A stretch of 59,682 nucleotides of DNA, filler included, from Jimgerdemannia flammicorona (lineage: Eukaryota): NCBI GenBank assembly GCA_003990765.1. It is 3 parts of 3 records of this genome, joined end to end, with 100 filler letters (N's around TTAATTAATTAA, not from the genome) between each part and the next. Parts side by side here need not be neighbours in the genome. Positions count along the whole stretch, not along the records: positions 19,931 to 39,759 come from RBNJ01001841.1; 2 more parts are not named here. The stretch is one strand, 5' to 3'. Below are positions 1 to 59,682 of this stretch, piece after piece. The stretch's first letter is position 1, and each line of letters opens with the position of its first letter. The notes under the pieces were generated by a model. That model was not told the origin of the DNA. It saw nothing but the letters and a program-made list of their open reading frames with translations, and did no database searches. Position numbers and translations under genes: made by a program.

Positions 1-72
1 AGGGAGGGGGAGGGGAGAGGGAAGGGGAGGAGAGAGGGAGGGGGAGGGGAGAGGGGAGAGGGAGGAGAGGGT
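1..72. repeat. GA-rich low-complexity tract (intronic polypyrimidine on the gene strand)
   Basis: Almost pure G/A run (GGGGA/GAGAG units) downstream of the donor at 130 on the minus strand. Confidence 0.7.
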
Positions 73-130
73 TAGGGCAGATAGGGTGTGAGGTTATTAA
101 GAATACGGTTGGAAAAGTAGGGGGAGTTAC

Positions 131-995
131 CTGCTCGGCGTTCCATGCGGCCGTCCAGAGGTCGCACTTGGCCCCTTCGCTGCCGAACCCCTCGCGGATG
201 AGGGCGATTTTGCCACGCACGTCCGTAAAATCCGACACGTTGCATCCGTGGTGCGGAATCTCGACGATCTGCTGATTCTTCAATGTCGCAGATTGACCAC
301 CGTAGCGCATGCCTACATGCGTGGAAGGGGTGGGAGAACGGAGTGAGATTTATGGAGTCGTTAGTCGGTCAAGTGAAACCCTCTTTTCCCTTCGTTCATC
401 TATCGTAAGCAAACGACGCACATAGCACTGCTAACACCATATACCCCCCCCCCCTTTCTTCACTTTCTTCTCCACCTCCATACTTACTCCTAAAATCGAC
501 TCCTTCCTGATACCTAACCCTCCCCTCCAAACCCCCCAAAAATGCGACCTCAAGGCTAGCTGGCTTCAGCTCCTCCCAGACAGGTGCAACGAACGCCTGC
601 TTCTCGACGTCGCACCACCCGGTGGCGTGCGCGGTTAGCACGCTGATAATGTAATCGGCGCTGGCGTTGTACCCGTTAGCGATGCTACGCGAACCACCCG
701 ACGCCTGGGCCGATTCCTCCAGCGCCTGCAGGTGCTCTTGGATGTTGTCCGTATGAAGAGATTGCAGGAGTTGGTCTTGAGAGAGTGGGCGTTCGACTAA
801 GGAAAGGAAGGAGAATGTTCAGTCTGAGCAAGAGGTTTCTGGGCTCCATTCTCAGCCCGTTCATAACGCCCGCCCACACATACGTTCGGGCAATGTGTTT
901 ATCAAGACCAGCACGACAATAACAGCCATCAACACCGCTAGGCCCAAGATTGCTAGCGGGATTGCTACGAAGGGATCGGCCAGGCGTTGACGCAT
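131..995 (-). CDS. M28-family aminopeptidase with PA domain (aminopeptidase Y-like), 5' part; continues beyond window start
   Basis: GT-AG exons 995-884, 796-488 and 312-131 splice in frame. They give a hydrophobic anchor (MRQRLADPFVAIPLAILGLAVLMAVIVVLVLIN), then NIQEHLQALEESAQASGGSRSIANGYNASADYIISVL, then PA-domain-like GCNVSDFTDVRGKIALIREG...CDLWTAAWNAEQ. The start may lie further upstream. Confidence 0.8.
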
Positions 996-1500
996 GGTCC
1001 GTGAGAACTGCGGCTTACGGGGACCAAATGAGTTGGGTGGTGTCCCAACATCGGCAGCTTTGAGCGAAGGGAAGGAAGTTGTTAAAAATGGTATGATAGA
1101 GAGGAGTAGAGGGTGCGAGATGTGTGTGTACCTCGCTCTCTATTTCGCTGAGGGATCAATGGGGCCCTTTCGGAGGTCATTGTTGTTTGTGTCTCAGCCA
1201 AGGAACGATAGGGCGGAAGGAACGATAGGGCGGAAAGGCGGAAATGCGGAAAGGGGATAGGGCGGGGAAGATTAGCAAACGGCAGTCGCGAATGATTTTC
1301 AAGTCACATGCAAACATTTACGACATTTGGGATATGTGCAGAGGCTGGAGACGTGGTTTTCGGTTCCAATTGCTTTCCATACACATATACATACACACCC
1401 TTGGAATAACCCACAAGTACAGTTTACAAATTCACCTAACCCACAACGTCACCACCCAGTGTCACCCCACCCACCCTCTTCGCACAACACCACACCTTTC

Positions 1501-2462
1501 CTACAATTCGACCTCCCTAACGCCGTCCTTATCCACGATCTTGGCCCTGAAGGCTGGCAGGTTGATAATGAACCTAATTTTGAGCTCCTGTAGACACCTA
1601 CGGAGTAAGTCAATGGCCTCCGGAACGCTCATGTTGGGCTTGTGGTAGCGGTCCATGAGCGATAAGCAGAAGTGGGAACAGTAACCCTGCGCCGCAAACT
1701 TGAGGGGCGCCATGGCCGCCAGGTGGTCCAACCAGTAGAGGTGCGGAGTACCCGTCGTCGTGTCAAAGCCGCCGATGAGCATGTTGACCGAGTAGGGGTG
1801 CTAGAGAAGGATGAAGAAAGAGCACGAGTGAAAAGAGGAGGAGAGAAATATTAAAGGATAGAAGGGAAGATGTGCAAGGGTGACGTGTTGTGAATGTTCG
1901 GTGGATGTCGCGCAACAAAGTGTCGCACCAACCGTCGATCCACCTATACCAATGAACGCCGACAAGCCCACAGCATGTATAACCATCTAGTTAACGAACC
2001 ATGCCATCCTCCATCAATTCCCCTCTTTCCAACGACGCGATGCATGGGCCACAAGGTCCAAAAATTTGAGCGATTTCCTTGCAAAATTCCTTCATCCCAA
2101 ACCACACCCACTCTTGACCCCCACTTCGACCAACACAACCTCTGGCCCTCCCTTCAACCTAACCCATTGACACTCACCCTGCTCCTCAACGAATTCGCCA
2201 ACTCCCTCCTCGTAAAGTTAGCGGCCGCCTTAGGACTAAGCTCGTTCCCGTTTCTGATCCCGTATAGCTGTACGCTTCTTTGAATGAACTCTGCAAAGTT
2301 GACGGTGTCTCCGGGCGCGCCTGAGTAGAGCAGGACGGTGTGCGGGTTCAGGACGCGCGACTTGTCATCGGTGTCCTTCATGACGATGATGCTCTGGGCG
2401 GCGAGGGTGTCGCTAGCAAGGAGCACAAAATCCTTGCCGGTAATGCCGAACAGACACTCCAT
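1501..2462 (-). CDS. PRE1: 20S proteasome subunit beta-4 (beta type-2)
   Basis: Exons 2462-2178 and 1800-1501 (intron GTGAGT...CTAG) give 194 aa: MECLFGITGKDFVLLASD...IIVMKDTDDK...GDTVNFAEFIQRSVQLY...AANFTRRELANSLRSR|HPYSVNMLIGGFD...LSLMDRYHKPNMS...ELKIRFIINLP. This is the classic PRE1/PSMB2 sequence. Confidence 0.96.
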
Positions 2463-3031
2463 AGTATGTGAATTTGGGTGGTTGTGGGGTTGGGTTGGAG
2501 TGGGGTGTGGTAAGGCGTGTGTGTGGGATTGGATTACGTGTCTCAAACACATGACGTTGACTCTTTGCAACGTCACCCCATCACGAAATTGAGATGTGAT
2601 CTCCAACGATACATATCTGGAAGTATCCATATTTTTCATAACTTGGACTCCAGGAGTACCCAAACCCGAACATATCTACATATCTGGCGATTTGATACAA
2701 AATCTCCAGAGAACAAACTGAAAGTTAGAGAATCTCCTGATAAGTGTTTGTTCTGCAAATCTCCAGCTCAATTCTCCAGCACAATTTTCTCATATATTCA
2801 GAGATCATAAAAATTACAGTCAGCTAATATATCTGGATATATACAAAGTTTTTCTGGAGAGTTATTATTGGCAAATGATTTTGTTTATAGTATTTTATTT
2901 TTTTATTTTTTTATTTTTTATTTTTATTTATTTTTAATATATTTATTAATTTTTAATAAATAATTATTTATATTATAGCTATAATAGTTCTAGTTTCTTT
3001 AAGAAGAAGCAGCTAAGTCCTAGAAGTTCTA

Positions 3032-4224
3032 TTTTTTTTTTTTTGTTTAATGGACTCAATGTCCTGTGGATTTTTATTGGAAGGGAACCTAGACTATAAA
3101 GGTCAAAACCCTCTCCCATCACCCATCAAACACTGCCCCCCCATTAACCTAGGCTAGCTATAGTCTAGTAGCTTAACTATGCCAGGTGCAGCAGGGCCTA
3201 TGGTGGCCTGCACCTCATTCTGCGCACCATGCTTTCTCTACCACCAGGGGAAATCCAATCATATACCAATGACTGAAAGTATATATCTGAGAACCCAACA
3301 TATGTACAAGACTATACCTAAGCCAAATAGAATAGCTCCTGCCACTCTAAAGAGAATGACAGGTAAAGAAAAAACTCTCATCAAAGCACAATACAGTGGG
3401 TAGGGTCTGGTTCTCCCAGTTGAGATAAGTAAAGGACTTATATGTGAGGCAAGAGGAGACCCCCAATATCCCACTACTCAAGCCTGTGGGCCTTGATCAT
3501 GTTGTCATGTCAGCTCCTGGTTCCAGTTAAGTATAGCCAAGATACCTGAAATGGGTAGCCTCAGGCCCCCCAACCCCCCCTGATGACTAAGGCCCAATCT
3601 GCTGAATCACCAAAAGAAGCCAAGAGTGATATCTATCACCTAACCACACTATACCAATTAAAAGACCCCACTGAAGTAGCACCCACCCTAGCTCCAATGA
3701 CTGCCCCCAGCCTAGCACCCTACTGGTTCACCATAATTGCTCTTCCTCCTATCTGTGACAGCCATCTCCTCTTCCATCCTGACAATATCCAAAAAGCAGT
3801 CACCTATGCCAGAACTGTGCTCGCCAGGAAGCTTGCCAAAGTCAGAGGGCTCCACTACAGGCACTAAGGACCTGCAGATAATCTACACTGAGCACTTGAT
3901 GCCCAAGGTCAGCCAACTTCCTACATAGCCTGAGATACACTAAAACAGCATCTCATTAGTGATAGCAAAAGGAAGAAGGCACTACATCAAAATGGATACA
4001 CTCTAGATATAGCCAAAGGTACCAGAAACTGCAAAAAAAGTAGAGAAGATACTGATCCAATACTAATAAAGGGGTAACTTATTACCATTACCTCCCTCCC
4101 ACTGCCCTGCAATAGATACAGTAAACCAACCTAAGATAGAGAGGGTGATAATTGTGGAAAGTGAACTCAGAAGGTTGCTTACTAAACTAATGTAACTGAT
4201 AAGATAGTGGAGAAAGGGATCTAT
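3032..4224 (-). mobile_element. Non-autonomous ~1.2 kb poly(A) retroelement (SINE-like), full-length copy 1
   Basis: Poly(A) tail (T-run 3032-3044) preceded by AATAAA on the minus strand. 12-bp TSD CTAGAAGTTCTA at 3020-3031 and 4225-4236. Homologous to 39860-40955 and 40960-41696. No RT or other recognisable ORF. Confidence 0.8.
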
Positions 4225-4239
4225 CTAGAAGTTCTAGTG

Positions 4240-4450
4240 TAGTGCTCCAAAAGAGTCAGGAAAATCCAAACCTGATTTAAATTTGCCAACCATATAACTG
4301 ATTCAAGCTAGTTTGAATTCATCATATGATGAATTCAAATCAGTTCAAATTCAAATTCATTATATAATAAGTTTAAGTCAATTTGAACTAGCTCAAATTT
4401 ACCTCAGGAGCTAAAATCTTGATAAATTTTTTAGATGATAAACTAAACTA
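4240..4450. mobile_element. Orphan hAT terminus with subterminal repeats
   Basis: TAGTGCTCCAAAAGAGTCA at 4240 matches the right end of the 28935-35466 element (TAGTGCTCCAAATGAGTCA), followed by TTCAAA/TTTGAA short repeats. No partner end found. Confidence 0.55.
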
Positions 4451-5030
4451 AATTAGGAGTCAACTAGTACAAATTAACAAGCCCACCAAAAAGAACAATT
4501 CTTTGATAGAAAAAAAACCTGAAAAAAGGACCAAACTTCTACTAAATATTCAAAAACTAAGATATAATATAAAAATCAGTTATCAAATATATAGATTTTT
4601 TTGCTTCTCTAAGTTTCCAAAAAATTTGTTATAGTGATACATAGCTTCCAAGGTTCTATAATAAATACTTAGAGATAAACTGTTTAAAACTTTCTCATCT
4701 CTAATATGTAACTATTAAATTATATAATTGATTTGAGTAAAATACTATCATTATACTAAACTCCAGCAGAACTCCAATATCATAAGCTAAATTATAAAAC
4801 AAGTCTCCAGATTTTGGGGTATACTGTCCTTTATATTTGATGATATAGAGTAAAACAGATATCACATCTTAATCAGCATAAGTAGGAGAGCTTATATATG
4901 TATCAATCAAAAAATATGTTGCAGACTTTTGCTATATTTCGCTCAAACTGAAATTTTTCAAGTCTAAAATATATTCTAGATTAACTCAGATTTATCTGAC
5001 CTCTATCTATTCTAGATAATTTCAAAGTTT

Positions 5031-5215
5031 ATGAAAATACTGGTACCAAAGTTGGAAACTCTGATATCAAGGATACTGAAGTTGAAAATGCCAGAGATAC
5101 CAGAGATACTGAGAATATCAAAAATGCCAGAGATACTAGAAATGCCAAGAATACAGAGAATGTTAAGAATGCTGAGAATACCAAGAATGCTGAGAATATT
5201 GAGATACTCTCTGAA
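5031..5215. repeat. Degenerate 9-bp tandem repeat
   Basis: GAGATACCA/GAAATGCCA/GAATGCTGA-type units repeated in tandem. They generate the repetitive ORFs 5031..5249 and 5029..5292. Confidence 0.6.
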
Positions 5216-5325
5216 ATTTCCTCAGAAGATAAATAATAAAGAGTGTTGAATTGGTCAAAAATTGGATAAAGTATCTTATTCAACATAACCACTCAATCTC
5301 AAACTTAACTCTATTCTCACATCTC

Positions 5326-6050
5326 TCCAATTTCAGCTGTCTGCCATCTAACTAATCACCTCTTGAGTGGATCTATCTTAGCCCATTCTATAGCCTCCAT
5401 TAAAGAATAATTCTTCAATATCCTACCCCCTACTCTGAGCAACTCTAGCCACCACCACCACTGCTCTAGATCAACATTCTTCTCTACCATCTCTATCTCA
5501 GGCCCTGTCAGTCTTATGGCTAGCCAGGCCTCTACAATATCCCACCAGAACTCTTTATACTGCATTCTGCCAACTATTTCAATCTAAAGTAACCCTCTCA
5601 TATTCTTCCACTCCTCACTCTGAGAGCAGAACCTGACCTCCCAATTGTCTATCACCAGTCTACCCCAACTTCCTTCTCCTAGCTCCATAAGGCAGTGACC
5701 CCACCAGCCCCTAAGGGCCTTCAGCTGCCACCAGAAATCCACCAGCCCCTAAGGGCCTTCAGCTGCCACCAGAAATCCACCAGCCCCAGACCCCTATCAG
5801 CAATCAGCAGCACCAATGCCTCCCATCCAATCTTCCCCACCAGAGCCACCCTTCAATAGCCTTCTTCAGCTGCTGCACCACCCACCCTGGGAAGTCCAAG
5901 TGGTAACCCAAATACCACAACTTCAGCAACCAGTACACATTCAAAACCACCACTCTCCCCACCAGGGAGAAGTTATGACCAGCCCAACCCATCAGCGCTC
6001 ACCAACGAAATAGCTCCTAATCACTGTAGCCACCACCTGCTACCAACGTT
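5326..6050 (-). mobile_element. L1/Tx1-like LINE ORF2 fragment (post-RT region)
   Basis: GWAGHNFSLVGRVVVLNVYWLLKLWYLGYHLDFPGW is homologous to the same region of the LINEs in contigs B and C. Contains a 38-bp tandem duplication at 5701-5776. Confidence 0.75.
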
Positions 6051-6355
6051 CCCTCATGTTTTACCCTAGTCGCAACATTACAGAAGCAAAAAATACGCAG
6101 GACTGGAGAGGCGACAACAATAAGTGAAGGCCGAATTATGTTTAGCCTTTTATATTTGATTTATTATTTTGACGTTGGGAATGTTATAATTAAAGAAATA
6201 AGGCTGTTGCTGTTTGGAGTTACCAAAACTGTTGTGATGTCAGTATTAATAGCTCGGCAGAGACGCAAGCTTGCTGGGTAACAATATATTGTAAATGTCC
6301 CCAACCATCCTATAATTCAACATAATTCGAACACACCATAAACACAACACAAATC

Positions 6356-7676
6356 ATGCACGCACCAGCACTCCATCTCCCTGACCTCGATCTTTCGCTC
6401 CTCTCCTAGGAGAACCTGGCCGACTGATACGCTTTGTTGCCGAACTTCAGCACGTGACTCTGTATGTCGGGTTCTTCTATGTCAAAAACCATGGTATAGA
6501 CAAGGCGTTACAAAAAGAAAATATTGCGCAGGCCAGAAATTTTTTAAGTTGTCCCTCGAAGAGAAGGAGGAGAGAGAGCCCGCATTTCAGGGGATGGGTG
6601 AGACTAAATCGCTAATCGCTGCATTTCTCATTTCCAATCACTACCATAGGTCTTGAAACAACTAACTACAAGCAAGACAATAGGTACCTCTTTTCCTACC
6701 TTATTTGCCATACCCACTTGCAACCTATCCACCATCCACTCACTCCCTTCATCTCCTCCCCACAGAGAACAATTTGATTATGGCCTAGAGCTTCCTGTGC
6801 CAAAGCTCTCTTCACGCACCTCAATATCCAAGTCCCGAACAAGTGGCCACGTGAGACGAGCGTTCCTGGGTTCCGCCACATTTATGGAGGATCCGTGTGG
6901 CATCGCCCACAGGCCCATGCACGCCGTCGCCTTGAGCCTAGAGGAGTTCTTCAAAAGATCATTCGGAGACATGCCACACATTAGGGTGAAGGTTGTTAGG
7001 TATTTGTCAATGGACGACAAGCCAGCAGAACATGTGCTTGGTGTTGGGCCGCATAAGGTATGATTGATTAATCAATTATTTTCACAAGCACCATGTATGA
7101 TATAATGATATCGAAATGAAATGCGGCCTTCTTTCTCTCCTCTTACCTTATCTCTCCTCATTTCTCACAGGACTACAGCTTCCTCACTATCCTAATGCAA
7201 GATGATGATGTCGGTGGCCTTCAAGTACAAACAGCCGATGGCAAATGGATTGTGAGTATCGTTTCCTACACTCAATCTCCTTCGCTTCTTCTATTGCTCT
7301 TCCCCACCAGGATGCAACTCCAATCCCAACACCTTCATTGTCAACATTGGCGAGGCCTTCGAACGTCTGATACAATGTTGCTATGTAGCAACGACGCATC
7401 GCATCCTCAATAATACCACCGGGCGCGACCGCATCTCCATCCCCATCTTCTTCAACCCAGCCACCGATGCACAAATCCCGCATGTACGCATCCCCAATTA
7501 CATCCTGAGACAGGTGCCCGCGAATGTGGTTTAGCAATGTGAAGGAGGACCAGTTGTTGCAGGATCCTATTTATGGCATAAGTGCATTTAAAGGACTCGC
7601 GAGAAGCCATATGAATGAATTTGAGAGGTGGTATGCCACTGGCGAGGATGGAATAGTCAAGAGGAGGGAGGTGTGA
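6356..7676 (+). pseudogene. 2OG-Fe(II) oxygenase (isopenicillin N synthase / DIOX_N family) pseudogene
   Basis: Motifs LPDLDLS, VGFFYVKNHGID, EQFDYG, GVGPHK|DYSFLTILMQDDDVGGLQV (HxD split by an intron), FIVNIGEAFERL...ATTHRIL...RISIPIFFNP. Exon 1 has in-frame stops and frameshifts. Stop TGA at 7674-7676. Confidence 0.85.
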
Positions 7677-9553
7677 GAGAGGAGACTTGAGAGAAGAGAG
7701 GTGGTACCCCATGTAGATATATTTATATAGTTTCATCTTTGCTTTCCTCGATTAGAGCAATTGATAGAAAATTCACCCAAACTTGTGCACAGTACATAAT
7801 TAAATATCACATTACATTGTTATGCTGTCTCTATTCCACTATATAATTATAAATACAAATACAAACCCATTTTCCTCCCTCTCCCGCGCATCCCTGCAAT
7901 CACGTCGGCTATGCAAGATGCACTCGCACTTTTTTTTTAATCAACTATCACACCGCCCACTTCTAAGAACCTTTTACCCTCGCCACGATGGTTCGTGCCT
8001 AGGGTCCTTTGCTGTTTAACAAAACGTGGCAAACTTACAAAAGGCTAATCGCGTATTTTATTGCCATTATCCCATGATACAGTTTCTCTATAATGGTGTG
8101 CAGTATTGCTATCCGGTCAACTCTATTTTTTTTATTTTATTTTTTTTTCTGGGGGGGAACGTACGATTCAAATGGATAAATCATTGCCGTCCTCAAAACA
8201 AAAAGCATTCGTTATAATTGAGCAAAAAGGTACTAATCCAGAAAGACCATAAGGTACTTTTTAATAAACTTTGCCTCAATTTATCTCCCTGGTTCGAACT
8301 CGTTTTTTTGTTTGACAAATAACCCCCAACTCGGAAAATGTCGTAAAAAAAAAAAATAAAAAAAAAAAATAAAAAAAAAAAAAACTGTTGACAATAGCTA
8401 ATATCAACGATCCAGCCATGCGCTCGTACCTTGTTCCTTGAATGAAAACCGGAAAGCTTAAAGTGGAATTGTTTACAATTTGAGCACCGGCAGGTTCACA
8501 CCCGACATACCTATATTTACGATCAATAAGGATTGTATTAATCATGTCGCAAAGCCTTAATTTTCCCTATTGATATATTTCTGGGCCTGGGCTCAATCCT
8601 CCTATAGTGAATCAATATAGAGCCTATACATCTTAATAAAAGTTAACTTGATATTAGCAAATATCAATATATAAAGAAGAAAATAGCAAGAGTCATAAGT
8701 ACTATTGGTAATCATCTTGTATATACCTGTAGAATTATATATATCAGAAGCAAATACTATAAATATTCATTTTTAGACAGTCAATATAGTTACAATATTA
8801 ACATCTTTATAAAAATCTCCTTGACTAACAAAGGGTGATATGAGATTTATTTCAATAAGTAAAATAGTGAGAAATTATAAAAAAAAATTCTATTTGTTTG
8901 ATAATGGATATAGAAATGAAAAAGCAAAGAAGACTGCTAAGCATACAGAGGTCAGTTTCCTCCTTGTGAAGTGATTGACAAAGATGTAGGTTTGGAAACA
9001 TTGCTCCCTGTTATGTATCTCTCACTATCTCTAGGAATTGGTTCAACTCAGATGGATAGGATTTTGACATTTTTGTGCATAATTTTTATTCCCAATGAAC
9101 AACCCTTCGGATTATGTCACAAAGTTGCCAACGTTCAAACGGCAAAAAGTTGCAAGGTGATTGTTATTAACAACGGGGAGGAAAATATGTTCCTTTGATT
9201 CGAGGCAACCGCGTGTTCTATCTTTAGAACTGATATTGCAATATTGACGTTTGAACATGAGCTTTCCATGCAAACGTAGCGTGATACGTAGCGTGATAAA
9301 AAATCGACCAAATTCGAAACGGCCGGCTTTGAACGATTGATCCACCAACTCGCAAAATCTAGTTACATCTTCGCGAAGCGTCTTGGTATCCGCTCGCCAC
9401 ACGCACGCCGATTGCGTCTGATAGCGTATTGGACTTACCCTACAGCAAATGCATGAACTCAGGGGCGAACATGTTGGGTGTGATGTTTGTCACGTGCAGT
9501 TCATCCGGCGAGTTGAAGTCTTACGACATCTCGTCATGTTCTCATTCAAGACG

Positions 9554-9590
<37 letters not shown>

Positions 9591-9783
9591 AAAGTCATCC
9601 GACACCGCGGCTTCAGCAACCATCCCACCAAAATAATAAATTCCACTATGATATGTTACGGTAAACACAGAGAGAACGATGAAGTAAAATATATTTGCAC
9701 AAAAAAAAAAGAAAACACGTTGTAAACGATGGGATCGGCCGCCTCTCCAACCATTTTAATGTTTGATCATCGCACGCATTTCC

Positions 9784-10593
9784 TCATTCGGTTTTCTTGG
9801 TCTCGTTGTAGTCGCCTTTCACCACCACCACAGGGCATTTGACGTGATGAATGCAATACTCGCTTGTTGAGCCGAGAATAAGCCTACGTTCGGAATGGAC
9901 GTGTCAAACTATAAGAAAGCATGTGCTCTAACGAAGTCCCCAATGGACAATCCAACGAAACAAGCGTGAAAACAGCGACTGACTTACTTCTTCAGCCCAT
10001 CATTGTTCCGCGACCCAATGACGAACAGGTTGGCCGCGCGCTTCTCTGCGTAGGTCTCCAGAATCGGACCGACGTCTGTGTAGTCTTTGATATCAACAAT
10101 TTTGTAGTTGACCTGAAGACAAGAACGCAAGATTGTAGAATGAGATTGTGTCTGTAGGGAGATGATGTCACAAGAGTTACGGGCTTTCGCGTTTCAATAA
10201 TTTGCACGGCTTACCACGCCGTCGAACTGCTTCAAAAATCCCCGTAGTTCCTCCAGGTCTTTTTTGGCGTCATTTTCAATTCCAACGTTGGCCGATCTGT
10301 CGAGGTCACCGCTAGAGTTGTAGAATTATGATCAGCATTATATGTCACTGTTCTTACGGTGGTGAACAATAGTCAGGGTGCTTTTCTCAAAGGTCAAGCC
10401 AAATGTATTCGTGGCAAAATACTCACAGGAAGGGCACCGGATTTACCAGCGGGTTCAGAGCAACGACGAAGACAACCTCGAGCTCGTGAGGGACGGCAAG
10501 CTTCTTGCAAAGATCAACAGCATAGTGAACGGCCTTGCGAGAGACAGGTGAGTTGTCAGAGGCAACAATAACGCGATAGGAGGTGTCAGTCAT
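9784..10593 (-). CDS. Universal stress protein (USP/UspA domain)
   Basis: Four GT-AG exons (10593-10427, 10311-10215, 10112-9988, 9883-9784): MTDTSYRVIVASDNSPVSRKAVHYAV...ANLFVIGSRNNDGLKKLILGSTSEYCIHHVKCPVVVVK. Carries the USP ATP-binding-type motif and C-terminal signature. Confidence 0.92.
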
Positions 10594-11313
10594 GGTAAGG
10601 AGGTAAAGGAAGAGAGTAGAGTCGAAGGCGCCCAACCCGTGATTTAAGGAGTCACATATCGCGCTAGACTTATGATGTCACCTGATAGACGCCAAATCGC
10701 GTTCATTCAGAACCCTTCTCGTCGCATTATACCGAACCTTTAACCCCGACTAATCCTCTTAAGCGAACTTGTATGGGCCCACAGTGTCCCAATTCGCCTG
10801 ATGAAAATCTCAGAAACTCCCAGCAGGCCTTACGTTGTTGCTGGTGAGTTAAGTTCGTCTACTTGGCTTATAAAAAAAGAAAACATGAAGCGAAAGCGTA
10901 AGACTCAACAGCCATCTCTTTGCCGCTCGTGCCCTATAAGCCGCCCTGTTTTTCGCCAAATGCCGCGGCAGCGCGAGCCCTAGCAAGTGACCACAAACTC
11001 CATGGACAACGTACCTATCCAATGACAAGTACCTCAGCCTATCCCTCCCACGCGCTTCCCGTCGCTTCCCTCTTTTAACACTACACCTACATTGGGCAGC
11101 ACCACAACTGTCTAAAAAGACTGACATAAAAGCAAAAGCAAGAGCATTTTACAAAGGTACCAAGATCAAGAAAATTAAAAACTGTTACAAAACGAAACAA
11201 CAATATGTACAAAACGCGAAAACATTGCCCAAGAAAGGTATATAAATAAACACGGCTCAGGCCCTATCCGAATCAAGATGACGTTAAGATAATAATGTTT
11301 GTGTCAAGCGAGT

Positions 11314-12635
11314 TCACTTCGAACTCGACTTAAAAAATGTCAACACTCCACCGCCGTATGTGACAGGTTTGGTAGCTCCCAACATCGGTACGACTTGCAC
11401 AGGTCGCCACCCCTCCACTCTCCTCCACACGATTCCCCCCTCCCACCGGAAGCCATTCTGCTTCATATAATCACTGGCGTTCCGATTTAGATGCTTTGGG
11501 AGTATGACCAACTCCAGCTTCTCGAATGGCGCCGCTACCACCCTCATTACAAAGGATTGATCCAACTTATTGCAGTCCACCAGTGACAACGATCTCAGTC
11601 CAGACCACGCACCGTCCCAAACGTCAACCTCCGGGCCTCCAATGATGTTAGGACACCCCTGGAGATCGATGTGTTCCAGCATCCAACCGTGGCGGAGCAG
11701 GGCAAAGTTGAGACAGTAGTTGTCGAGCCCTGAAGCGTGCGTTATTCGGAGGCGCTTCAGGTTTTTTGCACCATCTCAGAAGGGCCTCTAGGCTCTTGAG
11801 GGTGAAGCACGGCGAATTACAGGTTTCGTGGACGACGCACGTGAAGGATTCGAGCTGCGGACACGAGAGCGACAGGGCGATTGACGCAGAGGTAACACGT
11901 GCTGCGCGGTCTGACTGATTTTTCGTGCGAGTAGTGGAACCGCCGCAGGTCCGGCCACGAGCTCACCAGATGATCCAGGCTTTGGTCGTCTTTGATGCGG
12001 TCGAGCTCAATATCACGCAGCGCCGTGCAGAGCTTCAGGGCGCGTTGAGTGTTCTTTCCGAAGGCAAAACGGGTGAACTTGAGCGAGATGAGACGCGGAG
12101 ATAGAGCGGCGATGAGCTCGTAAAGGTGCTCGTGGTAAATGGGATCGCCGCCGTTGCCGATAATCGCCAGGTGTGTGATCATCGAGCAGGAGGGTTGGAG
12201 CCTTTGGAAGTTGCCGTCCATGCGTCGGAGGCGGGAAAGAGTTCTGGTGGGTGGAGAGTCAATGTTGAAGATGAGCTCGGTGAGGTTCGGCGGGTGGAGA
12301 TCAGGGATTGACTTGAGGGCGTTAAGGGTGCCGTCGAAGTGGAATGGGTGGGTGTGGATGAGGTCGATGGTCACTCGCTCTATTAACCCGGCGAGAAAAG
12401 GGAGCCCGTTGCGTCGGAATTCATTGAGTAGGTCGGCGGTCAGCCTGACTTTCTCTGACGTATAGTTTTTGCTACGGAAGAGCGACTGACGACAATTTCA
12501 TTCAGCAGCAGTCGCGCCTCGAGGTACCAGGTTCACTCCTGGCGGGAGGGGTTTGGGGGGTAAGAGGTTAAAGAGTACCTCCTGCAGAATTTCGGGGATA
12601 TATAGGGCTGGGGTGCGGTTGATAGTTGCAAACAT
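11314..12635 (-). pseudogene. F-box-like / RNI-type leucine-rich repeat protein, disrupted
   Basis: N-terminal ALYIPEILQEVLFNLL (F-box-like start), then LRR-like segments (CTALRDIEL, SWPDLRRF, SCPQLESF, LEHIDLQGCPNI, LRSLSLVDCNKL). In-frame TGA at 12498-12500 and frameshifts near 11880 and 11765. Confidence 0.7.
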
Positions 12636-13156
12636 ATCGTGGAATAGTGGAAAGGTGGCGGAATAACACATACATACACCGAGCAACGATGCCCACGGGT
12701 CGTCCCCAAATAGTCACGGGATCTCCCCAGAAAAGCCATTATGGCGGTTCCTATCAAAGAGAAAAATACCATGACAACAATGAATTATTGTACGGCTTTG
12801 CTCAAAAACCATAAGCTTTTGAATTGACATTATTGGTCGGGAGAAATGGAGCATCGTAGGCGCTGGTTATGGAATAGATTGACGGACACCTTAATTGCGT
12901 TCGTTGATAAGAGTTGAACTGCATCACGTTAGGGGGAAGTGGGGTGCGCTTATATGATGACACCTTCGTACCACCAATAATGTCATATTTACACAAGACA
13001 GATAGCTTGAGTCTGACATTGATAGACAGTGTTGGCCATTGCTAGCCACCACCGCCAAACAAATCAATGTCAACAACTGGTGCCCCCTAAGGGACAGCTC
13101 CGTGCATGCATTATGGACTCGGATATAAAAATCATCAGTCCAATGCATCACTTGCC

Positions 13157-13270
13157 CCTCCCCTCCATTGATGTCCCCTCCATCAATGCCCCCTCCATTG
13201 ATGCTCCCTCCATTGATGTCTCCTCCATTGATGCCCCCTCTATTGATGTCCCCTCCATTAACACCCCTCT
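13157..13270. repeat. 15-bp minisatellite (CCCTCCATTGATGTC)n, about 7 copies
   Basis: Directly visible tandem units. They read as GGDIN/GGGIN on the minus strand. Confidence 0.8.
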
Positions 13271-13449
13271 CTATAGGCATTCCAGTCTAAAATGTAGAAA
13301 AAAAAAAAAAAAAGACAAAGTAGTTAGCAACAGTTCTCTAGCAATGGTTCTCTTCCTATTAATGTTCATACATATGGGTGATAATATAAAAATTCTGGTT
13401 CTGACTCAGATGTAGGCAGTAGGTGTAGGTGGCATGAAGGATGGAAATA

Positions 13450-15340
13450 TAAAACCCCTTAATAAATACTACAACCATATTGACAGAGGGTCTCTCAAAG
13501 CTTTAGAATAACTAATGATCTTGAAGTAGAAGAAATGAATGAACTGTCACCCTCCAATAGAGGAGAAAAAACTTTTGGATCAATAGAAAAGTACCCTAAC
13601 AAAGCCAAGGAGAAGTCTAAGGTATAGAAGATTATCTAGATTGAAGAACTTCAAGATTGAGACCAGAAATAGTATTAGTACATTACTGATAAATATGTCC
13701 CTGCAAGATAATACCCTTATGGAATCAAGATATACTATTTTAAATATATAGAAGAATATATTACATATGTTCTTAAATTCAAGAAGTATAAGCCAACTAT
13801 ATATCCTGGAATAATAAGATGAAGAAATTAAGATCATCAATGATGAAGATGGAGAAGTATAAGATTGAGAAGAAGAAACTACCCTAGAAGCAATCAAAAG
13901 AAACTCTGTCAATGTTCTTATTGATAGTGGAGCAAGTGAATACTATCTCAATCAAAAAACTATTGACAAATTCCACCTCAAGACACAGAAGAACTCAGAA
14001 GGAAACATTACTACATTTGGAAATAAAACAATATAAAAACTCTCTAAGATATGTAAAAATATACTTCTATAACTTGGAAATTATACTATAAGACAAACTT
14101 TCCACATTATATATCTTTTTAGATATAATCTCATCTTTGAAAAATCCTGGTTTACTCAGGAGAACCTCTATATTGATATATAATCTCTTTAGGAGATATC
14201 AAGTTATAATCTGAGTATATCAAGAAAAAACTAAAGCCCAGATATAATATTATCTCTATCATCTAGATAAAGAAGCTAATTTGAAAATCAAACTAGTACA
14301 TCTATAAATATATAGTCAAGAAGACCTTAGAAAAAGATAATAAAGAACTCTTCAAACTTCTGAAAGATAAAGATGATGAGGAAGACAACCTCCAAGAACT
14401 ACTACTAGTTCAAACAGTAGAATATAGTATTGAGACTATTTCTAATTCAGATCCTCTCTATCATATATAAAATCTATCAACTAGCTTAACCCAAGCTAGA
14501 GATTTTTAAGAAATAATTAGTAAAATTAATAAGCAAAGATCTTATTCATCTATTAAAATCACAATATAGTATACTGATTTTCTTTATCCATAAGAAAAAT
14601 GAAAGTCTTTATATATATTAATTACTGAGTACTCAACAAGATCTCAATCAAGAACCAATATATACTTTTAAAAATTAATAAACTACTCAACTAAGTATAT
14701 AAGACTAAGATTTTCTTACTCATTAATCTTATATTTAGATATTATCAAATTTATATCAAAGAAGAAGATATCTCCAGAACAGTCTTTTGAATAAGATTTA
14801 GACATTATGAATTCTATATAATACTATTTAACCTTATCAATATACTAGCAATATTTTAAATACTAATAAATAACATCTTTTGAAAATACCTTAGAGTGTT
14901 TATTCTAATCTATCTGGATGATATTCTGGTATATAGTACAAGTAATATTATTTACTAATAATATCTACAAATAGTTTTTGACATACTCTGTGAATATAAG
15001 TGCTTAGCAAAAAGAAAGAAATATAACTTCTTCAAGAAGAAAATTGAATATCTAGGATATATTATCTCAGAAAATAGTATTACTGTCAAGCTCAAGAAGA
15101 CCCAAGTAATCTGCAATTGGTCTATTCCAAAGACCCTCAAGTCTCTACAAGGATTCAATAGACTAGCAGAATATTATAGGAGATTTATTCTATAATTACT
15201 ACTCTACTCACAAGTCTTGTCAAGAAGAAAGCTAATATTGAAAAAGAATAGATAGAAGAATATACCACAGCTATGAATATCCTCAAGAGAATACTAACTA
15301 ATATACTAATCTTGATCAGTTCCAACTCAACAGAACTCTT
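13450..15340 (+). mobile_element. Ty3/Gypsy LTR retrotransposon pol remnant (protease-RT), heavily mutated
   Basis: VNVLIDSGASEYY (aspartic protease) near 13910, LIYLDDILVYS (RT) near 14905-14937, KIEYLGYIISE. Many stops. Same family as 36546-39745. Confidence 0.85.
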
Positions 15341-15343
15341 TGT

Positions 15344-15509
15344 CGAGCTCCTTCCAAGCCCACCTTGCGAGATCCGGAAATTTCCCAGGCTGTGCTGTGC
15401 ATCTTGAGTGGCAACTAGGTACGGAGCCCCCTGACAGGGCGAGTCAGCTCGAAGGAAAACGCAGGAGAGGGAAACATCAGGTTGTCGTCTCTCGTGTCCT
15501 CCGGTCGCG
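15344..15509 (-). pseudogene. Degenerate fragment of a paralog of the PLP decarboxylase at 16976-18724
   Basis: Nucleotide match to 17269-17453 (GAGCTCCTTCCAAGCCCACCTTGC...ACGGAGCCCCCTGACAGGGCGAGT...CGTGTCCTCCGGTCGCG). Peptide RPEDTRDDNLMFPS..FELTRPVRGLR versus RPEDTKEDDLMFPS..LELTRPVRGLR. Confidence 0.85.
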
Positions 15510-15715
15510 TGCCTTCCGCCACGCTGCGCATCAATTTATGAGTCGGGTGGACGCCAGTGTCAAGAATACGAGCGGACAAACGCCGTTCCACCTCACTGTG
15601 GTGAATGGGCATTGAATTTTCGAGGTTGCTTGTGGTCGAGTTCAAAACCGACATCAGCGCCAAGGACAGACGCCCCTCCATCTTGCTATGCAGAAAAAAG
15701 AGCATTTCTAAGCCG
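15510..15715 (+). pseudogene. Ankyrin-repeat gene fragment
   Basis: VDASVKNTSGQTPFHLTVVNGH, then after a stop and frameshift LLVVEFKTDISAKD. This fits the ankyrin consensus G.TPLH.A...GH...L.....D.N.KD. Confidence 0.6.
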
Positions 15716-16975
15716 CGAGGGTGGCACCAGAGAACTTAACTAAACGACGGGCGGTGACAGCTCAAAGGTCTGATAGATCACGGCACATTTGGTGTAGTAT
15801 ATACCCTCTGGGAGCGAGCTCAAAGTCGACAAAACCAGGCAGGTAGTCGCACTGAGACCGTGCGTCATCATCAATCAACTGCCAACTAAACTGAGGGACG
15901 TTTTTTGAGGCGCGTGATAGTTTTCTGAAGAACGATTTTTGTGGGCCATTAACATACGAAATGTATTGGTATTCATCTGATATCAGCATTTGCAAAATAT
16001 CGGAGAAACAGGTCAAAGGTTATTCTCATGACAAGTTGTTCATGCAAGTGCTCACGTCGTTCATGCAGGCTGAAATTTATGTCAAATATAGCTTTTGCGT
16101 GCAGCACTACTGGGCAAAAGTCGCCTGGAAATATAATTCACACCATTGCCAACAACCAACGTGTAAAATGTATGCCGTAGCCAATAACCACAAACAAACA
16201 ATAAATAACTCGAATAAAGAAGACGATTTAGTACAGAACCATTAACTGCAAACCGGCAATGGCGATTGAGTGCAGTATGCCCAGAATGGTCAACCCCTTA
16301 ATCCACTGCATTGCTGAAGTATATAGATTACCAAACGACATGCGTGAATGCACACTTCACATGTGCATGGTAGGAATGTGACCAGGACGCCTAACCTCTT
16401 ATCTTGATATGTAGTATACAAACGGGTAAATACATGGTGCAAGTCTAGGTATGAGTAGTCCGATGCAACACTTAAAATAAAATCGTGTGAATTGCAATCG
16501 CGTTGGTGAGGCCATTATATCCGGAATTTCAATTGCGCTAAGCCCAAAATGCTCAGTCAGGCCATATTTCATACAAAAGATTGATTTATGAAGTTTTTAT
16601 GTATCTCCAGAATAGAAAAGAAAAAAAAAAAAAAAACCCTCTTTATCTGCTGCAGCATGCTACTTGGCCACAACTGAAACAGATGTATGCTTGAAATGAA
16701 ATATAAAAACTCGCTTTGGTCTACATCTACTCTATCCTGGACTGGGCAATTTTGTGTCTAATCCTAGATAGACCGCTCGCGATTTCGACCTCTTGTCCCA
16801 TATATGCATATATCGAGATGGCCGCATAGGTTCCGTTACATTTGAAGCATTGGACTGTCGGCACCACCTCATGAAATCAGAGATACGGTATTACAAATGA
16901 GAACTTTTATTACTGATGATCTATTCTGTTAAATATATAGCCATTCCATCTCACAATATAATACAACGGTATAGT

Positions 16976-18724
16976 CTAAACCTGTTCCCTGAGTACGACC
17001 TCGGCCGCCGACCGAATTTCCTCCAGTGTTGTTTTCACATGCTCGAGATGCGTTCTGTAATGCAACACACAAATCCTCACCACCACGCCCCACTCTGGAA
17101 GTCGCGTGTTCGCGAGGAATACTTTGCCTCTCTTGTTGACGTGTGCCATCAGCCTCAGCGTCATTGCGTCTCTCCGTTTACCGTCCATCTCCTTGCCTTG
17201 TCCCTTCCAACGGAACGAGAGGACCGAAATCTGCGGCTCCGTCACTCGCTCAATCAACGAAATACTCGCGAGCTCCTTCCAAGCCCACCTTGCAAGGTCC
17301 CACTTCTCGTCGAGATAACGCCGGAAAGTTCCCAGGCCGTGCATCTTGAGCGGCAGCCAGACACGGAGCCCCCTGACAGGGCGAGTAAGCTCTAGGGAGT
17401 AGTCGCAGAAGGAGGGGAACATCAGGTCGTCTTCTTTCGTGTCCTCCGGTCGCGGGAGGTACTCGCCATTTACGTCGGAGAACGCGTACCGGAGGTACTC
17501 GGCATCTCGGACGAGCAGGAGCCCGGTCCCATGGGGGAGAAAGAGGCTTTTGTGCAAGTCCAGCGAGACCGAATCGCTACACTCAATCCCACGGAGAAGC
17601 TCGCGGCCCCTGTCCGTCATTATGAAGCAGCCTCCATAGCATGCGTCGACATGGAGCCACACCTCGGGGTGCTTCTTGACCACGTTTGCGATAGCGTTGA
17701 GGTCATCCACGGCACCTGTATTGGTCGACCCAGCGTTCGCAACGACGAGGAATGGGGCCCAACCGTTGGCGATATCATCTGCAATCATGGCCTCCAGGAC
17801 TTCAACCTGCATCCGGAACGTTGTCCTGTCTGTCGGGACGCGTCGGACGTTTTTGGCGGGGATTCCCGCGGCGACGCATCCCCTCACGACGCACATGTGG
17901 GCCTGATCAGAGGCGTAGGCAACGGCGCGGGAGAAACCCTCTTCCTCGGTGAAACGGCGACGACGAGCGCAGACAGTCGCGCTCCAGTTGGTCGTAGAGC
18001 CGCCCGAGCTGAAGGAGCCAAAGCCGGTGGTGGGATAGCCGATAAGATTGGTGAACCACTTTATGACGTTGGTCTCCAGCTGGACCATGCCAGGAGAGCC
18101 GACCCATACACCGACGTAGGAGTTCAATGCGTTTCCCACCTAGGATATGAAGAGAAAATTGAGCCTTTTTTTTTTTTTTTTTTTTTTCTCTAGCTAAGAA
18201 CCGGAAATTCAAATACACTCACCAGATCCGCTAGGCCGGTTTGAAGCAAACCGCCTCCGGGAATGAATGCCTGCATTCCCGGTCCTGTGTGATTGATGCC
18301 TATGCATACAGAAGGTACGCGATTATCAGTCGGACAGTCAAACTCGAAAAGATATCTGTCTGGGGCACCGAAGTGCAAACGATAATTCACCGTAAGATAA
18401 CTCACCATAAGCGGTAGCCTTCTCGCATACAAACTTCAACAGATCATCGAACCCCTCCGGGCTCTTCATACCCTCCTCTGGAGCGCGATCCTCATTTTTT
18501 GCAAGACTCCGTACTAACTCCACGGCATCGCCGTGCGATTTGGGATCCCAGTTGACAGTGTCGAGAGTGGATGCAGCAGCCGTGGTGGCTGCATCGTTAA
18601 TGTCGCACACGTGCTGCGATACAAGAGCGAGGAGACGGGTAAGCTCGGAGCGTGGAAGCTCTAGCTCAGAAGGGGGGTCGAGCAGGGAGGAGGGGAGGAA
18701 CGTGGACGATTTGATTGGTGCCAT
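16976..18724 (-). CDS. Group II PLP-dependent (aromatic) amino-acid decarboxylase, 519 aa
   Basis: Exons 18724-18406, 18299-18223 and 18139-16976 splice in frame. Motifs SGGSTTN, YASDQAH, VVANAGSTNTGAVDDL, WLHVDACYGG, DSVSLDLHKSLF (PLP lysine), LELTRPVRGLRVWL. TATA-like element at about 18781-18787. Confidence 0.93.
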
Positions 18725-19830
18725 TCTTGCGGGTTGGTTTCTGGGGAGTGATAGTGGAGTGGAGGAACGTGGGGGAGGGGTATATAAGAGCGAGGAGGGT
18801 CCAGCTGTAGTTACGAGAACGGACACAGTTTTCATATGTTCGCTGCTATATGGAGGCATTCCGAATTATGATGCCAAATTCCCTCTTTTCGCTCACAATA
18901 TCCGATCTGGATTTCACAATGGATAAATAAACGATTATGGATGAATAAACATCGTTGCTGTTATCGCCATTGTCGTTGTTACTGTCATTGTCAATATGGA
19001 TGGGATGGAACATGCCCGATTGGGGGTCCAGAGGATGCAATTGGTGCATCCTCTGAAAATATCCAATCGGGTTGAGGGAAAAAAAAGGTGATATCCCCGA
19101 AAGCGGTTCTGGTGACTTTGTGCTTCATGTGCTACCGGGGAAATTCTCGCTACAACTCCGAATTCGGTATAGCAACGAGCGAGAATGGCACCGTTCGACA
19201 AAATTATCTCACCCGAACTAAGCCAACTATTACCAATAATTCATTGTCGTCTAGCCAAGTCGGAGATACAGCGTATATACTGCATGGCTCTGCTCTACTT
19301 GTATGGACGATCGGCCGGCTACAATACGTGCTCCTCATCACTTCATATTCCTTCCAGTTATCACTCTTCTTTTGTGGATCGACAAGATTCATCGACACTA
19401 GACGGTTTGGATTGGATCGGCACTTGACAAAAATTAGACGCTTCCATTGAATCAATAATATTCTCATTAACATGGTATATGTCTTACTACCTCATCTCTA
19501 TCTTACGAGCTCAGTTAAGTAGACCAGCCCAGGATGTCCGGTAACGGTGAGAGTTCTGGGTAGGTTGCAGAGGTCTGTTGTGGAGGAATCATTCCCGCCT
19601 CCGGGAATGGCAACAAAGTCGAAGTGGCTTGTGCTTCACATCTTTAAGGTTGCTTGAGTTTGTGCTACCAAGAATTGCATAGCAACCCAAAAATATCGAC
19701 CGGGTCAAGAGCGAGAGGGGCACTCGAATTCTCGCGTTTCTAACTGGGCCTGCAATTACGATACCATTTCCCAGAAACTATTAAATACGTTTCCATACCT
19801 TTTTCTTTTTTTTCTCCATAATTCATTGTT

Positions 19831-19930
19831 NNNNNNNNNNNNNNNNNNNNNNNNNNNNNNNNNNNNNNNNNNNNTTAATTAATTAANNNNNNNNNNNNNN
19901 NNNNNNNNNNNNNNNNNNNNNNNNNNNNNN
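19831..19930. other. Artificial contig-joining linker
   Basis: 44 N + TTAATTAATTAA (stops in all six frames) + 44 N. Confidence 0.97.
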
Positions 19931-21100
19931 CAATTAGGACAGGCACTGGCCATGTGTCCTATCTTTTGGCAATAAGAGTATGCTCTGCTTCTTTAGAGTT
20001 TATTTTTTTCTCCTTCAGTAAGTTTCTTGAAGGTACTTGGCTGGGTGGGTTCAGAATTTTGAGATGTCTATAAAGTGGATATAAAGGGAGCTTGAGATGC
20101 TTCATACTTGGATTCTTCTATCTTGGTTCAAGTTTTTCCTTGTTGTTGAATTGTCTTTAAGATAGAATTAGTCCAGCTATTAGGATTTACTTGACCATAG
20201 TCTTGATTCTTGCTGGGCACTATTATTTGGTGATCACAATCAACTAGGAATCCTTGTTCTTGGATCTTTCTTGTGAGCTATTTTGGTAGTATATCAAATA
20301 AATGTTCTACTCTTGTACCATTTTGTGCTTCATTATTGACAATATATCCTAGTCCAATAGTATTCAGGAGTGACTTGAGTTTTGTATAGAAGGTTTTGAA
20401 TTCCTCCTTGCCCTATATGTCAATTTTGAGATTATAGTGTTTTACTCAGAATTTAGCAATCAGAGTTTTGCTGTGATATTGGGCAATCATAAGTTGTTTG
20501 AGCCTGGGAGCTGTAGGGTGATCTCTATACCCAGGGGTATTATTTGTATATTTTGGATAATGACTACAGATTGGATATCCTATGTGAGGGGTTGTTTAGA
20601 AAGAATTTTCCACCATCTTCAGCAGGTCCTTGGAAGAATATAACAACTTGATGGATATAAGCTGAAGTAGTAGCAAAGAGTTATTCAACAGTGTGGTCTT
20701 GGTTATTTATTAGGAGGCAGTCTGTAACTCACTTATTGGTTTATCAGTTGGTTTTGAAATTAGTATCAAATACATATACTAATGAAGCTTGAACTTCCTG
20801 TATAGTAGTATTGAAGGTAGATAGGTTCAGACTTTTTGTTAGTCAGGTCTGTTCAGCTAAAGCAGTAATGGTTGCTACCATTAAAGCTACTGGGCTACGA
20901 GATCTATAATCTGTTGGTTTGCTATATTGTTTATGAGAGGTGATTGGATTATTAGTAGTAGGGTTACTGGTATAACTTGAGGTACTGATGCAAAGTGTGA
21001 TACTGTTCTTTGAGTTTGTATAAGTTGCTATAGTAACTGTTGTGAGTCTGGTAAAAGAGCTTGATATATAACTATCTGTTGTACTGTAGGTGTGTTTTGT
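19931..21100 (-). mobile_element. Degenerate LTR-retrotransposon gag remnant
   Basis: Eroded CCHC knuckle (Y)SYCQKIGHMASACP at about 19935-19982 and a gag-like FFQGPA..WW segment near 20600-20650. CpG-depleted. Right boundary approximate. Confidence 0.55.
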
Positions 21101-21613
21101 TCTAAAAGAGGTATATCCCCTTCAATAGTATATCTAGGATCAAATTTAGTAAGATACTCTTCCTTCTCTTTACTTTAGTCTCTGTGTAGTTGGATTTATT
21201 TGCTATTAAAGTAGATAATATCAGTTATATATTAGATTTCAGAGGAGCTTAATTCCAAAGCAGATTTGGATTCAGTCTTGGCTTCAGTTTCAGATAGCTG
21301 CCCCTGCTTCCAGCTTAAGATCTGGTTATTGATGAAGGATTTCTCTGACTTCTTCTTTAAGAATATAGTGGGTCTTATAATTCTGAAAATAGTAATATAA
21401 GGCAGTCTTGGTCCCCATATAGTAATAGTCAGTAGAGTTGAGCCACTTAGCTATAGAGGCTCATACTTTGTAAGAAACTAAGGCTAGAAAGATGGCTGCT
21501 GGTTATCCTAGGTCACTTGGGTTTGTAGAGCTGACAAAACTCTTGTAAAGGAGAGTAAAGTCTATAAGATCTTCTTCATCTTGACTTGTGGGATATAGAG
21601 CAAGAAGTTTGTT

Positions 21614-22485
21614 TTTATTTTTATTTTTTTTTTCATTATCAAATGTTCAAATTTCATATTTCAATGATATATATACAGATGAAGGGGAAGTGTAAAAAGA
21701 GTTATAACATAATTATATTCAATCAAATTCATCAAAAGCCAAGAAGATAAGGAACAAAAAAAGAGAGAAAGCAACAAGTCCTAAGATAAGAGCAGACTTA
21801 TATGTAAACCACCAAACCACCCACAGGAATTCACAATATATCCAACAACATAAAGACCATTGAGCAAAAAACATTATTACAGATGTTTGATATTCTACTA
21901 TATAATTTGAGGTTGATGTATGTAACTCTTTTGAAATGTGTTTATTGGTTCTCAGCTCATTTGTTCTCCTTCCTGATTTGAGTCTCTTTCTTGAGAGTGA
22001 AGTTATTCACAATGTTAAAAGTTTTATGGATTTCTTCAGGAGACTTGCCTTGATCATATTGATGATAGTCTTGTAGCCGACATCAAGCAGAGGCTTGATA
22101 TCAAGGTAGTTGGTGGCCAAGATAATCTCAAATAGAGTTTTTTGATCAACCTCCATGAATTTTTGATCTCAATCTTCAATATCAGTATTCTGCTTTTGAT
22201 CCTCAGTGTTTTTGACGGTAGAGACTGTGGAATTCATATAGTGGTATTCATACCATTTGATGACCTTTCTCAGGATCTTACTGTTCACATTGGGGAGGGG
22301 GATGGGAGCATCACTCTTGCCAACATCTTCCAGCATATTCTTGATAAAGACAGATCTCTGGGCAACCTCCTTATCAATGGGGAAGTTCTTGTTGTCCAAA
22401 CTTGTGAAAGTAATCTTAGTGGTCATTGTTGTGGTATGAAAGATATCAGAAGGAAGGGGGGATGGTCTTAAGGTAGGAAGAAACA
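21614..22485 (-). pseudogene. SKP1: Processed (retrotransposed) SKP1 pseudogene
   Basis: Intronless CDS 22426-21942 (IPLPNVNSKILRKVIKW...W>stop [31 protein letters not shown]...SPEEI.KTFNIVN.F) with 5' and 3' UTR. Poly(A) at about 21614-21633. Degenerate TSD AGCAAGAAGTTTGTT (21599-21613) / AGTAAGAATTTTATT (22486-22500). Confidence 0.9.
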
Positions 22486-23479
22486 AGTAAGAATTTTATT
22501 ATATAAAGTTTCACCTATCTACTGATTTAATTAGAATACTTCTTTTTACAGATAAAGTCTGTCTCACTTATTACAGATATGGAGATCAAATTATCATTAT
22601 ACATCAGGTTCAATTCTCTTCAGATTGTCAGATAGTTTAGAATGAATTCAAGTTCAGAGGTTGGGCTTTATATCAACTTATAGGAATTCTTATAGGGAGT
22701 TATAGCAAAGTGAGGAAATATCTTGAAGTAGAATTGGATTATAAACCACTGCTACTAAGTTATAAGAGAGTTACTTTGTTAGAGTACCATTATATATTTC
22801 TGGAAGGGATTTCAGGAAGTTCTAGATATTCTGAAAAACTGTTTTCTTAAGATCAAGATCAATTTTGTATAGAGTACATCCTCTACACTTATTGATTTTA
22901 AGATTAGATTGATATCTTAATCAAAGTTCTTTTTTCGACTTGTTCTAGATATTCAGGAGGTTCTGTATTTCAGGAAGTTCAAGAAACTAAGAACAGTATA
23001 GTTGAATTTTCATAACTTGGTTAGAACTGAGAACTAATGGGATATGGATTTACATAAGAGTGGTTTATTGGTTATTAAATAGGTTTATTTGCTATTTATG
23101 ATATTGCTATACTAGGAGTAGTTGGGATAAGATATTGAAGGGAAGTATTCAATAATTCTGAGCTATTCTTGTGTGTTTGAGTTTATTTGTATCTGAGTTT
23201 CTAAGGTCTGGGAGAGCAGGTATTTATACTAATAAGAAGCTATCTGGATATTCTTTGATAAGGTCACCATTAATGATATTATCTCTTGATGAAGTCTGAA
23301 CAGTTTTCTGACTTCTGATATCATCAGTTTTAAGATGTTATCATATCTGCCTCTTGCAAAATTAAAGCTGTCCTCAGCAGAGGTGGTTGCATAGAAATAA
23401 CAGATCTTAGTTCTTTTTTTTTTTGGACTATTGGCATATTTGTGAAGACTAGCCATCCTTGTCTAGAGTGAGAGCCCTC

Positions 23480-24280
23480 ATTGTCATGACTGGAGGTTCA
23501 AACCTCTTAGAAATATTATTTTCTATAATCTAAGACAATTTATAATAACAATATCTGTCATATAGATTGACTTGAAATTGGTTTTGACAATGTTGGCTTT
23601 CTTGAGTTCTATATAAAGCATCTATTATTCTCTAGTAGAGATGATACAGATAGAGTGAACAGAGTTGTTCAAATGCATTTTGCTTCTGCTGAGTAATAAG
23701 GTCTTATATAGCTTAGTCTTGAGTTGATAAGTATCATTTATGAACTTTTGATAGATGAGATAGGGTCCTTCTTATTTTGGTTTAAGTTTGGTACTTTAGT
23801 TTTCTTTTATTATAGTATAGTATACCAAGACTGATTGTCTAATAAGTAGAGATTCAAAGTTGGTCTTGTGGTTATAGTACTTTTTCTAGTATTCTTATGT
23901 CTTGGTAATAAATTCTCATACTTGCTGGTATACTTTGTATAATCAAGTGATCTCTTTAGTGACTTATTTTATGATCTTATATATATGGGGTTTCTGAATT
24001 TGTTCTGAGAGTGATGTATGATTTTAGTGGCTTGGAGGTTATATGTTTATCAAACTCTAGATACTTATCAAACTGAGGGTAGTATACTGAACTACTTGAA
24101 AACCAATTTTTCTCTATTATTCATCACTCAAATTAACAATTTTCTTAGAGGATACTTGCCAAAGGTAGTCAAGAACTTCAGGTTGAGTACCAAAAGAATG
24201 TAAAGTCTTTTGATAACTATAAAGTATAGTTATCAATAAAAAGACAACCCTATTATTTGGTAGAGAGTAGCTCATTGACA
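23480..24280 (-). mobile_element. Ty3/Gypsy integrase C-terminal remnant with possible LTR end
   Basis: KLKPK*EGPYLI...DTYQLK (GPY/F motif) near 23720-23795. Possible LTR terminus ...TCATGACA at 23482. Confidence 0.55.
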
Positions 24281-27200
24281 GATAAGGCATTCTATTTTTT
24301 TTTTTTTCTTTAGTGTATTTCTGACTTCTTTATTATCTAACTCATCTATTTCTAATATAATACAGTGACACCTCTCTTAACTACTCCCCCTCTGGAGACT
24401 ACTCTCTATTCCTTCATAATTAAAGACTACTTGATAATTAACCATTACAACCCTCTCTCCACTCTGCTTATAAATCTCCTCTACCAGATATTTATAATGA
24501 TCTTCTTAAGAGATCCACCCACTCATCAGCCAGACATTACCTCTCTTAATAATTCTTCTCATCTCATCAGATATTTCTCTAAACTTATCTATCTTCTCTC
24601 TTAAAATATATATAATCAGTGTCTAGTTAGCTTCACCCATACTGTCTAGATTCATCCAACTATCAGTTACTTAATCAATATAATCTACCAATCTCTCTCT
24701 CAATTTATCCCATCAATTCCTCTCACTATTCCCTCTTCTCACTACTTTCAGATAATTCCCAACTACTATTCAGAAATCTTTAAGAACCTTATACCCACTT
24801 AGCCAATATTTAAATATCTGTGTAAAATCTCTCTTCTATTCTATACTATAATACTCCTTATAATCAAATTATTGCTATCTATCAAGTAATCGGACCAAAG
24901 GTTCAACATAATATTTCTCTACAATAAATGCCACCATATCATCCAGGACTTTGGAAGAAGTTACTGCTATACCTCAGTACTCTAGGATCAAACAGCTACC
25001 TAGTTTTACTCCTTATTAATTCCAGCCACCTATCAGTCTATGGGCTATAAATTCTGTTCTATTTCTCTTTGATACTCTATATCAGTACTAAGGTCAGAGT
25101 CTACTAATAGGAAACTACTCATAGTAATCTATCTCATTACTATATTACTAGATCTCAATATATCTCTCTCTTAGCACTATACTAATATAGTCTAATATAG
25201 TATATACTATTTACCACCCTCCACCAGAAGCCCTTATATCACAAGTATCTACTGTTACTCAGTCTGATCAATAATAGCAGATTACCTGAGGAGCCTCCAA
25301 GAGAAATCTCATCTCCCAGACCTTCTGCATCAGTAGTATCCATCTGCTACTCTGTAATTTAATAGCTCACTTTAACAACCAAGCTCTCAGATAATGTAGC
25401 TTCTTAGAGAAGTTTACCAGATCAAGACCTCCTTAGTTCACCAGTGTGGCTAAAATCTTCCAACCAATCTGATATCATTTTCTAGCCCAGATCTATTCCC
25501 TAGCTTACTTTAAAAATCTCTTAATCATCTAGACCAAAAAGTCTAAGTAATAAATCAGATATATAACTTTGGTAACCAGTAAATATTCAGTATTGATTTC
25601 CACTCTAGCAGAGAGATATGATGTCCCCTTAGCTTTAAAGGGCCATCCCCCAATCAATTATCTTTCTCTCTTACTATATTCTTGGAAAAAAATGGTCAGA
25701 TACTATACAGCAACTTCTGTAGAGACAATTGTTCCAATTATGTCTCCACCAACTAGTTTATTTCTCAATACTATTATCTCATACATATGCTAGTTGAGCT
25801 TTGCCCCAGAATGCTCCTCATACTATTCCACTGTCTATCTCAGTACTTCAATATCAGTAACTGAGCTAATAACAACTATCATATCATCTATAAAGACCCC
25901 AATCTTCTATACTATTCTGAAAACTAAAAGCTCAGCCATCTTATAATAAATTCTATCCCTCAATAACTTTAGTAACAGAGTATACTGAATATGGGACAAT
26001 AGGTCCTTCTGAAGAATACCTCTCTACAACTGAAATGTGATATTACAATAACTATTATACAAAAACACTACTCAGTTACCCTCTAGCAGACCAATTATTG
26101 AAACTCAAAATTGCTAAGAAATAGCAATTCTGTTCAGCATCTTTTTTAACCAAACTCTCTAAACATAATTATAGATCTTCTCTTGATCTAGGAAGACCAA
26201 TCTCCCATCCAGTCCACTAGCTCTCAATCTCTCAATCATACTATATACTTAAGCTGTCCTATCTCTAATAAGTTGGCCTATAACAAACCCCTATTACTTC
26301 TAACCCAGCACCTGTTGGACTACTCTCTATAGCTATATAATAATTACTTTTATGACCAGCTTTCTGTCTATATTCAGAAGTATAATTGGTTACCAAATTT
26401 TCCAATCCTCTCTCCTGTCTTTGTTCTTAAACAGCAGTACAGATATGAGAACATAATTACAAAGTACTGCTATCTCCTCCAGCACTTCAGAGATCCCTAC
26501 TATCTTCTTTCAGAAGACCCAGAGCAGACCATCCTTACTCAGCATTATGTCTAATTTTATAGTATTCAGGACCTACAGAATCTCATTCTTCATGATCAGT
26601 GAATCAAATATTCAAGGTCATCTATCTGTAGGGGTTACCAATCCTCTAGAGAGCACTCTATAGCCTTAGCATCAGTACTCCCTTCCTTCTCACTCCCAGA
26701 TCTTTCTATCTTCTCTTCAGAGAGCCCAAGATCTGCTAAGTATCATACATCAGTATATCAGCATCTGATGTTCTATCTCTCTACTATCTAACCCTCCTTA
26801 CCTAAAGTATTCATAATAGGTACTTAGAAGGCTGCTCACCTTTCTCAAGTCTCTATCATCTCAACTAAGCTACTATCTCTCTTATATAAGTCTCTTCCTT
26901 CCCTCTCAATACTCTCTGTAACTTTACTATCTCTAACTTTGATTATACCAATCTTCAATTTTCCACCACCTCCTGGCTAAGAATTTAGTCTATTTTATCT
27001 ATAACCAGACCAACTAGTTTGAAACCTACCTCACTCTTCTATACTACTCCTTTCCAGAAAACTGACCAGCCTCTCTCTAATATATTCTTTCAGCCTTACT
27101 CAGCAGACTTCTATAGAGAGCCCCTCATAATTTCAATGAGTAATCTTCAATATAATGTCTCTAATTCACTTGTCCCACAACTTCTTCTCAACCAGCAAGA

Positions 27201-29344
27201 AGAAATTGAGTCACTGATGTTCAGATCCATTCTTACTCTCTCCAAACTAACTATATCTCAATAATCTCTGATAATATGACCACAGGTATCATTTAATCTC
27301 CAAATCCTTCTAAATATTTAATCCCAGTAGTCAGCTGTCAGCATCCAGTCAATCCTTATTCCAAGTCCACATACTCAATAAGTATAGACCCTATAATCAC
27401 TCCATATTACCCAGTCAGTATCTATCAAAAAGCTAAGCCTTTCTATATTTCCCTAAATATCCAGATCTTTACTATAGTCTCTAGTACTCCTCTCTCAATC
27501 AGTCTTATCTAATATTTGATTGTAGACTATGTTGAAATCTCTCCCAAGTATATCAACCTCTGTCTCAGCCAGTATTTCACTATTAAGAAGTCTATTAAAT
27601 CACTCAATATGCTCACTCTATACTATCAGACAATAATATGAGTCAATAATAATAGACTCTCACTCTACTCTCCCTAGACTTATCTGTCACCTCAGCTCCC
27701 AATCTCACAGAGTTTGCCCTTGTCTCTTTATATCAGAATTCCAATCTTGTTCCTTCAAATGGCTATACCACTCTATTTCTACATCTACTCCTGTCCTTCC
27801 AAATCTATCTTCTAGTATATATTCTACTAAAGAAAGAAATTAACCTCCAATCTCTTCAGCTGAGAGAAAATGTTCCAATACCTCACAGAGTCCCTTAAGC
27901 TATTGAAATTCAGCAAGTAAATATTTGTTATACCATTCATAAGAAGATAATATTATAGAATAGACCCAACTCATTACAGCTCTGTACTCATCTTCTCTCA
28001 AGCCAAGTCTAGACCATACTCTGCCACAGCCTCTGTTATCTCAGCCTCTCTTATCTCTAGTTTAGCCAGAATTTCAACAATTATCTCATTATCCTTCTTT
28101 TCTATATTATCTTTATATTTCTTATAAGTCTCTTGCTAACATTATAGGCCATGCTATAGCTCTAATTAGAAAGCAGTCCTTTTATCTACAATTGTCACCA
28201 ATTCAGCCTCTCTAGTCTTGTCAATCTCACAACCTTCTTCCTCCAGTAATACAGCTAGAACTTTGGCCTTCAGTTTCTCTACTAGTCTATTCTCTCTCAA
28301 TATACACTCCCACTATTCCTCACTGATTACTCACAAGTCCACCTCTCCTAGCTTCTCAGCAGCCAAGCCATTCATCATCTTGATTATCCACAACAATTCT
28401 TTGATACCATTTCTACTAAGAGTTAATAGCCTCTCCCCTCCTTACATTATAATATCAGTACTCATTCTTACTAACTTATCTCACTCCTCTACTGAAATAT
28501 CCTACAGCTCATCCTCTATAAAATCAATCTTCTGTTCTCTCTTCATAACATCAGATACTCCAAACTGAACTCTCTATATTTCTCTCATCTCCACATCTAC
28601 TATTCTGAGCATTAGTCCTGACCTCTAGCCTCTCCTTCTTCTCTCAGACTTCAAGCACATCTTTATCATATAGCTACTTATCTCTAGCCTCTCTTCTCTT
28701 TACCACTCCTCCTAGTATCTCTTCGGCTCTATCTCTAGTCAGGTAATTACTATTGATTCACCAAAGGCCCTATCAGTCTCAGCAGCAGACCTATCCTTCA
28801 AATCTACCAATAGTTCCTTCTGTCTCTTCCTCTTCTGAGCCTTTCTCTACAATATCTTATCTATCTATCATCTCTCCCATTCACTATCTCTAAGTATATT
28901 GATCTCTTATAAGCTCTCTATATTACTATCTGATTAGTGCTGTAAACAGATGGAGTTGATCCAGATGAGATTCGATTCAGATTTGTCATGTAATGGATTC
29001 AAATCAACTTGGATTGGTCTTGTGATCTGATCTGGATTGATCTGGATTGATCCAGATTGATCCATCTGGATTGATCCATCCGGATTGATCCATCTAGATT
29101 GATCTGGATTGGTACATCTGGATTGGTCCATCCAGATTGGTCCATCCAGATTGGTCCATCCAGATTGATCTATCTGGATTGAAATCTTTGGTGACATCAT
29201 ACTTTCTTTTGTTCATTTTGCTCTTGTTTTTTTTTTCCTGCTGCACTTTGGTGATATCACCCTTTCCTTTTGCTCTCTCTCTTCTTTTGCTGTTTTCTTT
29301 GTTCTTTTTCTTTGTTCTTTTTCTTTGTTCTTTCCTGCTACATC

Positions 29345-31583
29345 ATGAGCAAATAAAACAGCAGCCCTTAATTCATATGCTGGTCCAGTCTACTCATTTT
29401 TCACCCTGCAATAATCATCAAAAGAGGGAGTATTCGAGGTGGAAATGCACTCTCTGCTGACAATGTTAGATTCTTTCTTATATAGACAGCACACAAGCTG
29501 CTCATCGAGAGCCAAAGGGGCAATGGCAGTGGTGGTGGTGATGGCGATGGTGATAGTGGTGGCGGGGATGAGGGAGAATTCCAGCAACAACTTACAGTGG
29601 CCCTTTGGACCTCGGAATTCACAGACCTCACAGCTATATATGTGGCAGCCTTTTTGGAGCAGCTGATAGTAGATGTAGGTTGCTCACTCGGCCATCACTT
29701 GTTTACTTGTGTTTATTTAAACTTCCCCAGCATGACTCAATTCACCTCGTACTTTTCTTAGGGTCCACAGCTCTATGGCAAGATCTGCCGACTTTATTCG
29801 CAACATCTGGTCAAGATGAAGAAAGACTGGCAAATGTTGCAGGTCATGCCTTTGGTGGCTGAGCTGTTGAGTCAATGCATCACATGGCAGAGGTCTCAAA
29901 AGGAACAGAAGCAAGCCTTCATGAGCAATCTTGTGCAACTTGTACAACTCATTGGCATGCAACTTGTCGGTATGCAACTTGTTGGCATGCAGCTCACTCA
30001 CTCACTCACTCATGCTCTTTTTCTAAAATACCCATCTCCATGTTTTATTTAATTTTATTTTTACGTGGTCTCCTACTAAAAAACACCCACACCCACATGC
30101 AACCCACTCACATGCAACCTGCCCACATGCAACCCACCCACATGTAACCTGCTCGCACACAACCTGCCTACATGCAACCTGCCCACATGCAACCCGCCCA
30201 CATGCAACCCACCTGCATGCAACCTGCTCACAACCCGCCCACATGCAACCTGCCCGCATACAACCTGCCTGCACACAACCCGCCCACACACAACTTGCCC
30301 ACACACAACCTGCCCACATACAATCTGTCTGCATACTTATCTTGGTCTCCCAGATCAGGGCTCAGTTCTATTGGAAAGGAGAGTTCAAAGTTACCCAAGT
30401 TCAACCATGTCCGGCATCTGATCAAATAGAGAAATTCGAGGGCAAGATGTTCAGCATGAGCAGTACCAGCATCATCATTAAGGCTTGGGGGTCTACATTC
30501 GAATCAGAGCTAATCATACTCAACCAAGGGGTCCACTGGTGAGCAGGAGTAACCAATGATGAAGAGAATCATATCTTTATTAACAAACATGGAGAGGTGG
30601 TTGCAATGGTGGTAAGGAACCTCTATGGTGACGAGCTTTGCTGCCACATCAATGAGATTTGCGAGGATTGCGTCAAATACTAGATGGCAGGAAAGAGGGG
30701 GTGAAAAAAGCAAGGAGGGGGGGTTTGGATGAGAATTGGGTATACTGCAACACTGGCAAAGAGTGGGTTCTGGAGTTCCGAAATCCCCTGCACTCATCTT
30801 CCTTTTTTTAACCCCTCTCCAGATTAATCACACTCTTCACCGATATACTCTTTTTGATACAATTCCAGGGATGCACAAGATTCTGTACCCCTACCAGAAC
30901 TTTAGAAGTGCTGTCAAAGAGCAAACTACATGTGAGCTTGACATGGCCTGTGTGGCAATGGTGGCTATGATCTGGGGTTCTTTGAGCAGATTGGTAGAGC
31001 ATAGGGCAGGCCAGTTTGGTGGTGATCTCGGCGCAGCTGTATGTACATTCTTGGCGCAATTTAGCATGCCATATAAGGTGAGGAGCTCCGCTTTTTTGGG
31101 GTGCTGCAGCCCAGGGGGTTTCTGCCCCCCTGAACACAAAAAGGACTGACCAGTTGCCATCTGTTTCAGCAGGTTTCCAAACCGAGGCTCCCAGGGCTGG
31201 ACCAAGAGCAGGTGTCCACCAGTATAGCCTGGCAGTATGAGGTCCTGGGCCAAGGGTTCACCCAACCATATGCTCACATCACATCAGGATACATCAGGCA
31301 CAACCTTTCTCTGCCCACACACACAGACAACAATGTCACTCTGGTAATGTTTTATGTCCCGGAAAGGAAGGGCCCAATCTGGGAGGACAGTGGCAGAGTC
31401 TGGTATGACCTCACCTATGGTTTTGGGGTCCCGTTTGTAGCCAACACGGCCATCCTATTCCAACCACATGACCACCATGGCACCATCGCCTTCGAGGAGA
31501 GCTCAGACACAACAGTTGTCGCACTCATAATAGATGATAGGCTCATCAAGGCCTGGGACCGGCGGGTGGAGCAGTTTTTGTGA
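29345..31583 (+). pseudogene. Passenger gene: putative TET/JBP-like 2OG-Fe(II) dioxygenase, inactivated by nonsense mutations
   Basis: Core exons 30354-30762, 30869-31077 and 31170-31583 splice in phase. Peptide IFINKHGEVVAMVVRNLYG...GVWMRIGYTAT...ELDMACVAMVAMIW...SGYIRHNLSLPTHTDNN (HxD, 31320-31328)...GRVWYDLTYGFGVPFVANTAILFQPHDHHGT (distal His, 31476). Stops at 30540, 30681 and 30702. Upstream exons and start are uncertain. Family assignment is from motif recall, not a search. Confidence 0.6.
30085..30325. repeat. 15-bp minisatellite (CCCACATGCAACCTG)n in an intron of the passenger gene
   Basis: About 16 tandem units with CG/CA/TG variants. Explains the MQPAH/QVACG ORFs. Confidence 0.9.
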
Positions 31584-31863
31584 GGGTTAGGCAATCTTTC
31601 ACAAGGGTTAGGCAGCCATTTTGTGCAGGTTAGGCAGCCATTTTGTGCAGGTTGGGCAGTCTTATGTGGGCCAGGTGCCTCTTATGTAGCACTAGCTTAG
31701 TCGTTATGCAGGGCCCTACCAGCCCCTTGGCCCTGCTCTGTAGTACCACCAGTGTGGCACTGTGGTGCAGGGCCGGGGTGCCTGTGGGACCCGAACTGGT
31801 GACTTCAACTGCTGGAAATGCCCTCCGACCACCAGAAGCACCCTCTGCCCCGGACTCCTTAGT

Positions 31864-32303
31864 AGCTTGGGGCTGCCCCTATGCCACTGGTAGAGGGCTG
31901 CAAATTTTGTATGCTCTCTCTGTCTGCCCCGCCTGTCCCAGACACTTGTGGCTTGGGGCTGCCCCTTGCTGCCAGTGGAGGGCCACAAATTTTGCATACT
32001 CCCTCTGCTGACTCCGCGCCTGCCAACCCACCAACTGACCCCACCCACTGACCCAGGCAATGACAGCTTGGGGCTGCCCCTTGCTGCTGGTGGAGGGCTG
32101 CAAATTTTGCATGCTCCCTCCATCTACCCCCCCAACCTGGACACTTACAGCTTAGGGCTGCCCCTGGCTGCTGGCAGAGGGCCACAAATTTTGTGCACTC
32201 CCTCCACTGACCCACCAACCCGCCCACTGACCTGGGTACTGGCAGCTTGGGGCTGCCCCTTGCTGCTGGCTGAGGGCCGCAAATATTGCATGCTCCCTCC
32301 ACT
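31864..32303. repeat. Array of five ~58-bp palindromic cores with alternating spacers
   Basis: Core AGCTTGGGGCTGCCCCTTGCTGCTGGTGGAGGGCTGCAAATTTTGCATGCTCCCTCCA at about 31864, 31950, 32065, 32149 and 32244. Confidence 0.85.
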
Positions 32304-32453
32304 GCCACTGCCAACCCTGTCCCACTTGGACTGCAAACTCCAGGCCAAGTCCTTAGGTTTTTTTTTCCTTTTTTATTATTTTGAAAGGTATTAATTTGAA
32401 AGATATTAAATATTCCACAAGGCCAACCAACTTATCTGTGGACCCCCTGAATT

Positions 32454-35126
32454 TTAGTGGCCTGAGCCCCACCAAGACTTCAGACACATACATGCCTGGA
32501 TTGTCTCAGCATTCAGTGTACACCTCTTTGGGGCAATGAGGTCCACCCCACCTGAGAACACCCACTCGACAGGAGCACTGGAGGCAGGAATCGCTAGGTA
32601 GTCCCGAGCCATACCACACAGACTGCGGAAGTCTGTTTGACACAGCTGCATGCCCCGGTGGATAGAGCAGTAGTTAGATTGATGGGTTAAATTGGCCCAA
32701 TGCCTGCCTGACAATACCCACCTGACAACCCACCTTCTACCAGTTGAGCTCCTCTGCGCCCTCCAGCAGGATTATGTGGTTGCTGGTGAGGTAAATGGGG
32801 AGTTCATCTATTGATGGCAGCTCTTTCACTGATAGCTCCCTCTTCCTCTTTCTGCTGAAGTAAATGTGAGACAGGAGGGAACCCTTGGCATATTTGTCCA
32901 GACTTCAGCTGAAACCTTTTGGTGGTGTGTAGTTTTTCTGGTACACTTCAATTACAGCCTACTTGGTTCTCTCAATGAAGTGCTGCTCCCAGCCCTGATC
33001 TTTGTAGTATTGTAGCTTTAAGCGTGGGTCCAGTACTGTTTGAAGAAAAGGAGAGTGAGTTTTTGTGGGGTTTCCTCTGTTTTGGAAGAGGCAATGGCTA
33101 CACACCAACATTGACATACCTGTACTGATTGAGTATACTGCAGTATCTATTTGGGAGTAGTATTTCCTGAGCTTGCTTAGAGCAACCTCCACAGCATCTC
33201 TCTGATCTGGGCTTAACCGTAAATCACCACAACCCTCCAGCCTGTCCTCGAGCTTGTTCTCTAGCTAGTCAATCAGAAGGTTGTATACTGGTATCGCAGA
33301 GCTTATTGTTGGAGTCATTTGTTTGACTATATCCTTCATACAATCATTGAAACACTAGCAGTTATATGTGGTGAGGTGTTGCATTGTGTGGAGGTAGACA
33401 AAATGAGTGTAGAGCCAGAGCAACCACCACTTACTTCCAAAACTCTGACAACATTCCTAAGTACATCCCACTCACTTTCATCTAGAGCCTTGGCCCATAT
33501 TTCCTTGTTAGCAGCCATCATTGAATCTATTGGCTTTTTTTTTTTTTAATTTTTTAAAATAAATCTTCTATCATCTGAAACAGTTGCTTCAGCTGACCGA
33601 AGAAAAAATGGATGCATACCACAGCAAACTCCAGCGTGCACTGGATCATTACAAATGTTGAGTTCTAATGCATACAGATATTCAATATAAGCTCTTTCAG
33701 GGCTAAACTGATTGCCCTATACTATGCAGCAAATTTGTCTCATCATTGCGGGGATGATTGGACCAACACAACCAGTTTGTGCAGCTTGGAAATTATACTC
33801 AAGGCCCCTCCTCTCTAGGATGTTTTGTCTATGTGTGTAAGATAGTCCTAAACAGCGAGATTCAGTACATGGGCCTGGCATCGTACATGGCAGCTTTCTG
33901 CACTGAAGGCCACATTTTTCTGTTTGAGGCTGGCTGCTAAAGCTTGGAAAAATGTTGAGTTGTTTGTGGCATTGCCCATCGTAATGGCCAAAATCTGTAC
34001 TTGAAATATTTGGTTGGCGAATTATGCGAAAATAAATAACCAACAAAATCTGTTCTGTTTAAGGACCTCTCTCAAAATAATGACCTGACAGCAAGTCCCC
34101 CTTTTTTTACCTTAGTTGTGATCCCAAGCTCCTAGATACAACTAATAAAAGTATCTGCGATGTTGTCTCCAGAATGAGGGCCAGTAAGTTTGATGAAGTC
34201 AAGGGTGAGAGATTTAAACTGCCAATCGAGGTCAATCTAATGACCAGTAATGCCCGGAAACGAAATTACATTGGGGGATGTCCATGTGTCAATTGTAAAT
34301 GGCATTTTGCCTGCTGAATTCTGCTTATTGAATGTAAGGTTAAATTGGTGAGCTCTTTTATATAATTCAGCTTGCAAAGGTCATGGTACTGCCCTTATTT
34401 TACCTGAAGTGTCTGGTGGAGATTGTCATGCTCCTTCCTATAGGCCTCCAGGACATCTTTATGAATAGTATCGGCACTTGGTGAATATAAATTATGCTTG
34501 AGGAGACCAAAGATGCTATGCAATGGATCACTCTCGATGGTTGTGAATGGCTGGTCTGTGCACACAATCCAGTGAATGAGCTGATTTCAAAATTCTGTTG
34601 AAGAGTATGGCTAAATATTTTTGATTAAATGGCATTGTTGATATAGAAATGGTTGGGCAATTAGATAAACATACCCACCAGAGCTTGGATGTCGATTTTA
34701 TTTGTCTCCATGTTCTTTTTGATTTTGTCAGAGTGCTTGTCTTTTATGTATCAATTCATGTTCAAGGTCATACCACCAAGCATTTTGAACTTCTGGCTGA
34801 TGCAGTTTATGGGGGTAAATGAAACAATATCATGTGTATGTCAAACAAGTCAATAGGTGTGTCTTAATTTTTTACCTGCAATAATTACAAACAACATCAT
34901 CTCCTATCTTAGCACAATGTTGCCAGATTTTGGAGCAAGGATTGTGTGGAAGGTGTGGAACTATCTGGGATGTTTGACTTGAAGTATCATCAGTACTGTG
35001 AACTGTTGAAGACTGATCTGTCAACATGTGTGTTTGCATGTTTATGTGTGCATGTGTGTATATGTGTGTGTGTTGTGTATACATGTGTGTGTAATGTGTT
35101 GTGGACACATCCGGCATATGAGTCAT
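32454..35126 (-). pseudogene. hAT transposase (BED finger, DDE core, hATC dimerisation domain), multi-exon, inactivated
   Basis: SKIWQH...VCNYC (BED), IDTWTSPN..F.GITGH (about 34290), HSGDNIA, RCQAHVLNLAV (about 33880), VLDPRLKLQYY, MARDYLAIPASSAPVE(W)VFSGG...R..L...I...MCLKSW. Several stops. Start uncertain. Confidence 0.92.
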
Positions 35127-36186
35127 GTGGAGGATTTGGATTGGAGAATTTAGTTGAAGGATTAGGATGAGGATTCAGATTGGAGGATTCAAATTAGAGG
35201 ATTCAAATTGGAGGATTCGAGTTGAAGAATTCGGATTGAGTGATTCGGATTAAGTGATTTGGATTGAGTAATTTGGATTGAGTGATTCAGATTGAGTGAT
35301 TCGGATTGGGGTGGTTTGGATGGGTAATTTGGATGGGGCAATTCAGATGGAACAATTTGGATTAATCTAAGTTGATTTAGATGGCTTCAGATTTGAGATT
35401 TAGATCGAACCATCATGTGATAAATCGAATCTGGATTTGATTCAAATTGACTCATTTGGAGCACTATACCTGATGCTCTACTGCTCTACTGAGCTCCTCC
35501 AGGATATCTAACAGATCCTCCTCCTCCTTCTTACATCTCTTCACCTTTATTACCTTATAAACAAAAACCTCTACATTATTACCACAGACCAGTCATGAGC
35601 TTTCTCAGTAGCCTCTCTTCCAGTGGCCCCACCTCTTCAAAGCCTACCTCAATCCTCTTCAGTCTCATAAGGAATTCACAAAAGTTTTTCTAGTCATCAG
35701 CTTTGAGATTAACCCCAAAACCAACTTTGCCATCTCTGCTAGTCTTCAGAAGTACAATATAACTATAAACTCTAAAATTGACTTCTTGGTAATGGAGTTG
35801 CTTTTAGATCTATAATACTCTTTATCAGATTTCTCTTCTCACTATACTCCATCAGCTCAGCCCTACTATCAGTAGTGATATCTGGATTTTTTTTTTTATT
35901 CAGATCTCTAGTTATACTACCATCAGTAGTCTCCCTAAATCTGTCCTATCAGCCAGCAACCCTTTTGCCCCCCCAGCACTTACTATCTCTCTCACTCTAG
36001 CCTTACTACTCTGTATACTATCTAGTCAACTCCCTGTCTTCACCTTTATAGCAAAACTCATTAGTCTTTGCTCTCCTCTACTTTTGTCAGAAAACTGACT
36101 CCTATTCTGCTCTTTCAGTCCACTCTCTCCACTAAAGGATCCCATCTTCAAGTTATACCCTTGTCTGATGTATTGTCTGTCAAAGG

Positions 36187-36389
36187 TAGTGCTCTCAATA
36201 AATCAAATCAAATATCTAATTCAATTTGATTTGAGTTAAATTGAAGACTAATTTAATTAGAGGTCTGATTTAAACTTATTTCACATTGAAAAATCTCTAA
36301 TTCAATTTGATTCAAATCACCCCCAATTTGATTCAAATGACTCTCAATTTGATTCAATTTGAATTGATTCGATTTATTTGAGAGCACTA
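36187..36389. mobile_element. hAT-derived MITE, 203 bp
   Basis: TIR TAGTGCTCTCAA...TTGAGAGCACTA. Perfect 8-bp TSD GTCAAAGG (36179-36186, 36390-36397). Interior made of AATTTGATTC repeats. Confidence 0.93.
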
Positions 36390-36545
36390 GTCAAAGGCCT
36401 CAGATCTACCTGATCCAGCAAGCCCATCAGAACTCTTTCACATTGTTATTGCTAGTAGTTTCTCTAAAATCTATGTTGAAAGTATTGTTAAAAGCTTGTA
36501 AACCCTGAATTATAGTAGAGAAAGCTATGAGATGAGATGATCTAT

Positions 36546-39500
36546 TATATAGTACTTCCTAAGTTCTTATTGATAGTAGAAAGCCTGAAAATGTTATATT
36601 CTTCTAAAATATTGTTAGACTTCATTTGGGTCAGGGTCTCCAGAGATTTGAATGTTGATAAATAGTAGTTTAGTAAAATTCCATTAGTATTCAATTGCTC
36701 TAAAGACAGTAGTAGTAATCTTATTCTTAACTTATTCTTAATATTATTGCTAAGTACTCATATTAGGGGTATGAGTTATCTATATAGAATTATTTTAGGA
36801 TATTTATACATCTTACTCTAGAGTTATTCAGGAGTATAGCTATCTTTCAGAAATTCTATCAGAATTTCTATTATACTAGATATCTGTATTGAGCTACTAC
36901 TTCTTCTTTTTGATAAAAGATTGTTTTCTTTTTTTCAGATAGTATTGTATTCTAGATATCTTTTCTATTTCATGAGATAATACTGAATAAACTTGGTAGC
37001 TCATTTAAATCAGTAATCCTTTTGATCCAGAATATGGTCTACTTTATATTCTAGTTATTGATCAATAATTACTAGATCTGGAGGTGGTATAGTTCTCCCT
37101 TTGAAGGTGTTTGAGATGTATGACTGAAGTTGAGATATATGAAATACTTAGTGAATTCTTTCTAGTACTCAACTTGTATAAAATAAATCCATATTTTTTA
37201 AGAATCTTGAATTGTCCAATATACTAAGATTTAGTTTCTTTTTTGGATCTGCATTATTTAGAGTTAAGTATCAGATACTGAGTAATACTTATTTTCCTAT
37301 TTTGTAGGTAACTTTACTTCTATTTTTATCAGTATATACTATTTGTACTCTTTGTACTTCTATGAGAATATTTTATACTTATTAGATATTATCTTATATA
37401 GTATTAATAATTCCTTGTATACTGGTACTATAGTTTGGATAGTGACTGTAAGAGTATGTATATATTATCTATAATTCAAGTAGAATAGCATCATCTTAGT
37501 ACTTATACTTGAGCTTTCATTATATGTAAATTTAGCTGGAGTTAGCTTTTCATCTCAATTTTTTTGCTTATAACTATAATAGATACTAAGTATCTGCTTC
37601 AGAGTTCAATAGGTTCTTTCTGTCTAACTATCTGTTTACAGATAGTATACTGTAGATATTTTCAGTTATACTCTTAGGCTCTTAAAGAGTGCTTGCTAAA
37701 AGTTACTTTTAAACTTTATATCTTAGTCTGAGATAATTGCTAATAGTAGTCTATAAATGCAGAATATAATATTAATAAATAGCTGTACTGTTTCTAGTTC
37801 TGTTACAGTTGTAGATACTGCAGCAAAGTAGATCTACTTACTGAGATGATTAGGATTCATAAGTAGATAGAGGTATCAGAGACTCAGATTCTTTTATTAT
37901 TAAAGTACATATATCTATTTTGAACAGAATTATTCTTTTAGATCCTTTTTTATAATATTGCTGCCTTCTTTGAAGAATTTTTTTAGTAATTTCTTATACA
38001 TTGGTATCTTTGATATACTCTTTCTTAACTTCTTCAAATAGGCTGAAAATAATATTTCTAATTACAGAGAGGTTATCTTTCTGAGTACTCATGGAAAGTA
38101 TATTAATTACTTCATTCTTAGTTTTAGAAATATATTTGATTTCAAAATCAAAGGATGAGAGGATGTGTATCTATCAAGTCTGTCTTTCTATAAGAATTAA
38201 CTCTACATATATAGATATATCAGAGAGCTTAATGATTAGTCTATAAGGTGAAAATTTTACCAAGAAGTATCTTTATACTTATAGGAATTAGATAAAAGCA
38301 AGAAGTTTCTTATATTATATAGTATAGTGTCTTTTATATTTATTGAGTTTCTGAGACAGATAGATAATAGAGTATTCAAGTTAAGTTAGAATAACTCTTA
38401 AGTAATGTTTGAAGTATCAGTGGTAATTTTAAAGAGTCTCATTAGATTAGGGCTGATTAAGATTAGTATATTAGTCAAAATTCTCTTGAGAGTATTTATG
38501 ACTATGGTGTATACTTCTGTCTATTCTTTTTTAATATTGGCTTCTTTCTGTGGCAATAACAGAGAATCTTTGAATAAATCTCCTATAATATTCTGCTAGC
38601 TCATTGAATTCTCATAAGAACTTGAAAGTCTTTGAGATAGACTAATTACAGATTGCTTAGATCTTCTTAAGGTCAATAGTAATAGTATTTTCTGAGATAA
38701 TGAGTCCTAGATATTTGATTTTCTTCTTAAAGAAATAGTATTTTTTCATTTTTACTAAGAGCTTATATTTATAGAGTATGTTAAAAGCTATTTATAGATA
38801 TTGTTGGTAAATGATATTGCTTATGCTATATATCAGAATATCATCCAGATAGACCAGAATAAATATTCAGAGATATTTTTGAAAGATGTCATTCATCAGT
38901 GTTTGGAATATTACTGGTATATTAGTGAGACTAAATAGTATTATATAGAATTCATAGTGTCCAAATCTTGTTCAAAAGACTGTCTTAGAGATATCTTCTT
39001 CTTTGATATAGATTTGATAATATCCAGATACAAGGTTGATGAGTAAGAAGGTCTTGGCTTTATACTCTTAGTTATATAGTTTATCAATTCTTAGAAGTAT
39101 ATATTAATTTTTAATTGAGATCTTATTGAGTACTCAGTAGTTAATATATATATATAAACTTCAATTCTTCTTATAGACAAAGAGAATTGTTGTACCATAT
39201 GGTGACTTTAATAGATAGATGGACCTTTACTTGTTAATTCTTCTAGTTATTCCTTGAAGATCTCTAGCTCAAGTTAGGGTAGTAGATAAATTCTGAACTA
39301 GAAAGGGTCTGAACCAGGAATAGTCTCAATACTAGTTGTTTTTGGTATTCTTAGAAGATGTTTTTATATTTCTTAAGTAGTTCTTAAAGGTTGTCTTTTT
39401 TATTATCTTCATTCTTTAGAAGTTTGGAGAGTTCTTTTATATCTTCTGAGATCTTCTTGACTATATATATATAAATATACTGGTCTGGTTTTCAAATTTC

Positions 39501-39745
39501 TCTATCTAGTGAAAGAGATAATATCATATCTGGGCTATAGTCATACTTAGATTGTATCTTGATATTTCTCAGAGAGATTATATTGATTCACCAATTAATA
39601 TAGGAATTCTTATGAGTGAGCCAGAATTTTCCAAATATAAGATTGTATTTAGTGAGATATATAATATAGAAGGTTTGTCTAATAGTATAATAAATAAGTT
39701 GTAGAAGTATATTCTTATATATCTTGAAGAGTTTCTATATTGTTT
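36546..39745 (-). mobile_element. Chromovirus-type Ty3/Gypsy pol remnant (RT, RNase H, integrase, chromodomain)
   Basis: LVYLDDILIYS near 38830-38857, ITTDTS (RNase H) near 38420, eroded chromodomain EYKVDHILDQK...YYLMK*KRY.EY..I*.KE near 36920-37051. Confidence 0.8.
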
Positions 39746-39759
39746 TTTTTTTTTTTTTA

Positions 39760-39859
39760 NNNNNNNNNNNNNNNNNNNNNNNNNNNNNNNNNNNNNNNNN
39801 NNNTTAATTAATTAANNNNNNNNNNNNNNNNNNNNNNNNNNNNNNNNNNNNNNNNNNNN
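39760..39859. other. Artificial contig-joining linker
   Basis: 44 N + TTAATTAATTAA + 44 N. Confidence 0.97.
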
Positions 39860-40955
39860 ACCACCCACCAAGCACTGCCCCCCCATTAACCTAGGCTAGC
39901 TATTGTCCAGCAACTCGACCATGCCAGGTGCAGTAGGGCTGATAAGCCCGTACCTCATTCTGCATACCATGCTCTCCCTACTACCAGGGAAAACCCAACC
40001 ATATGCCAATGACCGAAAGCGCACGCCTGAGAACCCAATGTATGTACAAGGCCATGCCCGAGCTGAATAGAATAGCCCCTGCCACCCCAAAGAGAATGAT
40101 AGGCAAATAAAAACCCTCATCAAAGCACAACATGGTGGGTAGGGCCTGGTTCTCCCAGTCGAGGTGAGTAAAGGACTTACACATGAGGCAGGAGGAAACC
40201 CCCAATACCCCACTTCTCAAGCCTGCGGGCCTCGATCACGTTGCCATGTCAGCTCCCGGTTCCAGTTGAGTGCAGCCAAGACGCCTGAAATGGGTAGCCT
40301 TGGGCCCCCCGACCCCCTCTGACGACTGGGGCCTCACTCCACTATCCGCCAAAAGAAGCCGAGAGTGACACCTACCACCTAACCGCACTGCACCAATCAA
40401 AAGGCCCTACCGAAGCAGCATCTGCCCCAGCCCTGATGACTGCCCCCAGCCTAGCACCCTACTGGTTCATCGTAATCGCCCTTCCACCTATCTGTGATAG
40501 CCATCTCCCCTCCCATCCTGACAACACCTGAAAAGCAGTCACCTATGCCAGAACTGCGCTCACCGGGAAGCTCGCCAAAGCCAGAGGGCCCCACCACAGG
40601 CACCGAGGACCTGCAGGTAACCTATACTGAGCACTTGACACCCAAGGTCGGCCGACTCCCTACGTAGCCTGAGACACACCAAGACAACTCCTAGTTGGCG
40701 ATGGCAAAAGGAAGAAGGTGCCGCACCAAAACAGGTACATCCCAGATGCAGCTGAAGGCACCAGAATCCGCGAAAAAGTGGGGGAAGCACCGATCTGACA
40801 CCAATAAAGGGGCAACTCATCACCATTGCCCTCCTCCCACCATGCCCCTGCAGGCACAGCAAATCAACCCAAGGTAGAGGGGGTAATATTAGGGGAAAGG
40901 GGACTTGGAAGGTCGCCTACCAAACCTTGTGACCGGTAAGGTAGTGGAGAAAGGG
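39860..40955 (-). mobile_element. Non-autonomous poly(A) retroelement, copy 2 (youngest, CpG retained; 3' end cut by contig edge)
   Basis: Colinear with 3119-4218. Same 5' end CCCTTTCTCCACTAC. Confidence 0.8.
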
Positions 40956-40959
40956 TGCT

Positions 40960-41696
40960 GAAGCCTATAGGCCTCAATCATATTGCAATGTTAGCTCTCA
41001 GTTTTAGTTGAGTGTAGCCAAGATATCTAACCTAGATAGCCTCAGACCCCCCAGCTACCCCCAACAATTAGAGCCTAATCCCACAAATTGCCAAAAGCAG
41101 CCAAGAGTAACACCTACTACCTAACTACTCTGTACCAATCAAAAGACCCCACCAAAGTAATACCTGCCCCATCCCTGATGACTGCCCCCAACCTGAGACT
41201 CTACTGGTCTACTGTTATTACCCTTCCTCCTATCTGTGATGGTCATCTCCCCTCTCATCCTGACACCACCCAAAAAACAGCCACTTATGTCAGAACTGTA
41301 CTTGCTGAAAAGCTCACCAAAGTCAGAGGGCCCTACTATAGGTACCAAGAACCTGCAGATAACCTATACTAAGTACTTGATGTCTAAGGTTGGCTGACTC
41401 TCTATGTAATCTGTGATATATTGAGATAATATCTTATTGGTAATAGTAAAAGGAAGAAGGTAACACATCAAAACAAGTATACCCTAGATATAGCTAAAGA
41501 TATTAGAAACTGCAAAAAGTGAAGAAGATACCAATTGGCACTGATAAATGGGCAACTCATCACCATTGCTCTCCTCCCACTACACCTATGCAGATACAGC
41601 AAACCATACTGGGGTAGAGGATAAGAAGTTAGGAGAAAGGAGATCCAGATAGTTACCTGCTAAAATCATGTTACTGGTATAGTAGTAGAGAAAGGA
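40960..41696 (-). mobile_element. Non-autonomous poly(A) retroelement, copy 3 (older, interrupted by copy 2)
   Basis: Colinear with 40219-40955 but with many more C>T/G>A changes. Confidence 0.78.
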
Positions 41697-42678
41697 GTAT
41701 ATAAATAGAATCTCTCTAAATATTGCTCAATATATATATCTGCATACTTAGTATTAAGAGACCTGATGAACAAGTAGATCCTGTCTAAGAATACTTTAAT
41801 ATAAAATAAGAATCTACTTAAAATAATAATAAGGAAGAAGATAAGAAAGATCTCTTGATCAAAACTCTTTAAGAGATCTTTAAAGAAAGTCTGAGAAAGA
41901 AATTCATAAAGAAATAGAAGATAATACAGAAATTTAAGACCTCAGCTCTAAACTAGACAAATTGGTTAGATAAATTAAAAACTTGCTATATATAAAAATT
42001 GGAGCTTCATATCTATGAGATAACAGAGACTATATATATCAAGAAAACAGAAGTTACTCATCTTGAGAAAGTAGAAGCTAGCTACTTTAGAATAAGATGC
42101 AAATCTAATACTATAATATAGTTAGTTAAAATACTATATTATAGATTATAATAACAGAAAAGATGATTAAGGAGACTTTAAATATCAAATCAAAAGTATA
42201 CAATCTAGTATAAGAAGACTGAAGCTCACTTTATTAAAAACTATAAAAAGAGTAATAGTGAAGACTACAGTGATCTAAATCTATACTCTACTAAGATTAT
42301 CTCTAAGAAAATAGTTTACTCTGCAGAAAAGAGAAAGGCAAATAAAGATAGACTAGTCAGATGGTCAAAATAAGAGTTATCCAAAAAGAAGAAATAGAAG
42401 ATCAAATCAATATACTCTTTTATTTCTTTTCACCCTTTATTTCTAGAACTGATGAACTATTATCTGAGTTTAAAGATGAAAAAATAGAATAAGAACAAGA
42501 ATCAGCAATCTCAAAACTTATGAAGAAGTATCTCTCAAAGATTATATCTTATAATATTTAAAATAAAGTACAGAAAAAGATTCAAAAAGCTATAATAGAA
42601 GTCTTCCTCCTTCAGTTCTTATAATTGATATCTACTGAAGTTCAAAATAAACTATTGAGGACTATTAGATCTAGTACA

Positions 42679-45600
42679 CATCTTTTTCTAGTAATATTCA
42701 AGTTATTCAAACTTCTGGCAACACTCACAACATTATTTTTAGAGAATAGATCTTAGGAATATAGCAATCAATAAGTACTCTGAGGTGCATACCGGGCAGA
42801 ATGACCCTAGTATGTTCAACTGACAGTATGTGGGGAGGAGTCATAGCTTGGGGGGAAGTATACAGGACTTACTGGCTGGAGGATATGAAAGGGAAAGAGG
42901 CAGTACTGAGAGACAGAGACCTAAGAGGATGAGCTTTACTGAATAGATGATGGGAAGATATCTGTCAACTGGATTGGAGGGTTGGCTGAGGAAGGACAAG
43001 GAGACAGCAAGGACTGTGAGACCTGGTGGAGCAGCCCATGGTAGTGAGGGCAGTATGGCCAGAGGAGTAGTGGCTGGAGGGAGTGAGACTGCTGATGACA
43101 AGGAAACTACCAATTTGGAAAATAATCTAGATATGATAGTTGATGGTGGATCTGGACAAAGGGTGGGCACAAGGTCCAGAGATCTGGCAGATGGTGTAAT
43201 AGACCTAGTAATGACAATATTACTCAAGAAATCAAGGTTGGAAATTGCTATCATATTGTATTTCTGGAGCTTAACAGTCACAGCAAGGATGATTCTAAGA
43301 CTGAGCAGCCTTGGTGAAATTTTTGAAGAGTTTGGAAGGAATGGAGATGGGCTTTGAGATGGAGGATGTGCTGCTGAAAGCAATGAAGTGTGGTAATGGA
43401 GGGGGTAGTGATCCCTATAGCTTAGTGCTTATATTGGAATCCCTAAATAGTATAGTTGATAGTGGTAGATATATCTATGATGTTGAAGGAGATGACCAGG
43501 AGGTTGATTGTGGAGGCTGTCAAAGAGTATGGAAATATTATAGATATTGAATTTCAGGTCTAGAAAGATACAGAGTTCAGAATAGGAGATATAGATATCA
43601 GAGTATAACTGGCTAGCAAGGAGAATATATGAAAAGAGAGGGACTGGCCAGTGGTCTTCAAATGGGGACCTGTAGAGTATAAGGTTTCAAGAGTTAAAGG
43701 GATACCAGAGGAAGAAGAGGACTTGCTGGAGGTATTGGAGGATCTGGCTGAAGCTATTGAGAGGAGGAGATTGATATGAAAAGAGTTTGAGACCAAGAGG
43801 TAGTAGAGATTGTAAATAGCAAGAAAGTGTAGCTGGATCAGACAGCCTGGGAGAGGGTACAGAGGAGGCATATTTAAAAAGATCTATTGGTAAAGTTGGG
43901 TAGAGGGGCAGAGAGGGGGACCATTGCTGCAGATATTGAATTGAGGGTAAATGTCTGAGCAGAAGAGAAGAGAGCAGTATCAGAGGAGACCCCAGGGAAG
44001 AGTGGAGGCTCAGGATGGAGTGCAGTAATGGAAGATGAAGAGATGGGCAAGGAGGAGTATTCACAGTATAGGGTGCCAGCAGAGGCTAGAGGGGATGACA
44101 AACTGCAGGAAGTGCTAGAGGAGGATTGGGATGAGTTGGCAAGGATGAATGGAGAGAGAGGGCAGGTAGAAAGAGGGAAGGTGGTGGACCAGAAAGTGGA
44201 GGAGGTGGTTGATGAGGAGAAGTAGCTATGGAAAATGCTGACAAATGTAGTGGCTGAGGAGCTGAGGGAAGAGAACTTTTGAGCACTTAGTGAGAGGTAC
44301 TGGGGAGAAATTCTGTGAGGTGAGGAGGGTCACAGAAACTCCAAGATGAGATAATAGCAGCTTTGCTAGATACTGAGGTATATCAAGTGAATGATGAGAG
44401 GGAGGTAGTATTTCAGATGATTATAAATAATATTTATCTGTAGGGCCCAAGAAAGGGGCTAACAAAGTGGCAGGTATTATGTGAGGAGTACTGGGAAAAT
44501 ATGGAAGCCATGGATAGTGCAGATTGTCAGAAGATCTTGGAGGTATTGGAGGCTCAGCAGAGAGAGGCAGATGAGAGGCAGAAAGGAACCTGGATGTTAC
44601 TAGTGATGCAGTGAGCATAGAATTGTAGAGAGGGCCACAGTTCTTTGAAAAACATTATTTAATATAAACAGTACAACTAGAATCTTCTCTTTAAATATCA
44701 ATGGACTATAAGAAGTAGTAAGGCATAGAAATATCCTCTGCTGACTGAAGGGGCTGGATGCATATTTATTTTTACTATAGGATGTTAGATGTGATGGAGA
44801 CTTGGATATTCTGGACTGGATGAAGGAATGAGGTAGTATGACTATTTGGTGTGGGTGTGTGGATATTCTGGTTAGGAAGGGCAATAGAGACATTAGAGAT
44901 ATTGGACATTGGAGGAGCAGGATAGTGTAGGGAGTTTGGAAGAGACCAGGATAGGAGCCCTTGACAGTTGGGTCATATTATTGTCAGGCAGAAAGGGGGG
45001 AGAGAGAGAAATAGATTCAAGGGCTATGAGAGCCTGGAGTATTGGTAGAGGTGGGAATTAACTGTCTAGATAGGAACTTTAATATGATATGTAATAGAAA
45101 GATAGACAGAACTGATGAGGGAAGAGAGATGGCTGATAGAAGTGATGGTATGGAAGCCTGAGAGGAGGTTGAACATCTGAGTTCATCAGTGGATGCTTGG
45201 AGGCTTAGATGGGGAGATTGTAGGATCTATACTCCCTGGGTGGTAGGGTTGGGCTCAAGGATTAACTAGATATTGACTGCTGAATACTAGGAAGTTGACA
45301 TCTAGAGAACTTTGGAAACAGTTTGGTACCTGTGATCAGATCACTAGGGCCTTCTAGTAGGGGGGTATTTTGGGGGAAGTATGGAGGGGCCTGGACATTG
45401 GTATCTGAATATCTCATTGCTAGAGAATGCCTTCTTATAGAATATATAGATGGTAGACATTAGCTCCAGGATACTTAGCTGGAGAGTAGAGGGGCTGACA
45501 ATTGGAGACCACTAGAGAAGATTGAAATCAGATGCACAATAGTATTAGGGAGAGACAGGAAGAATGTAGGGTACTCAGAGGAAAAAGCAAGTGAGGTAGA

Positions 45601-48600
45601 CCTCCCAGAGGTTGGTAAGGTTGTTGGCATCTTGGGCAGATCTGTTAAATAATGGTGAGGAGGGAGATTGGAGGATACAGTGGATCAGGCTGGAGGTTGA
45701 GGAGTTGAAGGGTATGCTTAGACAAAAGAAAGACCTACAGGTAAAGGGCATAGCAGTCTGGCTAAGGTGGCAGAGATTGGAGGAGAGAGAGAGGCCTACA
45801 AAATTTTTGTTTTGACTTCTGTAGGCAAGGAGAGTATGGCAGTGATGGGAGGGGGTATTGGATGAGGCAGGGGAGTTAGTTGTTGAGACACTGGAGATTT
45901 TAGACCAGTTGAGCAAACAGTGGGAGTAATTGTAGAGTGAGGAGAAAGGAGAGGTGGGGGCACTAGACATTGAAAGGTACCTAGAGAACTGGCACCCTGA
46001 TCTGGTAGAGAGCTTAGGTGACCTTGATGCTTCTGTCTAAGTGGAGGAGATTTAGTGGGTATTGATGATAATGAGCTCAGAGATAGCATCAGGAGAAGAT
46101 AGCTTACTGTGGGATTTTTGGAAAAAGATGACAGAAGTTGAGTTAATTCTAGAAGAGATAATGATGATGTATAAGAAGATCATTAGTTCAGAAGAGTGGA
46201 TTGGGGGGCAGTGCTTGGGTCTTATGGCTCTGCTGTTTAAAAATAAGGAGAGAAGAGAGGAGTGGAAAAACTGGAGGCTGATCATACTTCTGAATATAGA
46301 TCACAAGCTGGTCATAAAGATACTAGTAGCTAGGCTGTAAGGTGTGGCTCAGCAAGTACTGGGAGCTGAATAGAGAGGATTTGTAGGAAGAAATCTGATC
46401 AGAGATGGGACAGTCTGGGTATATGGTATCATTGAAGGGGCTTATACCACTGAGATAGATAGACAACTGGTTTTTCTGAACCAGGAGAAAGCCTATGACA
46501 GGGTCTGGAAAGTGTGGTTGGAAGGGATGCTGAAGTATATAAGGGTTCTCCCAGAGGTCTGGCAGGTCTTGATCATACTACTGGAAGGGAGTCAGGCAGC
46601 AATTCTGGTAAATGGCTATAGAGGAGTTTTATTTCCTCTAGGCAGAGAAGTGCTGCAAGGGGATCCACTATCACTGATCCTGTATGTACTATCCCTAGAG
46701 CCACTTTGGATAGTATTTGATAAAGGGTGAGGGGATTGGACATTCTGGGGGATAATTGGAAGGTGGGGCCCTTTGCTGACAATATGGTAGTCAGGTTAGG
46801 GTCAGCAGAGAATATGATGGTACTGAGAGGTACTATAAAGTGGTATGAGGGGTGCTTAAGTGCTAAGCTCAACTGGCATAAGTGTGAGATATTGGTGTTG
46901 AGAGGTGGGATAGTAGGTGGGGTGATTGGAACAATTGTCTCTACAGAAGAGACTATTCATTATTTATTTTTTTTTTATTGTCACTTGGACTTCCCTTTAT
47001 TACTGCAATCTATAATAATAATACAATATTACCCACATTCCCTCAACTAATATCCCTCAGATCCCCCTCTCTACCCTCCATCCCTCTCTGTCAAAGAATA
47101 ACCCAGTCACCCACCACCCAAATCCTCTCTCCACTTTTCTGGCAAATACAATTCACCAAACTCTAGTGGCTCCCCCCACCCAGTCTCTACCCTCTCTACC
47201 AGCCATTCAAAATGTCCAGTAATAGCCATTCCCAATATGCCACCCTAGCCCCAACTCCAACCTGTTGGCCCTTCTCAAATACATGTAACCAATGCCCAGC
47301 CAGCCCCATCCAAATTGCCAGAGCCCAACCCAGGGTCAACCATTCATCTCCAACCCCTCCCACTAGCCTTTGGTAGAGCTCACCCCATCTCCCCCCATCT
47401 CCTTCCACCAGGGCTTACAGTTCTAACTGGTCCACAATGTGGTACCAAAACTCCCCTAAAACATCACACTCACCAAGCCAATATTCAGGTGTTTGTAGCA
47501 CTCCCCCTTCTTGTATAACATCCAAACATTCCTCACACTCAAATGTACCATCTGCCACCAAGTGCCCAGACTGATAGTTCAACATCACATTCCGCCTTAG
47601 AAACTGCCACCACACTACCCAGAACTTGGGGGGAAGCTACTACAACACCTGCTTACTCTAAGGCCAAAGACCATTCCAGTCCCACTTCTCACAAATCCCC
47701 ACCCTCTGCCATGCCTCAGGCCACAGATCCCCCCCTAAGCCCTATATACACTCCATTCCATCACCAAGCTAGAAATCCTCCACCAAAGTGCCACCCAGCA
47801 ATAGCCTGTCCCATCTCTACATCTGCAGTCCCCAATCTTCCTCTCCCTCATCCTCCTGCCACTGAAGTCCAATTCTCCTAGTACCATCTACCATCCCTTA
47901 TCAAAAGCCCTTATACTGCATCCTCTTAATCCTATTCAGGGCCACCATTGCCAGCAGATCACCAGATGCTCTATAGGGGGAATACCAGACCTCCCATACC
48001 CTCTGTATGAGTGGAACTCACTCCTGACCCCTTAACTCACTCACCCTCTTTGACCACTATGCTTGTAAGCAATGAAGACATTTGGTAAAGTCCACCAAGC
48101 CTAGCCCACCTTTATCCACAGATAGGGTCAGAACCTCCCATCCTATCTGACTTCACCTCTCAGCCCAGATCTATAATTTTATCATCTTCAGAAGTTACCT
48201 GATCACCTATGCTGGGAAGTCCAGATGATATCCCACATACCATAGCTTTGGCAGCCAATACACATTCAGTACCATCACCCTTCCTGCTAAGGATATATGC
48301 CAACCACTCCACTATAAGAGCACATTATCCCATACTAGGAGTCGCTGTTCCCACCAAGCATGGGGCAGCAGAGACCCATACACTGAGAAATAGATCTCCA
48401 GATAATGAACTGGATCTCCTGCCAGCACCACCATTCCAATCACATCACCACCACCTATTCTGCCACCTAGCACCAGAGTCTCACATTTGTGCCAATTGAG
48501 TCTAGCACTGGAGCCCCTCTTATACCATTCCACAATCCTCCTCAATTCCTCCATATCTGCCAGTGAACCCAGTCTGACCACCATATTATCTGCAAAGGCC

Positions 48601-51600
48601 CCCACTTTTCAATTAATCCCCAGAATGTCCAAACCCCCAATTCAATGCTGAATCCCATCTAATAGGGGCTCCAAGAAGAGGGCATATAAGATGGGTAACA
48701 AAGGGTCACCTTGCAGCACCCCCCAACTGAGTGGAAAGATTAAACCCCTATATCCATTAACTACCAATACTGCCTGACTGTTTTCCAAAAGAGTGATTAA
48801 TGACCTCCTGAACCCTTGAGAGACACTCACCTGTTTCAGCACTCCCTCTAGCCAGATTCTTCTCACTCTGTCATATGCCTTCTCCTGACTCAGAAATACC
48901 AATCTACCATCAACCCCAGCAGCCTGAGTCCCTTCAATCATACCATAGACCCAGGCTGTCCCATCTCAGATCAATCAACCACCAACAAATCCTCTCTGCT
49001 CTACTCCCAGTACTTGCTGAGCAATCCCCTGCAGTCTAGTCACCAAGACCTTTGTCACTAGCTTACAGTCCATGTCAAGGAGCATAATTGATTGCCAGTT
49101 CTTCTAATCTTCCCTTCTCTCCTTATCCTTATAGAGCAAGAAGATCAGCTCTAGGCACTGGCCCCCAATCCAAGTTCCAGACCAAAGAACCTCATTATAC
49201 ATTGCTGCCAACTCCTCCAATACTACCTCAACTCCAGCCATCTTTTTCCAAAAATCCCAGGGAAGTCCATCCTCTCCCAGAGCTGTCTCCTTGCTTGTTG
49301 AAGCCAGAACCTTACAAATTACCTCCCCCCTCACTGGGTCCCCCAGAGTCCCCAGGCCCATCACTGGGTCTGGATGCCAATCCTCCAACTGCCTTTCAAT
49401 GTCTGAGACATCCTCACCCCCTTCTTCCTCACTCCAAAGGTCCTCCCAGTGAGACCTTAGCAATTCCAGAATCGCTGGAGTCCCCACCACTATCTCTCCA
49501 TCCTCACCCAAGAGACCATCCCACCACTGTTTAGTTCTCTACACTTATAGCATCTATGATAAAAACCTAGTGGACCTTTCTCTCTCCTCCAATCCTTGCC
49601 ACCTTAGCCTCACCACCATCTCCTTCAGGTTAACCTCTTCCTCCAATTGTATCACTTTCTTAAGCTCCTTGACCTCCTTTTAAATCTGCACAATATACCA
49701 GTCTGCCACCTCCCATTCCTCAAGTGCCCTGCCCATCTCTTCAGAAGCACTGCTAGCCGCTGTAAAGCCCAAAGCACTCTCTGTTACCACTGAACACTCC
49801 TTCCTTTCCCTGTCTCCCTTCAGTATCTCTGAACACTCAATTTCAGTTTCTGCCAGCAATCTCTAATCACCAGGCCTTGCTTCAGCCACCTACTAATTTT
49901 TCCAATAACCTCCTCCTCTCAGGCTGCCCATAAAGCACCATCCTCCAACAAAGAGGAATTCAGTCACCAATGTCCAGACCCATCCCCACTTCCCCCAAAC
50001 CTCCCCCCCCCCTAGCAGACTCCAGTGATCTGACCATGGGCACTATACTACCTCTAGTGCAGTCCAGACATCTGCTCCCCTGCACTCTGCCATCAATACC
50101 CAGTCAATCCTAGAACCCAGCCCTTTTGCCCAGTGAGTATAAACTTAATGCTCTCTCTAGAACTGTCTTTCTGAGTCAACCAAAGAACTCAACCTCTCTA
50201 TCTCCATCCAATTCTCCAACCCCCCACTTCTGCTTCTCATTCCTCTCTTGCCATCAGTCCTATTTACCACATTATCTCTTACTATGTTGAAATCCCCCCC
50301 TAGGCAGTTGATCCCTGCCCCACCCACGACACCAGTATCTCTCAAATTCCTGATCCAATCTACCCATTCCCCCCCTTTCTGCCAGGCAATAATATGATCC
50401 AACTGTAAAAGGGCTCCATCCAGGCCACTTCCACACTCCTTATACCAACCAACTCCCCCAATATCCAATGTCACCAATGTCCCCCATCCCCTTTCAAACT
50501 AGGATACCCACTCACCAAAACCACACAGCTGCCCCCCCCCACTCTCTGGTTCAATCCTGTAAGTCCACATCTACCTTGTAATGTACATCCTACAGTAAAA
50601 AGAGATCTGCATCCAATCTCTTGAGTCAACCAAATATGAACTTTCACCAAGCTGCCCCCCTCAACCCATTCACATTCAAAGAGAATATTCTAGTTATACT
50701 GTTTATATTGAATAATATTTGAATTTGAGAACTGAGCCTAGTATTCCATGCTCATCTCATCCCCAGCCAGATCCAATTACCACTCTGCTTTCAGGTCACC
50801 TTCCACTATGGTCTGAGCATCCAATGCCTCCAAGATCTCTTGACATTCCACTCCATCCACCACCTCTATCTCTGCCTGATAATCTATGCAGACCACTCTC
50901 CACTTCTCCAAGCCCTTCCTCAAATTCTACAAGTATGCTGCTTGGTCATTTGCAATCTCTTGAAGTTCCTCCTCCTGCTGATCATCTACTTGATACTCAA
51001 CCAATTCCAAGAGTACTGCTAAAATCTCATTCCTAACCTTCCTTGGTACCTTCTCACCATAAAGGATTTCCTCCCAATACCTATCTTCCATAACCTGCAA
51101 CCTCTTCCCCCAGCTCCTCTACCACCACTCTCTCCAGCATCTTCCACAGCCACTTCTCCTCATCCACTGCCTCAGTGACACCCTGGACAACCCTCTCAAC
51201 CCCCATCACTGGGTCCACCAGAGCACTCCTTCTCACTGATTCATCCCACTCCTCCTCAGACACATTCAGCAATTCCTCCTTGTCCCCAGCTCTATCTGGA
51301 ATGCTATACTGAGGTTATACTCCCTCACTTATTTCCACATCCACCTCCATACCACCCTGCCCCTCCTTACTTGGTCCCCCTTGGGCCCCACCTTGGGTTA
51401 TCCTGTGCTCCCCAGCCCAGGCACTCTTCTACAGTTCTGCATCACCTTTGTCTGTACCACTATCTGCCCTACTGCCTCCCAACTTCTCCAGCAGCTCCTT
51501 CTGGATTTGCCTTCCCTGCATCTTCTCCCAGGTCACCCAGTCCATCCAGATCCTCTTGCCATCCACCAATTCCACCACCATCTTGGCTTCATACTCCTTC

Positions 51601-54199
51601 CAAGCCAAACACCTCCTCTCAACTGCTCCTGCCAGATCTTCAAGAGCCTCTAGCAAATTCTCCTCCTCTTCTTGTATCCCTTTCACCCATGAGACCTTAC
51701 ACTCCACTGGACCCCACTTGAGAGTCACCAGCTAGTCCCTTGTCTTCTCTATGTTCTCCTTTCCAGCCAGCCTCACCTGGACATTGACATCTCCAGTCCA
51801 GAGCTCAGTACCCTCCCAGACACTGAACCTGATGTTCACTATTTCCCCATACTCCTTGACCACTTCCACAATCAACTCTCTGGCCCTCTCCCTCAACACC
51901 ATAGGAAGATCCAGCACCATCAACTGTACCATCCAGGGATTCCAGCACATGCACCTGGCCATAGGGACCACTACTCTACCTACCATTACTCTTCTCCATA
52001 GCTGCCAATAACAACTCCTCTTCCTCAAACCTGACCTCGATCCCTTCCTTCTCCTTCAAGAACTTCACTAATACTGCCCCATTCATCTCCTACACTACCA
52101 GCCCCAAGATCATCCTCATGGTCACCACCAAGCCTCTGAAACACAGTGTGATGGTGAATTCTAACCTTGATTTCTTGAGTAACAGTGCTACCACCAAACC
52201 CATCACACCATCTGCCAGATCCCTGGACCTTATGCCCCCCCCCTGTCCTGAACTACCAACCATCATTATATCTGGATTTTTTTCCAGATCCCCTATCATG
52301 GCTCCATCAGCAGTCACATCTCCAGCCCCTACTCCCCTCCCTCTCCTACTGCTTGACTCTCCCAAGGGGGCCCCTTTCTGTCTCTCAACAGTGGCTGTCA
52401 AAGACTTCCCTAGGCCCAACCAACTATCTAGCCCAGATGTCATTCTCCCCATCTTGACCTTGTCTGCAAAGGTCATCCTCTCTCCTTCTCATTGTCTCAA
52501 TCCACCTCTTCCTCTGCCTCCAGCACCACAGCCCACCATAGAAGACCCCAGTATTCCCAAACCATCACCACTCCTCCTTCCTACATGCTGTCAGTCAAAG
52601 GCACTGCTGCCCCCCTGGCCAACATGCTCATCAGTATGATCATTGCTGTCCATATTATTAGTCGCCTTCTACCAAAAACATTATCAAGAGTATTGTCTGA
52701 GTCTTGTGTCACCTGAATTTTACTAGTGAAATGTGTATTGAGACTATTCATTATCTAGGGATCTACTTCTCAGTGTATAACTCCTTGTTATCTTGCAGAT
52801 GGTGGAAGCAGTGGTTGACAGAGTGGGGCAGTACTCTCTTGGGGTAGGGTGATCATTATATATCTCTAGCAGAGAGGGTGATAGTGCTGAATGTATACTG
52901 ATTGCCTAAGCTATAGTACCTGGGGTACTACTGGACTTTTCAGTATAGGTGGTTAAGAGATTATTGAAGTTGGTCAGGATCTGGATATGGATAGGGCAAC
53001 AGAGTCAGATTGGCTGGGAGGTATTGACCTCACCAGTATACTGAGGAGGACTGGGTCTGGTGGATTTTTCCAAGTATCTTTATTACTTATGAGCATAGTG
53101 GCTGAAGCAAGCTAGTGAGTTGAGAGATAGTGAGTGGGTTCCCCTCATACAGAGGATGTGGAAGGCTCAGTTCTCCCCTTATGGTGTGACAGGAGACCTA
53201 CTATCTCTGGTGGCTTTGGAGGAGAGTCAGAGGATGTGCTTTCAAGGTTTCTGGTAGGGGTGGTTGATGGGGCTCACTGTATTGGTCTCTGATAGTAGAG
53301 TGATGAGGGGGAGGAGGACTGGGGACCCCAGATGTGGAGGTGGGACTACCTTCTGCTAGACAGGGCACCAGTAGAGGACTTCTGCTTAGAGGATGGTATG
53401 GAGTATCTGCAGGAGCATAGGAGGGATCTGTGGCCTGGGATGTGGCAGAGGGTAGAAATTGGAGAAGAATGAAATTAGAATAGTATTTAGTTATAGAGTA
53501 AGCAGATGGTGAGATAGATTCCCTCTAAGTTCTGAGTGACATGGTAGAGACATCTTTAGTACAATGTGATATTGAACTACTGGTCAGATCATTTGGTGAA
53601 AAGAGGTATCTGGGAGTATGAGGAGTGCCTGAATATTGAGCAGGAGGGGGGAGTGGTACAGATATCTAAATATTGGCTAGAGGAGTATGAGGTAATGAAG
53701 GACTTTTGGAGTACAATTGAGGTACAACTGAGAATTCATCCATCTGGACTAGTGGTAGGGGGGAGGTGGGGTGATCTCTGGAGAAGGTTGGTGGGAGGGA
53801 TGAGAGATGAGTAGCTGATATTGAGATGGGTGTTGACTATTTGGGTCAGGCTTGCTGGATATTAGTTATATGTATTTGAGGAAAATCAATAGTTGATGCT
53901 GGGGGTGAGAGTTGCTAGATGGAAGTGGTTAATGTTCAACTTATTGAATGAGTGGTGGAGGGGGTAGAGTGCTGGTTGAGGGTATCAGCAGCAACTAGTA
54001 GAGATAATTTGTAGGAAGAGTAGAGGGAGAATAGAGATAACAGAGGAGATGCAGTATTTTAGAGAAATGGTATGGGGGGGGAGGGGCTTCCTTGTGGGAT
54101 TGAGTGAGGGGTTTATTTGTATTAGTATAATATAGATAGTTTGGTAATAAAGTGGAAGTCCTTGAGATTATTAAAAAAAAAATAAAAATAAAAATAAAA
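42679..54199 (+). mobile_element. Full-length L1/Tx1-like LINE (outer), degenerate
   Basis: ORF1 from about 42930, APE start RIFSLNINGL near 44680, RT motifs WKNWRLIILLNIDHK, QEKAYDRV, QGDPLS, FADNMVV. Resumes at 52755. Poly(A) 54173-54199. TSD ATTAGATCTAGTACA (42664-42678) / ATTAGATCCAGTATA (54200-54214). Confidence 0.85.
46964..52739 (-). mobile_element. Full-length L1/Tx1-like LINE nested in the outer LINE
   Basis: Perfect 15-bp TSD GAGACTATTCATTAT (46949-46963, 52740-52754). Poly(A) at 46964-46977. ORF1 from 52476, APE (IFSLNVNGL, LGGDFN), RT (QEKAYDRV, QGDPL, FADNMVV), C-terminal CEEC motif. Confidence 0.92.
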
Positions 54200-54819
54200 A
54201 TTAGATCCAGTATAGACTGAGTCTCAATCTTATATCAGAACTAGTATTAACTATTATTCAGACTATAGATATATATATATATAGTAGTATCTATCTATAT
54301 AGAGATATTTAGAACAAAAGGTAAAAATTCTCATTGATATAGAAGTAGTTATATATCTGTATTATTGCTAAGAAGTTCTTAGATACTCTATAGTGACCCA
54401 TTGATAAACTATTTAGTCTCAGTATTATACATAGTAGTAGGTAGAGTCCAAACTTAACCCTTGAGAGATATCTAAAACATCACTATTACTCTTGGTCATA
54501 ACTAGTTCTCTATCTCTAATACTATTGTTACTGAGGCTGTCATCTATAATATAATTCTTAATATCAACTAGATGAAGAAATGAAGACAGATATTGATATT
54601 GATCAATAGGTACTCAAATTTAACTATAGAGAAAAGAAGTATTTGATTAAGATAACTAACTTTAAGCAATCTAAGAAGAAGAAAAAAGTCATTATTTTAA
54701 AAGAATATATCAGTAGTAAGAAATCTATATAGATAAAGAAGAATCTTAAAATAATAATGACCTAAGACTTTATCCATAAATTAACCTAATAGATGATAGA
54801 CCAGAAGATAACATATTGA

Positions 54820-57800
54820 TTTATTTATTTTATTTTATTTTATTTTATTTTTTTTCTTAGACTGCACTCTTTATTAAACCCTCTCATCTATATTGTATAT
54901 ATAATACACTGAACCCACTCCTATCCAATCCCCCTAAGGGACCCCCTCCCCCCTATATCCTCTTGATTAAAAACCGTAAGATCATTAAAAATCTCCACCC
55001 TCCCACCACTCAGCTCACAGATCCCCTCTACCAGATGGTGCTGATACCCACTCTGGAGATCCCACCTGACCCACCATCCTATCAGTATATCTCCCATCAA
55101 CCCCTCCCATCTTAACAATTTCTTCTACAGTCCCAGCTATTGCCCCTCCTCAAAAACAAAGAGCTAATGTCCAGCCATCTACATCCAAACTACCAACACC
55201 ACCTTATCATGAGCCACTCATTCCCCACCCCTCTCACCAACCTAGCTTTCAAGTTCTCTCAGCGACCTCTCTCTCCATCTGGCCTTCTCTTGACCTCCAG
55301 CCTATCCCCTATAGCTACCCAAAAGTCCCCCAGCACTTCACACTCTCTCAGCCAATATTCTGGTATCTGCACCAATCCTCTAACTTGTTCTACATTATAG
55401 CACTCCTTGCATTCTAGGAGACCACCCTCTACTAGATAGTCAGAGCAGAAATTCAGCATGATATTTCGACATAACATCCTCCACCATACTACTCAGAATT
55501 TAGGAGGGAGCCATTGCTCCACCTCAGTACACTATGACCAGACTCCTACCCAGTCCCACCCCTTGCCAATCTCCACTGCCTGCCATCCACTAGGCTAAAG
55601 ATTCTGGCCAAGACCCTGCTGGTACTCCACTCCATCTCCAATATCAAATATAATAAGTAGCATATCCATCAGTAGCAATCTGTCTCATTGCCACATAGCA
55701 GGGCCCAACAGTATATTCCCCTTATTGCCACACTAGTACAAGCCAATGCAGTGTACTCTATCTGCCACTCTCCACCAAAATCCTTTGTACCTTATTCAGT
55801 GACTCCCACCTAGCCCTACTAAAGATAGCAGATCTCTTATAGACCCTCTTGGAGAGGACCTCATCTCCCACTTCTGCAACAGAGGCACCCATCTACCTCC
55901 TCGCAGCTCTACAGCATACTTCAACCACCAAGCTCTCAGACAGTGCAGTCTCCTAGAGAAATCCACAAGCCCTAGTCCCCCATGATCTACTGGCTTCAAC
56001 AGGGTATCCCAGCTGATCTTGGACCTCCTTCCAGCCCAGATCCAATCCCTAGCCAATTTCATCAGCCTCTTCACCACCCAAGCAGGAAAGTCTAAATGAT
56101 AAGTAACATACTACAGCTTAGAGAGCCAGTAGACATTCAGAATAGACACCCAGCTGATCAGGGAGATATAGCGACCTCCCCAACCTCCAAGAGCCTCCCC
56201 CCATATGGCCACCCTCCTCTCCCACTATATCTGTAGCAGGACAGACCCATATACTAAAAGGAAGATGCCCAAATACCTCACAGCCTCTCCTGCAGGGACA
56301 ATTGTTCCAATGATGTCTCCTCTCACCAAACCATTTCCCAGCACTATTGTCTCATACCTATGCCAGTTGAGTTTCACTCCAGAGTACACCTCATACCATT
56401 CCACTGTCTCTCTAAGAGCCTCTACATCTATCACTGATCCAAGAACAACCACCATGTCATCTGCAAAGGCCCCCACCTTCAACACTATATCATAAATAGA
56501 GAGCCCTGTCACCTTCCATTAGCTTCTATCTATCAAAGGTTCTAGTGAAAGAGCATATAGTATAGGAGACAGTGGATCCCCCTGAGAGACTCCTCTGCCC
56601 AGGGGAAATGCTATGCCCTGATGACTATTTCTCATCAATGCTGCCCTACTGCCCTCCAACAGCTTCAATATAGAAGCTTGAAATAGCAGGGGAATACCAA
56701 TTATGTTCAAAACCTTATCCAGTCATACCTGCCAAACATGGTCATAGACTTTCTCCTGATCCAAGAATACCAATCTCTCATTCAATCCATAAGCCCAGGC
56801 CCCTTTAATGACACCATATACCCAGGCTGTCTCATCCCTGATAAGTCTGCCTCTAACAAAACTACACTACTCCTCACCCATCACTTGTTGGGCTATCTTC
56901 TGTAATCTCACCATGATTACTTTCATTACCATCTTTCATTTATATCCAGGAGCATAATCAGCCTCTAGTTCTTCCAGTCCTCCCTCTTTTCCTTGTCCTT
57001 AAACAATAGGGCCACCAACTCTAGGTCCTGTCCTCCAACCCATTTACCCTTCAGAAGGACCAGGTTGTATAGAGCCACCAACTCACCCAAAACCCCAGAG
57101 ACCCTCACCATCTTCTTCCAAAAGTCCCAAGGTAGTCCATCCTCTCCTGATACAGTTCCAAGTCTAGTAGTTGCAAGGACTCTCTGGATATCCTCCTCTT
57201 GAACTAGAAGGACCAAGTCTCCCAGCTCCTCAGCCTGTGGTAGCTCCCAGTTCCCTAGAGTATCTTCAATCTCTTCAGCATCAGCCCCCCCATCCTCCTC
57301 ACTCTACAGACCCCTTTACTGCTCCTTCAGCAGTCCCAGGATCTGTTTTGTGCCATGTACCAGTCCTCCCTCAGCATCCAGGACTCTATCCCACTGAGGA
57401 GCCTTAACAGGTACCTAGTAGGCCTCTCATCCTCCTCCAAACTCTGTCACCTCAGCCTAGCTGCCATACTTTTTATATGCATCTCTTCCTCCTCTCTCAG
57501 CACCTATTATAACTCCACTACCTCAGACTTAGTCTACACCAATCTCCAATCTTCCACCTCTCCAGAATTTTACAAATTCATCTATTCCAACCTCAATCTA
57601 ACCAATCTATTAGATGCCCATCCACCCTCCTCCTCCTCTATCTTCTAGCATCCCTACCAGCCCCACCCCAGTAAGCCCTCACAGCCTCTTTCAACTTCAT
57701 CCACTAGACACTCACTGGTGAACCCTCATGTATCCAATAAGCAATCTTTACCTAGATGTCCTCTGCCCATGGGTCCCACAGTTCCTTCTCAGCCAGCAGG

Positions 57801-59682
57801 GAGAATTTGAGGTACCAATGTCTGGGTCTATCTCAACTCCCCCCAAACTGCCTCTGCTCTAACAGACCCCAGTGGTCTGATCAAGAGCACTACTCAACCA
57901 CCAAGGTCTTCCAAACATCTATACCCCAACATTTGGCTGTCAGGATCCAGTCAATTCTTATTCCCAATCTATTTACCCAGTGCATGTAGATCCTCTTTTC
58001 TCCCCACAGTACTCTGCCCCAATCTCTTAAGGAGCTAAGGTTCTCCACCTCCTTCCATGCATCCAGCCCCCCACTCCTTCTATCAGTACTCCTCTCTCCA
58101 TCTGTTCTATCCAACTGAAGGTTCCACACCATATTGAAATCACTACTTAGGACATCTACTCTATCCTCTATAAAAGTGCCCTCCTCCAACAGATCCTTGA
58201 TCTATACAATTCTCTCACCCTGAGCAGCCAGGCAGTAACAAGAGCCAACTCTCACCAGATTCCACCCAGGTCTAGTCCATTCCCCCCATACAAGATGGTC
58301 TCTCTAGCTCCTAATTTCACCCAAGTTCCCTTTGTCTCTCCTCACCAGAATCACCACCTTTTCACACCATACTACAGCTCCTTCTCATTCTCTAGTCCAC
58401 TCCACTTAATCCAGATCATCCTTACATCACACATCCTACAACAGAAAAAGATCAGCCTTCAATCTCTTAAGCCAAGTGAAAATGTTCTTATACCACCCAG
58501 AGCCCCATGGCACATTCACATTCAGTAAAAAAATGTTAGTTGTACTGTTTATTGGGAATAATAATGTTAATTGTCCTGCCTATCCTCTATAAATCCATAC
58601 TTATCCTCTCCCTTGCTAGGTCCAAGTTATGCTCTGCATCCACTTCCTCCTCTTCAGTCACCTTTGCCTCCAATCCAACCAGAAGTTCAGCCAATTCCCC
58701 ATCCTCCTTCTTCTCAAATTCCTCTTGATACTCCAGACAGGCCTCTGGGCAGAGCTGTAGTCCTCGATGCTCTGCCCAACAGTATGCAGTCTACTCACCA
58801 GTAACAATTACCAGCTCAGCCTCCCTCTCCTTATCAACCTCATACCCCTCCTCCTTAGGAAAATTGCAAGTACCTCTGCCTTCAGTGCCCCCACTACTCC
58901 ATCACCATGCAGAATCTGTGCCTAATACTCCTCACTCATCACCCTCAGGTCTACCTCCCCCAACTCTTCAGCCATGAAGTTGTTCATCATCTGGTATATC
59001 CACAGCAGATTGCCCACCTCCTTCCCTCCTGGAGATGCTGGCCTTTCTGTACTCAGCATTGTGGTATCAGCCCCTATACTTGCAGTCTCATTCCACTCCT
59101 TCTCCAGCACATCCACTAGCTCATCCTTACCAACTACTACCACCTGAACCCCTTTTGTCATATCTAGAACTCTAAAGTATACATTCTGGACACCATGCAT
59201 TCTCACATCCTCTGTCATCTGGCTCCTCACAGCTGGACCTCATCTGACCAGAGAGAGTGTGTCATCCAAGTCTTGTTCCCAGACTTCAAATGTACCATAT
59301 GTATATGGGTCATTGTGTGGTGGCTTCCCTGCCCCATCCTAACTCTCCTTGACATTACCTTCTCTCTTACTAGCCCAGACACTTGCTTGAACACCCTGAG
59401 ACTCCTCAACATCACCCACATTTATCTTTGCCCTTCCCTCTAGGCTCACCAGAAATTCTCTCTACCTCTTATGCCCCTGAGCCCTCTCCCACTGCCTCTT
59501 GTCAGTGCAGAGATATTTCCCATCTATAATCTCCAGATGCATTGACTCCACATACATATTCCAGGCCTTCACTCTCCACTCAACTGCCCCACTCAACTCT
59601 TCCAGAGTCTTCAACAGATCCTCCTCCTTCTCACTCTCTTTCACCCTTGACACCTTACAGATGAAGACCCCCCACAACATAA
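54820..59682 (-). mobile_element. L1/Tx1-like LINE, 5' end beyond window
   Basis: (TAAAA)n/poly(A) tail 54820-54855. RT motifs GVSQGDPLSPILY and VGAFADDMVV, APE SSDFNMV, Cys-rich CKEC, ORF1 remnants 58560-59680. Confidence 0.88.

Follow-up and report, generated by a model that had tools for sequence, protein, structure and literature searches.

The locus described here raises the question of whether a hAT transposon of Jimgerdemannia flammicorona carried, beside its transposase gene, a passenger gene for a TET/JBP-like dioxygenase that helped the element to resist silencing. We analyzed a window of 59,682 nucleotides (the whole stretch of DNA under study), in which a preliminary description had delimited one element with TAGTGCT termini and an 8-bp target-site duplication. 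Within it were placed a minus-strand hAT transposase gene and a plus-strand gene spliced from three exons, the last of which encodes a DSBH metal-binding pattern. Each of these proposals held up, with the coordinates as originally drawn (Table 1).

The element is a single 6,532-bp hAT transposon at 28935-35466 with the ends TAGTGCT/AGCACTA. The octamers that flank it are identical at 7/8 positions, as expected for the 8-bp duplication that is a feature of hAT transposons, and by hand arithmetic an agreement of at least 7/8 at a fixed place has a chance probability of about 4e-4. Counted from the left end, the plus-strand dioxygenase gene comes first and the minus-strand transposase gene second, in convergent orientation. 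No second copy of the element was found within the window, and this anatomy is that of one copy (n = 1).

Membership of the hAT superfamily is established by the C-terminal dimerization domain of the transposase (32454-32771, minus strand), which matches the Pfam model PF05699 (Dimer_Tnp_hAT) with an E-value of 3.9e-13 and a score of 49.5 bits (cut-off 21.4). This was the sole Pfam model matched by the transposase. Its other pieces, which we take to resemble hAT blocks, are spread over the three frames, and the in-frame stops that interrupt them fall inside conserved-looking blocks.

Table 1. Features of the hAT element and its two genes (positions are those of the window)
Feature	Position	Strand	Remarks
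Left target-site duplication, TATCTGAT	28927-28934	.	differs from 35467-35474 by a single C/T transition
Left terminal inverted repeat	28935-28946	+	TAGTGCT (28935-28941) perfect; 10/12 first bases as in right end
Left subterminal array	29010-29198	.	14-bp unit ATCTGGATTGATCC, ~10.8 copies
Dioxygenase candidate first exon (exon 0)	29846-29920	+	ATG at 29846, 25 codons; donor AT where GT expected; tentative
Inferred intron	29921-30353	+	15-bp tandem array at 30092-30327, ~15.7 copies; position as in L001
Dioxygenase exon 1	30354-30762	+	P0003 residues 93-166, BLASTP E 2e-11; phase-1 donor as in L001
Exon 1 in-frame stops	30540-30542 (TGA), 30681-30683 (TAG), 30702-30704 (TGA)	+	
Dioxygenase exon 2	30869-31077	+	P0003 residues 168-227, BLASTP E 1e-6; intron positions common to L001
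Dioxygenase exon 3, DSBH core	31170-31583	+	stop codon 31581-31583
Exon 3 motif sites	31320-31322 (H), 31326-31328 (D), 31365-31367 (Arg), 31476-31478 (distal His)	+	HxD; Arg at His+15; distal His in HGT
Spacer between 3′ ends of the two genes	31606-32317	.	tandem repeats: 22-bp unit at 31606-31659, ~84-bp unit at 31864-32317
Decayed hAT transposase gene	32454-35174	-	pieces in three frames with in-frame stops (three-frame translation)
Right subterminal arrays	35128-35363	.	14-bp units, ~13 + 7.6 copies
Right terminal inverted repeat	35455-35466	-	ends AGCACTA (35460-35466)
Right target-site duplication, TACCTGAT	35467-35474	.	

The two genes could in principle have arrived separately, with the dioxygenase gene belonging to a different or nested insertion that adjoins a hAT remnant. 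The GC content of the dioxygenase gene (0.49) does differ from that of the transposase part (0.42), and the spacer between the two genes is rich in repeats. However, the left end, which lies past the dioxygenase gene, resembles the right end in its inverted terminus and in the type of its subterminal array, the target duplication encloses the full 6,532 bp, and none of the 25 inverted pairs listed encloses the dioxygenase gene alone. A two-element origin is therefore highly improbable, and we treat the region as one transposon.

This copy is inactive and decayed. The preliminary description had noted stops in both genes, and both are indeed broken, but exon 1 of the dioxygenase gene holds three stops rather than two (the TAG at 30681 is the addition); many more interrupt the transposase. 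Every stop is explicable by a C-to-T or G-to-A transition. The observed/expected ratio of CpG in the element is 0.24 (TpG 1.43, CpA 1.46), whereas the first 23 kb of the window, which bear genes, have a CpG ratio of 0.76.

Despite this decay, the plus-strand passenger is a real, conserved gene. Its model comprises four exons and approximately 370 codons. Exons 1 to 3 have GT/AG borders and compatible phases, and all are homologous to, and colinear with, P0003, a 374-aa metagenome protein. The window gene and the metagenome locus L001, whose protein is ~30% identical, share the positions and phases of the introns between exons 1 and 2 and between exons 2 and 3. Exon 3 finds four proteins by phmmer: P0001 (6.5e-69), P0002 (6.5e-33), P0003 (7.5e-13) and P0004 (1e-8). 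There is probably also an extra 5′ exon, a candidate recognized by eye because it resembles how P0003 and the L001 exon begin at the N-terminus, and for which BLASTP returned no alignment. If this exon 0 is correct, then its junction with exon 1 also agrees with L001.

The family to which this gene belongs is tiny, with five true relatives among 1.84 billion representatives. One of its clusters has 28 members of at least 90% identity on separate metagenome contigs, degenerate forms among them (P0006 and L002, the latter with stops). In addition, the 3′ end of L001 matches the right end of the element at 26/34 bases, a score that 0/500 shuffles reached. Because control stretches of L001 scored 20-22 against 28 for this match, we regard the likeness as a mere lead.

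These family data bear on whether the gene has anything to do with the life cycle of the element. A host gene, or a gene of another transposon, might have landed once in a hAT copy and then decayed neutrally, and the window does offer a single copy, itself broken. A one-off capture of this kind is nonetheless unlikely. The gene is complete, its introns and stop codon included, and lies in the interval that separates the transposase from the left end. Furthermore, the family looks multi-copy elsewhere, as judged from the 28-member cluster with its degenerate forms, and the lead from L001 points in the same direction. Finally, TET/JBP genes have been reported inside transposons of many families (Kojima, 2025; PMC12730594).

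The residues expected to bind the metal are well conserved among the homologs, as the original reading of an HxD motif and a distal HGT would predict. Among 10 aligned family sequences, the first His is present in all 10 and the Asp of HxD in eight; P0004 and P0006, which are degenerate members, have Asn instead (HxN). The distal His is found in 9/9 sequences that extend so far. The HxD...H facial triad of Fe(II)/2OG dioxygenases is thus conserved in the family.

A second expected feature is absent. In TET2 and NgTET1, an Arg after the distal His binds the C5-carboxylate of 2OG (PMC7854593). The preliminary description had cautioned that such an Arg was not obvious, and this caveat extends to the whole aligned family, where no conserved Arg or Lys lies ~10 residues past the distal His and H, N, T or A occurs in its place. 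An Arg 15 residues past the first His is present in 9/10 aligned sequences. Given the missing distal Arg and the invariant Arg at His+15, an FIH/JmjC-like manner of holding 2OG or another co-substrate is possible. Specifically, by analogy with the placement of Lys in FIH and JmjC enzymes, the Arg at His+15 may take the 2OG role; alternatively, a different co-substrate may be used instead of 2OG.

Which clade of dioxygenases the family belongs to is a harder question. No Pfam model, including PF12851 and PF20515, matched P0001-P0004 at E-values up to 10 or the window and L001 exons at E-values up to 1, such that the proposed Pfam check on Tet_JBP and the 2OG-FeII_Oxy families came back empty for exons and homologs alike. 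Weak matches are dropped by HMMER filters, and a distant TET/JBP relation could escape a search of this type. A profile search of PDB sequences likewise matched nothing. Two AlphaFold models were of low confidence (pLDDT 35.2 and 42.5), and the better one, of P0009, was compared with known structures. Among 48,161 chains, the best 50 VIA-align matches to this model include 48 of the Fe(II)/2OG-oxygenase type (by title or known identity), with FTO at Z 8.4 (rmsd 4.1, 152 aligned) and NgTET1 at rank 16 with Z 7.2 (rmsd 8.0, 159 aligned), about 1 or less from the leading entries. NgTET1 is the one TET/JBP structure among the VIA matches listed. No Foldseek match reached E ≤ 0.001; the top one, a cupin, had 0.063 and was followed by prolyl hydroxylases (PHD2/P4H). 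A second look at the top Foldseek chains with VIA gave Z 8.8 for FTO and 8.2 for PHD2. According to the VIA notes, the best Z of unmatched models is typically 7-8, and the values obtained here do not rise above this background.

One might instead assign the passenger to the DSBH Fe(II)/2OG oxygenases outside TET/JBP, as either AlkB/FTO-like or prolyl-4-hydroxylase-like, in which case its substrate would not be 5mC in DNA. In both structural looks, FTO (Z 8.4-8.8) and prolyl hydroxylases (7.5-8.2) outrank NgTET1 (7.2), and the leading Foldseek matches and the unmatched Tet_JBP and PF20515 models agree with such a view. So do the ESM-Atlas features of window exon 3, which lead to phage PF13640 clusters at 0.92 (few shared features, 143-150, and a recognition under the threshold of the tool). 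However, Z differences within 1 are ties by the VIA notes, and the model is of low confidence. Moreover, PF13640, PF13532 and PF03171 are as unmatched by the passenger in Pfam as the TET models are. The ESM-Atlas features of P0004 lead to two Tet-like clusters, both mainly from Basidiomycota: one of PF20515 ‘Tet-like 2OG-FeII_Oxy_6’ (0.90, 175 shared features) and one that is 31% PF12851 Tet_JBP (also 0.90). Lastly, the N-terminal blocks GE.VAMV.RN and G....GY[ST] have by-eye parallels in PE-type transposon dioxygenases, and none were seen in the PU or AG rows. We consider a non-TET clade quite unlikely. These features suggest that the dioxygenase resembles TET enzymes and may be placed near TET/JBP.

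The preliminary description knew of no hAT-TET association, but one has been described. Seven transposon lineages of rusts, hAT among them, carry TET/JBP genes; 20 TET+ hAT families are reported from Puccinia, and the anti-silencing idea has already been stated (Kojima, 2025; PMC12730594). Since this arrangement was published for fungi in 2025, our element adds an example to a kind of system that was already known. The Puccinia hAT7 elements are its closest parallel in layout, encoding a TET/JBP-type dioxygenase beside the transposase and having the same proposed role, but they generate 7-bp duplications. For three of the 20 reported families the start was taken from Table S1, and in each it reads CAACGGTG (PMC12730594). 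We rejected the hAT7 lineage for our element, whose symmetric TAGTGCT ends give 8-mer flanks that agree at 7/8 with the first base included; a 7-bp reading would require unequal termini. The hAT7 dioxygenase belongs to the PU-type, whose T-R-[IL]-G motif supplies a distal Arg (PMC12730594) that our family lacks, and 0/8 peptide motifs of our family occur anywhere in the supplement. The element thus differs from published TET+ hATs in both hAT lineage and dioxygenase type.

Among the described dioxygenases, the PE-type carried by transposons of Pezizomycetes and Agaricales appears most similar, a likeness read by eye from printed sequences. Seven collinear blocks over the whole domain are shared with sequences of Table S1 (PMC12730594). 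The block VVAMVVRNL, which had been ascribed to fungal TET-like proteins, does have a counterpart there, as the Tuber PE-type GEIVAMVYRNF shares 8/11 residues with the window. L001 agrees with a Morchella PE-type sequence at 13/36 ungapped positions from GG.F to HGTT. Both groups have no Arg past the distal His and keep an Arg 15-16 residues past the first His. PE-type proteins were themselves tied to TET/JBP by a best HHpred match to CMD1 (E 1.4) and by structural similarity in AlphaFold-DB, and AG-type proteins lie near CcTET, for which structures are solved and activity on 5mC and 6mA is demonstrated (PMC12730594). CMD1 of Chlamydomonas is a TET homolog with HxD...H and, like our family, no basic residue that holds the 2OG C5-carboxylate; its alignable Arg points away, and the enzyme uses vitamin C to make 5gmC (PMC7854593). 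Unlike our passenger, CMD1 is the product of a host gene.

Taken together, we consider it probable that the locus is one dead autonomous hAT, with short TAG... ends and an 8-bp duplication, that carries a four-exon Fe(II) DSBH dioxygenase whose nearest described relatives are PE-type. The stated hallmark of PE-type is HxE (PMC12730594, section 3.4), whereas our family has HxD. A somewhat unlikely variant is that the passenger represents a fourth, undescribed TET/JBP-like type of transposons, an HxD sister of PE-type in an 8-bp hAT, possibly of an unsurveyed fungal lineage.

Other transposons provide looser parallels. The Arabidopsis VANDAL elements are Mutator-like DNA transposons whose VANC, a DNA-binding protein without an oxygenase fold, acts against DNA-methylation silencing; they share with our element, a hAT with an oxygenase, the strategy of a DNA transposon that brings its own factor. 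As Iyer et al. are said to have described in 2014, Kyakuja-Dileera-Zisupton and Plavaka elements are associated with TET/JBP genes in Basidiomycota. That, too, would be an expanded gene family travelling with DNA transposons, but those elements have a transposase of another superfamily and a dioxygenase of another type.

If the PE-related reading is correct, the predicted enzyme of intact copies would oxidize a methylated base in the DNA of the element, most likely 5-methylcytosine. Oxidation could make silencing by methylation less effective or reduce the rate of C-to-T decay, an idea already put forward for published TET+ transposons, whose TET/JBP genes lack experimental validation of function according to the authors (Kojima, 2025; PMC12730594). 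The present copy, depleted of CpG and with both genes broken, would then represent a contest that was lost. Should the passenger instead be of a fourth type, such enzymes might make a DNA modification other than those of the 5hmC/5fC/5caC series.

The candidate TET/JBP-like gene in this window lies on the plus strand of a hAT transposon of 6,532 bp that begins TAGTGCT and ends AGCACTA, and the boundaries stand as they were originally drawn. The flanks, TATCTGAT and TACCTGAT, form an 8-bp target duplication with one C/T transition between them, and a match of at least seven of eight bases at a fixed place is expected by chance with a probability of ~4e-4 (hand arithmetic). Ten of the first 12 bases of the two ends agree, with further patches of agreement deeper in, and a single copy of the element is present within the window. 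On the minus strand, the C-terminal piece of the transposase matches the Pfam model Dimer_Tnp_hAT (E 3.9e-13), which bears out the assignment to the hAT superfamily; the rest of the pieces have no match to any further Pfam model. Three-frame translation shows the pieces scattered across three frames, with in-frame stops within blocks that we take to be hAT-like, and the transposase gene is dead.

Positions in the window of the transposon, its genes and the surrounding features
Feature	Position	Strand	Remark
hAT transposon	28935-35466
14-bp subterminal repeat array	29010-29198		one end of element
14-bp subterminal repeat array	35128-35363		other end of element
Dioxygenase exon 0	29846-29920	+	tentative
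15-bp tandem array	30092-30327		CCCACATGCAACCCG, ~15.7 copies
Dioxygenase exon 1	30354-30762	+
Dioxygenase exon 2	30869-31077	+
Dioxygenase exon 3	31170-31583	+
hAT transposase pieces	35174 to 32454	-
Proteasome subunit	1504-2675	-	host gene
PF03171 2OG-Fe(II) oxygenase	7120-7531	+	host gene; unrelated to passenger
PLP-dependent decarboxylase	16979-18139	-	host gene
Skp1	22172-22495	-	host gene
Repeat pair	3120-4218 and 39862-40955		188 transitions, 17 transversions
Repeat pair	40216-40954 and 40958-41695		159 transitions, 30 transversions
Blocks of diverged repeat family	24000-28934 and 43000-59682		both orientations

Several features indicate that the three plus-strand exons proposed in the preliminary description form a real gene. 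First, exons 1-3 have GT/AG borders and compatible phases. Second, exon 1 (E 2e-11) and exon 2 (E 1e-6) are colinear on P0003, a homologous protein of 374 amino acids, where they match immediately upstream of the match of exon 3. Third, L001 and L002, a pair of metagenome contigs with 99% mutual identity, encode a homologue that is split by introns, and the places and phases of the introns at the exon 1/2 and 2/3 junctions are the same as in the window gene; the proteins themselves are only ~30% identical. We also tentatively mark a first exon, exon 0, that resembles the N-termini of P0003 and of the L001 protein. This exon is tentative because BLASTP gave no alignment for it, and its candidate donor reads AT instead of GT; provided that this by-eye choice is right, the exon 0/1 junction is likewise the same in L001/L002. 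The intron that would follow exon 0 is filled by the 15-bp tandem array. Exon 1 carries in-frame stops at 30540 and 30702, as had been reported, and a third at 30681 that had been missed, where the TAG is aligned with Gln in P0003 (BLASTP). P0003 itself is one uninterrupted open reading frame through all three intron positions of L001 and the window gene, and therefore its contig of 1,702 bases may be either mRNA-derived or an intron-less copy.

The encoded protein is very probably a double-stranded beta-helix (DSBH) Fe(II) dioxygenase. In the family alignment, the first His of the HxD...H pattern is present in 10 of 10 sequences and the Asp in eight of 10 (Asn takes its place in P0004 and the truncated P0006), and the distal His, which in the window lies 52 residues downstream of the first, occurs in all nine sequences that reach that site. 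The metal-binding residues first picked out in the window copy are thus conserved among homologues, as is an Arg 15 residues after the first His (His+15; 9/10 sequences). The strand after the distal His has no conserved basic residue in this alignment, and therefore the caveat that the distal 2OG-binding Arg is not obvious applies to the whole family. In TET2 and NgTET1, an Arg after the distal His binds the C5-carboxylate of 2OG (PMC7854593).

Structural modeling was limited to two AlphaFold runs on shallow alignments, of which the model of P0003 (eight sequences; pLDDT 35.2) was unusable. When the model of another homologue, P0009 (12 rows; pLDDT 42.5), was compared with the PDB by Foldseek, nothing was returned at E ≤ 0.001; a cupin and several prolyl hydroxylases came out best, with E between 0.06 and 0.2. 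With VIA-align, a comparison with 48,161 representative chains gave a best 50 composed almost only of Fe(II)/2OG oxygenases, including FTO (Z 8.4, rmsd 4.1, 152 aligned) and, at rank 16, NgTET1 (Z 7.2, rmsd 8.0, 159 aligned), with all Z values near the stated background of the tool. Foldseek's top chains, when rescored, reached Z 8.8 for FTO and 8.2 for PHD2, again near that background. Structures of CMD1, CcTET, TET2 and JBP are absent among the best 50 of either comparison, which at this model quality is uninformative either way. We take these model-based comparisons as modest support for the Fe(II)/2OG oxygenase superfamily, with no evidence on the clade.

Searching 1.84 billion representative proteins with exon 3 (phmmer, E ≤ 0.001) returned only eight matches. 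Five of these are true relatives: P0001 (80% identical to exon 3), P0002 (53%), P0003 (30%), P0004 and P0006. We regard the other three (P0005, P0007 and P0008) as noise from repeats or WD40 motifs. A word-indexed search with exon 3 turned up no longer relative; the same kind of search with P0003 recovered only P0003 itself and P0009, and with the family profile A2 just P0003 and P0001 came back. PDB sequences searched with exon 3 and A2 gave no relative, neither the exons nor the homologues have a match in Pfam, PHROGs offered nothing meaningful for the family, and scans of viral and prokaryote genome contigs with A2 produced no match. A sequencing-run search found no RNA run, with only 0.05-0.10 of words shared, in soil metagenomes and one coded organism.

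The metagenome scan produced the two near-identical short contigs L001 and L002, which lack a transposase. None of 500 shuffles reached the score by which L001 resembles the end of the window element, and controls elsewhere in L001 gave 20-22 vs 28. Relatives of the dioxygenase gene may therefore also ride in hAT-like elements, judging from a contig that has neither transposase nor left end. The resemblance lies between L001 3589-3622 and window 35428-35462, the right end of the element (26/34 bases identical), and the 3' end of L001 holds GATTTGA-type subterminal repeats. On the 3' side of its dioxygenase gene (2320-2945, plus strand), L001 also has two open reading frames of 93 and 94 amino acids, the first of which is found in L002 as well; neither has a Pfam match or a counterpart in the window element.

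Where does this family belong among the dioxygenases? Language-model features of P0004 place it nearest to clusters of Basidiomycota hypothetical proteins, with a PF20515 'Tet-like' cluster at 0.90 (175 features in common) and, also at 0.90, a cluster in which Tet_JBP proteins make up 31%; those of window exon 3 point, by weak indicators, to phage PF13640 clusters. A literature search on PF20515 and related names found nothing related. In a survey of transposon-borne TET/JBP genes (Kojima, 2025; PMC12730594), three types of dioxygenase are described and Table S1 gives domain sequences. When the printed sequences are compared by eye, our family and the PE-type have seven collinear blocks in common: a strand GE[IV]VAMV.RN (the window agrees with Tuber borchii at 8/11 residues); G....GY[ST]; a hydrophobic block with W or F at its end; [LI].[RG][LM]D; an Hx[DE] strand followed 15-16 residues on by Arg; GG.F[FY]...YG ... 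N ... HGT[TS] (L001 agrees with Morchella at 13/36 ungapped positions); and a final [QNH][GS]L[ST]-like strand that lacks Arg. This link to the PE-type is a qualitative one, judged by eye. The N-terminal blocks are not shared by the PU- and AG-type rows examined.

The hallmark of the PE-type is given as HxE, whereas our family has HxD. The PE-type is itself tied to TET/JBP by an HHpred match to CMD1 (E 1.4) and by AlphaFold-DB structural similarity (PMC12730594). Eight peptide motifs of the family have no occurrence in the survey supplement, and therefore no close relative is listed there; a search for TAGTGCTG in its DNA (first 400 characters per entry) gave one match, within a Plavaka sequence, and neither this match nor the lack of others means much. 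Taken together, the passenger probably belongs to a TET/JBP-like clade adjoining the PE-type.

We had noted no described hAT-TET association, but the same survey already reports twenty TET+ hAT families ('hAT7') in six Puccinia species, along with TET/JBP genes in Dileera, Harbinger-like, IS3EU, EnSpm, ESTA and Helitron elements. In contrast to the window element, hAT7 has a 7-bp duplication and starts CAACGGTG (three families examined), and it carries dioxygenases of the PU-type. A 7-bp reading of the window element was rejected, as its flanks fit an 8-bp duplication. Therefore, the window element is a new example of an already described arrangement, not a new kind. It adds an ordinary hAT carrier and a dioxygenase lineage, neither listed in the survey, which fits the view of such genes passing readily from one transposon superfamily to another.

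The element is strongly depleted in CpG (observed/expected 0.24; TpG 1.43, CpA 1.46) compared with the gene-bearing first 23 kb of the window (0.76; 1.08 in the PLP-decarboxylase open reading frame). Each of its stops could be explained by a transition, and the mutual differences of other repeats in the window are mainly transitions. Thus, either cytosine methylation plus deamination or a RIP-like process targeted the element, which in the end was unprotected. Rust-type, TCG-specific hypermutation was considered and rejected, as all four NCG contexts in the element are depleted (0.08-0.33).

Ordinary host genes occupy the left third of the window. Both tabulated repeat pairs differ almost exclusively by transitions, and their C/T differences are concentrated in CpA relative to CpC or CpG, which suggests that deamination or something like RIP acts broadly across this genome. 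Copies in the diverged repeat blocks are 65-67% identical and have almost no CpG (0.00-0.03) and a strong strand asymmetry (GC skew ~-0.4 to -0.56 or +0.42 to +0.54; for example, C 0.355 vs G 0.129), for which we offer no explanation; open reading frames of at least 90 amino acids in them have no Pfam domain.

With the Arg at His+15 nearly invariant and the distal Arg missing, it is possible that these enzymes hold 2OG in a different way. FIH and JmjC enzymes have a Lys at about that distance. A different co-substrate is also possible by analogy with CMD1 (PMC7854593). As to role, we tentatively propose that the enzyme would oxidise 5mC on the element, and so either lift its silencing or make C-to-T decay slower. 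The authors of the survey likewise propose that TET/JBP genes help elements to escape methylation-based silencing, and themselves point out that the idea awaits validation (PMC12730594). The window copy is a fossil with nothing to assay. If the contig of P0003 came from spliced RNA, a family member would be expressed. Because this family and the PE-type both lack the canonical 2OG-binding Arg, they are a good place to ask whether such enzymes are ordinary TETs at all, and among mobile elements that would erase host methylation marks, the best candidates are transposons that encode a TET-like enzyme themselves.
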